From positions 1 through 48,614 of the forward strand of contig QMWA01000001.1 in NCBI GenBank assembly GCA_003661385.1: a stretch of 48,614 bases of DNA, given 5' to 3'. Position 1 is the first letter of the stretch. Each line of letters starts with the position of its first letter. The DNA comes from Thermoproteota archaeon (lineage in GTDB: Archaea > Korarchaeota > Korarchaeia > B14-G2). Below the pieces are notes generated by a model. The model did not search any database, was not told the DNA's origin, and saw only the letters and a program-made list of their open reading frames with translations. The translations under genes and the position numbers were made by a program. Shown here piece by piece: positions 1 to 48,614 of this stretch.

Positions 1-1
1 C

Positions 2-136
2 ATAATACCAGGAAGAGCAGCAAGGCTCAAGGGAGAGATAGAGGACGCCACAGGATGGGGTGTGATGGTAGGGCCACTAGACTCCTCTGGGATTCCGAAG
101 TACCTAGCTGACAACTGGCCTCCTGAAGAGACCTAG
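2..136 (+). CDS. 3' end of an unassigned gene entering from the left window edge (partial)
   Basis: Frame 2 is open from the window edge to TAG 134-136. It reads ...IIPGRAARLKGEIEDATGWGVMVGPLDSSGIPKYLADNWPPEET*, which has globular-protein-like composition. It is absent from the ORF track only because its start is outside the window. It overlaps the convergent CooC-like stop by 4 nt. Confidence 0.4.
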   Translation: MIPGRAARLKGEIEDATGWGVMVGPLDSSGIPKYLADNWPPEET

Positions 137-936
137 GAGACTCCAAGCAGCTCAAGCAGCATAGTATCTGGCACAAGCCCTACCTTCTCAGCTATTTTTC
201 TTGCTGCTACTACTGAAGGGCTATCTGGTGGCAGCTCAAGTAAAGGCCTCCCCTCTAGGTTAAAGCTGGCTACATTAGGGTCCTGTGGGATAACTCCCCC
301 ATATCTCAGTCCCATTTCAAGTGCCTTCCTCCTCACAAGCCCTTCTAGTCCTCTGGGGAACATGTTCCCTATCAGATACATTTCTCTAACGTTTATGTGG
401 ACTTCTTCAGCTAGCTCTCTTATCCTCCTCGCTGTCTCGAATCCCATCTTAGATGGATCTGTTACGATCAGCATGATGTCAACGTCTCTGTCTGTTCTTC
501 TACTCAAGTGCTCTAGCCCAGCTTCCATGTCCATCAGTGTGATCTTGTAGTTTGCAGTCAGCTTGTCGAGTATCCTTGTCAGCAAGCTGTTAACAAAGCA
601 GTAGCATCCTTCTCCCTCGGTTCTCCCCATAGCTAGGAGGTCGAATTCATCCCCCTCGACTAGGGTCTCAAAAACCCACGACTCAAGCAGGTCTCCCTTA
701 GAGACGCCTGGAGGGAGCTTATCCGCTTCTATATCTCTCTTAAGCTTGGTTGCTACGTCTCCAACGGTTTTAGCTACCTCCACCCCGAGGACATCTGGCA
801 GGTTTGTAGCTGGGTCAGCATCAACCACCAGGATAGGCCTTTCTCCTCTTTCAAGCAGCACCTTGAGGATGAGCGCTGTCACAGCAGTCTTCCCAACACC
901 ACCTTTACCTGAAACCGACACGACGATCTTATCCAA
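133..936 (-). CDS. CooC/MinD-family P-loop ATPase (CooC-type nickel-insertion accessory protein-like)
   Basis: Deviant Walker A VSGKGGVGKTA at the N-terminus, VVDADP, and a CxC pair in GRTEGEGCYCFVNS as in CooC-type metallochaperone ATPases. Size (267 aa) is typical. Confidence 0.8.
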   Translation of the reverse strand: MDKIVVSVSGKGGVGKTAVTALILKVLLERGERPILVVDADPATNLPDVLGVEVAKTVGDVATKLKRDIEADKLPPGVSKGDLLESWVFETLVEGDEFDLLAMGRTEGEGCYCFVNSLLTRILDKLTANYKITLMDMEAGLEHLSRRTDRDVDIMLIVTDPSKMGFETARRIRELAEEVHINVREMYLIGNMFPRGLEGLVRRKALEMGLRYGGVIPQDPNVASFNLEGRPLLELPPDSPSVVAARKIAEKVGLVPDTMLLELLGVS

Positions 937-940
937 GCTA

Positions 941-1690
941 TCACCTGACCTGCCTCAATTCAATGTGTACTTTATCAGAGTACTCTATGTATGCGTAGTT
1001 CCCCCAGCTTAGAGGCCCAGGGTTCACGACCATGCTCTCCCCTACCCTGTCTACGCACTTGGATTCGTGTATATGGCCACATAAGCAGATTTTCGGCTTT
1101 CTCTCCTCTATAAACCTCCTTATGCTCTTGCTCCCCACGTGCTTTATTCTCATAGCCTTATCACATCTCGTTCCATAAGGAGGGGCATGCGTTACGAGGA
1201 TGTCTATGTCTCCATGTAACAGTGAAAGCCCCTCTGATATCTCGTTCTCAGATAGCTCAAATGGGGTATGGAAGGGAGACTTGTTTCCTCCGCCAAAGCC
1301 CGCTATTCTAGCTCCACTGTACTCTATCACTTTCCCATGCAGGTTAACTGCTTCCTCTAGCTTGTCAACTTGAGCAAGAAGAGGAAGATCCATGTTACCA
1401 GGTACAAACATGATACTACCCCACCTCTCCTTTAAGGCTGCCAAGACCTCTCTTGCCTCATCTACTCCCCCTCTATCTGTGAGGTCTCCTGAAATAACTA
1501 TGAGATCTGCTTCAGCACTGCTATCTGATGCGAGTTTTTTCACTGCAGCCAGGTTGCCATGTATATCTGTCACCCCCACTATCCTCAGCAATCTCCCCCT
1601 CCTCAAGCTATCTACTGCTCTGCATACATCTTTAAAGCTAGCTTGCTTGAATCGGACATCCAAGCAGCTAACTTCTGCTACTACCGACAT
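941..1690 (-). CDS. calcineurin-like metallophosphoesterase
   Basis: Ordered phosphoesterase motifs GVTDIHGN, SGDLTDRG, VPGNMD, THAPPYG, CGHIHE. The longest ORF starts at TTG 1714. ATG 1690 (MSVVAEV...) lies about 30 nt from the TATA-like CTTATAAG and is preferred. Confidence 0.85.
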   Translation of the reverse strand: MSVVAEVSCLDVRFKQASFKDVCRAVDSLRRGRLLRIVGVTDIHGNLAAVKKLASDSSAEADLIVISGDLTDRGGVDEAREVLAALKERWGSIMFVPGNMDLPLLAQVDKLEEAVNLHGKVIEYSGARIAGFGGGNKSPFHTPFELSENEISEGLSLLHGDIDILVTHAPPYGTRCDKAMRIKHVGSKSIRRFIEERKPKICLCGHIHESKCVDRVGESMVVNPGPLSWGNYAYIEYSDKVHIELRQVR

Positions 1691-1716
1691 CCTGAAAGCT
1701 GCTTGGTATAGCAAAA

Positions 1717-1724
1717 CTTATAAG
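1717..1724. promoter_or_regulatory. palindromic TATA-like box CTTATAAG in divergent spacer (phosphoesterase / speH)
   Basis: A/T-rich palindrome preceded by AAAA. It is centred about 30 nt from ATG 1690 (minus strand) and about 52 nt from ATG 1773 (plus strand). Confidence 0.45.
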
Positions 1725-1772
1725 CCGCCGCCTCAGAGGACAAGTAGCAAAAAAGATAGCAAATTAGGAAAG

Positions 1773-2153
1773 ATGTGGGTGAGAAACCTAGGTAGGCACC
1801 TAATACTGGAATTCTATGGATGTCCTAAAGAGCTACTGGATAGTATAGAGTACATAAGGGATGCACTAGTCAAGGCAGCAAAGGAAGCCAATGCTACAGT
1901 TCTAAGCAACACATTTCACAAATTTAACCCGCAGGGAATAACAGGTGTTGTCGTCATCTCAGAATCTCATCTATCCATACACACTTGGCCAGAATACGGG
2001 TATGCTGCAGTCGACATATTCACATGCGGAGACCACACAGACCCATGGGCTGCATACGAGATTCTAGTAAGAGCTCTTAAGCCAAGAAGGGTTACAGTAA
2101 CAGAGATGAAAAGAGGAATCTTAACAGAAAGTGAGCTAGCAGCTCTGACTTGA
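1773..2153 (+). CDS. speH: S-adenosylmethionine decarboxylase proenzyme, SpeH type
   Basis: Pyruvoyl self-processing site VVISE|SHLSIHTWPE plus DIFTCG, in a 126-aa product. Track ORF 1392..2153 is an upstream read-through antisense to the phosphoesterase gene. ATG 1773 (MWVRNLGRHLILEFYGC) is taken as the start. Confidence 0.9.
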   Translation: MWVRNLGRHLILEFYGCPKELLDSIEYIRDALVKAAKEANATVLSNTFHKFNPQGITGVVVISESHLSIHTWPEYGYAAVDIFTCGDHTDPWAAYEILVRALKPRRVTVTEMKRGILTESELAALT

Positions 2154-2210
2154 CTAACAACTGACATAGGCTGCAGAAGTATAATAAACCCCCAGCTAAT
2201 ACCCAGCTAG

Positions 2211-3269
2211 ATGAAGCCGGTACCCATAGTTTACGATGACTCAATTAAGAAGTATAGCTTCCCTGGTACTCACCCATTCAAGGGAAGCAGGTTTGAGAAG
2301 TTCATAAGATACCTAAAAGAGAGCAAGCTAGTCAAAGAGGACCTATGCAAGATAATAGGATTCATAGGTCCTCCTCCATCAGAAGAGGAGCTTCAGCTAG
2401 TGCACTCCCCCTTTTATGTAAGGAGAGTTGCAGAGATGTCCAGGTCAGGGATCGGCTTGCTCTCAATAGATACACCAGTCTTTAAAGGTGCTTACGAGGC
2501 CTTCCTAAGCATACTTCACTCCACTCTCTCAGCTTACAGAGCTATAGCCTCCGGTGAGGCTGAGGTAGCTGTCGGAATAGGTGGAGGTCTGCACCATGCT
2601 GGAAGGAGCTATGGTGAGGGGTTCTGCATATTTAATGATGTAGCCATTGTCGCCAAGTATGCTCAGAAGGAAGGCTTCAAGAAAATCTTCATATTCGACT
2701 ACGACGCCCACCAGGGGAATGGAACAATGGATATCTTCTATAGCGACCCAACAGTCTTCTACTTAAGTATACACCAAGATCCGCTCACCTTGTACCCTGG
2801 AACAGGCTTCGTAGAGCAGGTTGGAGTAGGGGAAGGTGAGGGATACACGTGTAACATACCGCTTCCTCCTGGAGCTGGGAGGAGCTGCTATGAAAGGGCG
2901 ATCAAAGAGGTTTTTCTCCCGCTAGTGGAGTGCTTCAAGCCAGACCTCATAATATGCAATGGAGGAAGCGACCCCCATTACAATGACCCTCTCACCATGC
3001 TAAGCTTAGACCTCAAAGGCTTCTGGCTCATAGGCCGCTCTATAAGAGAAGCAGCAGATGTAGCTGGAGCACCTGCTATCGACTTGATAGCTAGCGGATA
3101 TGACGAGGAAATCCTGCCGAGAGCATGGACTTGCATAATAGCTGGGATAGTGAGCTTCGAGGAAGAGCCATGCAGCGAGCCGCCTAGAGAGCTACCTGAG
3201 GCAGCTTCAGCATTCGAAAACACGCTAAGAGAAGTCAAGCAGGTTATGAAGAGGTACTGGAGCATATAA
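2211..3269 (+). CDS. histone deacetylase / acetoin-utilisation / acetylpolyamine amidohydrolase family protein
   Basis: GGGLHHAGRSYGEGFCIFND (HH pair), FDYDAHQGNGT (Zn ligands), NGGSDPHYNDPL, ASGY. 352 aa. Confidence 0.85.
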   Translation: MKPVPIVYDDSIKKYSFPGTHPFKGSRFEKFIRYLKESKLVKEDLCKIIGFIGPPPSEEELQLVHSPFYVRRVAEMSRSGIGLLSIDTPVFKGAYEAFLSILHSTLSAYRAIASGEAEVAVGIGGGLHHAGRSYGEGFCIFNDVAIVAKYAQKEGFKKIFIFDYDAHQGNGTMDIFYSDPTVFYLSIHQDPLTLYPGTGFVEQVGVGEGEGYTCNIPLPPGAGRSCYERAIKEVFLPLVECFKPDLIICNGGSDPHYNDPLTMLSLDLKGFWLIGRSIREAADVAGAPAIDLIASGYDEEILPRAWTCIIAGIVSFEEEPCSEPPRELPEAASAFENTLREVKQVMKRYWSI

Positions 3270-3807
3270 TTGGCTCAAAGAGCACGAGAAGCCTCCTGAC
3301 GACCTCTCTTCTCCCCTCATCAACCCAGACAACTACAGCTCCAACCCCAGGCTGCCCATAGACCCATGCTCCACCTGGAGGTGTAAAGTATGACACAGGA
3401 AACCCTAGCAAATCCTCTTCGCCATCTACTACAACACACACATGCTTGCCAGAGAGAGCTTGCTTAAAGGCCTCCTTTATGGTCCTCCAAGCCTCTCTAG
3501 TAATGAGCCCTGCAGGGTTCCTACACCTGTAAGCTATATACCCCTCTGGAATCCTGACCCCAACATTCCTCCTCTCTACCTTCCCATCAATCACAGCAAC
3601 TCTCGGTCTAATGCCCTCTCTAATCAGCCACCACGTCACGTAGTCTCCGACAGATGAGAGGAAAACCCCCGCAATCTCCTTGAGATCCCTTATAAGGGAG
3701 CCCCTAGGCCTCCTGACAGCTTCAGCAAGCCTCCTAGTAGCTCTCAGATCGAACAAAAGCTCGTCGTCATCTAACACCTTCTGGCTCTCAGCTGTCATCT
3801 TCAGCAC
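3244..3807 (-). CDS. DUF359 family protein, probable GTP-dependent dephospho-CoA kinase
   Basis: Family-like core SVGDYVTWWLIREGIRPRVAVIDGKVERR. 187 aa. Start is GTG 3807 or ATG 3798. The 3' end overlaps the convergent deacetylase gene by 26 nt. Confidence 0.6.
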   Translation of the reverse strand: MLKMTAESQKVLDDDELLFDLRATRRLAEAVRRPRGSLIRDLKEIAGVFLSSVGDYVTWWLIREGIRPRVAVIDGKVERRNVGVRIPEGYIAYRCRNPAGLITREAWRTIKEAFKQALSGKHVCVVVDGEEDLLGFPVSYFTPPGGAWVYGQPGVGAVVVWVDEGRREVVRRLLVLFEPIICSSTSS

Positions 3808-3877
3808 CTAAGTTAGCATAGATGATAAACTGGAACCTTTTTAAGACGAGCCCCCCAGTGACTTAGAGTGTTGAAGT

Positions 3878-5047
3878 ATGTCAAGAGACATCGCCAGCGT
3901 GCTATGGGACATCAAGCCAGTAATAAGCCCGAGAATATCCGAGATAGCCGCTGGGAGGAGGGGAAGTGGAGTATGGAGGGTTGCTGACCTCCCAGTCGAC
4001 AACAGGATATTTCGTGGCCTCAGTGTCCTTGCTGACTCACGTGACAAGAGGCTCAGCATAATACTCACGCTTAGCATAACTCCTGCACTATGGGAGCTCT
4101 GGGAGAGCCACCGTGCGAGGCTATTCAAGTCCATAACAAGCAAGCTAAGAGAGCATGGTGTCATGTTCTCAAGGGACCTCTGTAATGTATACGTATACTC
4201 AATGCAAAAGGACATAGCTGTGATTACACTAGAGTCCACCTTCTACCACCATGGCCCTCCTCCAGCACACATCAGAATAGCTACTCCAGGCTACAGCAGG
4301 TTATCAACCTCCTATGACTGGCTTGAAGAGCAGCTTGAAAGGCTCATCCTACTCGCTGAGATCATAACAGCAGTGATAACTGAGAGGCTAGAGGAAGCCC
4401 AGCTCGAGCATGACGTGGAGAAGGGGTGGAGCCAGCTTGAGCTGAGAGCTCACGTCGGTAAGGCTCTGAGAAGGCTATCTGAGCAGAGAGACAAGCACCT
4501 AGCATGGATTAGGAGGAGCCTGATCGAGGCGAAAGGCTGGGTTAGTGGCCCAGTTGACATGTGGACTGGCAACCGCCCCTACCCTCCAATAGGCAGGCTT
4601 ACGTCATTCTTCGATGACCTAGTCTCTGAGACAATGCACTTGGGAATAGAAAGCAGGCCAGTTAAAGCCATAGACCAGATAGCTTACATCCTCTACATGT
4701 CCTCCGCCAACATGGAACTCATCCTGAGCAATGCAGAAGTTGTTAAAGCAGCTGAAAAGAACTCATCGTTCTTCAGCGGTCTATCAGGGTACTACCTAAT
4801 CCTGGCAGACGCCCTAAACAGCATAGAGCCAAGAGGAAGGAGCTTCTCTGAAGCGACTTCAATAGAGTCTGAGGGTGATATGCTTCTACCAGTATCCCCG
4901 CATGGAGATACTTGGGTAGATTGGGGCAGCTTCAAGCGTGAGCTGGAGATCAGCAGAGAAAAGCTGATAGAAACATGCCTAGCCCTATCCAGGACCCTAG
5001 CTGGGATAGGGGAGAGTATAAGGGAGAAGAAGGAGGCTAGGAGCTGA
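3878..5047 (+). CDS. hypothetical protein (389 aa, soluble, no motif recognised)
   Basis: Long ATG-initiated ORF with balanced composition and helical, charged segments (LEEAQLEHDVEKGWSQLELRAHVGKALRRLSEQRDKHLAWIRRSL). The antisense ORF 3841..4239 is S/L-rich and looks spurious. Confidence 0.6.
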   Translation: MSRDIASVLWDIKPVISPRISEIAAGRRGSGVWRVADLPVDNRIFRGLSVLADSRDKRLSIILTLSITPALWELWESHRARLFKSITSKLREHGVMFSRDLCNVYVYSMQKDIAVITLESTFYHHGPPPAHIRIATPGYSRLSTSYDWLEEQLERLILLAEIITAVITERLEEAQLEHDVEKGWSQLELRAHVGKALRRLSEQRDKHLAWIRRSLIEAKGWVSGPVDMWTGNRPYPPIGRLTSFFDDLVSETMHLGIESRPVKAIDQIAYILYMSSANMELILSNAEVVKAAEKNSSFFSGLSGYYLILADALNSIEPRGRSFSEATSIESEGDMLLPVSPHGDTWVDWGSFKRELEISREKLIETCLALSRTLAGIGESIREKKEARS

Positions 5048-5099
5048 TCTACCACCGGGAGAAGTATAGTTTTAATCACATCTGTTAATAGGGGGAAGT

Positions 5100-6317
5100 T
5101 TGAGAGACTATTTCAAGGATACTAGACCATATTGGCTGACAAACCTGGCTGAGCAGCTTGAAACCCCCACTCTAGTTAGGGTGGACATAAATCAGCCGCT
5201 TAAAGGTGATAGAGTTCCGGAGATAACGCTTAGAGCAAGAGTGTACGCATATGTGCTCCAGGTGATGGCAGAGTACGCTGGCCTCGTTGTCCTAGCACAT
5301 CAAGGGAGGCCTGGTGACAAGGACTTCACAGGCTTAAGAAGCCACTTTGCTCAGCTCAGAAAGCTGCTGCCACTTGACATAGAGGTGGAGTTCATACCAT
5401 ACAGGAAAATGTACTCAAGCGAGACAATAGAGAAGATAAGGAAGCTACGTGAAAAGCAGATAATTCTCCTAGATAACGTGAGGATGTTCGAAGAAGAATT
5501 CAGCTTCAACCCTGAGACATCCACCATGGTATCCAGATTCAGAGGCGTGGTAAAGAAGTGTGTCAATGATGCAATGCCAGCGTGGCACAGAGCTCATACA
5601 AGCCTGATGGCACTACCTCACATAGCCTACACCTACATCGGGATGAGGTCAGTGTATGAGCTAAAGGTGCTAAGTGACCTTGTCAATGAGGACTGGGAGA
5701 ACTGTGCCATAGTGATGGGGGGAAAGAAGTTAGAGAAGCTGGAAGTCCTAGAAAGGATCCTAAGAAAAATGGAGGGCTTCACAGGAGGTATACCAGGTCA
5801 GCTCATAGCTAGAGCAAAAGGTTATGATCTAGGATCAAGGAATAACGCTTTCCTAGAGAAGATTGCTAGCGTCAAGCAGTTTAAGGCAGCTAAAAGGCTA
5901 GCTGAGCTTGGAGTACATCACCCTATAGACTTCACAGTATTCGAGAATGGTGAAGCTGAGAACGTGCCTATAGAGAAAATGAGACACAAAGATGGTCTCA
6001 TAGTAGACATAGGCGAGGAAACTGTTAGAATGTACTCGCAGCTACTCAGCAAGAAGACCTTCAGAATAAGAGCAGGCCCGCTTGGAATCTACGAGAAGGG
6101 ATTCCTTAACGGCGTAGAGCTGACGAAGAGAATAATGGGAAGTGGCCTAATATTTCTGGGAGGAGATACTTCCCAAGAAGCCCTTGAAACAGGGATAATA
6201 GACCAAATAAGGGACACTGGAGGGAGATTCCTGCTCAGTGGAGGGGCTTTCCTACACGGCCTAGCGGGGCTACCCTATCCGTCAGTTGAAGAGATACTGA
6301 AGCAGAAGCCCAGATAG
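5100..6317 (+). CDS. pgk: phosphoglycerate kinase (archaeal type)
   Basis: N-terminal VRVDINQPL, HQGRPG, and the C-terminal GGDT motif (LIFLGGDTSQ). 405 aa. TTG start preceded by GGGGGAAG. Confidence 0.9.
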   Translation: MRDYFKDTRPYWLTNLAEQLETPTLVRVDINQPLKGDRVPEITLRARVYAYVLQVMAEYAGLVVLAHQGRPGDKDFTGLRSHFAQLRKLLPLDIEVEFIPYRKMYSSETIEKIRKLREKQIILLDNVRMFEEEFSFNPETSTMVSRFRGVVKKCVNDAMPAWHRAHTSLMALPHIAYTYIGMRSVYELKVLSDLVNEDWENCAIVMGGKKLEKLEVLERILRKMEGFTGGIPGQLIARAKGYDLGSRNNAFLEKIASVKQFKAAKRLAELGVHHPIDFTVFENGEAENVPIEKMRHKDGLIVDIGEETVRMYSQLLSKKTFRIRAGPLGIYEKGFLNGVELTKRIMGSGLIFLGGDTSQEALETGIIDQIRDTGGRFLLSGGAFLHGLAGLPYPSVEEILKQKPR

Positions 6318-6767
6318 CTACTCTATCTCTATCTCATATCCTGCTGCCTTCTTGGGGAGCCTCACCTCCAACACTCCATTTCTGAATTTAGCTCTAGCCA
6401 TGTGAGGCCTGACCCTAGCTGGCAGGTAAACGATCTTATAATACTTGCAGGTTATGGTCTCCTCCCCTCTCAGCCCTCTGAACCTAACGATATTCCTGGC
6501 TTCAGCTCTAAGCTCGACGGTAGTCTCAGTAGCTCTCAGAGATATGTCCCTCTTATCTACACCAGGGAGGTCAAATGACACAATCACCTCGCTTGGTGTC
6601 TCAACGACTTTATGAAGTGGCTCAAGGCACCCAGATGTCCTCTCAGATGTTGTGAAGAACGACTCTAGAGCGGTTTCAACGCTCTCAAAGTAGCTATCGA
6701 TTATCTTACGTATCCTCTCAAACCACTCCTCCACACTTACCACCCTAGATGAAGTATGACGGCGCAA
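6318..6767 (-). CDS. small heat-shock protein (Hsp20/alpha-crystallin family)
   Basis: Alpha-crystallin domain: VSFDLPGVDKRDISLRATETTVELRAE ... AKFRNGVLEVRLPKK. 149 aa. Confidence 0.9.
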   Translation of the reverse strand: MRRHTSSRVVSVEEWFERIRKIIDSYFESVETALESFFTTSERTSGCLEPLHKVVETPSEVIVSFDLPGVDKRDISLRATETTVELRAEARNIVRFRGLRGEETITCKYYKIVYLPARVRPHMARAKFRNGVLEVRLPKKAAGYEIEIE

Positions 6768-7578
6768 TCTGAGATGCCCCTGTAACAGGGCTTTTCATTG
6801 CAGCCACCGTCCTCTTCATAAGCTCCTTCAGCTTTATACGCATTTCCTCTGCCTGCTGAAGCAGAGGCTCAACCTTAATCTCGATAGTCAGATAGCTGGC
6901 AAGCACTTTGAGCACCTCGGCTGCTGCACCAGGGTCAGGGTACTCGCCAAAGGCCTCTGCTAGCAGAGCTACTGTGGGCACTCCACGCATTATGGCCTCT
7001 CTCACTATCATAGCCTTAACTCCACCTAGTAGCCCCTCTGACATGAACTTCACGCCAGCCTTCTCAAGCTTCTTCTTGTCTACACCGTCCCCGACGATGC
7101 AGTAGACCTCTGGCCTCTCTATGTCTATTCTATTAGGTGTGTTGAGTCCTCCGAGTGAAACAACCTGCTCAACTCCCTTATCAGTCCCCCACTCGATGAC
7201 CGCCTCTGCTACAGGCCTAGCTATCACTGGATGTATCGGTATCTCAGAGATTAAGACGAGGATGTTATCTCCAGCATAAAGCCTAACTGGCTCCAGCACC
7301 TCAGAGTTATGTAGCACTATAAACGGAGGGAAAAGTGGTGAGTCTAAGAAGGCAACCTCTTCTAACTGCAGCTCAGAAACCATGTAGCTTGCTGCAATGG
7401 CTCCAACGAGCCCAGGATCAGGTACCCCCTCAACCAGCACAGCTCCATCATATCTCTTCTCCTTTTTCTCAACCACCCTAACCTTTCTCTCCATCCAAAC
7501 CCCAACTTCCCCCTGCTCTAACAATATTAACTTATTCCACCTGTCAGCCTCTAGCTCCCTAGGAGAGTCTTCTCGCAT
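6745..7578 (-). CDS. PAC2-family proteasome assembly chaperone-like protein
   Basis: Typical N-terminal core GAVLVEGVPDPGLVGAIAASYMV followed by an alpha/beta body and a C-terminal helix. An alternative start is M29 (position 7494, MERKVRVV). Confidence 0.7.
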   Translation of the reverse strand: MREDSPRELEADRWNKLILLEQGEVGVWMERKVRVVEKKEKRYDGAVLVEGVPDPGLVGAIAASYMVSELQLEEVAFLDSPLFPPFIVLHNSEVLEPVRLYAGDNILVLISEIPIHPVIARPVAEAVIEWGTDKGVEQVVSLGGLNTPNRIDIERPEVYCIVGDGVDKKKLEKAGVKFMSEGLLGGVKAMIVREAIMRGVPTVALLAEAFGEYPDPGAAAEVLKVLASYLTIEIKVEPLLQQAEEMRIKLKELMKRTVAAMKSPVTGASQIAPSYFI

Positions 7579-8521
7579 CTCCCTCCATATCTACGACCTC
7601 GATGTCACCAGCTTCACTTATCTTAACAAGCCTAGCTCCACTCAAAGGCAGCACCTTGCCAAGGACTTCAAGTAGCTCCTCCAGGCTCTCAGCTTCAACC
7701 GTAGCTCCTGAAGCTGCTCTATGCCCCCCTCCTCCAAGGGCCTGAGCTATCTTAGAGCAGTTGAACTCTCCCCTACAACCGAGCATAACCTTCCACCTCC
7801 TGCTTGACAGCCTATAGCACAGCGCTACAAGCCTAGCTCCTCTCTTCTCTAAGCTCAGCATAAGCCCTCTATAGGATATCTTCTTGCTCCTACCTCGCTC
7901 TACCACGAGCACAGTAATCTCAAGAGGCTCTATCCTCTCAGATAGCTTCTCTGTATTCTCTCTGATTCTCCTATTCGCTTCAATCCAGCCTGCTACCTCC
8001 TCAACGGAGAAGGCATCTAGGCCCTTCTCAGCCAGGAGCTTAGCGAGCTTTACTCTCATCTTCGCTGGGCTGCCTTTCACCGCGTCATTAAGTAGCCAGC
8101 CCTCAGCGCTCTCTATGCTTGCAGTATCCGTCTCTACCGCTAGCTGCGCCAGCTTCACCGATAAGGAGTCCTCTTCCATGTCTAAGGCCTTAACAGCTAG
8201 CACAGCTGCACACGGCGCTCTCGGGTCATGGATGCTCTTCTTAGCTCTAGGAATGTTGCTCTCATGGTGGTCTATCCAGAGGGCAGCTCTCCTAGGGCAA
8301 GGCAAGTCCAGCACTACATCCCACTTAACCATGTTTATCAGGCTAAGTCTACCTGCTCTCTGTACTTCATGTGGTGTTGCTAAAGCTAAAACAGCATTTG
8401 GATACCTTCTCAAAGCTATTGCAGCTGAAGCTATGCCGTCTCCATCCTCCCCATGAGAAAGGATCCTGGGCTTCCTGAGAACTGGTGCAAACAGCAGCTT
8501 AAGCACGCTCTCTACTATCAA
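7559..8521 (-). CDS. DHH/DHHA1-family phosphoesterase (NrnA/RecJ-like core)
   Basis: Motifs SHGEDGDGIAS, VVLDLP, WIDHHESN and the DHHA1 motif GGGGHRAASG. Confidence 0.8.
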   Translation of the reverse strand: MIVESVLKLLFAPVLRKPRILSHGEDGDGIASAAIALRRYPNAVLALATPHEVQRAGRLSLINMVKWDVVLDLPCPRRAALWIDHHESNIPRAKKSIHDPRAPCAAVLAVKALDMEEDSLSVKLAQLAVETDTASIESAEGWLLNDAVKGSPAKMRVKLAKLLAEKGLDAFSVEEVAGWIEANRRIRENTEKLSERIEPLEITVLVVERGRSKKISYRGLMLSLEKRGARLVALCYRLSSRRWKVMLGCRGEFNCSKIAQALGGGGHRAASGATVEAESLEELLEVLGKVLPLSGARLVKISEAGDIEVVDMEGDARRLS

Positions 8522-8961
8522 GCTACTCTCCTCATGTATCCTAGCTTAATAAGGGTCCTCCTTAAGGCCTTCTCGAGAGGAACTCCTCTTCCTACACCAG
8601 GGCAGTCATCCCTGACATAAACATAAACTCCTCTATCTCTGCCAGTAGGGTAGTATGCTAGCTTGTCGCTTTCTCCTCTCAAAGGTCTTCTGGTTATGAC
8701 AAATGGAAAGCTGACGCAAGCTCTAGGCTTATCCATGTTTATCAAGCAGTAAGACCGCCCATACTGGTCTCTCCTAAGAAATGGACAAGGCTCTCCGGCT
8801 CTCTTAAGCCTCCACCCCTTTGGAGTGAGCTCAATATGTATACCATATGCTCTAGAGATCCACTCAGCTTCCCAGCTAGTCAAGTACACGTTGTACTCTA
8901 CACAGCAGTAAAAGCACCTTAAACAAGTCCAGGCGTCGACTTTCCTCCATGGGATAAGCAT
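8518..8961 (-). CDS. YkgJ/UPF0153-like cysteine-cluster (CxxCxxCC) protein
   Basis: CLRCFYCC near the N-terminus plus downstream CPFL and YCLI cysteines. 147 aa. 4-nt stop/start overlap with the DHH gene. Confidence 0.65.
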   Translation of the reverse strand: MLIPWRKVDAWTCLRCFYCCVEYNVYLTSWEAEWISRAYGIHIELTPKGWRLKRAGEPCPFLRRDQYGRSYCLINMDKPRACVSFPFVITRRPLRGESDKLAYYPTGRDRGVYVYVRDDCPGVGRGVPLEKALRRTLIKLGYMRRVA

Positions 8962-8988
8962 CCATATATACCTGCCCTTGCTAATCTA

Positions 8989-8994
8989 TTTAAA
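8989..8994. promoter_or_regulatory. single palindromic TATA-like element TTTAAA at the midpoint of a 60-nt divergent spacer
   Basis: The centre (8991.5) is exactly equidistant (30.5 nt) from start codons 8961 (minus) and 9022 (plus). Confidence 0.45.
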
Positions 8995-9021
8995 CTACAA
9001 CAAGTTGAAGGAGGTCTCAAA

Positions 9022-9897
9022 TTGAAGATCTGCAGGTTCGTTTACAGCCATAGAGAGTCCATAGGCGTAGTTGAAGGGGACTTCATCACAGATATATGTG
9101 CGACTGCAAGAAAAGCAGGCCTCCCTCCCCTATCCACCACGGATGCTCTCATGGCATTGGGTCCAGTACTAGAGCTCTACATAAGGGAGCTACAGGCTCA
9201 GGCTGGGGCTCCAGTCGAGGTAAAGCTCAGCGAGGTCAAGCTGCTTCCCCCAGTTGAGCCAAGCAAAGTCATCTGCCTGGGCCTAAACTACTGGGATCAC
9301 GTCGAGGAGCAGAATGCAAAGCCACCTAAAGACATCGTGATATTCCTAAAGCCGCCGACATGCCTAGTAGGCCACATGCACCCTATCGTGAAGCCAAAGC
9401 TCACTGAGAAGCTCGACTATGAGGGTGAGCTGGCTGTAGTCATAGGCAAAGAGTGTCGGCATGTAAGCCCAGGTGAAGCATACAAGTACATCTGGGGCTA
9501 CACCATACTAAACGACATAACTGCCAGAGACATACAGTTCAAGGACAGACAGTGGACCAGAGGTAAAAGCTTCGATACATTCGCTCCAGTAGGCCCACAT
9601 GTAGTGACCTCGGATGAGATAGAAGACCCATCTGATCTCAGAATCAGGACAAGAGTGAATGGTGAGCTAAGACAGGACTCTACTACAGCGAACATGATAT
9701 TCAAGATACCTGAAGTAGTTTCAAAGCTCAGTCAGGTCATGACCCTGAAGCCAGGAGATCTGATAGCTACAGGCACACCAGCCGGCGTAGGTGTGTTCAT
9801 GAAGCCAAGGCCCAAGTTCCTAGAGCCTGGAGACGTTGTCGAGGTTGAAATAGAGAGGATAGGCTTGCTCAAGAATCCCATAGTAGCTGAGGAGTAA
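9022..9897 (+). CDS. fumarylacetoacetate hydrolase (FAH) family protein
   Basis: LGLNYWDH, DYEGELAVVIGK, GYTILNDITARD, RGKSFDTFAPVGP, ATGTPAGVG. TTG start after GAAGGAGG. Confidence 0.9.
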   Translation: MKICRFVYSHRESIGVVEGDFITDICATARKAGLPPLSTTDALMALGPVLELYIRELQAQAGAPVEVKLSEVKLLPPVEPSKVICLGLNYWDHVEEQNAKPPKDIVIFLKPPTCLVGHMHPIVKPKLTEKLDYEGELAVVIGKECRHVSPGEAYKYIWGYTILNDITARDIQFKDRQWTRGKSFDTFAPVGPHVVTSDEIEDPSDLRIRTRVNGELRQDSTTANMIFKIPEVVSKLSQVMTLKPGDLIATGTPAGVGVFMKPRPKFLEPGDVVEVEIERIGLLKNPIVAEE

Positions 9898-9977
9898 GCT
9901 GCCATCTTGTAAGCTGTACAGCTTCACTTGTGACAACTTTAAGAGCTTGTTCTAGGTGCCTCAGTTAGAGTGGGAGA

Positions 9978-11285
9978 TTGACAGCGAAACTCTCACAGCC
10001 AGTAGACACCAGGATAGCTAAGATAGATAGCAGCTTTGAAGGTAAGCTTGTGAGGCTTAGAGGATGGGTCTATAAGAGGAGAGATATAGGCGGAGCAGCG
10101 TTCATAATCCTAAGGGATGGCTCTGGCTTAATTCAGGTAGCATTCAAGAGAGGCTCTCTGCCACCAGAGCAGTATGAAACAGTACGCCGTGTAGGGCTTG
10201 AGTCAAGCTGCGAGGTCACTGGCGTAGTCAAGTCGGATCCGAGAGCGCCAGGAGGCCTAGAGGTTCACGCTGTAAGCTTCAGGCTGGTAGGAGACTGCAA
10301 AGACTACCCCATAGCGAAAAAGAAGCATGGAGTAGAGTTCCTGCTGGATCACAGGCATCTATGGATCAGGAGCCCGAAGGTAGCTGCTGTCCTCAGAGTC
10401 AGAGCTGAGCTGCTTAAGGCTGCGAGGGAGTGGTTTGAGGCACACGACTACATAGAAGTCACTGCCCCAAGCATAGTGACAGCTGCAGTTGAAGGAGGTG
10501 CAACACTGTTCGAGCTAGAGTACTTCGGGAGAAAAGCCTATCTGACTCAAAGCTCTCAGTTCTACCTTGAGGCAGCAATATTCTCCCTTGGGAGAGCATA
10601 CACGATCCAACCCAGCTTCAGGGCAGAAAAATCCAGAACCAGAAGGCACCTCACAGAGTTCACACACATGGAAGGTGAGGCAGCATTCATGGATCTCAAT
10701 CAGCTGATGATAGAGCTAGAAGACCTAGTATCATACATGTGCAGAGAGGTCGTTGAGAGGAGGAAGAGAGAGTTGGAGGAGCTAGGGAGGAGGTTTACTC
10801 CCCCAGAGCCGCCGTTCCCAAGGATATCCTATGACGAGGCTATAGAGATAGCTCAAAGCAAGGGCGTTCCAATAGAGTGGGGAGAAGACCTGTCAACAGA
10901 GTCCGAGAGAGCCGTCTCATCAGAGTTTGAGAAGCCTGTGCTAGTACACAGGTACCCTCGCGAGGTCAAAGCATTTTACCACAAGCCAGATCCAGAGAAC
11001 CCCAAGGTAGTGCTGTGCACAGACATGTTAGCACCAGAAGACACAGGGGAGATAATAGGCGGAGGCCAAAGGATCCACGACTACCAGGAGCTTGTCAAGA
11101 GGATAGAGGAGTGTGGCCTAGACGTGGAAGACTACGAGTGGTACTTAGACCTGAGGAGATATGGTAGTGTACCTCACTCAGGGTTCGGCTTAGGTGTCGA
11201 GAGGGTAGTGAAGTGGATATGCGGCTTAAGCCACGTCAGAGAAGCAACCCTCATTCCGAGGACACCAGTTAGAGTCTACCCTTAG
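9978..11285 (+). CDS. asnS: asparaginyl-tRNA synthetase
   Basis: Class IIb core FRAEKSRTRRHLTEFTHMEGEAAF, GGGQRIHD, and the AsnRS-type tail YEWYLDLRRYGSVPHSGFGLGVERVV...IPRTPVRVYP. Archaeal AspRS has PPHGG and ...RLTP instead. TTG start. Confidence 0.9.
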   Translation: MTAKLSQPVDTRIAKIDSSFEGKLVRLRGWVYKRRDIGGAAFIILRDGSGLIQVAFKRGSLPPEQYETVRRVGLESSCEVTGVVKSDPRAPGGLEVHAVSFRLVGDCKDYPIAKKKHGVEFLLDHRHLWIRSPKVAAVLRVRAELLKAAREWFEAHDYIEVTAPSIVTAAVEGGATLFELEYFGRKAYLTQSSQFYLEAAIFSLGRAYTIQPSFRAEKSRTRRHLTEFTHMEGEAAFMDLNQLMIELEDLVSYMCREVVERRKRELEELGRRFTPPEPPFPRISYDEAIEIAQSKGVPIEWGEDLSTESERAVSSEFEKPVLVHRYPREVKAFYHKPDPENPKVVLCTDMLAPEDTGEIIGGGQRIHDYQELVKRIEECGLDVEDYEWYLDLRRYGSVPHSGFGLGVERVVKWICGLSHVREATLIPRTPVRVYP

Positions 11286-11366
11286 CTTCAGCTTTCTTCG
11301 AAATGCTTTTAACTAGTAGAGGTGTGTAGCCTCCAAGTCTCCCGCAGAGGACAGAGAGGTGAGTAG

Positions 11367-11576
11367 ATGTCTGGTATCCTATTATCCGACAAGATTCTTG
11401 AGGAACTGAAGGCAAAAGCCCCGACTGCAAAGGTCTGGAAGATCTTCTATCCAATGAGAGAAGAAGAGCCGATCAAGGTTTCAATAATACCAGGAACCGC
11501 AAAGACTCCAATAGAGTTCGAGATAGAGGGCAAGAAGGTCGAGGTAGTAGAGGAGGAGAGGCCGAGAAGAGGTTAG
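11367..11576 (+). CDS. small hypothetical protein (69 aa)
   Basis: ATG preceded by GAGGTGAG, with a TATA-like GCTTTTAAC upstream. Non-repetitive, charged sequence. No family recognised. Confidence 0.45.
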   Translation: MSGILLSDKILEELKAKAPTAKVWKIFYPMREEEPIKVSIIPGTAKTPIEFEIEGKKVEVVEEERPRRG

Positions 11577-11585
11577 CAGCGGGGG

Positions 11586-12599
11586 CTATCCCCCACTTCC
11601 TATTTTTCCCTCTTCTATAAGCCTAAACAGCTCATCTTGATCTGGTGGGCTCACAATCCCTCGCCTTACATCTACAACTCTGGCCTCACCGGCTGATGTG
11701 ACCTCACCTACCACAGTGGCATTAATGCCTTTTCCTCTAAGGAGCTTGACTAGTCTGCTACACAATGCTCTAGGCACTGATATCAGCAAAGATCCAGAAC
11801 CAATCAGCTTCAGCGGGTCAGCTCCGAGTGCACGGCATATCTCAGCTGTCTCAGGCAAGACAGGTACTCTACTCAAGTCTACTCTGATCTCAACACCTGA
11901 TGCATAAGCCATCTCCCACAGCCCACATAGGATCCCGCCTTCAGTTGGGTCATGCATAGCATTGGCTAAGCCAGCTCTAGAGGCTGAAATCCCTTCCCTT
12001 ACAACGCTGATCTGGCTTCTGAGCTTAAGCCCTCTTGCAATGGCTTCTCTGCTTACCTCAGCTTCGCTCTTCTCCTCAAGCTCTTTAGCTAGAATGTAAG
12101 TCCCCTCTATCCCAGCGTATTTTGTCATGACAATCAAGTCTCCAACCTTGCATGCTGAAGCTGGTGTAGGCTTTGGTCCAGCTAGCATTCCTACCATGAA
12201 ACCCACTATAACAGGGCTCTTAACAGGTGGAGCAACCTCACTATGCCCTCCAATAACTCCTATCCCAAGCTCTGCTGCAGCCTCCTTCATTCCTCTCACG
12301 ATATCAGAGAGCTCGCTGACACCAGCTCCCTCTGGGAGGAGTATGCAGTTCAGAAACCACTTTGGCATGAACCCTGAGGCTGCTGTGTCATTAGCGCATA
12401 CGTGAACGCACAGCCACCCTGCATCCTTCGTTGCTCCAGTTATCGGGTCTGATGTAAGGGAGAGAAGCTTTCCATCGACTTGGATGACTGCGCTATCAAG
12501 CCCAATTCCAGGGCCAACTACTACGTCACTAGCCTCTGGTAGGGCTTTTAAGACAAGCTCCTCGAGCTTCTCAGCAGGAAGCTTACCTGCCCGGAGCAC
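11586..12599 (-). CDS. AIR synthase-related (PurM-fold) ATP-binding protein
   Basis: PurM-superfamily layout: N-domain ...GLDSAVIQVDG...DPITG... and C-domain ...AMHDPTEGG... There is no HypE C-terminal PRIC motif, so a specific assignment is not possible. Confidence 0.75.
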   Translation of the reverse strand: MLRAGKLPAEKLEELVLKALPEASDVVVGPGIGLDSAVIQVDGKLLSLTSDPITGATKDAGWLCVHVCANDTAASGFMPKWFLNCILLPEGAGVSELSDIVRGMKEAAAELGIGVIGGHSEVAPPVKSPVIVGFMVGMLAGPKPTPASACKVGDLIVMTKYAGIEGTYILAKELEEKSEAEVSREAIARGLKLRSQISVVREGISASRAGLANAMHDPTEGGILCGLWEMAYASGVEIRVDLSRVPVLPETAEICRALGADPLKLIGSGSLLISVPRALCSRLVKLLRGKGINATVVGEVTSAGEARVVDVRRGIVSPPDQDELFRLIEEGKIGSGG

Positions 12600-12646
12600 C
12601 CCAGGTCACAGAGGCCTGAAATCATGCAGCGTTTAAAGGTGAGGGA

Positions 12647-13249
12647 TTGAAGCTAGAAGTGGAGGTTAAGCTGAAGATCAGCAGATCTCACATCCTAGCT
12701 CTAATGAAGAGGCGAGGTATAAGGCTGAAGAAGGTGAGGGAGGTAAGCCAGAGGGACATATTCTTTGACTTCAGTGACCTAAGGCTGTTCAAGCGAGGAT
12801 GCGGCTTAAGAGTTAGAATAGAGCCAAGCAGGGTGGTCTTATGCTATAAGGGGCCGAAGACTAGCATCATGGGGGAGAAAGCCAGAGCAGAAGTAGAGTG
12901 GGAGCTTGGAGGAAGAGAAGAGGCTTTTCTCGAGATACTCGAGGGGGTAGGAGTCCAGAATGTGAGCCCACCAGCTTCTCTCAGGGATCTACTGGAGATG
13001 CTGAAGGATGCAGGGCTTAAGGAGACAGTTCGCGTAGAGAAGCTAAGAGAAGAGTTCCTGCTGCCAGAGCTAGGGTGCAAGCTATGTATAGACAGAGTAA
13101 AGGGGCTAGGAGAGTTTGCTGAGCTAGAAGGCCCAGCATGCATGCGTATCGTCAGAGATCTAGGCCTAGAAAGATACATAGTCAGAGAGACCTATGCTGA
13201 AATGGTAGCATCAAGTTTCCTCAAGAGCTTTAGAAAAAGCCTCCACTAA
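12647..13249 (+). CDS. CYTH-domain protein (triphosphate tunnel metalloenzyme / class IV adenylyl cyclase-like)
   Basis: N-terminal ExExK (LEVEVKLKI), LRVR, YKGPK, RAEVEWEL, VEKLREEF, and C-terminal GLGEFAELE. The TTG start is needed to retain ExExK. Confidence 0.8.
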   Translation: MKLEVEVKLKISRSHILALMKRRGIRLKKVREVSQRDIFFDFSDLRLFKRGCGLRVRIEPSRVVLCYKGPKTSIMGEKARAEVEWELGGREEAFLEILEGVGVQNVSPPASLRDLLEMLKDAGLKETVRVEKLREEFLLPELGCKLCIDRVKGLGEFAELEGPACMRIVRDLGLERYIVRETYAEMVASSFLKSFRKSLH

Positions 13250-13747
13250 GTCTGGAGTGAACCCCACTAACAGCACTCTCCTAACATTTCTGCTTCCACG
13301 CAGAAACTCCACCACCGTGCTGACAATCACAGCAGCTGCCTCCTCGGCTTTAAGCCCACCTACACCAGTACCCATACCAGGAAACGCTATGCTCTCAGCT
13401 CCAACATCCTCAGCGACATTAAGGGCTGCTCTAACAGCCCTCTTAACTTTATCGAGAGAGGTTCTTCCAGCTGGCCTCTCCATGGTAGGCGCGTGGACCA
13501 CATACCTAGCCTTCAGCTTTCCAGCTGTCGTAGCTATAGCAGACCCGACTGGAATGGGCGCCTTCCTCATAGCCTCCTTCTCTATCTCAGCGCCACCCTT
13601 CTTCTTGATTGCGTAAGCAACTCCTCCTCCCATTATGCCAAGTGAGTTGGCTGGATTAACTATGGCATCTACATCTGCATCAGTTATGTCGCCTTCCCAG
13701 ACTTCAATACGCCCTCCCTCTAGATCTCTTCCAAGAATGAACCTCAC
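13211..13747 (-). CDS. macro-domain protein (ADP-ribose binding / deacylase type)
   Basis: GDITDADVDAIVNPANSLGIMGGGVAYAI ... VVHAPT ... SIAFPGMGTGVGG. 178 aa. Confidence 0.9.
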   Translation of the reverse strand: MRFILGRDLEGGRIEVWEGDITDADVDAIVNPANSLGIMGGGVAYAIKKKGGAEIEKEAMRKAPIPVGSAIATTAGKLKARYVVHAPTMERPAGRTSLDKVKRAVRAALNVAEDVGAESIAFPGMGTGVGGLKAEEAAAVIVSTVVEFLRGSRNVRRVLLVGFTPDLVEAFSKALEET

Positions 13748-13781
13748 TACACCACCCCTTATCCCAGCGCCCAGCTTGTTT

Positions 13782-14177
13782 TTAGCTTCTAATGCTCTTA
13801 TTTAACAAGACCTCTGCCCAAGGGTTGTCGTCGAATACAGAGCTGTTAACAGCTGGAGCCCACCTGCTAGCCTCCCAACCTACTGCGGCAACTCCACTTA
13901 GCCTGTCCAACACTTCATTAAGCTTGCATCTAATCTCATGCACCTCATGGATGAGCTTCTCCTGCATATCTATCTGCTTCATCAGCATCCTAGCTAGCGT
14001 CCTGATCTCCCTTGCAAGCTTGCCTGAAGAGCTTCTTCCAGAGGAGCCGTCTTCAACTCCAAGCAGATAAGCTCTAGCTATGATGTCAGCTACCATGTCA
14101 GAGAACCTGCTGTCCTTTAGGCTCTCCTTCAAAGCCTTTACATGCTTTTCTTTACTCGACCTCTTGCGTGCTGGCAA
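13782..14177 (-). CDS. hypothetical protein (basic N-terminus, coiled coil, C-terminal DNPW motif)
   Basis: 131-aa ORF in the same direction as the macro gene, starting about 28 nt from a TATA-like CCTATAAG (minus strand). Sequence: MPARKRSSKEKH..., heptad-like central helix, ...FDDNPWAEVLL. Confidence 0.55.
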   Translation of the reverse strand: MPARKRSSKEKHVKALKESLKDSRFSDMVADIIARAYLLGVEDGSSGRSSSGKLAREIRTLARMLMKQIDMQEKLIHEVHEIRCKLNEVLDRLSGVAAVGWEASRWAPAVNSSVFDDNPWAEVLLNKSIRS

Positions 14178-14299
14178 GGAGCCCCCAACTGATATTCAGC
14201 TGCTTATAGGGCTTTCTGTCAGAAAAGAAGGGGGTACCTGAGAGTATTACCGAATATGCTTCACTGTGCTACTGAAGCAGGCTATATCCCCCTTGAACT

Positions 14300-15202
14300 C
14301 TACTTGCTCTCGCTTTTACCCCCAGCTACTGCTTTCTCAGCTAGCCCAGCTATGGGCTTTATCAAGCTAGTGAACTCTAGTGGCAGCACTATCTTTGTAG
14401 CTGGGCTGGCAGCTATCGCTTTAAGGGCTTCAAGGTACTGCAGGCTCAGCGTCTTGGGGTCTATCTCTCTGGCAACCTCGAATACTGTCTTTAAGGCTAT
14501 AGCATAGCCCTCTGCTTTGAGGATTGCTGCCTGCCTTTCTCCCTCTGCTTTGAGGATTGCTGCCTGCTTTTCCCCCTCTGCCACTCTAATTGCTGCCTCC
14601 TTCTTACCTTCAGCCTCCGTTACCATAGCTCTCCTAGTTCTCTCAGCTGCCATCTGCTTAATCATAGCTTCCTGCACATCTGTTGGAGGCTTTATCTCCC
14701 TTATCTCGACGCTAGTGACTTTAACTCCCCACCTCTCAGTGACTTCATCAAGCTTCGTCCTCAGAATCTGGTTTATCCTATCCCTTTGTGCCAGTGTCTC
14801 ATCTAGGGTGATATCTCCGACGACAGCTCTCAAGGTGGTTGTAGCAAGCCCGAGTGCAGCAGCCTTAAAGTCCTGGACATTTATCACAGAGGCCTTTGGG
14901 TCTATAACCTTGTAGTAGACTAGGAAGTCTATGTCAGTTGGCGCGTTGTCTTTCGTTATGCATGTCTGATGTGGGACTGAGAAGAAGCCCTCTCTTAAGT
15001 CCACTTCAATAGGCCTATCTATGATCGGTATCAGGAACACTATACCAGGGCCTTTTACACCAAAGAACCTGCCAAGCCTGAATACCACGATCCTCCTGTA
15101 CTCTGGGACTATCTTAATTGCCTGGGAGAGCAGCCAGAGCAGGAAGAACACTACTATCAGTAGAGTTATCAGAGTGATTGGATCTACAGTAGGCAACTGC
15201 AT
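14300..15202 (-). CDS. SPFH/band-7 (stomatin/prohibitin-like) membrane protein
   Basis: N-terminal TM helix, SPFH core (IVPEYRRIVVFRLGR...TKDNAPTDIDFLVYYKV...), and a C-terminal A/E/K-rich coiled coil. Confidence 0.9.
   Translation of the reverse strand: MQLPTVDPITLITLLIVVFFLLWLLSQAIKIVPEYRRIVVFRLGRFFGVKGPGIVFLIPIIDRPIEVDLREGFFSVPHQTCITKDNAPTDIDFLVYYKVIDPKASVINVQDFKAAALGLATTTLRAVVGDITLDETLAQRDRINQILRTKLDEVTERWGVKVTSVEIREIKPPTDVQEAMIKQMAAERTRRAMVTEAEGKKEAAIRVAEGEKQAAILKAEGERQAAILKAEGYAIALKTVFEVAREIDPKTLSLQYLEALKAIAASPATKIVLPLEFTSLIKPIAGLAEKAVAGGKSESK
14508..14606. repeat. three tandem 33-bp repeats inside the stomatin gene (11-aa units AEGE[KR]QAAILK)
   Basis: Units at 14508-14540, 14541-14573 and 14574-14606. 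The first two are nearly identical (ccctctgctttgaggattgctgcctgc...) and the third is diverged. They encode KEAAIRVAEGE/KQAAILKAEGE/RQAAILKAEG. Confidence 0.85.
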
Positions 15203-15249
15203 GCTACCCCTCCCTCAGCTACAGCGCTCAGTTAATAAGCATTTCACTG

Positions 15250-16506
15250 CTATTGAACTTTCTCGACTATTAGTGTAAGCCCCTCTACCCCGACCACCCT
15301 CACTCTTTCACCTGACCTTATGGTAACTGGCCTCTTAGCCTTAGCACTCCATAGCTCTGCCTCGACAAGGACCACCCCAGTCTTATATGGCTCTATATCC
15401 TCTCTTACCTCCCCTTCTTTGCCTAGAAGCTGAGCCTTATAGTCAAGGAGCTTCTCTTTCTTCAATAGAACCTGCCTTATCTTATGCATGTAGAAGCCAA
15501 CTACCCCAGCGAAGAAGAAGCTCAGCAGGCTCACGGCCACAAGAGAAGACCTGGGTTTAAGCAGAGGCTGCCCACTGTACAGCAGCAGCAGGCCCAGACA
15601 GGCTAGCCCAACTCCAACGAGCGCATTTATCCCATGCCCGGTTTTGAGCTCAAAGAGCATTGTTATAACCCCTATTAGGGCTAGGAGCGCCGGAACTACC
15701 CCACCGCTCACTATTCCCAGCCCATATATGCCAAGGAGTATCAGTGTCAGCCCAACTCCCTCACCGATGAAGGTTGGGTGAGTTAACCCAACCAGTAGTA
15801 TGAGCCCACCTAGCACTGTAAGAATCCAAGCTGTAATCGGGTTTCCCACAAGTGATAGTAGAGTAGACTTAGCATCAGGCCTTATGTACAGGATGCGGTC
15901 TACTGTTATGTTCAGTGCCTTAAGCAGCTCATGGGTATCTGAGGCAACCAGGTCTATCACCCCACTCTTGGCAGCTTCCTCTGATGTCATCACAAGGTTC
16001 TCCTTGACCATCAAGGATAGTGCAGTCCTGTTTCTCCCTCTAGCGTTTGCTATGCTCTCCATCCACTTTTCCATTGCATTGACTACCTTGGGGTCTGGTG
16101 GCCTAGGCTCACATGCCCCAACTATCGTATCTGGGGCCATCGCAGCGTACTTTGTAGAGAGGAGGATGTATGCTCCAGCAGACAGAGCTCTACCCTGAGG
16201 GGGGACGTAACCGATCGTAAGCATCCCAGATCCAACTATACTGTTGACTATCCTCCTAGTGGGGTCTAGGATGCCTCCATCAGTATCAACCAAGAGGACT
16301 ACAGCTTCAGCTCCGCTCTCAGCTGCTGACCTCAAGGTCCTCTCGACAAGGTCTGCTTTACCGAGGTCTATCATCCCAGTTAGCTCGATAACCACAGCGA
16401 TTCTCTCCTCGCAGCTCAAAAGGCTGACTCGAAGCATGCTTAGAGCCACTAGCACTAGCACCCAGCTTCTCCTGATGCACACCACCTGTCGTAGATGCCT
16501 TAGCAA
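15250..16506 (-). CDS. NfeD-family membrane-bound serine protease (stomatin operon partner)
   Basis: N-terminal ClpP-like domain (VVLLVDTDGG, RALSAGAYILL), central multi-TM block, and a C-terminal OB-like NfeD domain (GEVREDIEP...GVVLVEAELWSAKA). It lies immediately upstream of the SPFH gene, as in known stomatin/NfeD pairs. Confidence 0.85.
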   Translation of the reverse strand: MLRHLRQVVCIRRSWVLVLVALSMLRVSLLSCEERIAVVIELTGMIDLGKADLVERTLRSAAESGAEAVVLLVDTDGGILDPTRRIVNSIVGSGMLTIGYVPPQGRALSAGAYILLSTKYAAMAPDTIVGACEPRPPDPKVVNAMEKWMESIANARGRNRTALSLMVKENLVMTSEEAAKSGVIDLVASDTHELLKALNITVDRILYIRPDAKSTLLSLVGNPITAWILTVLGGLILLVGLTHPTFIGEGVGLTLILLGIYGLGIVSGGVVPALLALIGVITMLFELKTGHGINALVGVGLACLGLLLLYSGQPLLKPRSSLVAVSLLSFFFAGVVGFYMHKIRQVLLKKEKLLDYKAQLLGKEGEVREDIEPYKTGVVLVEAELWSAKAKRPVTIRSGERVRVVGVEGLTLIVEKVQ

Positions 16507-16530
16507 GGTTCATAAACGTTACAGGCTACG

Positions 16531-17166
16531 TTGCCTAGCTTGGATCCAAGACGTCAGCTTATCAGAGAGATATTAAAGGCGCTCAAAGCCACCACTAAGT
16601 CTCCAGTAATAGAAAAGGGCAGCATGCAGCTGTCAGTTCCCATGTTGGTTGACACCGGAGTAGCAAGAGATAGAGGAGAGTTCATAGAAGTAGATAGGCC
16701 GAGAGCTCTACTAGAGTACTTGAGGGCTGGAGGAACCTACTGGGAGGTAGCTCACTTGGTGACTTGGCGTGACTTCGAGCAGTTCACCTCGCTAGCACTA
16801 GAGGCCTTCGGCTACAGCGTGATAAGAGACTACCGGTTCAAGTTCAGAGGGAAAAGACATCAGATAGATGTGATAGGGTTCAAGCCAGGTACCGTGGTCT
16901 GCTTTGAGTGCAAAATGCTTAGGAAAAGGATGTCTAGCGTAGCCAGGGCAGCTAAGCTACACGCTGACAGAGTCCGAAAGCTGTGTTTAGCAAAGCCCAG
17001 CTGGCTCCCGAGCTCGTCGAGAGTGTACCCCGTGATCGTAACTGTGCTAGAGTACAGGGAGAAGGCTGTGGATGGCGTCCCAGTTGTGCCCTTCTACATG
17101 CTGAACAGCTTCCTCATGGACATCGAGTATGCCCCTATACCTGGCGCTGTATTCTTCACCACATAG
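16531..17166 (+). CDS. PD-(D/E)xK (Mrr-cat/restriction-endonuclease-like fold) protein
   Basis: FEQFTSLALEAFGYSVIRDYRF...HQIDVIGFKPGTVVCFECK matches the D...(E/Q)xK core of Mrr-like nuclease domains. TTG start. Confidence 0.6.
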   Translation: MPSLDPRRQLIREILKALKATTKSPVIEKGSMQLSVPMLVDTGVARDRGEFIEVDRPRALLEYLRAGGTYWEVAHLVTWRDFEQFTSLALEAFGYSVIRDYRFKFRGKRHQIDVIGFKPGTVVCFECKMLRKRMSSVARAAKLHADRVRKLCLAKPSWLPSSSRVYPVIVTVLEYREKAVDGVPVVPFYMLNSFLMDIEYAPIPGAVFFTT

Positions 17167-17229
17167 CTAGTGCTTCCCAGAGCACGGCAGCGGGTAACTT
17201 TATTAGTAACTCGCTCTCCCAGCAGCTAA

Positions 17230-17241
17230 CTTATATTAAAA
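17230..17241 (+). promoter_or_regulatory. TATA-like box CTTATATTAAAA upstream of the oxidoreductase operon
   Basis: A/T-rich element about 20-25 nt upstream of TTG 17256 / GTG 17262, followed by GGTGGGG. Confidence 0.5.
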
Positions 17242-17255
17242 GGGTGGGGTTAAGC

Positions 17256-17516
17256 TTGGAGGTGAAGATATACCTCCCTCTTTCAAGCCCTACTGTCGGT
17301 GCTATAGGCAAAACAGGCTTATGGCGTGTCTTTAAGCCAGTCATAGACCAGGAGAAGTGCACGAAGTGCCTACAGTGCTGGCTCTTCTGCCCAGATGCCT
17401 CGATAAAGAGGGCTGAAGACGACTCCGTATCAGTGGACTACGAGTACTGCAAGGGCTGTGGGATATGCTCAGATGTCTGCCCAGTTGGAGCCATAGAAAT
17501 GGTCAAGGAGGGTTAA
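17256..17516 (+). CDS. 2-oxoacid:ferredoxin oxidoreductase, delta (2x[4Fe-4S] ferredoxin) subunit
   Basis: Two CxxCxxCxxxCP motifs (CTKCLQCWLFCP, CKGCGICSDVCP). The upstream part of track ORF 16983..17516 merely overlaps the nuclease-like gene in another frame. The stop abuts the alpha subunit start. Confidence 0.85.
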   Translation: MEVKIYLPLSSPTVGAIGKTGLWRVFKPVIDQEKCTKCLQCWLFCPDASIKRAEDDSVSVDYEYCKGCGICSDVCPVGAIEMVKEG

Positions 17517-17517
17517 C

Positions 17518-18702
17518 ATGGGAGAGTGGAAGATCATAACTGGTAACCGAGCTGCAGCTGAGGCAGCTAAGCTAGCTAGAGTACAGGTTGTCGCAGCCTA
17601 CCCGATAACACCACAGACCACAATAGTAGAGTACATAGCTCACATGGTCGAGTCAGGTGAGCTAGATGCCAAGTACATCAGAGTCGAGTCAGAGCATAGC
17701 GCTATGGCAGCGTGCATAGGAGCAGCTTCAGTGGGCGCAAGAGCCTTCACAGCAACCTCCAGCCATGGCCTGCTGCTCATGCACGAGATGCTGCACTGGG
17801 CAGTCGGAGCAAGGCTTCCCATAGTCATGGCTGTTGTAAACAGGTCTTTAGGCCCGCCATGGAACATACACTCAGAGCATCAGGATGCTATTTCGCAAAG
17901 GGACACAGGATGGCTTATATCCTTTGCATCAGACCCACAGGAGGTGCTAGATAGCATAATAATACTCTACAAGGTATGTGAGACGCATGGAGTATATCTA
18001 CCTGGATTCGTGTCGTTAGATGCCTTCGTACTCAGCCACACCTCGATGCCTGTTGACATCCCACCACAAGAGGACGTAGACAGGTTCCTCCCCCCATACA
18101 AGCCAAGACATTACCTAATAGACGTAGAAAACCCCAAGACCTACGGAAACATAGCCTTCCCAGACAGGTACATGGAGCTGAGGTGGAGCATCCAGAGGGG
18201 ACAGGAGCTTGCAGCCCAGAAGATCAAGGAGTACACCCGAGAGTACGCTAAGGCCTTCGGCAGAGACTACCAGGGGCTTGTCGAGCACTACAAGACAGAA
18301 GACGCCAGGCACTTGCTTGTGACGGCAGGCGCCATGGCTTCCGAAGCCCGGATTGCAGTAGATAAGCTGAGAGATGAGGGGGTGAAGGCTGGCCTCCTCA
18401 AGATAAGGTTCTATAGGCCCTTCCCAAGGGAGGACATAGAGAAAGTTGTTGAAGACATCGAGTCTATAACCGTAATAGACAGGAACATCTCATTTGGGAT
18501 GGGGGGAGCTATGGCGACAGACCTGACTGCTGTCCTCTACGACATGGGTAAGAGCATAACACTAGGCAGGTTTATAGCCGGCTTAGGAGGGAGAGACGTG
18601 ACATTTGAGCACATGGCTCAAATGGTCAAGCACACACTTAAAGCCCACCACTCAGGTGAAAAGCTGCCTCCCGCAGTCTGGTTTGGGTTAAGAGAGTGGT
18701 AG
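17518..18702 (+). CDS. 2-oxoacid:ferredoxin oxidoreductase, alpha subunit
   Basis: N-terminus ITGNRAAAEAAKLARVQVVAAYPITPQT..., in a 394-aa product typical of POR/VOR alpha subunits. Tightly packed between the delta and beta genes. Confidence 0.9.
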   Translation: MGEWKIITGNRAAAEAAKLARVQVVAAYPITPQTTIVEYIAHMVESGELDAKYIRVESEHSAMAACIGAASVGARAFTATSSHGLLLMHEMLHWAVGARLPIVMAVVNRSLGPPWNIHSEHQDAISQRDTGWLISFASDPQEVLDSIIILYKVCETHGVYLPGFVSLDAFVLSHTSMPVDIPPQEDVDRFLPPYKPRHYLIDVENPKTYGNIAFPDRYMELRWSIQRGQELAAQKIKEYTREYAKAFGRDYQGLVEHYKTEDARHLLVTAGAMASEARIAVDKLRDEGVKAGLLKIRFYRPFPREDIEKVVEDIESITVIDRNISFGMGGAMATDLTAVLYDMGKSITLGRFIAGLGGRDVTFEHMAQMVKHTLKAHHSGEKLPPAVWFGLREW

Positions 18703-18703
18703 C

Positions 18704-19597
18704 ATGATGACTGTAAAGAAGCTTTCGAGAGAAGAGCTTCTCCTACCTGGACATGCAGCCTGCCCTGGATGCGGTGCGATGATAGCTCTGAGAACAATGC
18801 TGAAGACGCTAGGCAGGAGAACAATCTTAGTGATCCCAGCATGCTGCACCTCAGTAATACAAGCCCTTGTACCGAAGACCAGCATAGGAGTCCCTGTGCT
18901 CAACATAGCCTTCGCTGCATCTGGTGCTGCTGCAAGCGGGGTAGTAGAGGCGCTAGAGAAGCTGAGGAGGAAGGACATAAACGTCGTGGTGTGGGCTGGC
19001 GATGGTGGGACAGCAGACATAGGAATACAGGCCCTATCAGGTGCAGCTGAAAGGAAGAACAATATCATATACATATGCTATGACAACGAAGCCTACATGA
19101 ATACAGGAATACAGCGCTCTGGAGCAACACCATACGGAGCCTGGACTACAACGACCCCGATCAAGGGGAAGACAGAGTTCAAGAAGGACATGCCCATGAT
19201 AATGGCAGCTCACGGCATCCCATACGTGGCTACAGCATCAGCTGGCTTCCCACTGGACTTCGCGAACAAGCTGCTCAAGGCGTCTAAGCTAAAGGGCTTG
19301 AAGTACATACACTTGCTGGCACCATGCCCAACAGGCTGGAGATATGACAGCAAGCTTACAGTCAGGCTTGGGAGGCTAGCTGTATGGACATGGATGTGGC
19401 CTCTATTCGAGGTAGAGCATGGGGTCTTCAAGCTCACATTGAAGCCGAAGCCTAGGCCTGTCAAGGAGTTCCTAGAGCCGCAAGGCAGGTTCAGGAGGAT
19501 GACTCCAGAGGAAATTGAGCTCCTACAGAAGTGGGTAGACCAGAGAAGGGAGCTGCTGCTTAAAATGGATGGAGCTAGGCTCTTCCCTCAGGCTTGA
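18704..19597 (+). CDS. 2-oxoacid:ferredoxin oxidoreductase, beta (TPP-binding) subunit
   Basis: HAACPGCG, TPP motif WAGDGGTADIG...YDNEAYMNTG. 297 aa. Confidence 0.9.
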   Translation: MMTVKKLSREELLLPGHAACPGCGAMIALRTMLKTLGRRTILVIPACCTSVIQALVPKTSIGVPVLNIAFAASGAAASGVVEALEKLRRKDINVVVWAGDGGTADIGIQALSGAAERKNNIIYICYDNEAYMNTGIQRSGATPYGAWTTTTPIKGKTEFKKDMPMIMAAHGIPYVATASAGFPLDFANKLLKASKLKGLKYIHLLAPCPTGWRYDSKLTVRLGRLAVWTWMWPLFEVEHGVFKLTLKPKPRPVKEFLEPQGRFRRMTPEEIELLQKWVDQRRELLLKMDGARLFPQA

Positions 19598-19600
19598 GCC

Positions 19601-21484
19601 TCAAGTATACACGTCACGTCCCCCCCAAGCCTGGTACACATAATCTAAGACGCCTCTCTCATGCGCGTAGAGGAGGAGCAAGTCGACCTCGCTTACAGTG
19701 TGCTCTGGCAGGTTATACCTCTTCCTAAGCATCCTAATCAACTCATCAATGGTCAAAATCACCATCCCACCATAGAACTCCATGTCCTCCACAGCTTGCC
19801 TCAGGCAAAGGTCTCTGAGGGCAGCTAAAGTCTCAGGGGTCACTGGATATCTGGATCTCAAGTCTGAGAGCAGCTTCAGGAGCTCCTCCCTCCTCCTCTT
19901 AACCCTAGCCATATAGCTCAGCAGCAAAGCTCCTCCACCTGCAGCTCCGATTACAGCTGCAAGCAGCAGCACAGGCCCGTAGTTGAGGATGAACTCCACT
20001 TTCCTAAGCCTGGTAGCAGCCTCCTCTACATCCCCTCTAGCTATAGCGTCCTCTGCCTGCTTCAGCTCTTCCTCCAGGTACCCTCTGAAGGGCTTAAGAA
20101 GAGGGTTCATGTCCTTAAGCCTCTCTCTCACTCCATTTAGCTTGTTATGTATCCCTAGGAGGCTGGAGACAGCGAACCCCCACTTTCTGAACTCTGGTGC
20201 CAGGTCCTTGCCTGCTGCTATGCTCAGATAGTAGACGAGGTTATCTATTGTTTTAAGCCTAGTCCCTGAGCTAGTGAGCTCCTTAAAGAACCTGGAGTAG
20301 AACTCCAGCCCACCATACTCGTCTCCAAGCGTCTTCACTATGTAGAGGCTTGCAGTATAGTAGAGGCCTGGGTTTGGAGAGGGATTCCAAGGCTTCCATG
20401 CTGAGAGGAAGCTCAGGTCGTTGCCAGCTCTCTCAAGGTACCTGATGAACCTGGATAGGTCCTTATAGGAATCTTCCCTCACCTCTGGGAAACCATGCTT
20501 TGCTGCAAGTTCGCTGCTAATGTACTCAGCCATTCCCTCATGGAACCACAGGAGCTCAACGTCGACTCCAGCCTTGTCGAGGTAGTGATGTGTGAGCTCG
20601 TGAAGAGCTACTGCTTCAATCATCCCTCTTATCATCCTCACTGTCACGAGGTTTATGCTGATGTCTCCTAGCCCACCTGAGGGCGTATACGGCGTGTAGC
20701 CCAGTGTGGTAAGGAACTCCTCTAGCGTGGAGGGGACATAGAAGTGGAATGTGACGTTCTCTAGCTTGACATGAGTTATGCTCTCAAAGTCAGCTATAGC
20801 CTTCTCATATATGTCCAGAACTCTCCTAGCTATGCTCACATACCTCTCTGGTGTCTCGAAGACAGCTCTCCCATTTACCCCCTTTATCATCTTGAAGGTA
20901 GCTGGCCTGGTCTTGAAGCTTATGAATATCCTCCCGTCTTCTGAGAGCCTGTTGTAGTAGAGAACCAGCCACCCTTCCTTACGCGTGCTGCTGGAATATG
21001 ATGGCCTGCTGCTGACCTCCTTGACTGTAGGGGGCAGCTCAACATACCCCCTCCATCTACATCCTTTCTCGAATGTTATCTGGGTTGAGAAGAACACCCC
21101 ATCTGGCTCAACTATCAGAGCACCATACTCGTATCTAAATTCACTTCTCATGACGAAAGAGCCTCCCCGGGAGGTGTATTCAAATGTCAGGTTGCTATAG
21201 AATATGTACTCGTCTCCAGATGATGTTATAGCTCTGCCAATAGACTTGTGCAGCAGTTTACCCTTCATGATCTCAAGCGTGTAGTTCTGGAACTTAGGAA
21301 CCAGAAGCCAGCTTTCTCCACGTGGTAGCGTAGACCTGAAGGTTACAGTGACCTCCATGGTGCCATTGCTATACACCCTATATCTGTATACGTACTCCTC
21401 CCCTACCTGAGGGCTCACATACCCGGTTGGAGCAAGCAGTACCAGGCTTATGGCGATTAGCACCACAGTACACTTTCTTTCCAA
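19601..21484 (-). CDS. membrane-anchored protein with gluzincin-like HExxH motif and a cytoplasmic C-terminal domain
   Basis: N-terminal signal/anchor (CTVVLIAISLVLLAP). HELTHH at nt 20585-20602 is followed by FHEGMAEY 16-21 residues later. There is a second TM (GPVLLLAAVIGAAGGGALLLSYMA), then RVKRRRE and a tail of about 100 aa. Confidence 0.6.
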   Translation of the reverse strand: MERKCTVVLIAISLVLLAPTGYVSPQVGEEYVYRYRVYSNGTMEVTVTFRSTLPRGESWLLVPKFQNYTLEIMKGKLLHKSIGRAITSSGDEYIFYSNLTFEYTSRGGSFVMRSEFRYEYGALIVEPDGVFFSTQITFEKGCRWRGYVELPPTVKEVSSRPSYSSSTRKEGWLVLYYNRLSEDGRIFISFKTRPATFKMIKGVNGRAVFETPERYVSIARRVLDIYEKAIADFESITHVKLENVTFHFYVPSTLEEFLTTLGYTPYTPSGGLGDISINLVTVRMIRGMIEAVALHELTHHYLDKAGVDVELLWFHEGMAEYISSELAAKHGFPEVREDSYKDLSRFIRYLERAGNDLSFLSAWKPWNPSPNPGLYYTASLYIVKTLGDEYGGLEFYSRFFKELTSSGTRLKTIDNLVYYLSIAAGKDLAPEFRKWGFAVSSLLGIHNKLNGVRERLKDMNPLLKPFRGYLEEELKQAEDAIARGDVEEAATRLRKVEFILNYGPVLLLAAVIGAAGGGALLLSYMARVKRRREELLKLLSDLRSRYPVTPETLAALRDLCLRQAVEDMEFYGGMVILTIDELIRMLRKRYNLPEHTVSEVDLLLLYAHERGVLDYVYQAWGGRDVYT

Positions 21485-21548
21485 GAGGTTCCCTAGTAGC
21501 GGTAGCCTAGCTCATATTTTAAGTTGAAGCTTAGAGCATGGGGGTTTC

Positions 21549-22847
21549 ATGATACTCCTCAAGAACGCCATAGTAGTGACTCAGGATGCTGAGAGGAGGG
21601 TGCTCCCAGGATACGATGTCTTAATAGACCACGGGAGGATAGCAGATGTTGCCCGCGGACTGCATCCAGAGGGATGTGAGGTCATAGATGTCTCAGGGTG
21701 CATAGTTGCTCCAGGGCTGATCAACACGCACACCCACATCGCAATGACCTTCCTCCGTGGGATAGCTGACGACATGCCTCTCAGAAAGTGGCTTGAAGAG
21801 AAGATATGGCCTCTGGAGGCGAAGCTCACAAGAGAAGACGTATACAGGTTCTCAAAGCTTGGGATAGCAGAGTCCCTGCTTTCAGGGGTCACATGCTTCG
21901 TGGACATGTACTTTTATCCTGAGGAGGTGGCTAAAGCCGCTGAGGAGCTAGGTAGCCGAGCTGTAGTCTGTGGACCGATAGTAGACTTCCCAACATGCTA
22001 CTCAAAGGGTCCTGACCACGCTCTGAGGCTAGCTGAAGACCTCATAAAAATGTACTCCAGCTCTGAGCTCATAAAGCCTGCTGTAGGCCCACATGCCCCC
22101 TACACCTGCTCCAAAGAGACTCTCATGGCATCAAGCAAGCTAGCCAGAGAGCATGGTGTAATGCTCCACATACACCTATCAGAAACCAAAGACGAGGTCG
22201 AGGAAATCAAGCAGAAGCATAACGCGACACCAACAGGCTACCTGGAGTCAATAGGGTTCTTCGAGGGCAACAGGGTGAACGCTGCTCACTGCGTGTGGCT
22301 TACAGAGGAGGACATGGACATAATAGCCAGCAGAGAGGTCTACGTGTCACATAACCCAGTCAGCAACATGAAGCTAGCATCAGGTATAGCTCCAGTCTCC
22401 AAGCTGATCAAGAAGGGAGCTCACGTGACCCTTGGAACAGATGGCCCAGCAAGCAACAACATCCTAGACATGTTCCAGGCGATGAAGATGGCATGCCTCC
22501 TCCAGAAGCTGGCATCAGGTGATCCAACAGCTCTAACAGCTCAGCAAGCTCTAGACATGGCTACCATAGAGGCAGCTAAGTCGATAGGCTTGGGCTACGA
22601 GCTAGGATCCATAGAGCCAGGCAAGCAAGCTGACATCATCGTAGTAGACTTCGAGAAGCCTCACCTTAAGCCGCTGTACAACCCAGTATCCCATCTAGTC
22701 TACGCAGCGAGGGCAGGTGATGTCAAGATGGTCCTTGTGAGAGGCGAACTCTTGGTACAAGATGGGAAGCTCACAAGAGCTGATCTCCGTGATGTAATTC
22801 GTGAAGCTGAGTATGCTGCTAAGAGAATAGTAGGAGATGTCTCTTGA
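21549..22847 (+). CDS. mtaD: amidohydrolase, 5'-methylthioadenosine/S-adenosylhomocysteine deaminase-like
   Basis: INTHTHIAMTFLRGIADDMPLRKWL, HLSET, SHNPVSNMKL, GTDG. 432 aa. Confidence 0.85.
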   Translation: MILLKNAIVVTQDAERRVLPGYDVLIDHGRIADVARGLHPEGCEVIDVSGCIVAPGLINTHTHIAMTFLRGIADDMPLRKWLEEKIWPLEAKLTREDVYRFSKLGIAESLLSGVTCFVDMYFYPEEVAKAAEELGSRAVVCGPIVDFPTCYSKGPDHALRLAEDLIKMYSSSELIKPAVGPHAPYTCSKETLMASSKLAREHGVMLHIHLSETKDEVEEIKQKHNATPTGYLESIGFFEGNRVNAAHCVWLTEEDMDIIASREVYVSHNPVSNMKLASGIAPVSKLIKKGAHVTLGTDGPASNNILDMFQAMKMACLLQKLASGDPTALTAQQALDMATIEAAKSIGLGYELGSIEPGKQADIIVVDFEKPHLKPLYNPVSHLVYAARAGDVKMVLVRGELLVQDGKLTRADLRDVIREAEYAAKRIVGDVS

Positions 22848-23668
22848 GCTTGATGTCAATAAGGCCACCATACTTCGTTCCTGTTGTAGCCTCAGTGTCC
22901 TTAGCCTACATAGTCAGCATAGCAACACTGGAGGTGAAGCCAGCTCACCCAATGCCTATCTCAGTAAGCTTAGGTGTATCTATAGCGTCAGTCACGTCAG
23001 CTGCTCTAGCTGCACTACTCATCGCATTTCTGATAAGGATAGGGAGGCTGCATGTCGTGAAGGCTATCCTAGCATTTGCAATGGCATATACGTCAGTGGT
23101 TTCGTCTGCTATGCTAGCAAGTAGAGCTGCACCCCAGCTTCCATTTCCAGTAGTAGCTGCCGTAGGCATTCTGATAGCTTTGGCCTCCCTGAACACAGGC
23201 ATAGTCGGCCTAACAGGCCAGGTGGCTCTTTCAGCCATATTCTCCAATGCGATAATCTCCACGTTCGGTGTGAAGCTTCCGATAGCGCTCTTAGCCTTCC
23301 TATCTATCTATGACCTCTGGTCCGTATACCGGGGCCCAATCAGGAAGCTCATAAGGGAGGTTGAAAGAGCATATCAGGGAAGCCCTAGGAGGGAGGCTAG
23401 CAGAAGCAAGGCTCCAAGCTTTGCTCCAATGGTGATAGAGGTCAAGGAGGGCTTTATAGGCTTTGGAGATATGATCTCGTATGCTCTGGCTTCATCTGTA
23501 GCTGGCAGAATATGCCCAACTCTTCTATCAATTGCTCCTCTAGGGGCTTTACTCGCCGGAGTATACCTGAGCTTCAAGATTGCAGCGAAACTCAAGCATA
23601 TACCCGGCCTCCCTATACCCATCTCCTTATGGGCTGCTACAGCAGCCATAGTCAGGCTTCTGGCATAA
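22844..23668 (+). CDS. presenilin/signal-peptide-peptidase-like intramembrane aspartyl protease (A22 family-like)
   Basis: Polytopic membrane protein with LSIYDLWSVY (YD), GFIGFGDMISYAL (GxGD) and a C-terminal IPGLPIPISL (PAL-like) in the canonical order. Start is TTG 22844 (overlaps the mtaD stop) or ATG 22853. Confidence 0.65.
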   Translation: MSLMSIRPPYFVPVVASVSLAYIVSIATLEVKPAHPMPISVSLGVSIASVTSAALAALLIAFLIRIGRLHVVKAILAFAMAYTSVVSSAMLASRAAPQLPFPVVAAVGILIALASLNTGIVGLTGQVALSAIFSNAIISTFGVKLPIALLAFLSIYDLWSVYRGPIRKLIREVERAYQGSPRREASRSKAPSFAPMVIEVKEGFIGFGDMISYALASSVAGRICPTLLSIAPLGALLAGVYLSFKIAAKLKHIPGLPIPISLWAATAAIVRLLA

Positions 23669-23768
23669 ACTTCTTAACCCGACAGCAGCTATAAGGTCAG
23701 GGGGATGAGGAGAATTGGCAAGAGGCCTAGCTTATGGCCTCAAGAGGGTCAGCTGACCCCCACCAGAG

Positions 23769-24554
23769 GTGATGACCTTGGAGTTCAAGCTGGATTGGCG
23801 TGATAACACGAAGCTCAGGAAGTTGTGTGAGTTCCTAGAGAGCAGCTCCTTCGTCAACGCGCTATGGAAGCAATCTAACATAGTGGCAGTTGGGAGGTTA
23901 AAGTACACAGACCATGGCCCAGTGCACGCGAAGATAGTAGCAAAGCGGAGCTTAGAGATCATAAGGCTGCTCTATAAGGGAGGTGTGAAGCCAACCATGG
24001 TCACAGCTCATGGAATGGGCTTCCATGACTCAGAGTTGGTAGTCGTAGCTGCATCTGCTCTGCATGACATCGGCCATGTTGTACACAGGCATGACCATGA
24101 AATACATGCGATACCATTTGCCATGAAGATCCTTGATGAGGTTCTCCCGTCGATATACAGCGGAGAAGAGTACCCAATAGTCCTCAGTGAGATCCTGCAT
24201 GCAATATACTGCCATGACGCTATGACACCGCCTCTAACAGTGGAAGCTGGGGTGGTTTCCATAGCAGATGCCCTTGATATGGAGCAGGGTAGGGCTAGAA
24301 TCCCCTTCTCGATTGGCAAGGTGGACATACACAGCGTTTCAGCTCTCTCAGTGGAGAGGGTCATTGTGACAGAGGGAAGAGAGAGGCCGGTCATGATAAT
24401 AGTCAAGATGAGGGATCCATCAGGGATCTTCCAGCTAGACCAGCTGCTAAGGAGGAGAATAGAGAACTCAGGGCTAAAAGACCACATATACGTGCGGGGA
24501 GAAATAGAGGTGACAGGCGAGCCACCACTGAAGATGTTTGAGATGAAGCTCTAG
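23769..24554 (+). CDS. HD-domain metal-dependent phosphohydrolase
   Basis: HGPVHAKIV ... ALHDIGHVVHRHDHE (H...HD...H). 261 aa. Confidence 0.8.
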   Translation: MMTLEFKLDWRDNTKLRKLCEFLESSSFVNALWKQSNIVAVGRLKYTDHGPVHAKIVAKRSLEIIRLLYKGGVKPTMVTAHGMGFHDSELVVVAASALHDIGHVVHRHDHEIHAIPFAMKILDEVLPSIYSGEEYPIVLSEILHAIYCHDAMTPPLTVEAGVVSIADALDMEQGRARIPFSIGKVDIHSVSALSVERVIVTEGRERPVMIIVKMRDPSGIFQLDQLLRRRIENSGLKDHIYVRGEIEVTGEPPLKMFEMKL

Positions 24555-24555
24555 C

Positions 24556-25506
24556 TTGAGGCTCAGAATCAAGCCTGAACTGTACAGCCTAGAGCTAACC
24601 TTCTACCCATCATTCCTCTCATCGCTATACGAGAGACGTGGAGGCTGGCTGGTCAAGATAGCTGGGGTACATAAGGGCCTTGCGCTAAGGCAGCTCCCAG
24701 ATGGCACCCTAGAGGCTAAGCTGCCCCTTGGCCTGGATACGCCTATAGAGGCCGTATTAGAGCAGACAGGGCTATGGCATAAGCCATTTGAGTACAAGCT
24801 GCATCAGCTAGCTGAGCCCTTGAGAAGCTACGCTGAAGCTCTAGCAGAAGGCCTTCCTGGCCTTAGAATCCCGGTTTCGCCAAGAGACTTACAGCAGATA
24901 ACCGTTGCTGTCTTGCTATCTAAGAGGACAGACTACCACAGGTTCACCCTCAAGTGGTGTAAGAGGATATGGCTAGAGATTGGTGAGACATGGAACCTAA
25001 TAACGTCATCAGCATCTCTCAGCGGAGTAGGGTCAAGCTATCAGATAGAAGAGATGAGGAAGTCTCTCTCATGCCTCCTGAAGCTTCAGCCCATGCTTGA
25101 AGCTCTAGCAGTAGAAGGGAAGGCATCTCCCATGAGAAAGCTTCTCATGTCATGTTGGGGCATAGGCCCAAAGACTGCAGACGCCATAGCCCTATGTACA
25201 ACCCGATGTACATCCGTATATCCATGTGACACAAACCTCATGAGAGTGCTAACAAGGGTAGGACTACTGTCAAGCTTGCACTCTCCTCCAGAGAAAGCCT
25301 ACTGCCTGAAGTACACGTGCCAAAGCTGCCCCAAAGAGAGCTGCACAGTGAAGGCGCTCAAAGCTGGAGAGCTCGGCGGCTGGCTCCAGTCACTAACATA
25401 TGTGGTAGGGAAGGTGTACTGTAGGCCTCTAAGGCCGCGCTGCTCGAGCTGCCCCGTGCAAGCTGTCTGTTCTAGCTTCTCACAGCCTTTTCGACGGCAT
25501 TCTTGA
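24556..25506 (+). CDS. HhH-GPD superfamily DNA glycosylase (endonuclease III-like, with Fe-S cluster loop)
   Basis: HhH with a lysine (CWGIGPKTADAI), catalytic Asp region YPCDTNLMRVLTRVG, and C-terminal C-x6-C-x2-C-x5-C (CRPLRPRCSSCPVQAVC). About 190 aa of N-terminal extension. TTG start. Confidence 0.8.
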   Translation: MRLRIKPELYSLELTFYPSFLSSLYERRGGWLVKIAGVHKGLALRQLPDGTLEAKLPLGLDTPIEAVLEQTGLWHKPFEYKLHQLAEPLRSYAEALAEGLPGLRIPVSPRDLQQITVAVLLSKRTDYHRFTLKWCKRIWLEIGETWNLITSSASLSGVGSSYQIEEMRKSLSCLLKLQPMLEALAVEGKASPMRKLLMSCWGIGPKTADAIALCTTRCTSVYPCDTNLMRVLTRVGLLSSLHSPPEKAYCLKYTCQSCPKESCTVKALKAGELGGWLQSLTYVVGKVYCRPLRPRCSSCPVQAVCSSFSQPFRRHS

Positions 25507-26422
25507 GCGCTGGGATCACCTTATAGAGGTCTCCTACTATCCCGTAGTCAGCTACCTTGAATATCGGTGCTTCAGGGTCCTTGTTTATAGCGACTATGAT
25601 CTTCGAGTCTCTTATGCCAGCAATGTGCTGCAGGGCTCCTGATATCCCAACTGCAATGTAGAGATCTGGCTTCACTTTCACTCCAGATAGCCCTATCCAC
25701 TGTGGGAACCAGCCTCTATCTGCCGCTACAGGCCTACTGCACCCGACCTCACCGCCTAGCAGCTCAGCTAGCTCTCTAAGCATCTCGAGATCCTGCTTTG
25801 CCTTCACTCCCCTGCCAGCTGACACAATGACTCTAGCCTCATCTAGCTTAGCTCTAGCTACCTCCTTCTTCCTCACCTCGACAACCTTGACCCTAGGCCC
25901 CGGAAGCTCCAGAGAAACCTGCTCAACGCTGCCCTTTTCAGCTGCCTTCTCTGCTGCCTCAAACTTCCTAGGTGGAATGGTCACTACGAGTGGCAGAGGA
26001 GACACCATAGTGGCTATAGCTACTCCGCCATACGCAGACCTCTTAGCGTATATCATGTCATCCTTGTAGCTGAGCTCGATGCAATCCGTTACACAGCCTG
26101 CATCGAGCTTTGTCGCCAGCCTCGGAGCAAGCTCCTTACCCCTCTTAGTTCCTCCCACCAAGACTAAAGTCGGCTCACTGCCTACTAGCTTAGCTAAGGC
26201 TTTAGCGTAAACCTCTGCATCAAATTGCTCAAAAACAGCTCCCGATACCGCTACCGCCTTGTCGACTCCGTGCTCAGCCAGCTCCTCAGCTCTCTTCAGG
26301 GCGTCAGCTCCTAGAGAAGCCGATACAAGGCTCCATCCAGTGGCCTGCTTGAGCTGGAGGCCAGCTCTAACTAGCTCTAAGGCTACAGACTGAACCTCAG
26401 AGTAAACCCATATGCTAGGCAT
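25472..26422 (-). CDS. etfA: electron transfer flavoprotein, alpha subunit
   Basis: C-terminal FAD domain: VVSAGRG...[43 protein letters not shown]...[13 protein letters not shown]. Confidence 0.9.
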
Positions 26423-26426
26423 GCTA

Positions 26427-27218
26427 TCACCTCAACACTCCCTCCTGGAGAAGGTACTTCACAAGCTCCTCAGCAGCCTCCTCAGCAGGCTTCTCCTCGA
26501 TTATCACGCCTTTCCTCTTGACCTCAGGCGCATAGACGTCCGCTACCTTGACTTTAGACCCCTTCTCCCCAACCACGTCTGCACCGACCTCTAGGTCGCC
26601 TGCTCCCCAGTACACTATAGGCTTCTTAGATGCTCTTAGTATATCCCTCAGCGATGGGAGTCTTGGCTCATTTATCTCTCTCGTGACTGTAACTACAGCT
26701 GGCAGCTCCACCTCAACGACCTCATACTCCTCCTCTAGGTCCCTCTCAGCAGTGAGCTTCTCTCCCTCAACGCTGAGCTTCCTGACATAGGTTACCTGAG
26801 GTAGGTCTAGTAGCTCAGCTAGCCTAGGGCCCACCTGGGCTGAGAGCCCGTCCAGGGCCATTTCACCACACAGGATGAGCTTGTAGTCTCCTAGCTTTCT
26901 AGCTGCTGCTGCCAGCAGCCTCGCAGTAGCAAGGGTATCTGAGCCCTCGAATGCAGGGTCACTTAGAATGTAGACTTCATCAAGCCCCATTGCTAAGGCT
27001 TCTCTAGCAGCCTCTCTTGCAGCTTGGGGCCCAACGCAAAGCCCGGTTGCAGTCCATCCTGTCCTCTCCTTTACTCTTATTGCCTCCTCTATGGCCCTCT
27101 TGTCTATGTCTCCCGTCTTCCTTTTAGCTCCCTCAACCACAGGCTTCCTTGTAGAGGGGTCTATTCTGAGTTCTGAGGCGTCAATTGAGTACTTGAAGCA
27201 TGCTATGACGCGAGGCAA
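26427..27218 (-). CDS. etfB: electron transfer flavoprotein, beta subunit
   Basis: VIACFKYSID..., DLILCGEMALDG-type motif (KLILCGEMALDGLSAQVGPRLAELLDLPQVTYV). 263 aa. Lies 4 nt upstream of etfA. Confidence 0.9.
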   Translation of the reverse strand: MPRVIACFKYSIDASELRIDPSTRKPVVEGAKRKTGDIDKRAIEEAIRVKERTGWTATGLCVGPQAAREAAREALAMGLDEVYILSDPAFEGSDTLATARLLAAAARKLGDYKLILCGEMALDGLSAQVGPRLAELLDLPQVTYVRKLSVEGEKLTAERDLEEEYEVVEVELPAVVTVTREINEPRLPSLRDILRASKKPIVYWGAGDLEVGADVVGEKGSKVKVADVYAPEVKRKGVIIEEKPAEEAAEELVKYLLQEGVLR

Positions 27219-27260
27219 GCTATCACCACCAGCCCTTGTGTAGAGTATTAAAATCTCAGG

Positions 27261-27279
27261 CCTCTATAAAATATAGAGG
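27261..27279 (+). promoter_or_regulatory. TATA box embedded in a perfect 8-3-8 inverted repeat (CCTCTATA-AAA-TATAGAGG)
   Basis: The arms at 27261-27268 and 27272-27279 are exact reverse complements. The centre is about 17 nt upstream of ATG 27287 of the AbrB-PhoU gene. A second A/T block, GTATTAAAATC (27245-27255), faces etfB. Confidence 0.55.
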
Positions 27280-27286
27280 TGCTGAC

Positions 27287-28312
27287 ATGCTGAACAGGGA
27301 AGGCTTTCTCAGGAGAGTACAGCTGGTTGGGGGGTCAACGCTCACTATCTCCATACCAAAGAGGTGGGCTTCATCAGTAGGTCTTAAGCCTGGAGACTAT
27401 GTGGCTGTCCTCCCACTGGAAGATGACTCTCTGCTTCTTATTCCCAAGGGCCTTCCAAGGAAAGAGCTTACTGAGAAAGCCATGTATGTGTCTCATGATA
27501 AGCCACCAGAGTCAGCAGTGAGGGAGTTCATAGCATACTACCTCGTTGGCTATGATGTAATAAAAGTGAAGTTCGCTTCTGGGACTTCAAGACACAAGCT
27601 TCTGATAAGAGAGGCAATAAGGAAGAAGCTCATTGGAGTAGAGCCCATAGAGGAGTCAGCTAAGGAGCTGGTGGTAAGATGCCTGATTGGATCCAGTGAG
27701 CTCCCAGTCTCAATTGCACTGAACAGGATGGGCGTCATCACGAGCTCAATGATTTCAGATGCAGTGGAGGCGCTCATGACATGCAACAGAGAGCTAGCAC
27801 ACGAGATCATGGAGAGAGACGATGAAGTAGACCGCATATACCTTTACATAGTCAGGCAGCTAAAGAAAGCTGTAAGAAACAGGCTGATGCTGAGCGAGCT
27901 GGGCCTATCGAGCGCAAGAGACTGCCTAGGCTACAGACTCGTGATAAAGAGCGTAGAGAGGTCTGCTGACCACGCATGTAAAATAGCTCAAATAGCCTCG
28001 CTCCTGAGAACTCCACCTGCCTCCCATCTCTCAGCCCTGATAAACACTATTGCGTCAAGATCCCAGAGCATATTCAGAGACTCCCTCAAGTCGCTGATGA
28101 GCTTAGACCTCAACCTCGCAAACGAGACAATAAACAGGATAGAGGAGGTCAGAAGCCTAGAGCAGAAGGCGATAGAAGTCCTGCTATCTCAGCCAATAGA
28201 CATAGAGGACGCATCTAACATAAGGCTGGCCTTAGAAAGCTTAACAAGGATCGCAGAGTACGGTGCTGACATAGCTGAAATAGCAGTCAACCTCTCGGTG
28301 AAAGTCCCTTGA
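27287..28312 (+). CDS. AbrB/SpoVT-domain plus PhoU-domain regulator-like protein
   Basis: N-terminal looped-hinge AbrB motif VQLVGGSTLTISIPKRWASSVGLKPGDYVAV, followed by two PhoU-type helical repeats (EIMERDDEVDRIY..., SADHACKIAQIA..., ESLTRIAEYGADIAE). ATG 27287 is chosen because the longer track ORF would span its own TATA box. Confidence 0.85.
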   Translation: MLNREGFLRRVQLVGGSTLTISIPKRWASSVGLKPGDYVAVLPLEDDSLLLIPKGLPRKELTEKAMYVSHDKPPESAVREFIAYYLVGYDVIKVKFASGTSRHKLLIREAIRKKLIGVEPIEESAKELVVRCLIGSSELPVSIALNRMGVITSSMISDAVEALMTCNRELAHEIMERDDEVDRIYLYIVRQLKKAVRNRLMLSELGLSSARDCLGYRLVIKSVERSADHACKIAQIASLLRTPPASHLSALINTIASRSQSIFRDSLKSLMSLDLNLANETINRIEEVRSLEQKAIEVLLSQPIDIEDASNIRLALESLTRIAEYGADIAEIAVNLSVKVP

Positions 28313-29243
28313 CTCCCTTGCCAAATGATGCATGAAGCTTCAGCTCAAGGCTGCGAGCTCTAGCCTCGGCTTTCTCTGCCCTCTGTCTGTCTCCAGCCTT
28401 GCTCCAGCACCAAGCTGCATCCCTGAGAGCATGCCTAGCAAGGTGTATGAGCTTTATCTTCAAGTACATGCTAGCCTCACTTTCATAAATGCTAGCTGCC
28501 GTTCCATAGTCTCCATCTATCTCAGCTGATAAAGCAGGCCAGAAGCCTAGATAGCGGTGTGGTGGAGGCAAGTACCCTATTGACTCGTTCAGCTTCGCTT
28601 CAAACGAGGACTTAACTTCTCCTCTCACCTCATAGCCAGCAGACCCGCTGAAGTCTCCGCTTGTATTCACGTTAACAAGCCCCCTAGCTTCTTCACTTGG
28701 GAGCTCGCTTACAGCTTGGAAGAAAGCACCCCTAGCTCCTCTAACAAGGTCTCCTGGCCTCCTTCTTCCTAAGCTGCACAGTATGCTTGATATCAGCTTA
28801 AGGGCTCTCAGCCTGAACACCGATGCAAGAGGCTCTATGGTTCCATCAGGCCACACTGGTGTGACGCAGTCTCTTTCACTTAGCCTTGAAGCTAAGGTCC
28901 TGAGGAGCTTGCTGCTGATGTACGGCATGTCAGATGCGAGAAGAAAGCAAGCTTCTCCACTCACATGCGGTAGTGAGGAGACTATGCCTCTTAGCGGCCC
29001 ACGGCAGCCCAGCTGCAAGTCTACAACGACCATGACGTCTACACCAGCTTTCTCGCTCAAGTTAAGCTCCATGATCGCGTCCTTGAGCTGACTGCTGGTA
29101 GACACTACTATCTCAGAGGCTACCTCACTTAGTGCAGTGCATACCTTCTCAAGCATGGTCTGCCCGCTGATCTTAAGCAGCGGCTTAGGCTCTCCAAGCC
29201 TGCTTCCCCTTCCTCCAGCCAGGATTATGCCAGAGCACTTCAA
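28287..29243 (-). CDS. MobA-like NTP-transferase domain protein with unassigned helical C-terminal extension
   Basis: N-terminus GIILAGGRGSRLGEPKPLLKISGQTMLE plus ASDMPYIS, as in molybdenum cofactor guanylyltransferase-like proteins. Residues from about 200 to 318 are not recognisable. Confidence 0.75.
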   Translation of the reverse strand: MKCSGIILAGGRGSRLGEPKPLLKISGQTMLEKVCTALSEVASEIVVSTSSQLKDAIMELNLSEKAGVDVMVVVDLQLGCRGPLRGIVSSLPHVSGEACFLLASDMPYISSKLLRTLASRLSERDCVTPVWPDGTIEPLASVFRLRALKLISSILCSLGRRRPGDLVRGARGAFFQAVSELPSEEARGLVNVNTSGDFSGSAGYEVRGEVKSSFEAKLNESIGYLPPPHRYLGFWPALSAEIDGDYGTAASIYESEASMYLKIKLIHLARHALRDAAWCWSKAGDRQRAEKAEARARSLELKLHASFGKGVKGLSPRG

Positions 29244-30875
29244 CTACCTCACCTTAAGCTGCTTAGCAAGCTCCTGCACGGTGTCAACTTCGCTTACGCT
29301 CTTGTCCTCTCTTATCCTCTTTATCCTAGCCAGCCTGAGAGCTATCCCAGCCCTGTACTTCGGGCTAGGCTGTACTTCGTCATACTCCACCTCTACTACA
29401 ACCTCTGGCCTAACCACTATCCCTCTCTTAAACTCACCAACCTTGATGGACAGCAGCCTCCTAGTCATCTCCTCAAACTCCTCGTCTGTGAGCCCTTTAA
29501 ACGTCTTTCCAACGACCAAGAGCTCTCCTGTCTCCTCGTCTCTAGCTGCCAGGTGGTAGTTACTAAGCCAGCCAGTCCTCCTCCCATAGCCCCATTCAGC
29601 AGCCACTATCACGAGGTCTGCTGTGAGAGCTCTCTTCAGCTTCACCCAGTTAAAGCCTCTCCTCCCAGGCACATACTTGGATCTGGGGTTCTTCAAGACG
29701 AGCCCTTCATACCCCAGTTCAATTGCCTTCCTGAACTCCTGGCTAACATCACCGGTCGACTCCACTACAGTATTCTGAACCAGCAGCTCTTCACCGGCAA
29801 CGCTTGCTAGAGTTCTACGCCTCTCAAGGTAGCTCTTGTCTATGAACACGTCTCCGTCAAGCAGGATTGCATCAAACAGGTAGATCCTAACCTTAACCTC
29901 TTCAGCTGGCTCTCTTCTCCTAAACCTCCTCATCAGCACGTTGAATGGGAGAGGCCTTTCCCCTGACATGGCTATGATCTCTCCCTCCAATATACCCTCC
30001 CTGCCATCAAGTACGCTAGCCAGGCTATCAGCTACATCCAGAAAGCTCCTAGTAATGTCGTGTCTCCTCCTACTGAAGATCCTAACCTCCCCTTTCCTGA
30101 AGTGCACCTGCACCCTAGCGCCATCGAGCTTAGGCTCAGCGTAAGCTGGGCTTCCAACAAGCTTAAGCGCCTCCTCTGGGCTAGTAGCCTGCTGAGCAAG
30201 CATCGGCTTAATAGGCTTGAATACCTGCGGCTTAACCTCCCTTAAAGCCTCTACTCCACGGTTTAATGCTATTGCAGCAGCTTCCCACGGCCCCCCTAAG
30301 ACCCCCATCACGTACTCTCCAGTCTCGTGGTCGACCCCTAGCGCCTTGATGACTGCCTCCTCTATGACTCCCTCAGCCACGCCAGCTCTCATATCACCAA
30401 GAAGTATCCTGGCTATAAGAGCTCCCTCCTTAGGAGATGCTCTCCTAAACACAGATCTCAGCAGCGCAACCCTCTTTTCAATAGCACCTTCTCCCTTAAC
30501 TGAGGCTAGTGCCTTAAACAGCTCATAGACCTCTGATATCGTAATGGGCCTATCCTCGAGTGCTGCCTGAAAGCTCCCTCTATGCCTCAAAGCAATCTCA
30601 ACGAGCTCACCGGCATCCTCTATGCTCCCTCTAGCTGGTGGCTTGGTAGGCAAGCTCTTCAAGACAGTCTTCCACCCGACCATGACCTTAGAGTCGTCCT
30701 CTCCTGGCAATCTCCTCCCAGTGAGCATAACTATGGCTGGAACAGCTTCTCTTGCACTTAGGCTCCTAAGGAACTCAGCTATCATAGCAACCTTGGTGTT
30801 CCTGCTAGATGTACTCCTAAGCTTCTCATGGAGCTCAGCTAGCTTCTTAAACTCCACCAAGCGGTCAGACTCCAT
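29244..30875 (-). CDS. lig: ATP-dependent DNA ligase
   Basis: Adenylation motif I EPKLDGARVQV, EGEIIA, YLFDAILLDG, EGLVLKNP, NWVKLK, and an OB-domain tail. 543 aa. Confidence 0.9.
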   Translation of the reverse strand: MESDRLVEFKKLAELHEKLRSTSSRNTKVAMIAEFLRSLSAREAVPAIVMLTGRRLPGEDDSKVMVGWKTVLKSLPTKPPARGSIEDAGELVEIALRHRGSFQAALEDRPITISEVYELFKALASVKGEGAIEKRVALLRSVFRRASPKEGALIARILLGDMRAGVAEGVIEEAVIKALGVDHETGEYVMGVLGGPWEAAAIALNRGVEALREVKPQVFKPIKPMLAQQATSPEEALKLVGSPAYAEPKLDGARVQVHFRKGEVRIFSRRRHDITRSFLDVADSLASVLDGREGILEGEIIAMSGERPLPFNVLMRRFRRREPAEEVKVRIYLFDAILLDGDVFIDKSYLERRRTLASVAGEELLVQNTVVESTGDVSQEFRKAIELGYEGLVLKNPRSKYVPGRRGFNWVKLKRALTADLVIVAAEWGYGRRTGWLSNYHLAARDEETGELLVVGKTFKGLTDEEFEEMTRRLLSIKVGEFKRGIVVRPEVVVEVEYDEVQPSPKYRAGIALRLARIKRIREDKSVSEVDTVQELAKQLKVR

Positions 30876-30927
30876 GGTGCCTCATCTATTCCAGCTTGTT
30901 AAGCAGTGGACTTAACCTCTACAGGGG

Positions 30928-30959
30928 AAAAAGTGGCAGGTCAGGCGCCGTCGCCTGAC
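30928..30959 (-). terminator. hairpin plus T5 tract downstream of the Zn-ribbon membrane protein gene
   Basis: On the minus strand: GTCAGGCG-ACGG-CGCCTGAC (perfect 8-bp stem, 30940-30959), then CTGCCAC and TTTTT (30928-32). It lies 39 nt after the stop at 30998. Confidence 0.5.
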
Positions 30960-30997
30960 ACACGCCGTCCATAGGCTGGTCTCCATGCTACAAGCTG

Positions 30998-31483
30998 CTA
31001 AAGGTATTTGCGGCAGTAGTCACACCACCACCTCTGGTACTCTTTTATGTACCTAGCTGGCCTACCGCATGTCGGGCATGTAACAGCTGCAGTGACGGGC
31101 TTCTCAGCTTCAACATATCTTACAGCAGCTACAGCCTTAGCGAGCTCTACTTCGACTCCACCAACCCGCCCTGCGATGAAGTTGTATATCGCTGCCTCTA
31201 TAGCTAGTATGATCGCTGACACCACTCCACCAATCAAGCCCATCAGAAGCCCCATGACTACCATCATTGCAGCAACTACACCTCCTCTGATTCCAGGGTA
31301 CCTGGTAGGCATCCCTGGTATAGGTAGCATTCTAACTGTAGTACCAAAGACGACAGCATATATCACTCCCAGTATCAGGCCTAGGATTATCCCTATGAGC
31401 AGGGCGACCTTAAAGACGGAGGCAACTCCAACGCTTTTAATCTCATATCTCTCACTCATTGTTGCACCCACCTCGCCTACCAA
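30998..31483 (-). CDS. membrane protein with C-terminal zinc-ribbon (CxxC...CxxC)
   Basis: Three hydrophobic helices, then CPTCGRPARYIKEYQRWWCDYCRKYL. Start is TTG 31483 or ATG 31459. The antisense ORF 31047..31508 is T/S/P-rich and rejected. Confidence 0.6.
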   Translation of the reverse strand: MVGEVGATMSERYEIKSVGVASVFKVALLIGIILGLILGVIYAVVFGTTVRMLPIPGMPTRYPGIRGGVVAAMMVVMGLLMGLIGGVVSAIILAIEAAIYNFIAGRVGGVEVELAKAVAAVRYVEAEKPVTAAVTCPTCGRPARYIKEYQRWWCDYCRKYL

Positions 31484-31705
31484 GCAATCTTACATAAACT
31501 TTCTCTAAGCTGATGTCCTCTAGCTCGAGTGTCTGGTGCAGCAAGAGGGCTCTACTAGAGGTACGCCAGCCTATTGATCTGGTAGCACTTGGTGCTTGAA
31601 GCTAATCTATGGGGGTGCCAGGTAAGGTCTAGCTGAAGCCTCATAACGGCTTCATGCCCGCCAGCTGGAGGCAGGCTATAGTCCCTAAGGGTTATTAACT
31701 ATGCT

Positions 31706-32170
31706 GTGAGTCAAATGAATATGCCTGTTGCTGACGTAGATGTTGGGGCTCTTCTATCGAAGAGGAGGGTCATAGCTGTAGTAGGCTTGTCCAGAAATCC
31801 GAGCAAGGACAGCTACAGGGTAGCTGAGTACCTTAAGAGCAGAGGCCACAGGATTATTCCAGTGAACCCATTTGCATCTGAGATACTCGGTGAGAGGGCA
31901 TATCCTTCTTTGTCAGCTGTCCCTGAAGAGCTCAAGCAGCAGATCGACATCATTGACATATTCAGGCCCTCAAGCGATGTCCTTCCGGTAGTTGAAGAGG
32001 CTGTCGAGATCAGGAAGAAGTACGGGAAGCCTGATGTCATCTGGATGCAGGAAGGCATAGTAAACGAGGAAGCAGCTGACCTAGCTAGAAAGGCAGGGAT
32101 GAAGGTCATCATGGACCTTTGTATAATGACAGAGAGCAAAAAGCTCGAGAAGCTAGAGTTCATGGTTTAG
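31706..32170 (+). CDS. CoA-binding domain protein (YccU/YneT-like)
   Basis: RVIAVVGLSRNPSKDSYRVAEYLKSRGHRIIPVNP ... DIIDIFRPS ... IWMQEG. 154 aa. Confidence 0.85.
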   Translation: MSQMNMPVADVDVGALLSKRRVIAVVGLSRNPSKDSYRVAEYLKSRGHRIIPVNPFASEILGERAYPSLSAVPEELKQQIDIIDIFRPSSDVLPVVEEAVEIRKKYGKPDVIWMQEGIVNEEAADLARKAGMKVIMDLCIMTESKKLEKLEFMV

Positions 32171-32177
32171 CGGGCAG

Positions 32178-33224
32178 TTAGTGCCCGCCATGCTTGCTTT
32201 TCTTCATTTCAGCAAGCTTCTCCACAGAAGTAAGCTTTCCAAGCTCCACCGCCTCTATGCACCCTGCTTCAACAGCTCTAGCAAAGAGCCTGCTCCCAAC
32301 CTCTGTTCTCACGAGCACAGTGGAGAAGCCTGCTTTCGTCCCCACTGAGCCAACTGAGATGTCTGCGAGCTCGCTTGTGAAGTCTGTGCAGGCCTTACAG
32401 GACCCGCGTACATACTCCTTCATCTCGCTAACTGGCCTTGAGAACACCTCCTCACTGCCACGGTAGGCTATGAACTTACCCTTCTTGATGTCAAACTTCG
32501 TTACTTCACTTAAGCTAACTGAGCTCTCCTCCAACAGCTTAGCAAGCTTGCTGTAGTCAAAGGACTCCATACAGAAAAGCCCTACCACAAGCTTCACTCT
32601 GCTACCCAGCTTAAGAGCACTCTCAGGAGAGTGCTGCATCCTCCTCACTCCTCTGACCACGCATGGCGTCCCCACTACGCCGACTTTCTCAGCTCCATAG
32701 CAGTAGACTGCGTCCCAGATGGCAGAAGCCATGTATGGGGGGGTGTACTTCGTGCCAGCTGCGTCTATAACCTCCTTTGCTGTCAAAGCGACCTTCGCAA
32801 AGGGCCTCCAAGGCTCCTCTCTCGAGGTGCCTGCTACAATCACTGCATCAAGCACCTTCTCCTCTAGAGCATACTTCAGCAGAGCAGTCACAACGCCTCC
32901 ATCCTGCCCCCTCTCACGTATCACTGGGTCTACAGCTCTAGCCTTATAGGCTTTGGTGAACACTCCAAGGGGCCCTGGCTTACTCTCGCCGAACAGCATA
33001 CCATATATCTCGTCACCGCCAGTCTGAGGACAGCTATTGTAGCAGAAGCCACACCTAAGGCATGGTCCAGCAAGCTTTGGGGTGTCATCGGCTATCGTGA
33101 TCGAGTTCACGAAGCACGCTGAGACACACGCCCCGCAGGCAGTGCAGATGCCTGCTCTAATGACCTCCTTAAGCAGGTGCGCGAACATCTTCCTAGGTAA
33201 GGAGCTCACCTCACAGCTCCTCAA
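32178..33224 (-). CDS. FrhB/FdhB/FpoF-family flavo-iron-sulfur protein with N-terminal 2x[4Fe-4S] ferredoxin domain
   Basis: CTACGACVSAC and CLRCGFCYNSCP, then the FrhB N/C domains: GQDGGVVTALLKYAL, VGTPCVVRG, VGLFCMESF, CKACTDFTSELADISVGSVG...STVLVRTEVG. Confidence 0.85.
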   Translation of the reverse strand: MRSCEVSSLPRKMFAHLLKEVIRAGICTACGACVSACFVNSITIADDTPKLAGPCLRCGFCYNSCPQTGGDEIYGMLFGESKPGPLGVFTKAYKARAVDPVIRERGQDGGVVTALLKYALEEKVLDAVIVAGTSREEPWRPFAKVALTAKEVIDAAGTKYTPPYMASAIWDAVYCYGAEKVGVVGTPCVVRGVRRMQHSPESALKLGSRVKLVVGLFCMESFDYSKLAKLLEESSVSLSEVTKFDIKKGKFIAYRGSEEVFSRPVSEMKEYVRGSCKACTDFTSELADISVGSVGTKAGFSTVLVRTEVGSRLFARAVEAGCIEAVELGKLTSVEKLAEMKKSKHGGH

Positions 33225-33531
33225 AGCCTAAGACTCGCCTGACAACCAAGTCTATGGCTTCTCCGATGTCTGCCTCGAGTATCCTGCTAGCTTTCTTCTC
33301 AGCCTCCTCCTCTATCCTCTTTGCCTCAGCACTAGCCTCCTTGATCTTCTTCTCCTTGATCTCCTCAGCTTTCTCTAGCGCCTTTCTCTTCTCTCTCTCG
33401 AGTATCTCCTTGGCCTTCTCCTCTGCTTCAGCAAGTATCTCGCTACTCTTCCTCTTAGCCTCTTCAACTATCCTCTTAGCCTCCTCCTCTGCTTTAATGA
33501 TCTCGAGAAGAACCTCGCTCATCAGCTCCAC
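33211..33531 (-). CDS. E/K/A-rich coiled-coil protein (resembles archaeal A/V-ATPase subunit H / stalk-type helices)
   Basis: 106 aa, almost entirely a charged helix (IIKAEEEAKRIVEEAKRKSSEILAEAEEKAKEILEREKRK...). Same strand as its neighbours, and its stop overlaps the FrhB-like start by 14 nt. Low complexity makes the call tentative. Confidence 0.55.
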   Translation of the reverse strand: MELMSEVLLEIIKAEEEAKRIVEEAKRKSSEILAEAEEKAKEILEREKRKALEKAEEIKEKKIKEASAEAKRIEEEAEKKASRILEADIGEAIDLVVRRVLGFEEL

Positions 33532-33557
33532 CCAGCCTCTGACTCCAGTTTTAAAAT

Positions 33558-35087
33558 TTAACCTGAGATCCTGATGAGCTTCACCTCACCCGTGGTTTTG
33601 TCCCTAATCTTGAGCTTTACTGTCTGCGGCGTCATCAGAGCCATGTAGTACAGCCCTTTAACAGCCTCTTCAACTGAAAGCCCTATGGTAGCCTCCAACA
33701 TAGCTGCTGCATTCACGACATATGGGTGCTTAGCCCTATAGCAGCTCACCCTATCTCCACCTGCTGTCTCAATGAGTACCACATGCTCTCCTCCTGGGCT
33801 TTCTACCCTAGCCACACATAGCCCTCTACCAGCTTTCCTAGCTACCCTAGACCTGAACGCGCCTGCAGGCGCTGTCCTAAGGGCTTCAGCAGCTATATCC
33901 ATGGCTTCAATGGCTTCTCTAAGCTCAAGCTCCATGATGCTAGCTAGGTCTCCCCCACTCTCTACGAGAGCTGCCTTCTTCAGCTCACTGTACACCGCAT
34001 AAGGCTCGTCGACCCTAACATCCAAGGCAGCTCCACATGCCCTTGCAACTACGCCAGTAGCCCCCTCCACTAGGCTCCCCCTTACTTTGCATACACCACT
34101 GAGCTCTTCGCAGGCCTTGTCTACCACCTCACTTGACTCAAGCTTCTCTCTGGCTTCACTTAGCCTGCTAGCCAGCTTACTCTCCTTATCTCCGCTGATA
34201 TCGAAGGCGACGCCCCCGATCAGAATAGCTCCAAGCCCTAGAGGGCTTCCAGTTGCAGCCACAAAGCCGCTCCTCAGGAGCCTTTCAGCCTCATGCCCCT
34301 CGCTCCAGCTGTATCCAAGCCATCTCAGAAACCTAACTAGGTGCTCCACATGTGCTAGTGCTCTCTCGGCTTCAAGGAGCACAGCTCTGAGGTACTCGCC
34401 TCGTAACGGTGGGCTCACACCAAGAGCTTCCTCAGCAGCCATCGAGTAGCATGCTGCCTGAGCTATGGGGTATCTTCCAGCCCTTTCAGCTAGAGGAAGG
34501 CTTCTGAACAGCCCTTGCTCCTCAGCTCTCCTCTCAACGCCGTAGTGTAATCCCCCTAGAGCGAGAACCCCGCCTTCCACCATGCCCTTCTCAGCTGAGA
34601 CCTCGAAGAAAGCCCCTCCCCTCAAGCTAGCAGAAGCCAGCTTACTTCTCACGTCCTCAGCTCTGGCTCTAAGCGGATAAAGCTCACTAGGCCACCCTTC
34701 GGGCAGAAAGAGCACCATGGATTTGCCTCTCCCGCTGTATTCCACTCCAAGCAGGCTAGCTGTCTCTGCTTCATAAACTGCTGCAGCAGGATATACACCT
34801 GAGCTGGAATCCAGCTTCCACCCTTCAGCCGCCAGGATAACGACCCCTTCTCTGCCAGCTAGCAGGTACCTGACCAGGGGCCTCTCCTCTCTCAGGCATG
34901 CAGCTATGTAGGCTAGCCTGAAGCCGGCTTCCTTAAGCTTTCTGAGGGCCTCAACTAGAGCAGCAGCCTCAACCTGGGCTTCTACCTTCCCTCCTTTAAG
35001 CTCCCTAACCTCAGCAGCCCCCTCTCCAACAGAGCTCTTGACAAGCTCAAGTAAGCTGCCTGCCATCATAGCACCATTGGGGCTCAC
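33558..35087 (-). CDS. fused NuoC-like / NuoD-like ([NiFe]-hydrogenase large-subunit fold) protein lacking Ni-Fe cysteine ligands
   Basis: The N-terminal ~150 aa align to the in-window NuoC (LKEAGFRL..., GVYPAAAVYEAETASLLGVEYSG, LPEGWPSELYPLR). The rest aligns to the in-window NuoD (LGGLHYGVERRAEE, ILIGGVAFDI, DVRVDEPYAVY, VESPGGEHVVLIE...YRAKHPYVVN). RxCGxCxxxH is replaced by RAGRYPIAQAA and DPCxxCxxR by YYMALMTPQ. ATG 35069 is a possible alternative start. Confidence 0.75.
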   Translation of the reverse strand: MSPNGAMMAGSLLELVKSSVGEGAAEVRELKGGKVEAQVEAAALVEALRKLKEAGFRLAYIAACLREERPLVRYLLAGREGVVILAAEGWKLDSSSGVYPAAAVYEAETASLLGVEYSGRGKSMVLFLPEGWPSELYPLRARAEDVRSKLASASLRGGAFFEVSAEKGMVEGGVLALGGLHYGVERRAEEQGLFRSLPLAERAGRYPIAQAACYSMAAEEALGVSPPLRGEYLRAVLLEAERALAHVEHLVRFLRWLGYSWSEGHEAERLLRSGFVAATGSPLGLGAILIGGVAFDISGDKESKLASRLSEAREKLESSEVVDKACEELSGVCKVRGSLVEGATGVVARACGAALDVRVDEPYAVYSELKKAALVESGGDLASIMELELREAIEAMDIAAEALRTAPAGAFRSRVARKAGRGLCVARVESPGGEHVVLIETAGGDRVSCYRAKHPYVVNAAAMLEATIGLSVEEAVKGLYYMALMTPQTVKLKIRDKTTGEVKLIRISG

Positions 35088-35113
35088 TCTGAGCCTTCAA
35101 TAAGGTTACTAAC

Positions 35114-35131
35114 CTAGCTGCATGCAGCTAG
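35114..35131. promoter_or_regulatory. 18-bp perfect palindrome CTAGCTGCATGCAGCTAG between divergent hydrogenase-like genes (candidate operator)
   Basis: Exact reverse-complement symmetry. It lies in the 77-nt divergent spacer, flanked by A/T-rich TATA-like stretches (35097-35109 facing the minus strand, 35135-35144 facing the plus strand). Confidence 0.5.
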
Positions 35132-35164
35132 AGCAAAGCTTATCTTCAGAGCTAGAAGCCCCCC

Positions 35165-35755
35165 ATGGGGCTTCACTTGCAGGCTAGCTCAGGGCTTAAG
35201 CTAGTTCATGTAGCTGTTGGCCTGTGCAGCGGCTGCCTCAGGCAGGTTGAAGCTGCTCTAAGCTCTGGGGGAGAGTTGCACGAGAAGAGCATCCTAGTTG
35301 TCTCAGGTGCTCCTTCTCACATACATGCACGCGAGATACAGGAGGCTTGGAGGTCTCTACCAGAGCCTAAGGTCGCTATCGCTGTAGGTGCATGTGCTTG
35401 CAGCGGTGGAGTATTCAGGGAGTGCTATGCTTTTAGGGCTCTAAACAGCATTATACCAGTCAAAGTGATGGTGTCAGGCTGCCCCCCTCCTGAGGAAGCA
35501 ATCCTCAAAGCTCTTAGAGAGGAAGCTGCCTCAGCTGATGTAGATGGCTATAGAGGGGCTCCAGCTATAAACGAAGAACTCTGTGTAGCTTGTGGGCTAT
35601 GTAGCCGGGAATGCCCACCTGGAGCATTAGAGGCGGGGGAAGGAGAGAAACCGAGGCTTAACCAGTGGAGGTGCATAAGCTGCAGCCGATGCGAGATGAT
35701 ATGCCCTAGAGGAGCCATTGAGATGACACCTAGATTCACCATATCGCTCACTTAA
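35165..35755 (+). CDS. hydrogenase small-subunit/NuoB-like protein fused to a 2x[4Fe-4S] ferredoxin domain
   Basis: Aligns to the in-window NuoB: VGLCSGCLRQVE (CxxC spacing as in group-4 hydrogenase small subunits, not the NuoB CC), LPEPKVAIAVGACACSGGVF, VSGCPPPEEA. The C-terminal domain carries CVACGLCSRECP and CISCSRCEMICP. Confidence 0.8.
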   Translation: MGLHLQASSGLKLVHVAVGLCSGCLRQVEAALSSGGELHEKSILVVSGAPSHIHAREIQEAWRSLPEPKVAIAVGACACSGGVFRECYAFRALNSIIPVKVMVSGCPPPEEAILKALREEAASADVDGYRGAPAINEELCVACGLCSRECPPGALEAGEGEKPRLNQWRCISCSRCEMICPRGAIEMTPRFTISLT

Positions 35756-35759
35756 GTGC

Positions 35760-36773
35760 TTAGCTAGGCTTGCACGCCTCTCTAAGCATTTTTCTCACAG
35801 CATACTCCGGGAATTCCTCTAGAACCCTCCTATACCTGCTCTCTGGGAACACTGATATCGCCTCTCTAGCTAGCCTGCACTTCTCACATACATATCTGAA
35901 TGCACTCCTCGCAACCCTCTTCAGAAACTTCCTCTCACGCCTAATTACAGCTGCTCTTAAAGCAGCTCCATACCCGGGTATGAGCATAAACACCCCTCCA
36001 GGCCCCCTAGCAAGCACAAGCTTCCTAAAAAGCTCTATAGCAGCTTCTCTACCTGAGAAGAATGCTACCATGGGGAATATCGATGTCATCAGGTCTGCTT
36101 CAGCAGCTCCATTCTGGAGGAGCTTACTCAAGTCAACGAGGTCATCTGCTACCTGGAAAGCCATTCCACATAGGAGCCCATAGACGTATGCTCTCTCCCG
36201 CAGCTCTGAAGGGGCTTTAGCTGCTATGGCCCCCAGCTTACAGGCTGTAGCAAAAAGCTCACCTGCCTTCAGCTTCACTATGCTTTCATAAAGCTCCTCC
36301 TGTATGCTCCCATAGATCAAGCTTGAAGCTATGTCCTTGAATCCAAGAGGCTCCATGACAGCTCCTCTAGCAACGTTGTACACAGCCTCGCTTAAAGCAT
36401 CCTTGCTGCCGTCCTCGCTCTTGGTCAGCTTTATGGCGGCGCTCATAAGCAAGTCAGCGAGTAGCACAGCCTTTCTAGGGCCTATAACTGCGTAAAGAGG
36501 AAGCTTCCCCCTTCTAACCTTATGCCTGTCAACGTAGTCGTCGTGGGTCAGTGTTCCAGCGTGTATCATCTCAATTGCTGCAGCATACTCCAGCGCATCT
36601 TCTCTTCTCCCTCCGAGCGCTTCACATGTGAGCAGGCACAGGACTGCGCGGAGCCTCTTCCCTCCAGTGAGTTGGAATAGCATGTGTCTGCTGAAGTGGA
36701 GCCTTCTAGCCATCTCAGCTAGCTTAAGGTCTATCAGAGGCCTAGTTTCCCTAGCATAGCTCTCGATATCCAA
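35760..36773 (-). CDS. trans-polyprenyl diphosphate synthase
   Basis: FARM LTHDDYVDRH and SARM FQVADDLVD. 337 aa. Confidence 0.9.
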   Translation of the reverse strand: MDIESYARETRPLIDLKLAEMARRLHFSRHMLFQLTGGKRLRAVLCLLTCEALGGRREDALEYAAAIEMIHAGTLTHDDYVDRHKVRRGKLPLYAVIGPRKAVLLADLLMSAAIKLTKSEDGSKDALSEAVYNVARGAVMEPLGFKDIASSLIYGSIQEELYESIVKLKAGELFATACKLGAIAAKAPSELRERAYVYGLLCGMAFQVADDLVDLSKLLQNGAAEADLMTSIFPMVAFFSGREAAIELFRKLVLARGPGGVFMLIPGYGAALRAAVIRRERKFLKRVARSAFRYVCEKCRLAREAISVFPESRYRRVLEEFPEYAVRKMLREACKPS

Positions 36774-36821
36774 TGTCCCCTCCCAAGCTCAGCACCACCT
36801 CCTCATAAGCTTGGCGCTCCA

Positions 36822-37835
36822 CTAGCCCCTAAGCAAGGCGGTTCCCAGAGCTTTCACCAGCTCTAGGACAGGAACTCTGCTGCCAGAGTAAAGCTGGGTA
36901 ACGAGGCTGTCTCCAGCTTCAGCTATAACCCTACCTCTAAGCCCTTCTGGAGTAGCGATGATAGCCTTAAGCACAGCCTTACCCCGCTGAAACCTCCTAC
37001 CGAAGGCGGATTTCCACAGCCTCTCATAGCTCTTAGTGAAGCATATCCTACCAGAGAAGAGGGCGTACTTTATTCCCTCTCCACTAGATGGCATCACGAG
37101 GCCGGCTGCCTCACCAGCAGCCACAACACCCTTAGCTGTGAACCTCCTTATAGGCCCACTGACGCATACTGGTGCAGCTCTAATGTGCCCGCTTAAGCTG
37201 AGCTTAAGCTTCCTTAAACCCAGCCTAAGCCACGCCTCGAGAGCACGCAAGCTGGAGAACCCTCCTACACCAAAGTTCACTGTCCTGTCTCCTCTTGGGA
37301 AAGCCCACCCATATCCAGAGGGAAGTATGCTTATCAAGATTTCATCTTCACTCAATCTCCCCTTACAGTAGCACTGCAAGGCTGGAATAGATCTGTACCC
37401 ACGGTAGTCAAGGCCTCTCCACCTAGCTATGCTACCTGGGTTCCCGCTTGCATCTACGATGAGATCGCATTCAAGCCTGCTCCACGGCCTTACTCTGCTT
37501 CCCATCTTGACCACTGCTCCCTCTGACTCCGCTGCCTCCTTAAGCTCTCTCAGCATAGCCTTCTTGTCTATTATGTACCCGAATGTGCTAGCTGACTCTA
37601 CCCTCCGAAGGGGCCTCCAGTATAGGCAAAGCAGGCACCCAGCTACCCTATTCAGTATAAAGTCACCGCAGCCTGGTGGCAGGTGCCTCATCGTGTCCTC
37701 TGGTATACCCTCGCCACATGGTTTAGCTCCGAGCTCGCGGCTCTTTTCATACACCACCACACCATGCCCAGCTCTAGAAGCCCAGTATGCGCAGCTCAGC
37801 CCGGCTACTCCGGCTCCCACAACTACTAGCCTCAA
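36822..37835 (-). CDS. geranylgeranyl reductase-family FAD-dependent oxidoreductase
   Basis: Rossmann motif VVVGAGVAGLSCAYWASRAGHGVVVYEK at the extreme N-terminus, GGR-type KPCGEGIP, and GEAAGLVMPSSGEGI. The TTG start is required to retain GxGxxG. Confidence 0.85.
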   Translation of the reverse strand: MRLVVVGAGVAGLSCAYWASRAGHGVVVYEKSRELGAKPCGEGIPEDTMRHLPPGCGDFILNRVAGCLLCLYWRPLRRVESASTFGYIIDKKAMLRELKEAAESEGAVVKMGSRVRPWSRLECDLIVDASGNPGSIARWRGLDYRGYRSIPALQCYCKGRLSEDEILISILPSGYGWAFPRGDRTVNFGVGGFSSLRALEAWLRLGLRKLKLSLSGHIRAAPVCVSGPIRRFTAKGVVAAGEAAGLVMPSSGEGIKYALFSGRICFTKSYERLWKSAFGRRFQRGKAVLKAIIATPEGLRGRVIAEAGDSLVTQLYSGSRVPVLELVKALGTALLRG

Positions 37836-37860
37836 GCTTCATCCCACTGCTTCGTAACCG

Positions 37861-37866
37861 TTATAA
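37861..37866. promoter_or_regulatory. single palindromic TATA-like element TTATAA at the midpoint of a 53-nt divergent spacer
   Basis: The centre (37863.5) is 28.5 nt from start 37835 (minus) and 25.5 nt from ATG 37889 (plus). Confidence 0.5.
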
Positions 37867-37888
37867 GCTGCTCCATTAGCAGCCAGCT

Positions 37889-38782
37889 ATGCTCGGCAGC
37901 TGGCTCAAGCTAATTAGAGCGAACTTCCTCCTCCTTACTCCAGTAGTCTACTCGCTGGGCATAGCCTCTCTCCTATACGATGGCATCCCAATAGATGCTG
38001 TAGATGCAGCCTTAGCTTTGGTCGCAAGCATACTATCACACATGTCGGTCAATGTGCTGAACAACTACTTCGACTACAAGAGCGGAATAGACCTGAAGTC
38101 CAGGAAAACACCCTTTAGTGGAGGTGTCGATGTCCTGGCTAGAGGCGAGATATCACCGAGAGGGGCTCTCGCACTTGGGCTCACCTCAGGTCTCACTGCA
38201 GCTGCTATAGGAGCCTACTACATGCAAAAGTGCCCCAAGCTCATTGGAGCCATAGTGGCCTATGCTGCAGCCTGCGTTACCTTATACACCCCTGTTCTAT
38301 CTCATGTTCCAGCTTTATCAGAGGTTGTCGCTGGAACAGGCTTCTCGCTGATGTGCCTGTGGGCTTACGTGGTTCAAGCCAGAGCTTTGAGTTCGACAAT
38401 AGCCTCACTATACGTGTTCTCATCGATACTCGTCGGAGTCCTGCTGCTTCTAAACGAGTTCCCCGACATGGAAGTGGATAAGGAAGCTGGTAGAAGACAC
38501 ACTGTAGTGCTATTGGGGAGAGGTGGGGCAGCAAGGGTGTACGCAGCTCTAGTAGCTGCAGCTTACATCACTCTCATCGCTGCAGTGGCTGCCCGCATCC
38601 TACCACTAGCTGCTCTCCTAGCTCTGGCGACAGCGCCTCTGGCAGTAGACTCCTCAAGAAGGGTGCTAGCTAGCCCAGATAGCTTTGAAAGCATGCTTCA
38701 AGCGATGGCCAGGAACCTAGCTGTGGTCCTGCTGTCCATAGCTCTAGCCTCAACGGGGTTATCTGCTGCAGCGCTGCTATGA
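37889..38782 (+). CDS. menA: UbiA-superfamily prenyltransferase, MenA-like (1,4-dihydroxy-2-naphthoate polyprenyltransferase-like)
   Basis: NVLNNYFDYKSGID (NxxxDxxxGxD) and the second Asp-rich motif NEFPDMEVDKEAGRRH. About 8 TM helices. 297 aa. Confidence 0.75.
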   Translation: MLGSWLKLIRANFLLLTPVVYSLGIASLLYDGIPIDAVDAALALVASILSHMSVNVLNNYFDYKSGIDLKSRKTPFSGGVDVLARGEISPRGALALGLTSGLTAAAIGAYYMQKCPKLIGAIVAYAAACVTLYTPVLSHVPALSEVVAGTGFSLMCLWAYVVQARALSSTIASLYVFSSILVGVLLLLNEFPDMEVDKEAGRRHTVVLLGRGGAARVYAALVAAAYITLIAAVAARILPLAALLALATAPLAVDSSRRVLASPDSFESMLQAMARNLAVVLLSIALASTGLSAAALL

Positions 38783-38819
38783 AGGCAAAAGCTGAATTCG
38801 CCTCCTTCATGTGTTAATG

Positions 38820-38827
38820 TTTTTAAA
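38820..38827 (+). promoter_or_regulatory. TATA-like box TTTTTAAA upstream of the nuo operon
   Basis: Only 10 nt from GTG 38837 but about 45 nt from ATG 38870, which is itself preceded by GGGGGG (38860-38865). This supports the downstream start for nuoA. Confidence 0.5.
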
Positions 38828-38869
38828 CAATTCAATGTGGAGGTTGCTGAGAGCCCCTCGGGGGGTTAT

Positions 38870-39268
38870 ATGCTTGCTCCAGGCTTCGACTTGGCAGCAG
38901 CCATCACACTCGCCCTCGCCTTCGCTATAGGCGTCGTTATAGGGGCTATTGGCTTTGTACTCGGCAGAATAATTTCACCAAGGCGAGAGCTCCCGATGAA
39001 GCGTGAGAGATACGAGTGCGGCAACAAGCCAATGGGGAGGGCTAGAGGATGGTTTGCAATGCAATACTACCCGTACCTCATAGTGTTCCTCACAGTAGAG
39101 CCCATAGCGATATACTGCTTCCTATCACTGATACTTGCCAAAGAAGCCCTCCTCCAAGTCTCAGCTATTCTAGCTCTGATAGTAGCTATGCTAGCTCCAA
39201 CCCTGCTCTTCGGTTTAGAGGCAGCTAGGAGGGTTGAGCTATGGCTTGTTCAGGAGGATTCATCCTGA
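38870..39268 (+). CDS. nuoA: NADH-quinone oxidoreductase subunit A
   Basis: Three TM helices and the RERYECGNKP loop. The track ORF starts at GTG 38837, but ATG 38870 fits the promoter/SD geometry. Confidence 0.85.
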   Translation: MLAPGFDLAAAITLALAFAIGVVIGAIGFVLGRIISPRRELPMKRERYECGNKPMGRARGWFAMQYYPYLIVFLTVEPIAIYCFLSLILAKEALLQVSAILALIVAMLAPTLLFGLEAARRVELWLVQEDSS

Positions 39269-39771
39269 TAGGTGAGCTTGAGGAGGTAGCGCGAAAAGCT
39301 GCTCAGTGGCTAGTGGAGAAGACACCTATCAAGACGATAAGAGACTGGGGCATAAGGTTCTCCCTTTGGCCGGTGCACTTCACCACAGCATGCTGTGGGG
39401 CAGAGTTTGCAGCTACATCAGGCCCAAGGTACGATGCTGAGAGATACGGGTTCCTCCCGTTTACAGCCCCAAGGCAGTGCAACCTTATGCTGATAGAAGG
39501 CACGCTAACCAAGAAAATGGGCAGAGCTGCAAAGATAGTCTATGACCAGATGCCAGAGCCGAAGTTCGTCATAGCAATGGGAGTCTGTGGCTTAGATGGA
39601 GGGATATTCTGGAACAGCTATAACATAGTGAGGCCATGGCAGATCCTGCCAGTCGAGGTGTTCATACCAGGATGCCCACCTAGACCTGAAGCTGTAGCTA
39701 GAGCAATACTGATGCTACAGGAGAAGATAAAGAAGGAGGGTGTCAAAGTTGAAGCTAGAGGAGGTACTTGA
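39241..39771 (+). CDS. nuoB: NADH-quinone oxidoreductase subunit B
   Basis: FTTACCGAEF, AMGVCGLDGG, IPGCPPRPE (N2 cluster ligands). Confidence 0.9.
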   Translation: MACSGGFILIGELEEVARKAAQWLVEKTPIKTIRDWGIRFSLWPVHFTTACCGAEFAATSGPRYDAERYGFLPFTAPRQCNLMLIEGTLTKKMGRAAKIVYDQMPEPKFVIAMGVCGLDGGIFWNSYNIVRPWQILPVEVFIPGCPPRPEAVARAILMLQEKIKKEGVKVEARGGT

Positions 39772-40228
39772 GCTCCTAAAAGCCGCGCTCAGCGGCGTCG
39801 AGTGCCTCATCGGAGAGGAAAGTGGGATACCGACGGTGAGAGTCCACCCAGAGAACCTCCTTGAGGCAGCTAAGAAGCTGAAGGAAAGCGGATTCGACCA
39901 CGTGAAGTCGGTAACCGGGTTAGACTACCCAGATGAAGGGGAGATAGAGGTAGTATACCATGTCTCATCATACACCAAGCCTGAGCTGACGAAGGTCATA
40001 GTAGCCTTGAAGGCTAGAGTCAAGAGGGACTCGCCAAAGCTCACGTCACTTTACGGGATATGGCCTAGCTCAGCCTACCTGGAGTCAGAGACCTACGACC
40101 TGATGGGGGTGGAGTTCGAGGGAAACCCGAAGCAGAGGAGGCTTCTTCTACCTGAAGACTACGAGGGAATCCCTCCACTCAGGAAGGACTTCAAGATACC
40201 TGTCGAGGGGGTTGATGCGGTTGAGTGA
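39740..40228 (+). CDS. nuoC: NADH-quinone oxidoreductase subunit C
   Basis: 30-kDa subunit motifs: SLYGIWPSSAYLESETYDLMGVEFEGNP...LLLPEDYEGIPPLRKDF. Confidence 0.9.
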   Translation: MSKLKLEEVLELLKAALSGVECLIGEESGIPTVRVHPENLLEAAKKLKESGFDHVKSVTGLDYPDEGEIEVVYHVSSYTKPELTKVIVALKARVKRDSPKLTSLYGIWPSSAYLESETYDLMGVEFEGNPKQRRLLLPEDYEGIPPLRKDFKIPVEGVDAVE

Positions 40229-41384
40229 GAGGACAATCGAGCTCTATATAGGCCCCCAGCACCCCGGCTCAGGCCACATGAGGTTTGACATAACGCTTGA
40301 CGGGGACATAATAGTGAAAGCTGAGCCTAGCATAGGCTACGTACACAGGTCAGTCGAGAAAATAGCAGAGACTAAAACCTACATCCAGATAGCTCCCCTG
40401 GTTGAGAGGCCTTCTCTGGCTGACACAGTCAACCCAAACCTAGGCTACATCCTAGCACTGGAGAAGCTTCTAGGAATTGAGGCTCCACCCAGAGCACAGT
40501 ACCTGAGGACACTAGCAGCTGAAGCAAACAGGATCCACAGCCACTTCTACGGTATAGGGATCCTAGGCATAATGCTAGGCTCCTCAACGGCATTCATGTG
40601 GGCCTTCGCAGACAGGGAGATCATGATAGAGCTCCTCCAGATGCTGACTGGAGCTAGGATAACATACTCATATGTAATACCAGGTGGAGTCAGGAGAGAC
40701 CTCCCAGTAGGCTTCAAGGAGGCAGCTGAAAAAGCGCTGAGGTACCTGGAGAGGAGGCTAAAAGACTACGAGAAGCTCTTCTTCGAGAACCCCGTCACAG
40801 TAGCTAGGCTCAAGGGCGTTGGGGTGCTGAAAAAGGAGGATGCTATAGCCCTAGGGATAGTGGGCCCAAACCTGAGGGCTTCAGGGGTCCACTATGATGT
40901 CAGGAGGATAGAGCCCTACGCTGCCTATGACGACCTAGACTTCGAGGTAGTGGTCAAGAAGGAGGGAGACTCCTACGCCAGGCTCATGGCTAGAGTCGAG
41001 GAGATAAAGCAGAGCATGCGTATAATAAGGCAGGTGCTCGAGAAGATACCTGATGGCCCAATACTCCACGAGAAGTACTACAAGATGATCCCTCCGAAGA
41101 CTAGAAAGCAGATAGAGGAGACTGGCAGGCTCAAGTTCCCAGCTGCATTCGCAACGCTAAAGCCCCCCAAGGGGGAGGCTTTGTCCAGGGTTGAGGGGGC
41201 TAGAGGAGAGTTCCTCTATTACGTTGTCAGCGATGGCTCACCTAGGCCATACAGGTTCAGAATGGTCTCCCCGTCATTCAGGAACGTATGGCTATTTGCC
41301 CACCTGCTTCCAGGCCACAGGCTAGCTGACATACCAGCCATATACGGTAGCATAGACTACTTCCCGCCCTGCGCTGACAGGTGA
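40212..41384 (+). CDS. nuoD: NADH-quinone oxidoreductase subunit D
   Basis: IGPQHPGSGHMRF, GYVHRSVEK, EGARGEFLYYVVSDG...YRFRMVSPSF. As expected for NuoD, there are no Ni-Fe Cys pairs. Confidence 0.9.
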   Translation: MMRLSERTIELYIGPQHPGSGHMRFDITLDGDIIVKAEPSIGYVHRSVEKIAETKTYIQIAPLVERPSLADTVNPNLGYILALEKLLGIEAPPRAQYLRTLAAEANRIHSHFYGIGILGIMLGSSTAFMWAFADREIMIELLQMLTGARITYSYVIPGGVRRDLPVGFKEAAEKALRYLERRLKDYEKLFFENPVTVARLKGVGVLKKEDAIALGIVGPNLRASGVHYDVRRIEPYAAYDDLDFEVVVKKEGDSYARLMARVEEIKQSMRIIRQVLEKIPDGPILHEKYYKMIPPKTRKQIEETGRLKFPAAFATLKPPKGEALSRVEGARGEFLYYVVSDGSPRPYRFRMVSPSFRNVWLFAHLLPGHRLADIPAIYGSIDYFPPCADR

Positions 41385-41393
41385 GGTGGTTTC

Positions 41394-42419
41394 ATGCAGG
41401 TGTCTGAGATTATAAGCTGGCTGATAAACCTCCTCTTCTACAAGCCTGAGGTGTTCTGTCCAATATTCTATCCTGGGCTAGTCACAATCCTAGCTCTCCT
41501 CATATTCATAATCTGGCTTGAGAGGAAGATAGCTGCCAAAGTACAGCTCAGATATGGCCCACTCTATGTCACAAGGAAGGCTGGTGGAATCCTTCAGCTT
41601 CTAGCAGATCTCCTCAGGTACATGTTCCAGGAGCCAATCATACCGAAGACTGTAGACAAGATAGCGTTCATAGCAGGCCCAGTCCTCCTGTTCGCGACGG
41701 CATACGTGCCTGCTGCCCTCCTGCCGGCTACAGCAGAGTTCACAGGGCTGAGGAGCGAGCTCAGCCTGCTAGCTGTGCTAGCTCTCCTCACCCTAGCACC
41801 GATATTCGACATAATAATAGGCTGGGGAAGCAACAACAAGTTCAGCCTGATAGGCAGCATGAGAGAAGGGTACATTGTGATGTCATATGAGATACCAATG
41901 TTCCTCTCTACTCTAGCAATAGCCATGGTATACGGGAGCCTAAACATAGTTGAGATAGTTGAGATGCAAAGCCGCTGCTGGGGCATCTTACTCAACCCCA
42001 TTGCAGCAGCCACGTTCCTCCTGGTTGCCCTCATATCCACAGCCAGGTTCCCCTTCGAGATAGCTGAAGCTGAAACAGAGATAGTCATGGGGCCATACAC
42101 AGAGTACAGTGGGATCCTATATGGGCTGCTGATGGGCGCCAGCTACGTCAAGTTCTATGTGCTTAGCATGCTCTTCGCCCTCCTGTTCCTAGGAGGATGG
42201 CACCCTAGCATCACGTGGCTCGAGAAGATACACCCCGCTGCACCTGGCCTAGTAGTGTTCATCAAAGCTCTCATCATAATGGTATTCGGCATATTCCTGA
42301 GAGCTGTATACCCAAGGTTCAGAGTAGACCAAGCGATAAGGGTAGGCTGGCACCTGCTGTTCATGCTCTCAATGCTCTCAATAGCATACTCCCTAGCTGT
42401 AATCTGGCTAGTAGGGTGA
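41394..42419 (+). CDS. nuoH: NADH-quinone oxidoreductase subunit H
   Basis: Polytopic. QLRYGP and the ND1 signature PFEIAEAETEIVMGPYTEYSG. Confidence 0.9.
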   Translation: MQVSEIISWLINLLFYKPEVFCPIFYPGLVTILALLIFIIWLERKIAAKVQLRYGPLYVTRKAGGILQLLADLLRYMFQEPIIPKTVDKIAFIAGPVLLFATAYVPAALLPATAEFTGLRSELSLLAVLALLTLAPIFDIIIGWGSNNKFSLIGSMREGYIVMSYEIPMFLSTLAIAMVYGSLNIVEIVEMQSRCWGILLNPIAAATFLLVALISTARFPFEIAEAETEIVMGPYTEYSGILYGLLMGASYVKFYVLSMLFALLFLGGWHPSITWLEKIHPAAPGLVVFIKALIIMVFGIFLRAVYPRFRVDQAIRVGWHLLFMLSMLSIAYSLAVIWLVG

Positions 42420-42423
42420 TAGC

Positions 42424-42900
42424 ATGGAGCTCCCTAAGAGAGTTGTTCACCACATTGAAGCCCTCTTGACTGGAGCTAAGTACCTGGTTGCAAAGCCTAG
42501 GATGACAGTGATGTACCCTGAGGAGGCTCAGATCCTCCCAGAAGGCTACAGAGGGATGCCTAAGTTCAACAGGGAGAAGTGCAGGAGCTGCAGCCTATGT
42601 GCAAGGATCTGTCCAGCTAACGCCATAAAGATGTACACAGTTGAGGTTGAAGGCGAGAAAAAGAAGAAGTACCCTGGGATAAACTACAACAGGTGCATCT
42701 TCTGTGGGTTCTGCGTGGACATCTGCCCAGCTGGCGCCCTGGAGTTCACCGACATCCACGACTACGCCTCATACAGCCTCGAGGACCTCGTGTTTAAGCC
42801 TGACAGGTTTGCTGAAGGACCTCCCCCGAGGCCTTTCAAGCCTAAGCTCGTTAAGCCCATGCTAGATGAGGAGGTGGGGTTGAAGTATGTTCCAGGCTAA
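42424..42900 (+). CDS. nuoI: NADH-quinone oxidoreductase subunit I
   Basis: CRSCSLCARICP and CIFCGFCVDICP (2x[4Fe-4S]). Confidence 0.9.
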   Translation: MELPKRVVHHIEALLTGAKYLVAKPRMTVMYPEEAQILPEGYRGMPKFNREKCRSCSLCARICPANAIKMYTVEVEGEKKKKYPGINYNRCIFCGFCVDICPAGALEFTDIHDYASYSLEDLVFKPDRFAEGPPPRPFKPKLVKPMLDEEVGLKYVPG

Positions 42901-43372
42901 CATAGTTGAAGGTCTAATATTTACCTTAGCTGCAGCTCTCACAATAGCTTCAGCTGCGCTGGTTGTGTCAGCGAAGTCGCTGGTCTACTCCGCCTTCTTC
43001 CTAGCACTAGTGGGCGCAGGCAACGCTGTCTTCATGGCTATGCTAGGCTTCCCAGTAATATCGCTGTTCCAGCTGTCTGTCTACGTTGGAGCTGCAGTCA
43101 CATTCATCCTGTTCTCCATAACCATGTTCAGGAAGCCTGTGAGAATAGAGCCTACAGCTGGTATACTGGCCTTAGATGCTGCAGTGCTAGCTACAGCAGG
43201 CCTCCTCTATGCTTTCCAGTCAGTCACAGGGACCCCTGTCTCAGTAGGCTTCAAGGAGATCTCGTCCCTGCTCATAGGCAAGTACAGGTTTGCTCTGATT
43301 ATAGCGTCCCTAGCCCTCGTTACCACGCTTATTGAAGCCATAACCCTAGCTATGAGAGGTGAGATGAAATGA
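42887..43372 (+). CDS. nuoJ: NADH-quinone oxidoreductase subunit J
   Basis: 161-aa hydrophobic protein at the conserved position between nuoI and nuoK. ND6-like N-terminal helices. Confidence 0.8.
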   Translation: MFQANIVEGLIFTLAAALTIASAALVVSAKSLVYSAFFLALVGAGNAVFMAMLGFPVISLFQLSVYVGAAVTFILFSITMFRKPVRIEPTAGILALDAAVLATAGLLYAFQSVTGTPVSVGFKEISSLLIGKYRFALIIASLALVTTLIEAITLAMRGEMK

Positions 43373-43671
43373 CGGTCCTACCTTATCTTGCTGTGTCGGC
43401 CTGCCTGTTTGGAATAGGCCTATATGGCCTGCTGTCAAGTAGGAACTTCATCAAGATGCTCCTGTCAGCTGAGGTTATATTCAATGGCGGCCTGCTTGCG
43501 TTGCTGTCTTTGGCAGCTGCCTCAGGTGCGCCCCCAACAGGCGGTACTATAGCGATACTAGCCATAGCGATTGCTGCAGCCGAAGTTGGTGTGGCGGTCT
43601 CTATAGCAATCCTCATGTTCATGCTGAAGGGAGATGTAGATGTGTATAAGCTTGAGAAGTTTAAGGGGTGA
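43369..43671 (+). CDS. nuoK: NADH-quinone oxidoreductase subunit K
   Basis: 100 aa, three TM helices, AIAIAAAEVGVAVSIAIL (conserved Glu). Confidence 0.9.
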   Translation: MTVLPYLAVSACLFGIGLYGLLSSRNFIKMLLSAEVIFNGGLLALLSLAAASGAPPTGGTIAILAIAIAAAEVGVAVSIAILMFMLKGDVDVYKLEKFKG

Positions 43672-45215
43672 TTGATGTGCAGCTAGAGTTCCCAGTCCTA
43701 ATGTCCACAGTGGTCGTCCCTATATTAGGGTCGCTGTTACTGCCGCTATTCGGTAGAGAGGAAAGCCCAGAAGCCAACGCTACAGCAGCTACCATACTCC
43801 TACTATGGCCTCTAGTCGCCATAGCAGGGCTAATGGCTACAACAGGCCTTAAGGAGCCGGTCATAGACCCGCCTGTCTTCTCAAGCACCAGAGCAGGCAC
43901 CTTCACCATGATACTGGATGGCTTAAACGCTCCGCTAGCCATATCCATAGCAGTTGTCACAGCGTTCGTAGCTATGTACTCACTGCCTTACATGAAGCAC
44001 AGGTTCGAGGAGATGGAGCACGAAGGTGAGAAGCCCCCATCCTGGGGAGTATACTATATGCTCTATGTCATGTTCTCTGCTGCAATGCTAGGCACAGTCC
44101 TCTCGACAAATGTCCTCGAATTCTACCTATTCCTAGAGCTTAGCCTGCTTCCAAGCTTCCTCCTAATAGCCTTCTACGGGTACGGTGAGAGAGCTAAGAT
44201 AGCAATCCTCTACCTGATCTGGACTCACGTAGGTGCTCTATTGTTCCTAGCTGGAGCAATGGTTCTAGGCTTAAAGACCGGGATATTTGACATAATAAAC
44301 CCAGCTACCCTACAGCACTACATCGCGCTGGGAGAAAGGCTCCCTGCAGCCGTAAGGATGCCTGTTGCAATAGCTCTCATAGTAGGATTGTTCGTCAAGA
44401 TGGCTGTCTTTGGTGTCCACATATGGCTGCCATACGCTCACGCTGAGGCCCCAACTCCCGTGTCAGCGCTCCTATCACCAAATCTGATCGGCATAGCAGG
44501 CTACGCGCTAGTCAGGATAAGCTACACATTCTTCCCAAAGGAGTTCAAGGCTGTATCACCATACCTGACATTCCTAGCATTACTGACAATGATATATGGT
44601 GGTTTCATGGTTCTTGCACAGGATGACTTCAAGAGGCTGCTAGCATACTCCAGTATAAGCCAGATGGGCTACATACTCCTTGGCGTGTCAAGCCTGCTTC
44701 CAAGCGGCATAGCTGGAGCAATGCTCCACTACGCCTCTCATGCAGTCGGGAAAGCACTACTCTTCATGACTGCAGGAACCCTGATAGTGCAGCTGCATGG
44801 GCTGAGGAGCATAAGCAGGATGGGTGGATTGGCGCCTAGGATGCCATACACAGCTGCACTGGCTCTAATAGGCTTTATGCACATCACAGGAGTACCTCCA
44901 TCTCTAGGTCTCTGGAGCGAGATCCTCATAGTCATGGGTGCAGTCAACAGGGCGATAGAATCAGGGTCAAACTACTTCATAGCCCTGGTAGCTGGCTTGC
45001 TGGTAGCCATAGGGCTGTCCACAGCATACGCCTTCGTCACGATGAAGAGGATATTCTTCGGAGAGCCATCTAAGGCAGCTGAGGAAGCTAAGGAGGCTGG
45101 AAGAGGCATAATCCTACCGATGGCTCTCATAGCTGCCATGGGCATGATCTTCTTCCTGATGCCATACAAGCTCGTCAACCCGCTAGTAGACTTGGTAACC
45201 TCTCTGCTGAGGTGA
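43668..45215 (+). CDS. nuoM: NADH-quinone oxidoreductase antiporter-like subunit, NuoM type
   Basis: HIWLPYAHAEAPTPVSALLS and LLAYSSISQMGYILLG. 515 aa. GTG start overlaps the nuoK stop. Confidence 0.85.
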   Translation: MIDVQLEFPVLMSTVVVPILGSLLLPLFGREESPEANATAATILLLWPLVAIAGLMATTGLKEPVIDPPVFSSTRAGTFTMILDGLNAPLAISIAVVTAFVAMYSLPYMKHRFEEMEHEGEKPPSWGVYYMLYVMFSAAMLGTVLSTNVLEFYLFLELSLLPSFLLIAFYGYGERAKIAILYLIWTHVGALLFLAGAMVLGLKTGIFDIINPATLQHYIALGERLPAAVRMPVAIALIVGLFVKMAVFGVHIWLPYAHAEAPTPVSALLSPNLIGIAGYALVRISYTFFPKEFKAVSPYLTFLALLTMIYGGFMVLAQDDFKRLLAYSSISQMGYILLGVSSLLPSGIAGAMLHYASHAVGKALLFMTAGTLIVQLHGLRSISRMGGLAPRMPYTAALALIGFMHITGVPPSLGLWSEILIVMGAVNRAIESGSNYFIALVAGLLVAIGLSTAYAFVTMKRIFFGEPSKAAEEAKEAGRGIILPMALIAAMGMIFFLMPYKLVNPLVDLVTSLLR

Positions 45216-47326
45216 AGCCCTTGGAGCTAGCTACAGCCTCAGCTGTACTCACATGGCTACTACCATACATCGGGGCTCTGGTAGCACTGGTAGCTAAGGG
45301 CAAGGCTAGAGACTACACCTGCGCAGGGGTCCTGCTAGTCAGCGCCCTCTTCTCCACAGTGCTCTGGAGGTCTGTGATAGCTGGAGGCGAGCCTGTGGTC
45401 TTCAAGAAGCCGTGGATCGAGGCCCTAGGCCTAGAGATAAACCTCGGAGTGTACGTGGACAGCCTAGCAGCCTACATGGGGCTGGTAGTAGCCTGGCTCT
45501 GCTTCCTGATAGGCTTCTACAGCCTGAAGTACATGGAAGGTGACCCAGGCTTAACCAGGTACTGGTTCTTCTTCGACTTCTTCGTGGGCTCAATGCTCCT
45601 CCTAGTCTACGCTGAGAACCTGATAACGATGTTCCTGGGATGGGAGGGGACAGGCCTAGCATCATACGCCCTAATAGGCCACTGGTACACCGACGAGGAG
45701 GAGCGCTGGGTGGGAGACCCAGGCAGAAAGGCGCTAGGGGTCCCAATGTGGTTCCCACCAAGCCACAGCGGAGTGAGAGCCATAGTCTTCACCAGGCTAG
45801 GCGACGTCGGCTTCATAGCTGGCATAGCAGTGCTGTACGCGCTGACAGGCACGTTCAGCATACCTGAGCTAGCTGAGCACCCAGAGTACTGGGCTCTACC
45901 ACTAGCAGCAAGAGGCCTCCTCTACCCATTCCTACTCGTATTCTCGCTAGGAGCCTTAGCTAAAAGCGCCCAGTTTCCATTCCATGAGTGGCTTGTCACA
46001 GCTATGACAGGCCCAACCTCAGTCTCAGCTCTGATACACGCGGCGACAATGGTTAAGGCCGGGGTCTTCTTCATGCTCAGATTCGCTCCCATATTCGTGG
46101 CGGCAGCCCACATACCTGAAGCAGCACCTGCAGTGCACAGCTTCTTCGCGACTATAGCCCTGATAGGGGGCTTCACAGCATTCTTCATGGCAACCCAGGC
46201 TACAGTAGCCAGAGAGCTGAAGCTCATCCTAGCCTTCTCGACAGCATCCCAGCTAGGCTACATGTTCCTGGCAATCGGCTCCTCAGGGCTTCTACACGAG
46301 TTCGTGAGTGGGTTCGCAGCATGCTTCAACCACCTGATGAGCCACGCAGTATTCAAGGCATCACTGTTCCTAGCAGCTGGAGCAGTGATACACGCCGTCC
46401 ACTCTAGGTTCATAGACGACATGGGAGCCCTCTCAAAGTACATGAAGCTCACATTCATAGCAATGCTCCTGGCAGCACTGAGCCTATCAGGTGTCCCGCC
46501 GTTCATGGGCTTCTGGACGAAAGACTCCGTAGTGGAGGCTGCCAAGCACGCGCACCTAGCGCTCCCGACTGCATTCGGCGCTGTGACCTCGCTTCTGACA
46601 GCATTCTACTCAATGAGGATGCTCTGCATAGTATTCCTCGGGAGGGAGTCCAAGAACGTGGAGCACGCGCTAGAAGAGCACAAGCTCCATGAGGCACACC
46701 CGATAATGCTAGCCCCATACCTGCTGCTGGCCCTGGTGTCAATAGGCCTAGGCATAGCATGGCCCCTAGCATACCCAGCTCTGATGAAGACCCTGACACA
46801 CAGTGTCATAGGCCTGGAAGAAGTCCCACATGAGTTCCACCTGCATATCGACGTGCAGCTCACAGCTACATGCTCCACACTGGTAGCAGCAGGCCTTCTA
46901 CTGGCCATAGCAAACTACTTCAAGCCAGCTCTCAGACTAGACTCAGCTCTGCTAAAGCAGCCGCCGCTGAAGGCTCTCAGAGAGTTCCTCTATGACAGGT
47001 GGCTTCTTAACTCAGTGTACTACAAGATATTCGTCTACGGTGGAGCAGCGTTTGCTAGAGCAGCCTTCAAGTGGTTCGACACTCTAGTGGTAGACGGCCT
47101 ATACCACAGGCTAATACCATGGCTCACAATGTGGTTCAGCAGAGAAGCTTTCAAGAACTTTGAGACACCAGTGATAGACGAAGGCTACCACAGCAAGATC
47201 CCGCATGCCTTCATTAAGGCTGGAAGCGTGTTCAGGAGAGCTCAGACTGGGAGAATAAACCACTATCTACTCACATTCTTCACAGGCTTGGTTATCGTAG
47301 CCATATTAGTCCTCTGGGTGATATAA
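45212..47326 (+). CDS. nuoL: NADH-quinone oxidoreductase antiporter-like subunit, NuoL type (with C-terminal lateral-helix extension)
   Basis: FPFHEWLVTAMTGPTSVSALIHAATMVKAGVF, and a long C-terminal amphipathic region plus a final TM. 704 aa. Confidence 0.9.
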   Translation: MKPLELATASAVLTWLLPYIGALVALVAKGKARDYTCAGVLLVSALFSTVLWRSVIAGGEPVVFKKPWIEALGLEINLGVYVDSLAAYMGLVVAWLCFLIGFYSLKYMEGDPGLTRYWFFFDFFVGSMLLLVYAENLITMFLGWEGTGLASYALIGHWYTDEEERWVGDPGRKALGVPMWFPPSHSGVRAIVFTRLGDVGFIAGIAVLYALTGTFSIPELAEHPEYWALPLAARGLLYPFLLVFSLGALAKSAQFPFHEWLVTAMTGPTSVSALIHAATMVKAGVFFMLRFAPIFVAAAHIPEAAPAVHSFFATIALIGGFTAFFMATQATVARELKLILAFSTASQLGYMFLAIGSSGLLHEFVSGFAACFNHLMSHAVFKASLFLAAGAVIHAVHSRFIDDMGALSKYMKLTFIAMLLAALSLSGVPPFMGFWTKDSVVEAAKHAHLALPTAFGAVTSLLTAFYSMRMLCIVFLGRESKNVEHALEEHKLHEAHPIMLAPYLLLALVSIGLGIAWPLAYPALMKTLTHSVIGLEEVPHEFHLHIDVQLTATCSTLVAAGLLLAIANYFKPALRLDSALLKQPPLKALREFLYDRWLLNSVYYKIFVYGGAAFARAAFKWFDTLVVDGLYHRLIPWLTMWFSREAFKNFETPVIDEGYHSKIPHAFIKAGSVFRRAQTGRINHYLLTFFTGLVIVAILVLWVI

Positions 47327-47327
47327 G

Positions 47328-48614
47328 ATGGCTACAGTCTCAGCTCTGTTCTCCCTCGCCTCATTTATCCTAGCTGGAGCTGGCCTCTCGATCCCAGCTC
47401 TCGACTACATCCTCATTAGAAGAAGGAGGACTGCCCCCTACCTCACTTTGGCTACTCTAGCCGCAGCCTTAGCCATATACACGGTGATGGCAGTATCGCT
47501 AGCATCATCAAGCAGCATAGTGGTGTTTGGTGGTGCTCTCAGGCTAGACTTCTATGGTGCATTCCTTGGGGTTCTGGTGGCAGCTGGAGCGCTGCTAGTT
47601 GCCATAGCTAGCCTACCAGAGGTATCGAAGTGGCCTCTTTCACCGAGCTTCTACTCACTAGTGCTCCTGGCGCTCACGGGAGTCGAGGTCATGCTCTACA
47701 TAGCAGACCTAGTAGTGCTGCTAGTCACATGGGCTCTGGTAGCTGTAGCCTCCTATGTGCTAGTCGGCATAAAGAAAGATGAGCCTTCTGTCGAGGGGGC
47801 AGCCAAGTATGCCTTGATGGGAGTAGCATCCTCCTCGCTGATGGTATATGGGATAGCAATACTCTATGGTCTCACTGGGTCGACAGCTCTCCCACTGAAG
47901 TCGCCACAGCAAGGCTTCCTCCTGTTCTCAGCTGGAGTACTGCTCTTAGTAGCTTCATTCGGCTTCAAGCTGGGTGTAGTACCATTCCACGGGTGGCTTC
48001 CTGATGTCTACGGTGGAGTACACCCACTCGTGGTATCCTATATAGCTGGTGTAGTTAAGGTAGTTGGAATCATAGCTCTAGTCAGAGTACTATACCCGCT
48101 AGGTCCAGCTCTAGGCGTGAAGTGGACTCAGCTTCTAGCAATACTCTCGATAGCGACGATGACCTTCGGCAATGTGGTCGCTCTAGTACAGCAGAATGTC
48201 CAGCGGATGATGGCATACAGCAGCATAGCCCATGCAGGCTACCTCCTAGTGGGGCTAGCAGCTGCAATAAGCCCAGCTGGAAAATCCTACGGGATACAAG
48301 GTGTAGCACTACACATGACAGCCTACATACTAGCTAAAGTAGGCATATTCCTAGGGCTAGCATACCTAGCTCGGAAGGGAGTAGAGCTGACGCTAGCAGG
48401 CATAAGGGGAGTAGGTAGAACAATGCCTGCCATATCCCTAGGGATAGCCATCCAGATAATAAGCCTGATGGGAGTCCCACCATTCCTAGGATTCTGGAGC
48501 AAGTTCATCTACCTGTTCCTATCAGTGTTCGACGTGGCACCAGGACTAGCTCTCGCAGCAATAATCAACAGTGGGATCTCAGTAGGCTACTATGCTCAAG
48601 TACTAAGGCAAATG
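47328..48614 (+). CDS. nuoN: NADH-quinone oxidoreductase antiporter-like subunit, NuoN type (partial, runs off the right edge)
   Basis: Not in the ORF track because there is no in-window stop. My translation from ATG 47328 is open for 429 codons: MATVSALFSLASFILAG...EGAAKYALMGVASSSLMVYGIAILYGLTGS...GFKLGVVPFHGWLPDVYGG...QRMMAYSSIAHAGYLLVG. Confidence 0.85.
   Translation, partial: MATVSALFSLASFILAGAGLSIPALDYILIRRRRTAPYLTLATLAAALAIYTVMAVSLASSSSIVVFGGALRLDFYGAFLGVLVAAGALLVAIASLPEVSKWPLSPSFYSLVLLALTGVEVMLYIADLVVLLVTWALVAVASYVLVGIKKDEPSVEGAAKYALMGVASSSLMVYGIAILYGLTGSTALPLKSPQQGFLLFSAGVLLLVASFGFKLGVVPFHGWLPDVYGGVHPLVVSYIAGVVKVVGIIALVRVLYPLGPALGVKWTQLLAILSIATMTFGNVVALVQQNVQRMMAYSSIAHAGYLLVGLAAAISPAGKSYGIQGVALHMTAYILAKVGIFLGLAYLARKGVELTLAGIRGVGRTMPAISLGIAIQIISLMGVPPFLGFWSKFIYLFLSVFDVAPGLALAAIINSGISVGYYAQVLRQM

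Follow-up and report, generated by a model that had tools for sequence, protein, structure and literature searches.

A four-gene module at positions 32,178–35,755 of the 48,614-nucleotide stretch of DNA analyzed here (the window) is best read as encoding a cytoplasmic, nickel-free, F420-linked iron-sulfur oxidoreductase whose electron chain stops at the proximal cluster, a tentative reading to which we assign a probability of roughly 45%. The set resembles the complete soluble half of an F420-coupled membrane hydrogenase, but it has neither the Ni-Fe site nor any membrane subunits and probably represents a new redox enzyme. The host is an uncultured hot-vent archaeon (MAG B14_G2) of the Korarchaeia, rather than of the Thermoprotei as the initial annotation had supposed. 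The family is distributed very narrowly: members were found in roughly three lineages of Korarchaeia, and beyond these the nearest relative is only 28% identical (1.84 billion representative proteins searched).

Open reading frames and Pfam/NCBIfam profile searches bore out the annotated gene content, with all four protein genes lying where they had been placed, in two divergent units. The minus-strand unit comprises a large-subunit fusion (C′D′), a coiled-coil gene and an FrhB-family gene (FrhB′), tightly spaced or overlapping; the small-subunit fusion (B′) diverges from C′D′ across a conserved 77-bp spacer. As originally noted, no membrane subunit gene occurs inside the module, nor was any hydrophobic segment found in its proteins, and for these reasons a soluble complex is favored. 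The arrangement is identical in every relative with genomic context, namely Kor3 (64–82% amino acid identity) and L010/L011. This gene order suggests that the four proteins assemble into one complex, although synteny is a weak sign of functional linkage here because the whole 30-kb neighborhood is syntenic among these close relatives.

FrhB′ (32,178–33,224, minus strand; 348 aa) is an FrhB-family F420/FAD flavoprotein, as indicated by its FrhB_FdhB_N (7e-25) and FrhB_FdhB_C (3e-46) domains and by the NCBIfam model PRK09325 (276 bits, cutoff 269). An N-terminal 2x[4Fe-4S] ferredoxin domain carries two CxxCxxCxxxC motifs (C27/30/33/37 and C55/58/61/65), and the core [4Fe-4S] cysteines are C188, C218, C276 and C279. 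Its best solved relative, matched over the full length, is the zeta subunit of an F420-reducing CODH (8RIU_B, E = 9e-63), followed by FrhB (3zfs_C, 7e-59). Overall, FrhB′ groups by sequence with F420-dependent enzymes: E-values against CODH zeta, FrhB and Fsr span 1e-52 to 1e-63, whereas the ferredoxin-dependent HCAR matches at just 8e-10. Mer and Mtd, both F420-dependent, are encoded by this species as well, and these findings support the deazaflavin-type cofactor proposed in the initial annotation, pointing to F420 as the cofactor of the module. In 8RIU the same domain layout constitutes a plug-in F420 reductase docked via its ferredoxin domain (PMC11493965). The CODH/ACDS and Fwd complexes of Ca. 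Ethanoperedens (PDB 8RIU, 8RJA) thus share with FrhB′ a ferredoxin domain followed by an F420-reductase domain, wired as a plug-in to the Fe-S chain of a partner; there the partner is CODH or formylmethanofuran dehydrogenase, whereas in the module it would be a hydrogenase-like pair.

These features raise the question of whether FrhB′ is itself the functional unit, acting as a soluble ferredoxin:F420 oxidoreductase or a detachable FqoF-like Nuo input, with the other three proteins serving merely as scaffold or adaptor. In layout FrhB′ is a complete FpoF/CODH-zeta protein, 2x[4Fe-4S] docking domain included; its closest homologues (46–49% identity) occur as stand-alone genes in numerous TACK archaea, and none of the other three proteins is as well conserved (82% identity to the Kor3 orthologue, dN/dS 0.10). 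Korarchaeia with a reductive Wood-Ljungdahl pathway, moreover, require a ferredoxin-to-F420 link (PMC10667645). We nonetheless consider this explanation unlikely. Under purifying selection, three lineages retain all four proximal cysteines of B′ as well as its two ferredoxin motifs, the D′ segment opposite the proximal cluster is the most conserved part of that subunit, and a complete electron wire to the proximal cluster would be superfluous in a pure scaffold.

That wire resides in B′ (35,165–35,755, plus strand; 196 aa), an MbhJ/NuoB-type small subunit fused to a NuoI/MbhN-type 2x[4Fe-4S] domain (Oxidored_q6, 4e-17, plus Fer4 domains). The four annotated proximal-cluster cysteines are indeed present (C21-x-x-C24, C77 and C106), in the hydrogenase-type CxxC arrangement and without a tandem CC; the Kor3 gene call is truncated, and its real start brings back the GLCSSC motif. 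MbhJ (6cfw_J) provides both the best fold match and the longest sequence match. The fused ferredoxin, annotated simply as 2x[4Fe-4S], can now be specified: its two CxxCxxCxxxC motifs (C140/143/146/150 and C170/173/176/180) lie in a domain 42% identical to NuoI/MbhN, YRG motif included. With this NuoI/MbhN-like domain, the set amounts to a whole J-N-K-L hydrophilic arm plus FrhB.

C′D′ (33,558–35,087, minus strand; 509 aa, with the true start likely at the ATG-ATG at 35,069/35,066) fuses a NuoC/MbhK domain (Complex1_30kDa, 1e-8) to a large subunit of the NuoD/MbhL/HycE type (Complex1_49kDa, 2e-16). Its AlphaFold2 model (pLDDT 94.8) has HycE (7z0s_E) as the best solved fold in Foldseek (TM 0.86), and the same chain heads the PDB phmmer matches (4.5e-20). 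The Mbh-type C-terminal extension is retained. With respect to the active site, ERA-GRY stands in place of the L1 motif RxCGxC and ALMTPQT in place of the L2 motif DPCxxC, and no CxxC occurs over the entire protein; the predicted protein thus lacks the Ni-Fe ligands, in agreement with the dead site originally proposed. The catalytic pair is nevertheless hydrogenase-type (HycE/MbhJ-like, CxxC) rather than complex-I-type, and D′ is 28% identical to group-4 hydrogenases versus 22–26% to the host's own NuoD. Of the group-4/complex-I lineage initially assigned, the group-4 origin is therefore established and the complex-I type is not upheld.

Conservation within C′D′ is concentrated in residues 191–240 and 341–370, and within D′ it peaks in the segment standing in for L1 (90% identity), a pattern that fits a maintained functional site beside the proximal cluster. 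The absence of Ni-Fe ligands and membrane genes, together with the strong divergence of B′ and C′D′ (no more than about 30% identity to other proteins), might instead suggest a decaying remnant of a membrane-bound hydrogenase operon, non-functional or being lost. The selection analysis effectively refutes this, and we regard it as very improbable. Relative to Kor3, dN/dS is 0.13 for B′, 0.17 for C′D′ and 0.10–0.17 across all four genes, at saturated synonymous sites (dS 1.5–1.6), statistics that are thin in that only about three lineages are known. All four genes are under purifying selection; reading frames remain intact in three lineages or more, and the Fe-S cluster ligands are conserved without exception across three. 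The very confident C′D′ model and the conserved promoter-like intergenic blocks likewise argue against decay. These blocks (AAGCCCC, TTCAATAAGGTTACTA and GCAAAGCTTATCTT) lie in the C′D′/B′ spacer (35,088–35,164) and are shared with Kor3 by alignment despite the saturation of synonymous sites in the flanking genes, making them candidate divergent promoters.

Between C′D′ and FrhB′ lies a predicted EK-rich coiled-coil protein (33,211–33,531, minus strand; 106 aa), whose reading frame overlaps the FrhB′ start by 14 nt. E, K, R and A make up 64% of its residues, and it is kept in Kor3 (81% identity, dN/dS 0.13) and in L010/L011. No Pfam or NCBIfam family could be assigned, the AhaH and V-ATPase G/H models remaining sub-threshold (34.5 versus a cutoff of 48.5 bits); the proteins in these sub-threshold matches are A/V-ATPase stalk subunits. 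The small open reading frame at the equivalent place in locus L014 encodes an unrelated membrane protein.

Beyond the module, Pfam and NCBIfam searches identify a polyprenyl diphosphate synthase (35,760–36,773, minus strand), a geranylgeranyl-reductase-family flavoprotein (36,822–37,835, minus strand) and a UbiA/MenA-like prenyltransferase (37,889–38,782, plus strand). These quinone/isoprenoid genes are neighbors for which we claim no module membership; their order is kept in L010/L011, and the UbiA gene is missing from Kor3. A canonical 11-subunit nuo/Fqo-like operon (nuoA B C D H I J K M L (N); 38,837–48,614, plus strand; Pfam) begins 3.1 kb downstream of the module. As initially annotated, it contains no NuoEFG genes as far as the window reaches. 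It carries its own B (with tandem CC and a TTACCGA motif), C, D and I, and its genes are 89–96% identical to those of Kor3, except nuoC (84%).

This setting bears on the earlier proposal of an alternative Q-module for complex I. Here B′ and C′D′ would substitute for NuoB, I, C and D on the adjacent NuoH/NuoA anchor, with FrhB′ as an FqoF-like input, giving the organism a second complex I, F420H2-dependent and built on the same membrane arm as the first (an Fqo-like F420H2:quinone oxidoreductase). The gene content of the module corresponds exactly to the four core subunits of a hydrophilic arm with an FpoF-like protein added, the nuo operon is close by with quinone/isoprenoid genes in between, and neither NuoEFG nor an FpoF gene lies within or adjacent to that operon. 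An Fqo-type F420H2:menaquinone oxidoreductase has been proposed for Korarchaeal lineages with this nuo operon (PMC10667645), and known J-K-L-N arms are all membrane-anchored (PMC7684303).

Several features of B′ and C′D′ weaken this proposal, which we judge to be quite unlikely. B′ has a hydrogenase-type CxxC where Fpo and complex I have a tandem CC (PMC4758237). All three B′ lineages have an 11-residue deletion that removes the conserved P(K/R)YDxERFG loop from the small subunit, and the fusion linker takes the place of the MbhN/NuoI-type N-terminal segment. In D′, the β1–β2 loop motif GPxHP, which holds the His38 equivalent, is gone, and the corresponding stretch (C′D′ residues 151–180) is the least conserved (30–35% identity versus 64% overall); three coupling loops are conserved in MBH, MBS and complex I, and this is one of them (PMC7684303). 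Parts of the arm that would ordinarily face a membrane anchor are lost or degenerate. In addition, B′ and C′D′ are just 22–33% identical to the host's own NuoB and NuoD and, judged from sequence, evolve several-fold faster (65–69% identity to Kor3 versus 93–96% for canonical NuoB/NuoD). Exchangeable peripheral arms are, to our knowledge, without precedent.

The initial annotation described the module as FrhABG-like. Frh (group 3a) does share its three-part architecture, namely a large subunit, a small subunit with three [4Fe-4S] clusters and an FrhB with FAD and [4Fe-4S], and the FrhG model aligns with B′ over its entire length (7.7e-12). The lineage, however, is that of group 4 for both catalytic subunits (HycE fold, MbhJ-like), and unlike Frh the module has a fused NuoC domain, no Ni-Fe ligands in its large subunit and an extra ferredoxin domain on FrhB′; no FrhD protease gene accompanies it.

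The closest described relative is instead Ehi, an FrhB-associated membrane-bound group-4 hydrogenase of Methanonezhaarchaeia (PMC12700198), alongside Fpo/Fqo. No published description of the four-gene set was found in the literature searched, as the initial annotation had surmised, although FrhB beside group-4 hydrogenases is known in the form of Ehi. In our analysis Ehi is exemplified by loci L013 and L014, where a group-4 J, K, L, N arm lies beside a gene for an FrhB-family protein that begins with a ferredoxin domain; these FrhB homologues, within or beside Mbh-type operons, are 42–43% identical to FrhB′. D′ scores 112 bits against the L013 large subunit and 99 and 94 against other group-4 large subunits (all 24–28% identical). 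In contrast to the module, both loci have the L1/L2 cysteines (RxCGIC, DPCFxC) and a full set of Mrp-type membrane subunits, to which L014 adds an MbhM anchor and adjoining maturation genes (HycI, HypA and HypC). The module differs further in its J-N and K-L fusions, loop deletions and extra coiled-coil subunit.

Fpo/Fqo (the F420H2:methanophenazine or F420H2:quinone oxidoreductases of Methanosarcina and Archaeoglobus) resemble the module in their Ni-Fe-free B, C, D and I-type subunits, in an FrhB-family F subunit with a 2x[4Fe-4S] domain and, through the neighboring operon, in an 11-subunit membrane complex without NuoEFG. Yet FrhB′ reaches only 169 bits against the FpoF model (cutoff 475), the host already has canonical NuoB, C, D and I, and the ancestry of the module is hydrogenase-type rather than NuoD-type. 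MBS/MBX and Ehr likewise have a hydrogenase-derived J-K-L-N arm with an incomplete or lost Ni-Fe site, and the C-terminal extension of D′ is of the Mbh/Mbx type; unlike the module, they are ferredoxin-using membrane complexes with Mrp-type subunits and without FrhB. In MBS the proximal [4Fe-4S] cluster is itself the catalytic site (PMC7684303). That cluster is site-differentiated with three cysteine ligands, whereas B′ has four cysteines with MBH-like CxxC spacing.

In terms of mechanism, the preferred oxidoreductase would be a single iron-sulfur flavoprotein complex, cytoplasmic or at most loosely membrane-associated, derived from the hydrophilic arm of an Ehi/Mbh-type FrhB-associated group-4 [NiFe] hydrogenase, with the coiled-coil protein as a lineage-specific structural subunit. 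Docking may occur, since every characterized J-K-L-N arm is anchored on NuoH/MbhM and the genes for an entire nuo membrane arm lie 3 kb from the module. FrhB′ would exchange hydride with F420 at its FAD, and electrons, in a direction we can only suggest, could travel through up to six [4Fe-4S] clusters (three in FrhB′, two in the NuoI/MbhN-like domain of B′ and the proximal one) to the B′/D′ interface, the site of the lost Ni-Fe center. With hydrogen chemistry excluded, reduction or oxidation of some other acceptor would fall to the proximal cluster and the metal-free D′ pocket, in a manner analogous to quinone reduction at N2 of complex I and polysulfide reduction at the MBS proximal cluster. 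Ehi-type complexes have been proposed to oxidize F420H2 supplied by the Wood-Ljungdahl pathway (PMC12700198). For the Korarchaeon, the module may correspondingly serve in the re-oxidation or production of F420H2 for its F420-dependent Wood-Ljungdahl enzymes.

The four open reading frames of the module lie in two divergent units at positions 32178–35755 and carry the domains ascribed to them in the initial annotation. On the minus strand, C′D′ (33558–35087, 509 aa), a fusion of a NuoC/MbhK-type domain with a NuoD/MbhL/HycE-type large-subunit part (D′), matches the Pfam families Complex1_30kDa (1e-8) and Complex1_49kDa (2e-16). The same strand encodes a 106-aa coiled-coil protein (33211–33531), 64% of which consists of Glu, Lys, Arg and Ala, and FrhB′ (32178–33224, 348 aa), whose gene reads in the same direction as that of C′D′ and whose product carries two CxxCxxCxxxC motifs N-terminal to its FrhB_FdhB_N (7e-25) and FrhB_FdhB_C (3e-46) domains. 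The plus strand encodes B′ (35165–35755, 196 aa), in which an Oxidored_q6 domain (4e-17) is followed by two [4Fe-4S] motifs. Matches of the coiled-coil protein to A-ATPase subunit H are sub-threshold and driven by composition, and this assignment was rejected. Two genes (~0.7 kb) beyond the FrhB′ end of the module, a 161-aa ORF (30998–31483, minus strand) gives a faint match to the DUF3566 transmembrane domain and is conserved in relatives. The host belongs to Korarchaeia and not to Thermoprotei: it is MAG B14_G2 (GTDB Korarchaeales, family B14-G2, GC 52.8%; supplement of PMC10667645), and exact-sequence matches to module proteins are deposited at NCBI as RLG53298 and RLG53301 from a “Candidatus Korarchaeota archaeon” MAG.

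With respect to the small subunit, C21-x-x-C24, C77 and C106 of B′ fall, in alignment, on the four ligands that hold the proximal cluster in NuoB/MbhJ-type proteins, and the full set, noted earlier for the window’s protein, is kept in all three known lineages. Two CxxCxxCxxxC motifs are present besides these residues. The cysteine spacing is of the hydrogenase-type CxxC (C21-S-G-C24), and B′ differs from complex I, Fpo and Fqo in lacking the tandem CC that supplies ligands of cluster N2; this pair is a mark of the Fpo and complex I small subunit (PMC4758237, PMC7684303) and is found in the window’s own canonical NuoB (ACCGA). B′ matches MbhJ best in fold and over the longest stretch in sequence, and an FrhG model matches residues 40–184 at 7.7e-12 with 45 bits, below its cutoff of 245. 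The C-terminal domain shares 42% identity with the window’s NuoI and with MbhN-type subunits, a likeness that extends to the YRG motif in front of it, and NuoI and HycF models outscore generic ferredoxin models on it. A generic clostridial or polyferredoxin unit was accordingly rejected, the polyferredoxins that head the PDB matches being inflated by repeats. The AlphaFold model of B′ is confident for the NuoB-like domain only, its C-terminal domain being unreliable where the alignment is shallow. Given the MbhJ-like proximal-cluster part and the NuoI/MbhN-like C-terminal domain, B′ is, in the Mbh letters for NuoB-, NuoC-, NuoD- and NuoI-type subunits (J, K, L and N), a J–N fusion. B′ and the K–L fusion C′D′ together make up the entire hydrophilic core arm known from group-4 hydrogenases and complex I.

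Public gene calls obscure this arrangement. B′ orthologues in the related MAG Kor3 (locus L001, 9908–10000) and on two relatives’ contigs (L010 and L011, 10001–10480) are cut to 159–165 aa without the CxxC, and the Kor3 C′D′ call is too long N-terminally, abutting the true B′ start codon, so that automated annotation conceals the proximal-cluster ligands. The apparent lack of the first two cysteines in Kor3 B′ is thus a gene-calling artefact, as an in-frame upstream ATG gives back GLCSSC. NuoB–ferredoxin fusions elsewhere (P0288, locus L009) have the reversed domain order within a Hyf-like membrane operon and were set aside as counterparts.

The nearest solved relative of FrhB′ is 8RIU chain B (PDB; E 9e-63 over a full-length alignment), followed by FrhB (3zfs_C, 7e-59) and the F420H2-oxidising domain of Fsr; for HCAR, a ferredoxin-dependent member of the family, the E-value is only 8e-10. 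The PRK09325 model reaches 276 bits, above its cutoff of 269, and FpoF models score 169 against 475 and 164 against 444, with domain layout and length in agreement with FpoF/FqoF. In the F420-reducing CO dehydrogenase of Ca. Ethanoperedens, 8RIU_B forms the zeta subunit; its 2×[4Fe-4S] ferredoxin domain, which docks the partner, precedes an F420-reductase domain that holds FAD and a [4Fe-4S] cluster (PMC11493965). FrhB′ has the same domain layout and, by analogy with this protein in sequence, layout and docking mode, is best read as a putative plug-in F420 oxidoreductase module. Homologues at 46–49% identity are widespread in TACK archaea; most are stand-alone genes, and one lies within a cluster for F420 biosynthesis, Mtd and Ftr. 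F420 is also a plausible physiological cofactor of the host, since MAG B14_G2 encodes CdhA-D and B10_G17, of the same species, encodes F420-dependent Mer and Mtd.

For C′D′, the top match among PDB sequences is E. coli HycE (4.5e-20 by phmmer), with MbsL and NuoD/49-kDa proteins ranking lower. An AlphaFold2 model (mean pLDDT 94.8, pTM 0.94; alignment of 71 sequences) also finds its best structural match in HycE (7z0s_E, TM 0.86/0.82), with NuoCD fusions from Aquifex and E. coli next, and the Mbh/Mbx-type C-terminal extension is retained. When aligned with Ni-Fe-containing group-4 large subunits, C′D′ shows ERA-GRYPIAQ in place of the L1 motif RxCGxCxxxH, ALMTPQTVK in place of the L2 motif DPCxxCxxR and ASASLRGG in place of the N-terminal GPxHP motif, and no CxxC occurs anywhere in its sequence. 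The suspicion of a dead Ni-Fe site is borne out by this loss of both L1 and L2 cysteines; the replaced motifs exclude hydrogen chemistry at such a site, and, as L1 and L2 are missing in both the window and Kor3, an ordinary hydrogenase is ruled out. D′ also differs from complex I in the β1–β2 loop, where the motif GPQHP...H (with the equivalent of Nqo4 His38) is absent and D′ reads ASASLRGGAFFEV; this stretch is the least conserved in D′ (30–35% identity window versus Kor3, compared with 64% overall). At the position of the quinone-binding Nqo4 Tyr87, R205-Y206 of D′ lie within one residue and Kor3 has His, the alignment here being ambiguous by one residue.

The most conserved parts of D′ are the L1-replacing segment 191–240 and the RAxG...DVR segment 341–370, at 80–90% identity between the window and Kor3. 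Along with the kept proximal-cluster ligands, these segments suggest that electrons still reach a working site at the B′/D′ interface. A precedent exists in MBS, where the proximal cluster itself is catalytic after loss of Ni-Fe (PMC7684303). The same features weigh against a rival account in which FrhB′ is the sole catalytic unit, as a ferredoxin:F420 oxidoreductase or an FqoF-like input, and the other proteins serve as scaffold; we regard that account as unlikely.

In terms of lineage, the initial annotation compared the module with F420-reducing hydrogenase (Frh, group 3a), and this comparison holds for layout. Both have an FrhB flavoprotein subunit (Pfam FrhB_N and FrhB_C; PRK09325; 3zfs_C) and a small subunit with a proximal and two further [4Fe-4S] clusters, the latter a likeness of architecture only. 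It does not hold as descent: C′D′ lacks the L1 (RxCGxCxxxH) and L2 (DPCxxCxxH/R) cysteines, the catalytic subunits are not of group 3, having HycE, MbhJ and NuoB/D as best matches, and a NuoC domain, which group-3 hydrogenases lack, is fused to the large subunit. Closer relatives are the membrane-bound group-4 hydrogenases of the Ehi type and, functionally, Fpo/Fqo. J, K, L and N are all present in the module, as two fusions, and an FrhB-family gene stands beside the hydrophilic-arm genes, as at two loci (L013 and L014) where Mbh-type group-4 [NiFe] hydrogenase clusters contain or adjoin FrhB′ homologues of 42–43% identity. Specifically, L013 (a Nezhaarchaeota MAG) has Mrp-type genes divergent from J-K-L-N-FrhB-FrhB, with the tandem FrhB paralogues at 6001–8453, and L014 has Mrp-type genes, FrhB (6001–7143), two small ORFs, J-K-L-M-N (M being the MbhM/NuoH anchor), and then HycI, HypC and HypA. 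The 111-aa ORF after FrhB in L014 is a membrane protein without similarity to the coiled-coil protein and was discarded as its counterpart. These arrangements match the Ehi complexes of Methanonezhaarchaeia, expressed FrhB-flanked group-4 hydrogenases for which F420H2 oxidation has been proposed (PMC12700198). L1 and L2 both persist in the large subunits of L013 and L014, whereas C′D′ is without Ni-Fe ligands. In lacking a complete set of Ni-Fe cysteines the module resembles Ehr, MBS and MBX, but it differs from them in having no co-encoded membrane antiporter-like subunits. The module thus resembles the hydrophilic arm of an Ehi-like enzyme from which nickel has gone; it has shed or parted from its membrane subunits, its remaining subunits are joined in pairs, and a coiled-coil subunit has been added.

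No MbhM/NuoH anchor or Mrp-type antiporter gene accompanies the module in the window, Kor3, L010 or L011, in line with the earlier observation that membrane subunits are missing; such genes occur in the separate nuo operon only. The large-subunit β1–β2 loop is among three coupling loops described as markedly alike across MBH, MBS and complex I (PMC7684303). Several independent features of the sequences point away from a coupled membrane interface. The β1–β2 motif of D′ is lost and its stretch least conserved. Proteins of the B′ family lack the conserved loop that comes after the small subunit’s first two cysteines, the 11-residue segment P(K/R)YDxERFG, which 20/20 other aligned homologues have. 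In addition, the NuoI/MbhN-type N-terminal segment is exchanged in B′ for a fusion linker, the module contains neither hydrophobic segments nor membrane genes, and it evolves several-fold faster than the canonical arm encoded by the window’s nuo operon. An alternative peripheral arm, seated on the adjacent nuo membrane arm, is rather improbable given the lost or degenerate coupling-loop features, the linker and the fast evolution of B′ and C′D′. We favour, with a probability of about 0.45, a cytoplasmic, Ni-free, F420-linked Fe-S flavoprotein complex whose wire ends at a metal-free D′ pocket. In such a complex, electrons would start at FAD, continue through three clusters in FrhB′ and two in the N-like domain of B′, and then reach the B′ proximal cluster, the wire terminating at the metal-free pocket.

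The gene order of the module is repeated in near-identical contigs from other samples (L010, L011) and in Kor3 (GCA_037917675), where identities are 65% for C′D′, 69% for B′, 81% for the coiled-coil protein and 82% for FrhB′; a 712-bp contig holds a third B′ lineage at 64% identity. B′ and C′D′ evolve far faster than canonical NuoB and NuoD, which are 93–96% identical between the window and Kor3. All four genes nonetheless show dN/dS of 0.10–0.17 with synonymous sites at or near saturation (dS 0.8–1.6) and are under purifying selection, and sequence blocks in the 77-bp divergent spacer are also conserved. Pseudogenes are ruled out by these ratios and the retained ligands, and ongoing decay of the module genes is, on the same evidence, highly improbable. 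A word-indexed search for further members gave 4 matches. An exhaustive phmmer search of 1.84 billion representative proteins returned nothing above 29% identity to the family outside the clade, the next-best match (28% identity, E 1e-30) lying among mixed group-4 hydrogenases and Ni-free relatives. A scan of 185,579 GTDB species genomes recovered Kor3 alone, and a JGI metagenome scan only an ordinary Mbh/Mbx-type operon (L005). The family is essentially absent outside this Korarchaeal clade.

Between the module and nuoA, positions 35760–38782 encode a polyprenyl diphosphate synthase, a geranylgeranyl-reductase-family flavoprotein and a UbiA/MenA-like prenyltransferase. Immediately upstream of nuoA, on the same strand, is the UbiA gene, which is missing from that position in Kor3. 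The nuoABCDHIJKML operon, with B, C, D and I genes of its own, begins at 38837 and extends past the window end, and as far as the window reaches it is, as first described, without a NuoEFG gene. Its NuoD (40212–41384, plus strand) has Leu at the quinone-binding tyrosine position (Nqo4 Tyr87, RxDY motif) and the His38-equivalent histidine displaced by two residues in the loop GPQHPGSGH, and its matches to Nqo4 (1e-81) and to the sulfur-reducing MbsL (2e-81) are about equally good; the acceptor site of the window’s nuo/Fqo-like complex may thus be other than a standard quinone site. Further sources and carriers of low-potential electrons on the contig are a 2-oxoacid:ferredoxin oxidoreductase gene set (16983–19597, plus strand; ferredoxin-type delta, POR_N/PFOR_II alpha and TPP-binding beta) and an ETF alpha/beta pair (25472–27218, minus strand). 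A 316-aa ORF (24556–25506, plus strand) is kept beside the ETF genes in Kor3 and L010; it has no Pfam match at E≤1e-5, and nor do ORFs at 19601–21484 (minus strand, 627 aa), 3878–5047 (plus strand, 389 aa) and 22844–23668 (plus strand, 274 aa).

The module’s parts all belong to known families, and the association of FrhB with group-4 hydrogenases is already described (Ehi). The study of these Korarchaeal genomes lists the nuo locus and frhB only and leaves their electron sink open (PMC10667645). In open-access papers and bioRxiv we found no description of a Ni-free, anchor-less, pairwise-fused J–N/K–L arm with FrhB and a coiled coil. A more specific and decidedly speculative proposal is that the module is a soluble, Ni-free descendant of an F420-coupled energy-converting hydrogenase arm, discharging Wood–Ljungdahl F420H2 at the proximal cluster/D′ pocket onto a non-proton acceptor, for which polysulfide/sulfane sulfur or a quinone-type molecule would be candidates; in a variant, the neighbouring complex I would use it as a second, exchangeable peripheral arm. 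If true, such a soluble reductase would be the electron sink that is reportedly missing in these Korarchaeia (PMC10667645) and offer a living example of a step between hydrogenase and complex-I-type chemistry outside the membrane.

On the prevailing view, complex I, Fpo, MBS and the membrane-bound hydrogenases arose through swaps of catalytic chemistry on one conserved J-K-L-N arm. To our knowledge, this arm is fixed to a membrane anchor in every characterised case. The module would represent a new state of this machine, with no nickel, a full Fe-S wire, an F420 module and no encoded anchor. If soluble, it would show that the arm is able to work as an independent enzyme and provide a small, tractable model for proximal-cluster chemistry; docking to the nuo membrane arm beside it would make it the first example of peripheral arms that can be swapped. 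The module, confined to uncultured lineages, is of note for how hydrogenases and complex I evolved, and it bears on F420 recycling in uncultured Korarchaeia that use the Wood–Ljungdahl pathway.

Follow-up and report, generated by a model that had tools for sequence, protein, structure and literature searches.

The locus described here raises the question of what a protein built like a hydrogenase or complex I large subunit may do once the residues that define either enzyme are missing. The window, that is, the whole analyzed stretch of 48,614 nucleotides, derives from a Thermoproteota archaeon of the Korarchaeia (contig QMWA01000001.1); the host is an uncultured archaeon from a hot environment. 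A preliminary description had claimed a NuoC-NuoD-type fusion in this window, and the fusion is real: the gene, referred to as CD', is an open reading frame on the minus strand, whose product contains both PF00329 (Complex1_30kDa, residues 38-141) and PF00346 (Complex1_49kDa, residues 276-414). BLASTP aligned it with NuoC (E 1e-10, residues 38-132) and NuoD (E 6e-18, residues 157-459) of the same window. Judging from the sequence, its true start is probably the ATG at 35069 (conserved MM) rather than the GTG at 35087. The features of the locus are compiled in Table 1.

Table 1. Location of CD', its motifs and its neighbors in the window.
Feature	Position	Strand	Basis
FpoF/FrhB-type flavoprotein: N-terminal 2x[4Fe-4S] ferredoxin domain, then F420-reductase domain	32178..33224	minus	Pfam FrhB_FdhB_N and _C
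Charged coiled-coil protein, 106 aa, weak A/V-ATPase subunit H/G/E likeness	33211..33531	minus	NCBIfam AhaH 1.8e-08, below cut-off
CD' gene, NuoC/MbhK-like + NuoD/HycE-like fusion, 509 aa, without Ni-Fe ligands	33558..35087	minus	ORF, translation, Pfam, AlphaFold2, dN/dS
C-terminal tail of CD', residues 492-509, LKIRDKTTGEVKLIRISG	33561..33614	minus	Aligns to MbhL of L026
Former L2 Ni-Fe motif of CD', residues 482-491, MALMTPQTVK	33615..33644	minus	Alignments A1 and A5
Former L1 Ni-Fe motif of CD', residues 199-216, LAERAGRYPIAQAACYSM	34440..34493	minus	HMMER alignment to HycE; A1
NuoC/30-kDa-like domain of CD', residues 38-141, ending in the linker motif FLPEGWPSELYPLR	34665..34976	minus	Pfam, alignment A5
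Divergent intergenic region, 77 bp, two conserved A/T-rich (TATA-like) boxes	35088..35164	.	Comparison with sister locus L002
B'I' gene: NuoB/MbhJ-like small subunit (CxxC) + NuoI/HycF/MbhN-like 2x[4Fe-4S] fusion, 196 aa	35165..35755	plus	Pfam Oxidored_q6, Fer4

Loss of the Ni-Fe site and of the quinone ligands

The L1 motif C[GS][ILV]C[AGNS]xxH and the L2 motif [DE][PL]Cx[AGST]Cx[DE][RL] supply four Cys ligands (PMC7886697), and at these positions CD' reads AGRYPIAQ and ALMTPQTVK. In the alignments, ER-AGRYPIAQ of CD' stands opposite ERICGICGFIH of Cys-bearing group-4 large subunits, with the Cys positions taken by Ala203 and Tyr206 (the latter being His in the orthologue of the sister species) and that of the L1 His by Gln210; likewise, MALMTPQTVK stands opposite IDPCFSCTDR, with Met485 (Ala in the orthologue) and Gln488 in place of the cysteines. 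The PRG arginine is also gone (SPGGE / DPLGE), and the HRG motif is changed to HYG. Thus, the loss of both Ni-Fe cysteine motifs noted in the preliminary description was confirmed, as all four cysteines, the L1 histidine and the PRG arginine are replaced. A cysteine scan further bore out that CxxC is absent throughout the 509 residues, and it is equally absent throughout the orthologue. The cysteines of CD' lie at positions 64, 213, 326, 333, 351, 424 and 449, and only 64, 213, 351 and 449 are common to both orthologues.

With regard to the GPxHP (GPQHP) segment, its loss stands, and how it was lost is ambiguous: the proposed replacement by KLASASLRGG is seen only in alignment A5, while A1 shows a deletion in the form of a 17-residue gap. 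The stretch 121-156, in which this region lies, has a pLDDT below 50 in the AlphaFold2 model. The conservation of the His and Tyr of the NuoD quinone pocket, which the preliminary description had marked for checking, was assessed on the quinone head-group ligands His38 (beta1-beta2 loop) and Tyr87 of Thermus thermophilus Nqo4. By alignment, neither is conserved, the equivalent of His38 falling in KLASASLRGG, in which there is no His, and that of Tyr87 being Arg205. With every first-shell Ni-Fe residue gone and the quinone ligands not conserved, CD' falls, as far as its sequence tells, outside both the [NiFe] hydrogenases and the regular NuoD proteins, as had been suggested; it is predicted to carry no Ni-Fe centre and to be unable to make or split H2.

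Affinity, predicted fold and conservation of CD'

The view that CD' is a paralogue of the NuoC and NuoD encoded in the same window proved to be overstated. CD' scored higher against group-4 hydrogenases (88.7 bits for a fused HycE-like protein, 87.4 bits for MbhL) than against the NuoD of its own window (57 bits), and it lacks an insertion that is present in the latter (A1). Its best sequence match in the PDB was Escherichia coli HycE (7z0s_E, E 4.5e-20), followed by 6u8y_L. While the broad Pfam model PF00346 was passed (60 vs. a cut-off of 24), CD' remained far below the cut-offs of the curated NuoD models NF004739 (91.7 bits vs. 360) and TIGR01962 (70 vs. 459). The C-terminal tail of about 17 residues, which had been described as added, was instead retained, being an extension characteristic of group-4 hydrogenases. 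In A5 it pairs with LAVVDVGTGRRW.. from the MbhL of L026, and its pattern was found in 33 of the 57 retrieved group-4 hydrogenases bearing L2, where it reads ..DR-VxVVD-xxTGK.., compared to VK-LKIRD-KTTGE.. in CD'. Two strands are predicted in this tail, with a block pLDDT of about 82-88 (AlphaFold2). On alignment grounds, the 17-18 residues are homologous to the group-4 large-subunit C-terminal extension.

Similarly, the linker motif FLPEGWPSELYPLR resembles those of MbhK and HycE, the MbhK of L026 reading LFLPEGWPEGLYPLRKE (A5). CD' therefore shares with HycE and MbhL (E. coli FHL, 7Z0S chain E; Pyrococcus furiosus MBH, 6CFW chain L), which are its best match in both sequence and structure, the LPEGWPxxLYPLR linker, the VxVVDxxTG-type extension and a small-subunit partner with CxxC, and it has its NuoC-like and large-subunit domains fused as in HycE. 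It differs from them in lacking the four Ni-Fe cysteines, the L1 His, the PRG Arg and the GPxHP segment, and in that its cluster is devoid of NuoH-like and antiporter-like genes and is joined to an F420 flavoprotein instead. The C-D fusion is likewise found in E. coli NuoCD (7P7K chain C), and, as in NuoD and NuoCD, including T. thermophilus Nqo4, none of the four Ni-Fe cysteines is present; however, NuoD has the quinone ligands, no such tail, a place in the nuo operon and a partner with CC rather than CxxC. Taken by the ranking of similarities, the tail, the linker and the CxxC of the partner, rather than by the tree, the sequence of CD' is nearer to group-4 hydrogenases than to the NuoD of its window.

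In the IQ-TREE phylogeny, the CD' pair fell outside the 29-row clade of Ehr-like proteins, on a stem branch of 2.06 substitutions per site. Forcing CD' into the clade of Ehr-like (energy-converting hydrogenase-related) proteins, an affinity that was checked as well, cost 16.3 lnL units and was not rejected (p-AU of 0.20), nor was forcing it together with the NuoD clade (p-AU of 0.55). With so long a stem branch, the tree did not discriminate between Ehr, NuoD and hydrogenase descent. As in Ehr and in MBS/Mbx of Thermococcales (6U8Y), CD' is a group-4-type large subunit whose Ni-Fe ligands were lost while the Fe-S chain was kept; in contrast to MbsL, which keeps two of the four cysteines, it keeps none. 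Nevertheless, Ehr proteins are defined by clustering with NuoH-like and Mrp/antiporter-like membrane subunits (PMC6349859), and the CD' module lacks, in both species, these subunits by which Ehr and MBS complexes are defined.

The AlphaFold2 model of CD' had a pTM of 0.83, and its best Foldseek matches were E. coli HycE (7z0s_E, TMq 0.82) and then NuoCD (TMq 0.80); the predicted fold is thus intact and is that of a group-4 large subunit. This model was built on an alignment of 10 rows, with a pLDDT of 80 reached by one of five models. The alignment was shallow because a locus search with the two CD' orthologues retrieved only the sister genome and one contig with an Mbh-type hydrogenase. A protein search with a 24-sequence alignment added nothing to the first search, and the family was seen in one uncultured genus only. 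GC content was uniform over the region, which gives no indication of recent horizontal transfer.

The orthologue of the sister species is 64% identical and fully syntenic. As the preliminary description had made decay dependent on frameshifts or relaxed selection in orthologues, dN/dS was calculated; it was ~0.16 for CD', similar to that of the DNA ligase gene (0.15), and the partner genes gave 0.11-0.15. CD' is therefore under purifying selection and is not decaying. That it might be a decaying pseudogene or a functionless gene would be in line with its much faster evolution than that of canonical NuoD (64% vs. 95% identity between the two species) and with its long branch; however, the reading frame runs uninterrupted through 509 and 532 codons in the two species, and the dN/dS value, the intact predicted fold and the conserved partners and operon contradict this idea, to which we give hardly any credence.

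Within CD', conservation is uneven, as far as can be judged from the weak sampling provided by two full orthologues and one partner fragment. Within the D-like domain, conservation peaks in the stretch 201-235 around the former L1 (identity of 0.90 vs. a mean of 0.64), which in homologues faces the proximal cluster; residues 56-75 share 95% identity in the two orthologues. The least conserved part is the beta-hairpin at the GPxHP / beta1-beta2 place (0.20-0.35 identity). CD' would keep the surface over the proximal [4Fe-4S] cluster of B'I'.

Partner genes and genome setting

CD', the coiled-coil gene and the FpoF-like gene are closely packed in one operon: CD' is separated by 26 nt from the coiled-coil gene, which in turn overlaps the FpoF-like gene by 14 nt. 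B'I' is transcribed divergently. All four genes occur in identical order in the sister species, where the coiled-coil protein is 81% identical (dN/dS 0.13); the dN/dS of B'I' is 0.15. An 18-bp palindrome at 35114-35131 was considered as a shared operator and rejected, since it has no conserved counterpart in the sister species. No transmembrane helix was predicted in any of the four module proteins.

B'I' matched the NCBIfam models of NuoB, NuoI, HycF and FrhG, and the FrhG matches span both of its domains (TIGR03294, E 7.7e-12, residues 40-184; PDB 9r51_C). All cysteines of the proximal cluster and both CxxCxxCxxxCP motifs are kept in three lineages (alignment A6). B'I' has the hydrogenase-type CxxC, compared to CC in NuoB, and, relative to NuoB and MbhJ, it lacks the N-terminal extension and carries an 11-aa deletion (A6). 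Its NuoB-like domain was modelled confidently by AlphaFold2, and the ferredoxin domain had a pLDDT below 50. The FpoF-like protein exceeded the cut-off of NCBIfam PRK09325 (276 vs. 269 bits), and its best PDB match, which covers it from end to end (8riu_B, E 9e-63, residues 18-345), is an F420-reductase zeta subunit, one of the plug-in F420-reductase subunits of solved enzymes (PMC11493965). It is a single-copy gene and the sole FrhB-family gene found in the genome. It has the same domain plan as FpoF/FqoF and as the zeta subunit of F420-reducing CODH and FwdI of Ca. Ethanoperedens (8RIU/8RJA), but the host enzyme here is a cofactor-less hydrogenase look-alike, and not CODH, formylmethanofuran dehydrogenase or a membrane complex.

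The combination of a large subunit, a small subunit with a C-terminal two-cluster ferredoxin domain and an FrhB-type FAD/[4Fe-4S] subunit recalls FrhABG (group 3a; PDB 3ZFS/4OMF), as does the predicted solubility of the module. By contrast, its large and small subunits are of the group-4 / complex-I lineage (CD' matches PF00346 and PF00329, not PF00374), the Ni-Fe site is missing, a coiled-coil protein is present in addition, and the F420 subunit has an additional 2x[4Fe-4S] domain at its N-terminus, a trait that it shares with FpoF and the zeta subunit of 8RIU. Frh itself was not found in the genus. The genome harbors three group-1/3 [NiFe] hydrogenases, and its PF00374 genes lie away from the module and score well below the FrhA equivalog cut-off.

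Neither NuoH-like nor Mrp/antiporter-like genes were found in the module cluster of either species; the single NuoH and the single antiporter set of the genome all lie inside the canonical nuo operon. CD' lies outside this operon, 3.7 kb upstream and on the opposite strand, and the operon encodes its own NuoC and NuoD. Genes for quinone side-chain synthesis are situated between the module and the operon in both species. With regard to F420, CofD and CofE scored above their cut-offs, the sister genome encodes both Mtd and Mer, and the genome studied contains a fragment of Mer.

Possible functions of the module

It is the gene context, namely the FpoF/FrhB-like gene, the NuoB-NuoI fusion and the lack of membrane subunits, that makes CD' interpretable. 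As the sequences suggest, Fe-S proteins connect CD' to a flavoprotein that binds F420, and its role is therefore probably to carry electrons to or from this coenzyme, with no part in hydrogen turnover. Our best reading is a soluble, F420-linked, Frh-like module made of group-4 / complex-I parts, in which CD' may quite possibly be the large-subunit-like core of a genus-specific, membrane-less, four-gene redox module together with the B'I', coiled-coil and FpoF-like proteins. We infer a single complex of all four proteins, with F420 as its cofactor and with the pocket or the proximal cluster as its catalytic site. A hydride from F420H2 would be passed to the FAD of the FpoF-like subunit, and the electrons would proceed along the [4Fe-4S] clusters of that subunit and then the cluster pair of the NuoI-like domain until they reach the proximal cluster between B' and CD', where an acceptor other than protons would be reduced in or beside the former Ni-Fe pocket. 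The acceptor could be a quinone, a soluble carrier or, as in MBS, a sulfur compound; the path might also run backwards and reduce F420. The poor conservation of the hairpin at the GPxHP place and the fact that CofH was not found in the genome, which is 91% complete, were counted against this reading.

Complex I is thought to stem from a hydrogenase module that lost its Ni-Fe site and then reduced quinone. A second such change is seen in MBS, where the Ni-Fe site was lost and the proximal cluster itself performs the chemistry (PMC7684303), and this offers a precedent for the proposed role of CD'. The CD' locus is a separate natural case: nothing of the site remains, the Fe-S chain persists, there is no membrane part, and an F420 flavoprotein has joined. 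It illustrates how freely hydrogenase modules recombine. More tentatively, the former Ni-Fe pocket or the adjoining proximal cluster could have been reused in a soluble F420H2-dependent reductase acting on a substrate new to this protein family, which is possible but doubtful. If this were true, it would represent a further independent reuse of the hydrogenase module, after quinone (complex I) and polysulfide (MBS), and it would explain how the F420 pool is coupled in archaea with a lone FrhB homologue. Papers on Wood-Ljungdahl-bearing Bathyarchaeia and Korarchaeia ask for the partner of this lone FrhB and for the source and fate of F420H2, the source being acknowledged there as an open point (PMC7886697, PMC10667645). 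In the genus of CD', the answer to these questions appears, from gene content and order, to be the CD'/B'I'/coiled-coil module. A literature search for a described module of FrhB with a Cys-less group-4 large subunit returned none.

Alternatively, CD' could be a pure scaffold, devoid of a substrate site of its own and kept for the folding of the B'I' small subunit and the shielding of its proximal cluster, a reading that we consider unlikely on the whole but deserving of real weight. The Fe-S proteins would then wire the FpoF-like flavoprotein to a soluble carrier such as ferredoxin, and a ferredoxin:F420 oxidoreductase feeding F420H2 to Mtd and Mer would result, to which we attach equally limited credence. 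The first-shell residues of the old site are all unreactive now, the hairpin of the substrate chamber is poorly conserved, and the high conservation around L1 would suit a cluster-covering interface equally well. The genus, which has no Frh, needs F420H2 for its H4MPT-type Wood-Ljungdahl enzymes, and the acknowledged gap in the source of F420H2 would be filled. It also counts against a catalytic CD' that in Methanosarcina FpoF can serve by itself as a ferredoxin:F420 oxidoreductase, so that an F420 link alone does not call for one. On the other hand, a proximal cluster that leads nowhere should have shed its ligands, whereas its four cysteines are all kept in the three lineages, and the 700-residue B'I'/CD' pair would be costly for a simple wire, because the FpoF-like protein has a 2x[4Fe-4S] ferredoxin-type entry domain of its own.

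The proximity of the nuo operon invites a further reading, in which B'I', CD' and the FpoF-like subunit dock as an alternative peripheral arm on the membrane arm of complex I, replacing NuoB, C, D and I. This seems improbable, as does, to the same degree, the Fqo/Fpo-like F420H2:quinone oxidoreductase that would ensue, with one proton-pumping arm common to two differently fuelled arms. The module does contain a homologue for each peripheral-arm subunit (B, C, D, I, F), the neighboring 11-subunit complex I is encoded by an operon without an input module of its own, the genome offers one NuoH and one antiporter set, and the intervening quinone side-chain genes agree with such an arrangement; besides, Fqo-type F420H2 oxidation has been proposed for some Korarchaeia lineages encoding the Wood-Ljungdahl pathway (PMC10667645). 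However, the nuo operon has its own B, C, D and I, which are far more conserved (93-95% identity between species for the canonical NuoB and NuoD vs. 64% for CD'), B' is missing the N-terminal extension and the 11 further residues of NuoB and MbhJ, the CD' hairpin expected to touch NuoH has been replaced and varies more than any other segment, and the quinone-ligand equivalents are missing. Lastly, a maturation scaffold of the HupK/HoxV type, in which CD' would hold the Fe(CN)2CO unit during assembly of the three genuine [NiFe] hydrogenases of the genome, is very improbable. The presence of those hydrogenases speaks for it, as does that of HypD in the sister genome, where it lies about 50 kb off on the same contig as the module; however, neither hyp nor endopeptidase genes were found in the module cluster or its flanks. 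HupK and HoxV retain a Cys in L1, in contrast to CD', whose L1 has none, and CD' is accompanied by an F420 flavoprotein and a small subunit with Fe-S clusters rather than by chaperones.

Active-site residues and C-terminal tail of CD'

According to Pfam, the fusion protein CD' carries a Complex1_30kDa (NuoC) domain at residues 38–141 and a Complex1_49kDa (NuoD/large subunit) domain at residues 276–414, and it matched both the NuoD (26% identity, E 6e-18) and the NuoC (29% identity, E 1e-10) of the window. Every match to the curated NCBIfam models NuoD, FpoD and NuoCD was far under the cut-off (e.g., 92 vs. 360 bits). Translation probably starts at a conserved ATGATG at 35069 rather than at the GTG at 35087, because a TATA-like box lies too near the latter.

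When CD' was aligned with the Cys-bearing group-4 large subunits of relatives and HycE, the L1 motif ERICGICGFIH was found to be replaced by ER-AGRYPIAQ and the L2 motif IDPCFSCTDR by MALMTPQTVK, neither with a Cys ligand. The PRG arginine was also absent (SPGGE in CD', DPLGE in the orthologue), and the HRG position reads HYG. CD' contains seven cysteines, none in a CxxC pair, and only C64, C213, C351 and C449 are common to the orthologue. Depending on the aligner, the GPxHP segment was missing or had KLASASLRGG in its place, in a stretch (residues 121–156) with an AlphaFold2 pLDDT below 50. The observation made in the preliminary description, that both Ni-Fe cysteine motifs, any CxxC in the 509 aa and the GPQHP strand are lost, therefore holds. 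With regard to the quinone pocket, whose conservation had been left for checking, no His was aligned at the NuoD His38-equivalent position, and Arg205 occupies that of Tyr87; judging from this alignment, the quinone ligands of NuoD are not kept.

The tail of 17–18 residues, initially taken for an addition, aligned with the extension at the C terminus of Mbh-type large subunits (LAVVDVGTGRRW.. from L026, LAFVDVSRGRRW.. from G018) and is a counterpart of the group-4 hydrogenase extension, this pattern being found after L2 in 33 of the 57 L2-bearing group-4 hydrogenases retrieved. The NuoD sequences of large-subunit alignment A5 stop at the L2-equivalent DR.

Selection, distribution and descent

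Nei–Gojobori dN/dS values between window genes and sister-species orthologues, which are rough because dS is near saturation, were 0.16 for CD', 0.15 for the small-subunit/ferredoxin fusion B'I', 0.13 for the coiled-coil gene and 0.11 for the FrhB-like gene; reference values were 0.15 for DNA ligase and 0.04 for canonical NuoD. The locus showed gene-for-gene synteny with the sister species. The best AlphaFold2 model of CD' (10-row alignment) reached pLDDT 80.5 and pTM 0.83, and Foldseek retrieved with it E. coli HycE (TMq 0.82), followed by E. coli NuoCD (0.80). These selection, synteny and fold-prediction data argue that CD' is a functional, fast-evolving protein and not the pseudogene that the preliminary description had considered.

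Among 1.84 billion representative proteins, only its own cluster matched CD' at E < 1e-30, and the next matches had about 28% identity. The sole orthologue, P0003 (64% identity), belongs to the single other species in this genus.

Bit scores of CD' were 88.7 with a fused HycE-like protein, 87.4 with relatives' MbhL and 56.9 with its own NuoD, and the top two representative matches were Cys-bearing fused hydrogenases. A ~26-residue insertion of the window's NuoD is absent from CD', the linker LPEGWPxxLYPLR is MbhK/HycE-like and the hydrogenase tail is present. Similarity thus places CD' closer to the group-4 hydrogenases than to NuoD. In the tree, the orthologue pair had a stem branch of 2.06 substitutions per site and was weakly joined to other Cys-less orphans beside the NuoD clade; neither of two groupings, with NuoD (p 0.55) and with a large Ehr-like group (p 0.20), was rejected by AU tests. 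The orphans include the public metagenome proteins P0011, P0117 and P0136; one of them is a Planctomycetota protein of 351 aa with a hypothetical annotation. A group-4 large subunit, Cys-bearing or Mbh-type, occurs in most of the remaining genomes of the class; the source genome has none other than CD', and since the only large subunits of this kind in the genus are the Cys-less CD' and NuoD, CD' may be a remnant of that hydrogenase.

The gene module and its proposed function

Features of the module and of canonical complex I in the window
Feature	Position	Strand	Location	Product or note
FpoF/FrhB-type gene	32178..33224	minus	14-nt overlap with coiled-coil gene	348 aa
Coiled-coil gene	33211..33531	minus	26 nt after CD'	106 aa, charged
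CD' ORF	33558..35087	minus		509 aa (translation)
Palindrome	35114-35131		divergent promoter	18 bp, perfect
B'I' gene	35165..35755	plus	77 bp from CD', divergent	196 aa; hydrogenase-type small subunit + NuoI/HycF/MbhN-like two-cluster domain
Canonical NuoD	40212-41384			

The palindrome (CTAGCTGCATGCAGCTAG) is not conserved at the sister-species equivalent (L002, about 3047-3064); the A/T-rich boxes flanking it, TTCAATAAGGTTAC and GCAAAGCTTATCTT, are conserved there. The first cluster motif is CxxC in B'I' vs. CC in the window's NuoB, and B'I' lacks the N-terminal extension and 11 more residues that NuoB and MbhJ have. Its cluster ligands are all present in three lineages, the third being a metagenome fusion (P0157, 712-bp ENA contig, 64% identity, every Cys ligand present), so the module extends beyond the two assembled genomes. 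The public call for the sister-species fusion (L013, 9410-10000) is 165 aa long and cuts off the conserved CxxC, while the 196-aa frame is conserved, so that its start is likely wrong.

Judged by their domains, the four genes encode all soluble parts (B, C, D, I) of a group-4 hydrogenase or complex I peripheral arm in two polypeptides, plus an F420 flavoprotein. The wiring plan is that of FrhABG, minus the Ni-Fe site. The FpoF/FrhB-type protein combines a 2x[4Fe-4S] ferredoxin domain with an F420-reductase domain, and its best solved relative is 8riu_B (E 9e-63), a plug-in F420 reductase that serves as zeta subunit in the F420-reducing CO dehydrogenase from Ca. Ethanoperedens (PMC11493965). 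Helix prediction found no transmembrane helix in any of the four proteins. The single NuoH and single antiporter-like gene set of the genome lie inside the canonical nuoABCDHIJKMLN operon, 3.7 kb from the module.

Between the two orthologues, conservation within the D-like domain peaks at the old L1 region and the next helix (0.90 identity vs. a mean of 0.64) and is lowest in the hairpin that stands in place of the beta1-beta2 region (0.20–0.35). In homologues, the L1 region faces the proximal cluster. Our leading, still tentative reading is that the module is an F420-linked oxidoreductase: electrons would travel from F420 to the proximal cluster or back, and at the site of that cluster, the B'/CD' interface, would meet an acceptor or donor other than H+/H2. 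A precedent is MBS, in which Ni-Fe was lost and chemistry occurs at the proximal cluster (PMC7684303). Rather unlikely, by our estimate, is that CD' is a pure scaffold within a ferredoxin:F420 wire. It is more doubtful still that the module is an exchangeable peripheral arm which, on the single membrane arm, would yield an Fqo-like enzyme. A maturation scaffold of the HupK/HoxV type seems very improbable, and decay, given the selection data, slightly more so.

Group-4 large subunits have well-known relatives without the Cys ligands (NuoD, FpoD, Ehr, Mbx/MBS). What is new here is, first, that total Ni-Fe loss is combined with a lack of membrane genes and with an Fe-S chain that remains intact; second, that the CD' operon includes an FpoF-type F420 subunit and a coiled-coil protein; and third, that the module lies next to a complete complex I. 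The literature searched contained no description of such a combination. The significance of the module is limited by its narrow distribution.

Genomic background of F420 and complex I

The only FrhB-family gene of the genome is the module's own. CofD and CofE scored over their cut-offs (CofD and two CofE-type genes at G000:C81 and C199 of the source genome), and a search for CofH (FO synthase) gave no match in the assembly, which is 91% complete; the explanation is either scavenging of FO or a CofH gene that falls into an assembly gap. The sister genome encodes Mtd and Mer; in the source genome, a fragment of Mer was located at the end of a contig. None of the three [NiFe] hydrogenases of the genome (groups 1 and 3) reached the FrhA model cut-off. 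Elsewhere in the class, the FrhB homologues of other genera lie within Wood-Ljungdahl/CODH clusters or adjoin HdrA-like genes, and never stand beside a group-4-like pair.

In two loci of another genus, L051 (G020:C17, 5138-10654) and L052 (G024:C21, 5312-10831), an FrhB/FpoF-type gene adjoins putative CooC and CODH/ACS corrinoid-protein genes, with putative Mtd- and Mer-like genes nearby, the neighbours being named from N-terminal sequences only. The layout is reminiscent of the F420-reducing CO dehydrogenase from Ca. Ethanoperedens (PDB 8RIU).

Finally, this archaeal complex I and textbook complex I may differ in their acceptor sites, because in the alignment Leu (ERPSLADT vs. DRVDY/DRSDY of complex I) replaces the quinone-binding Tyr in the canonical NuoD, and Met does so in NuoD from a different genus of the class.
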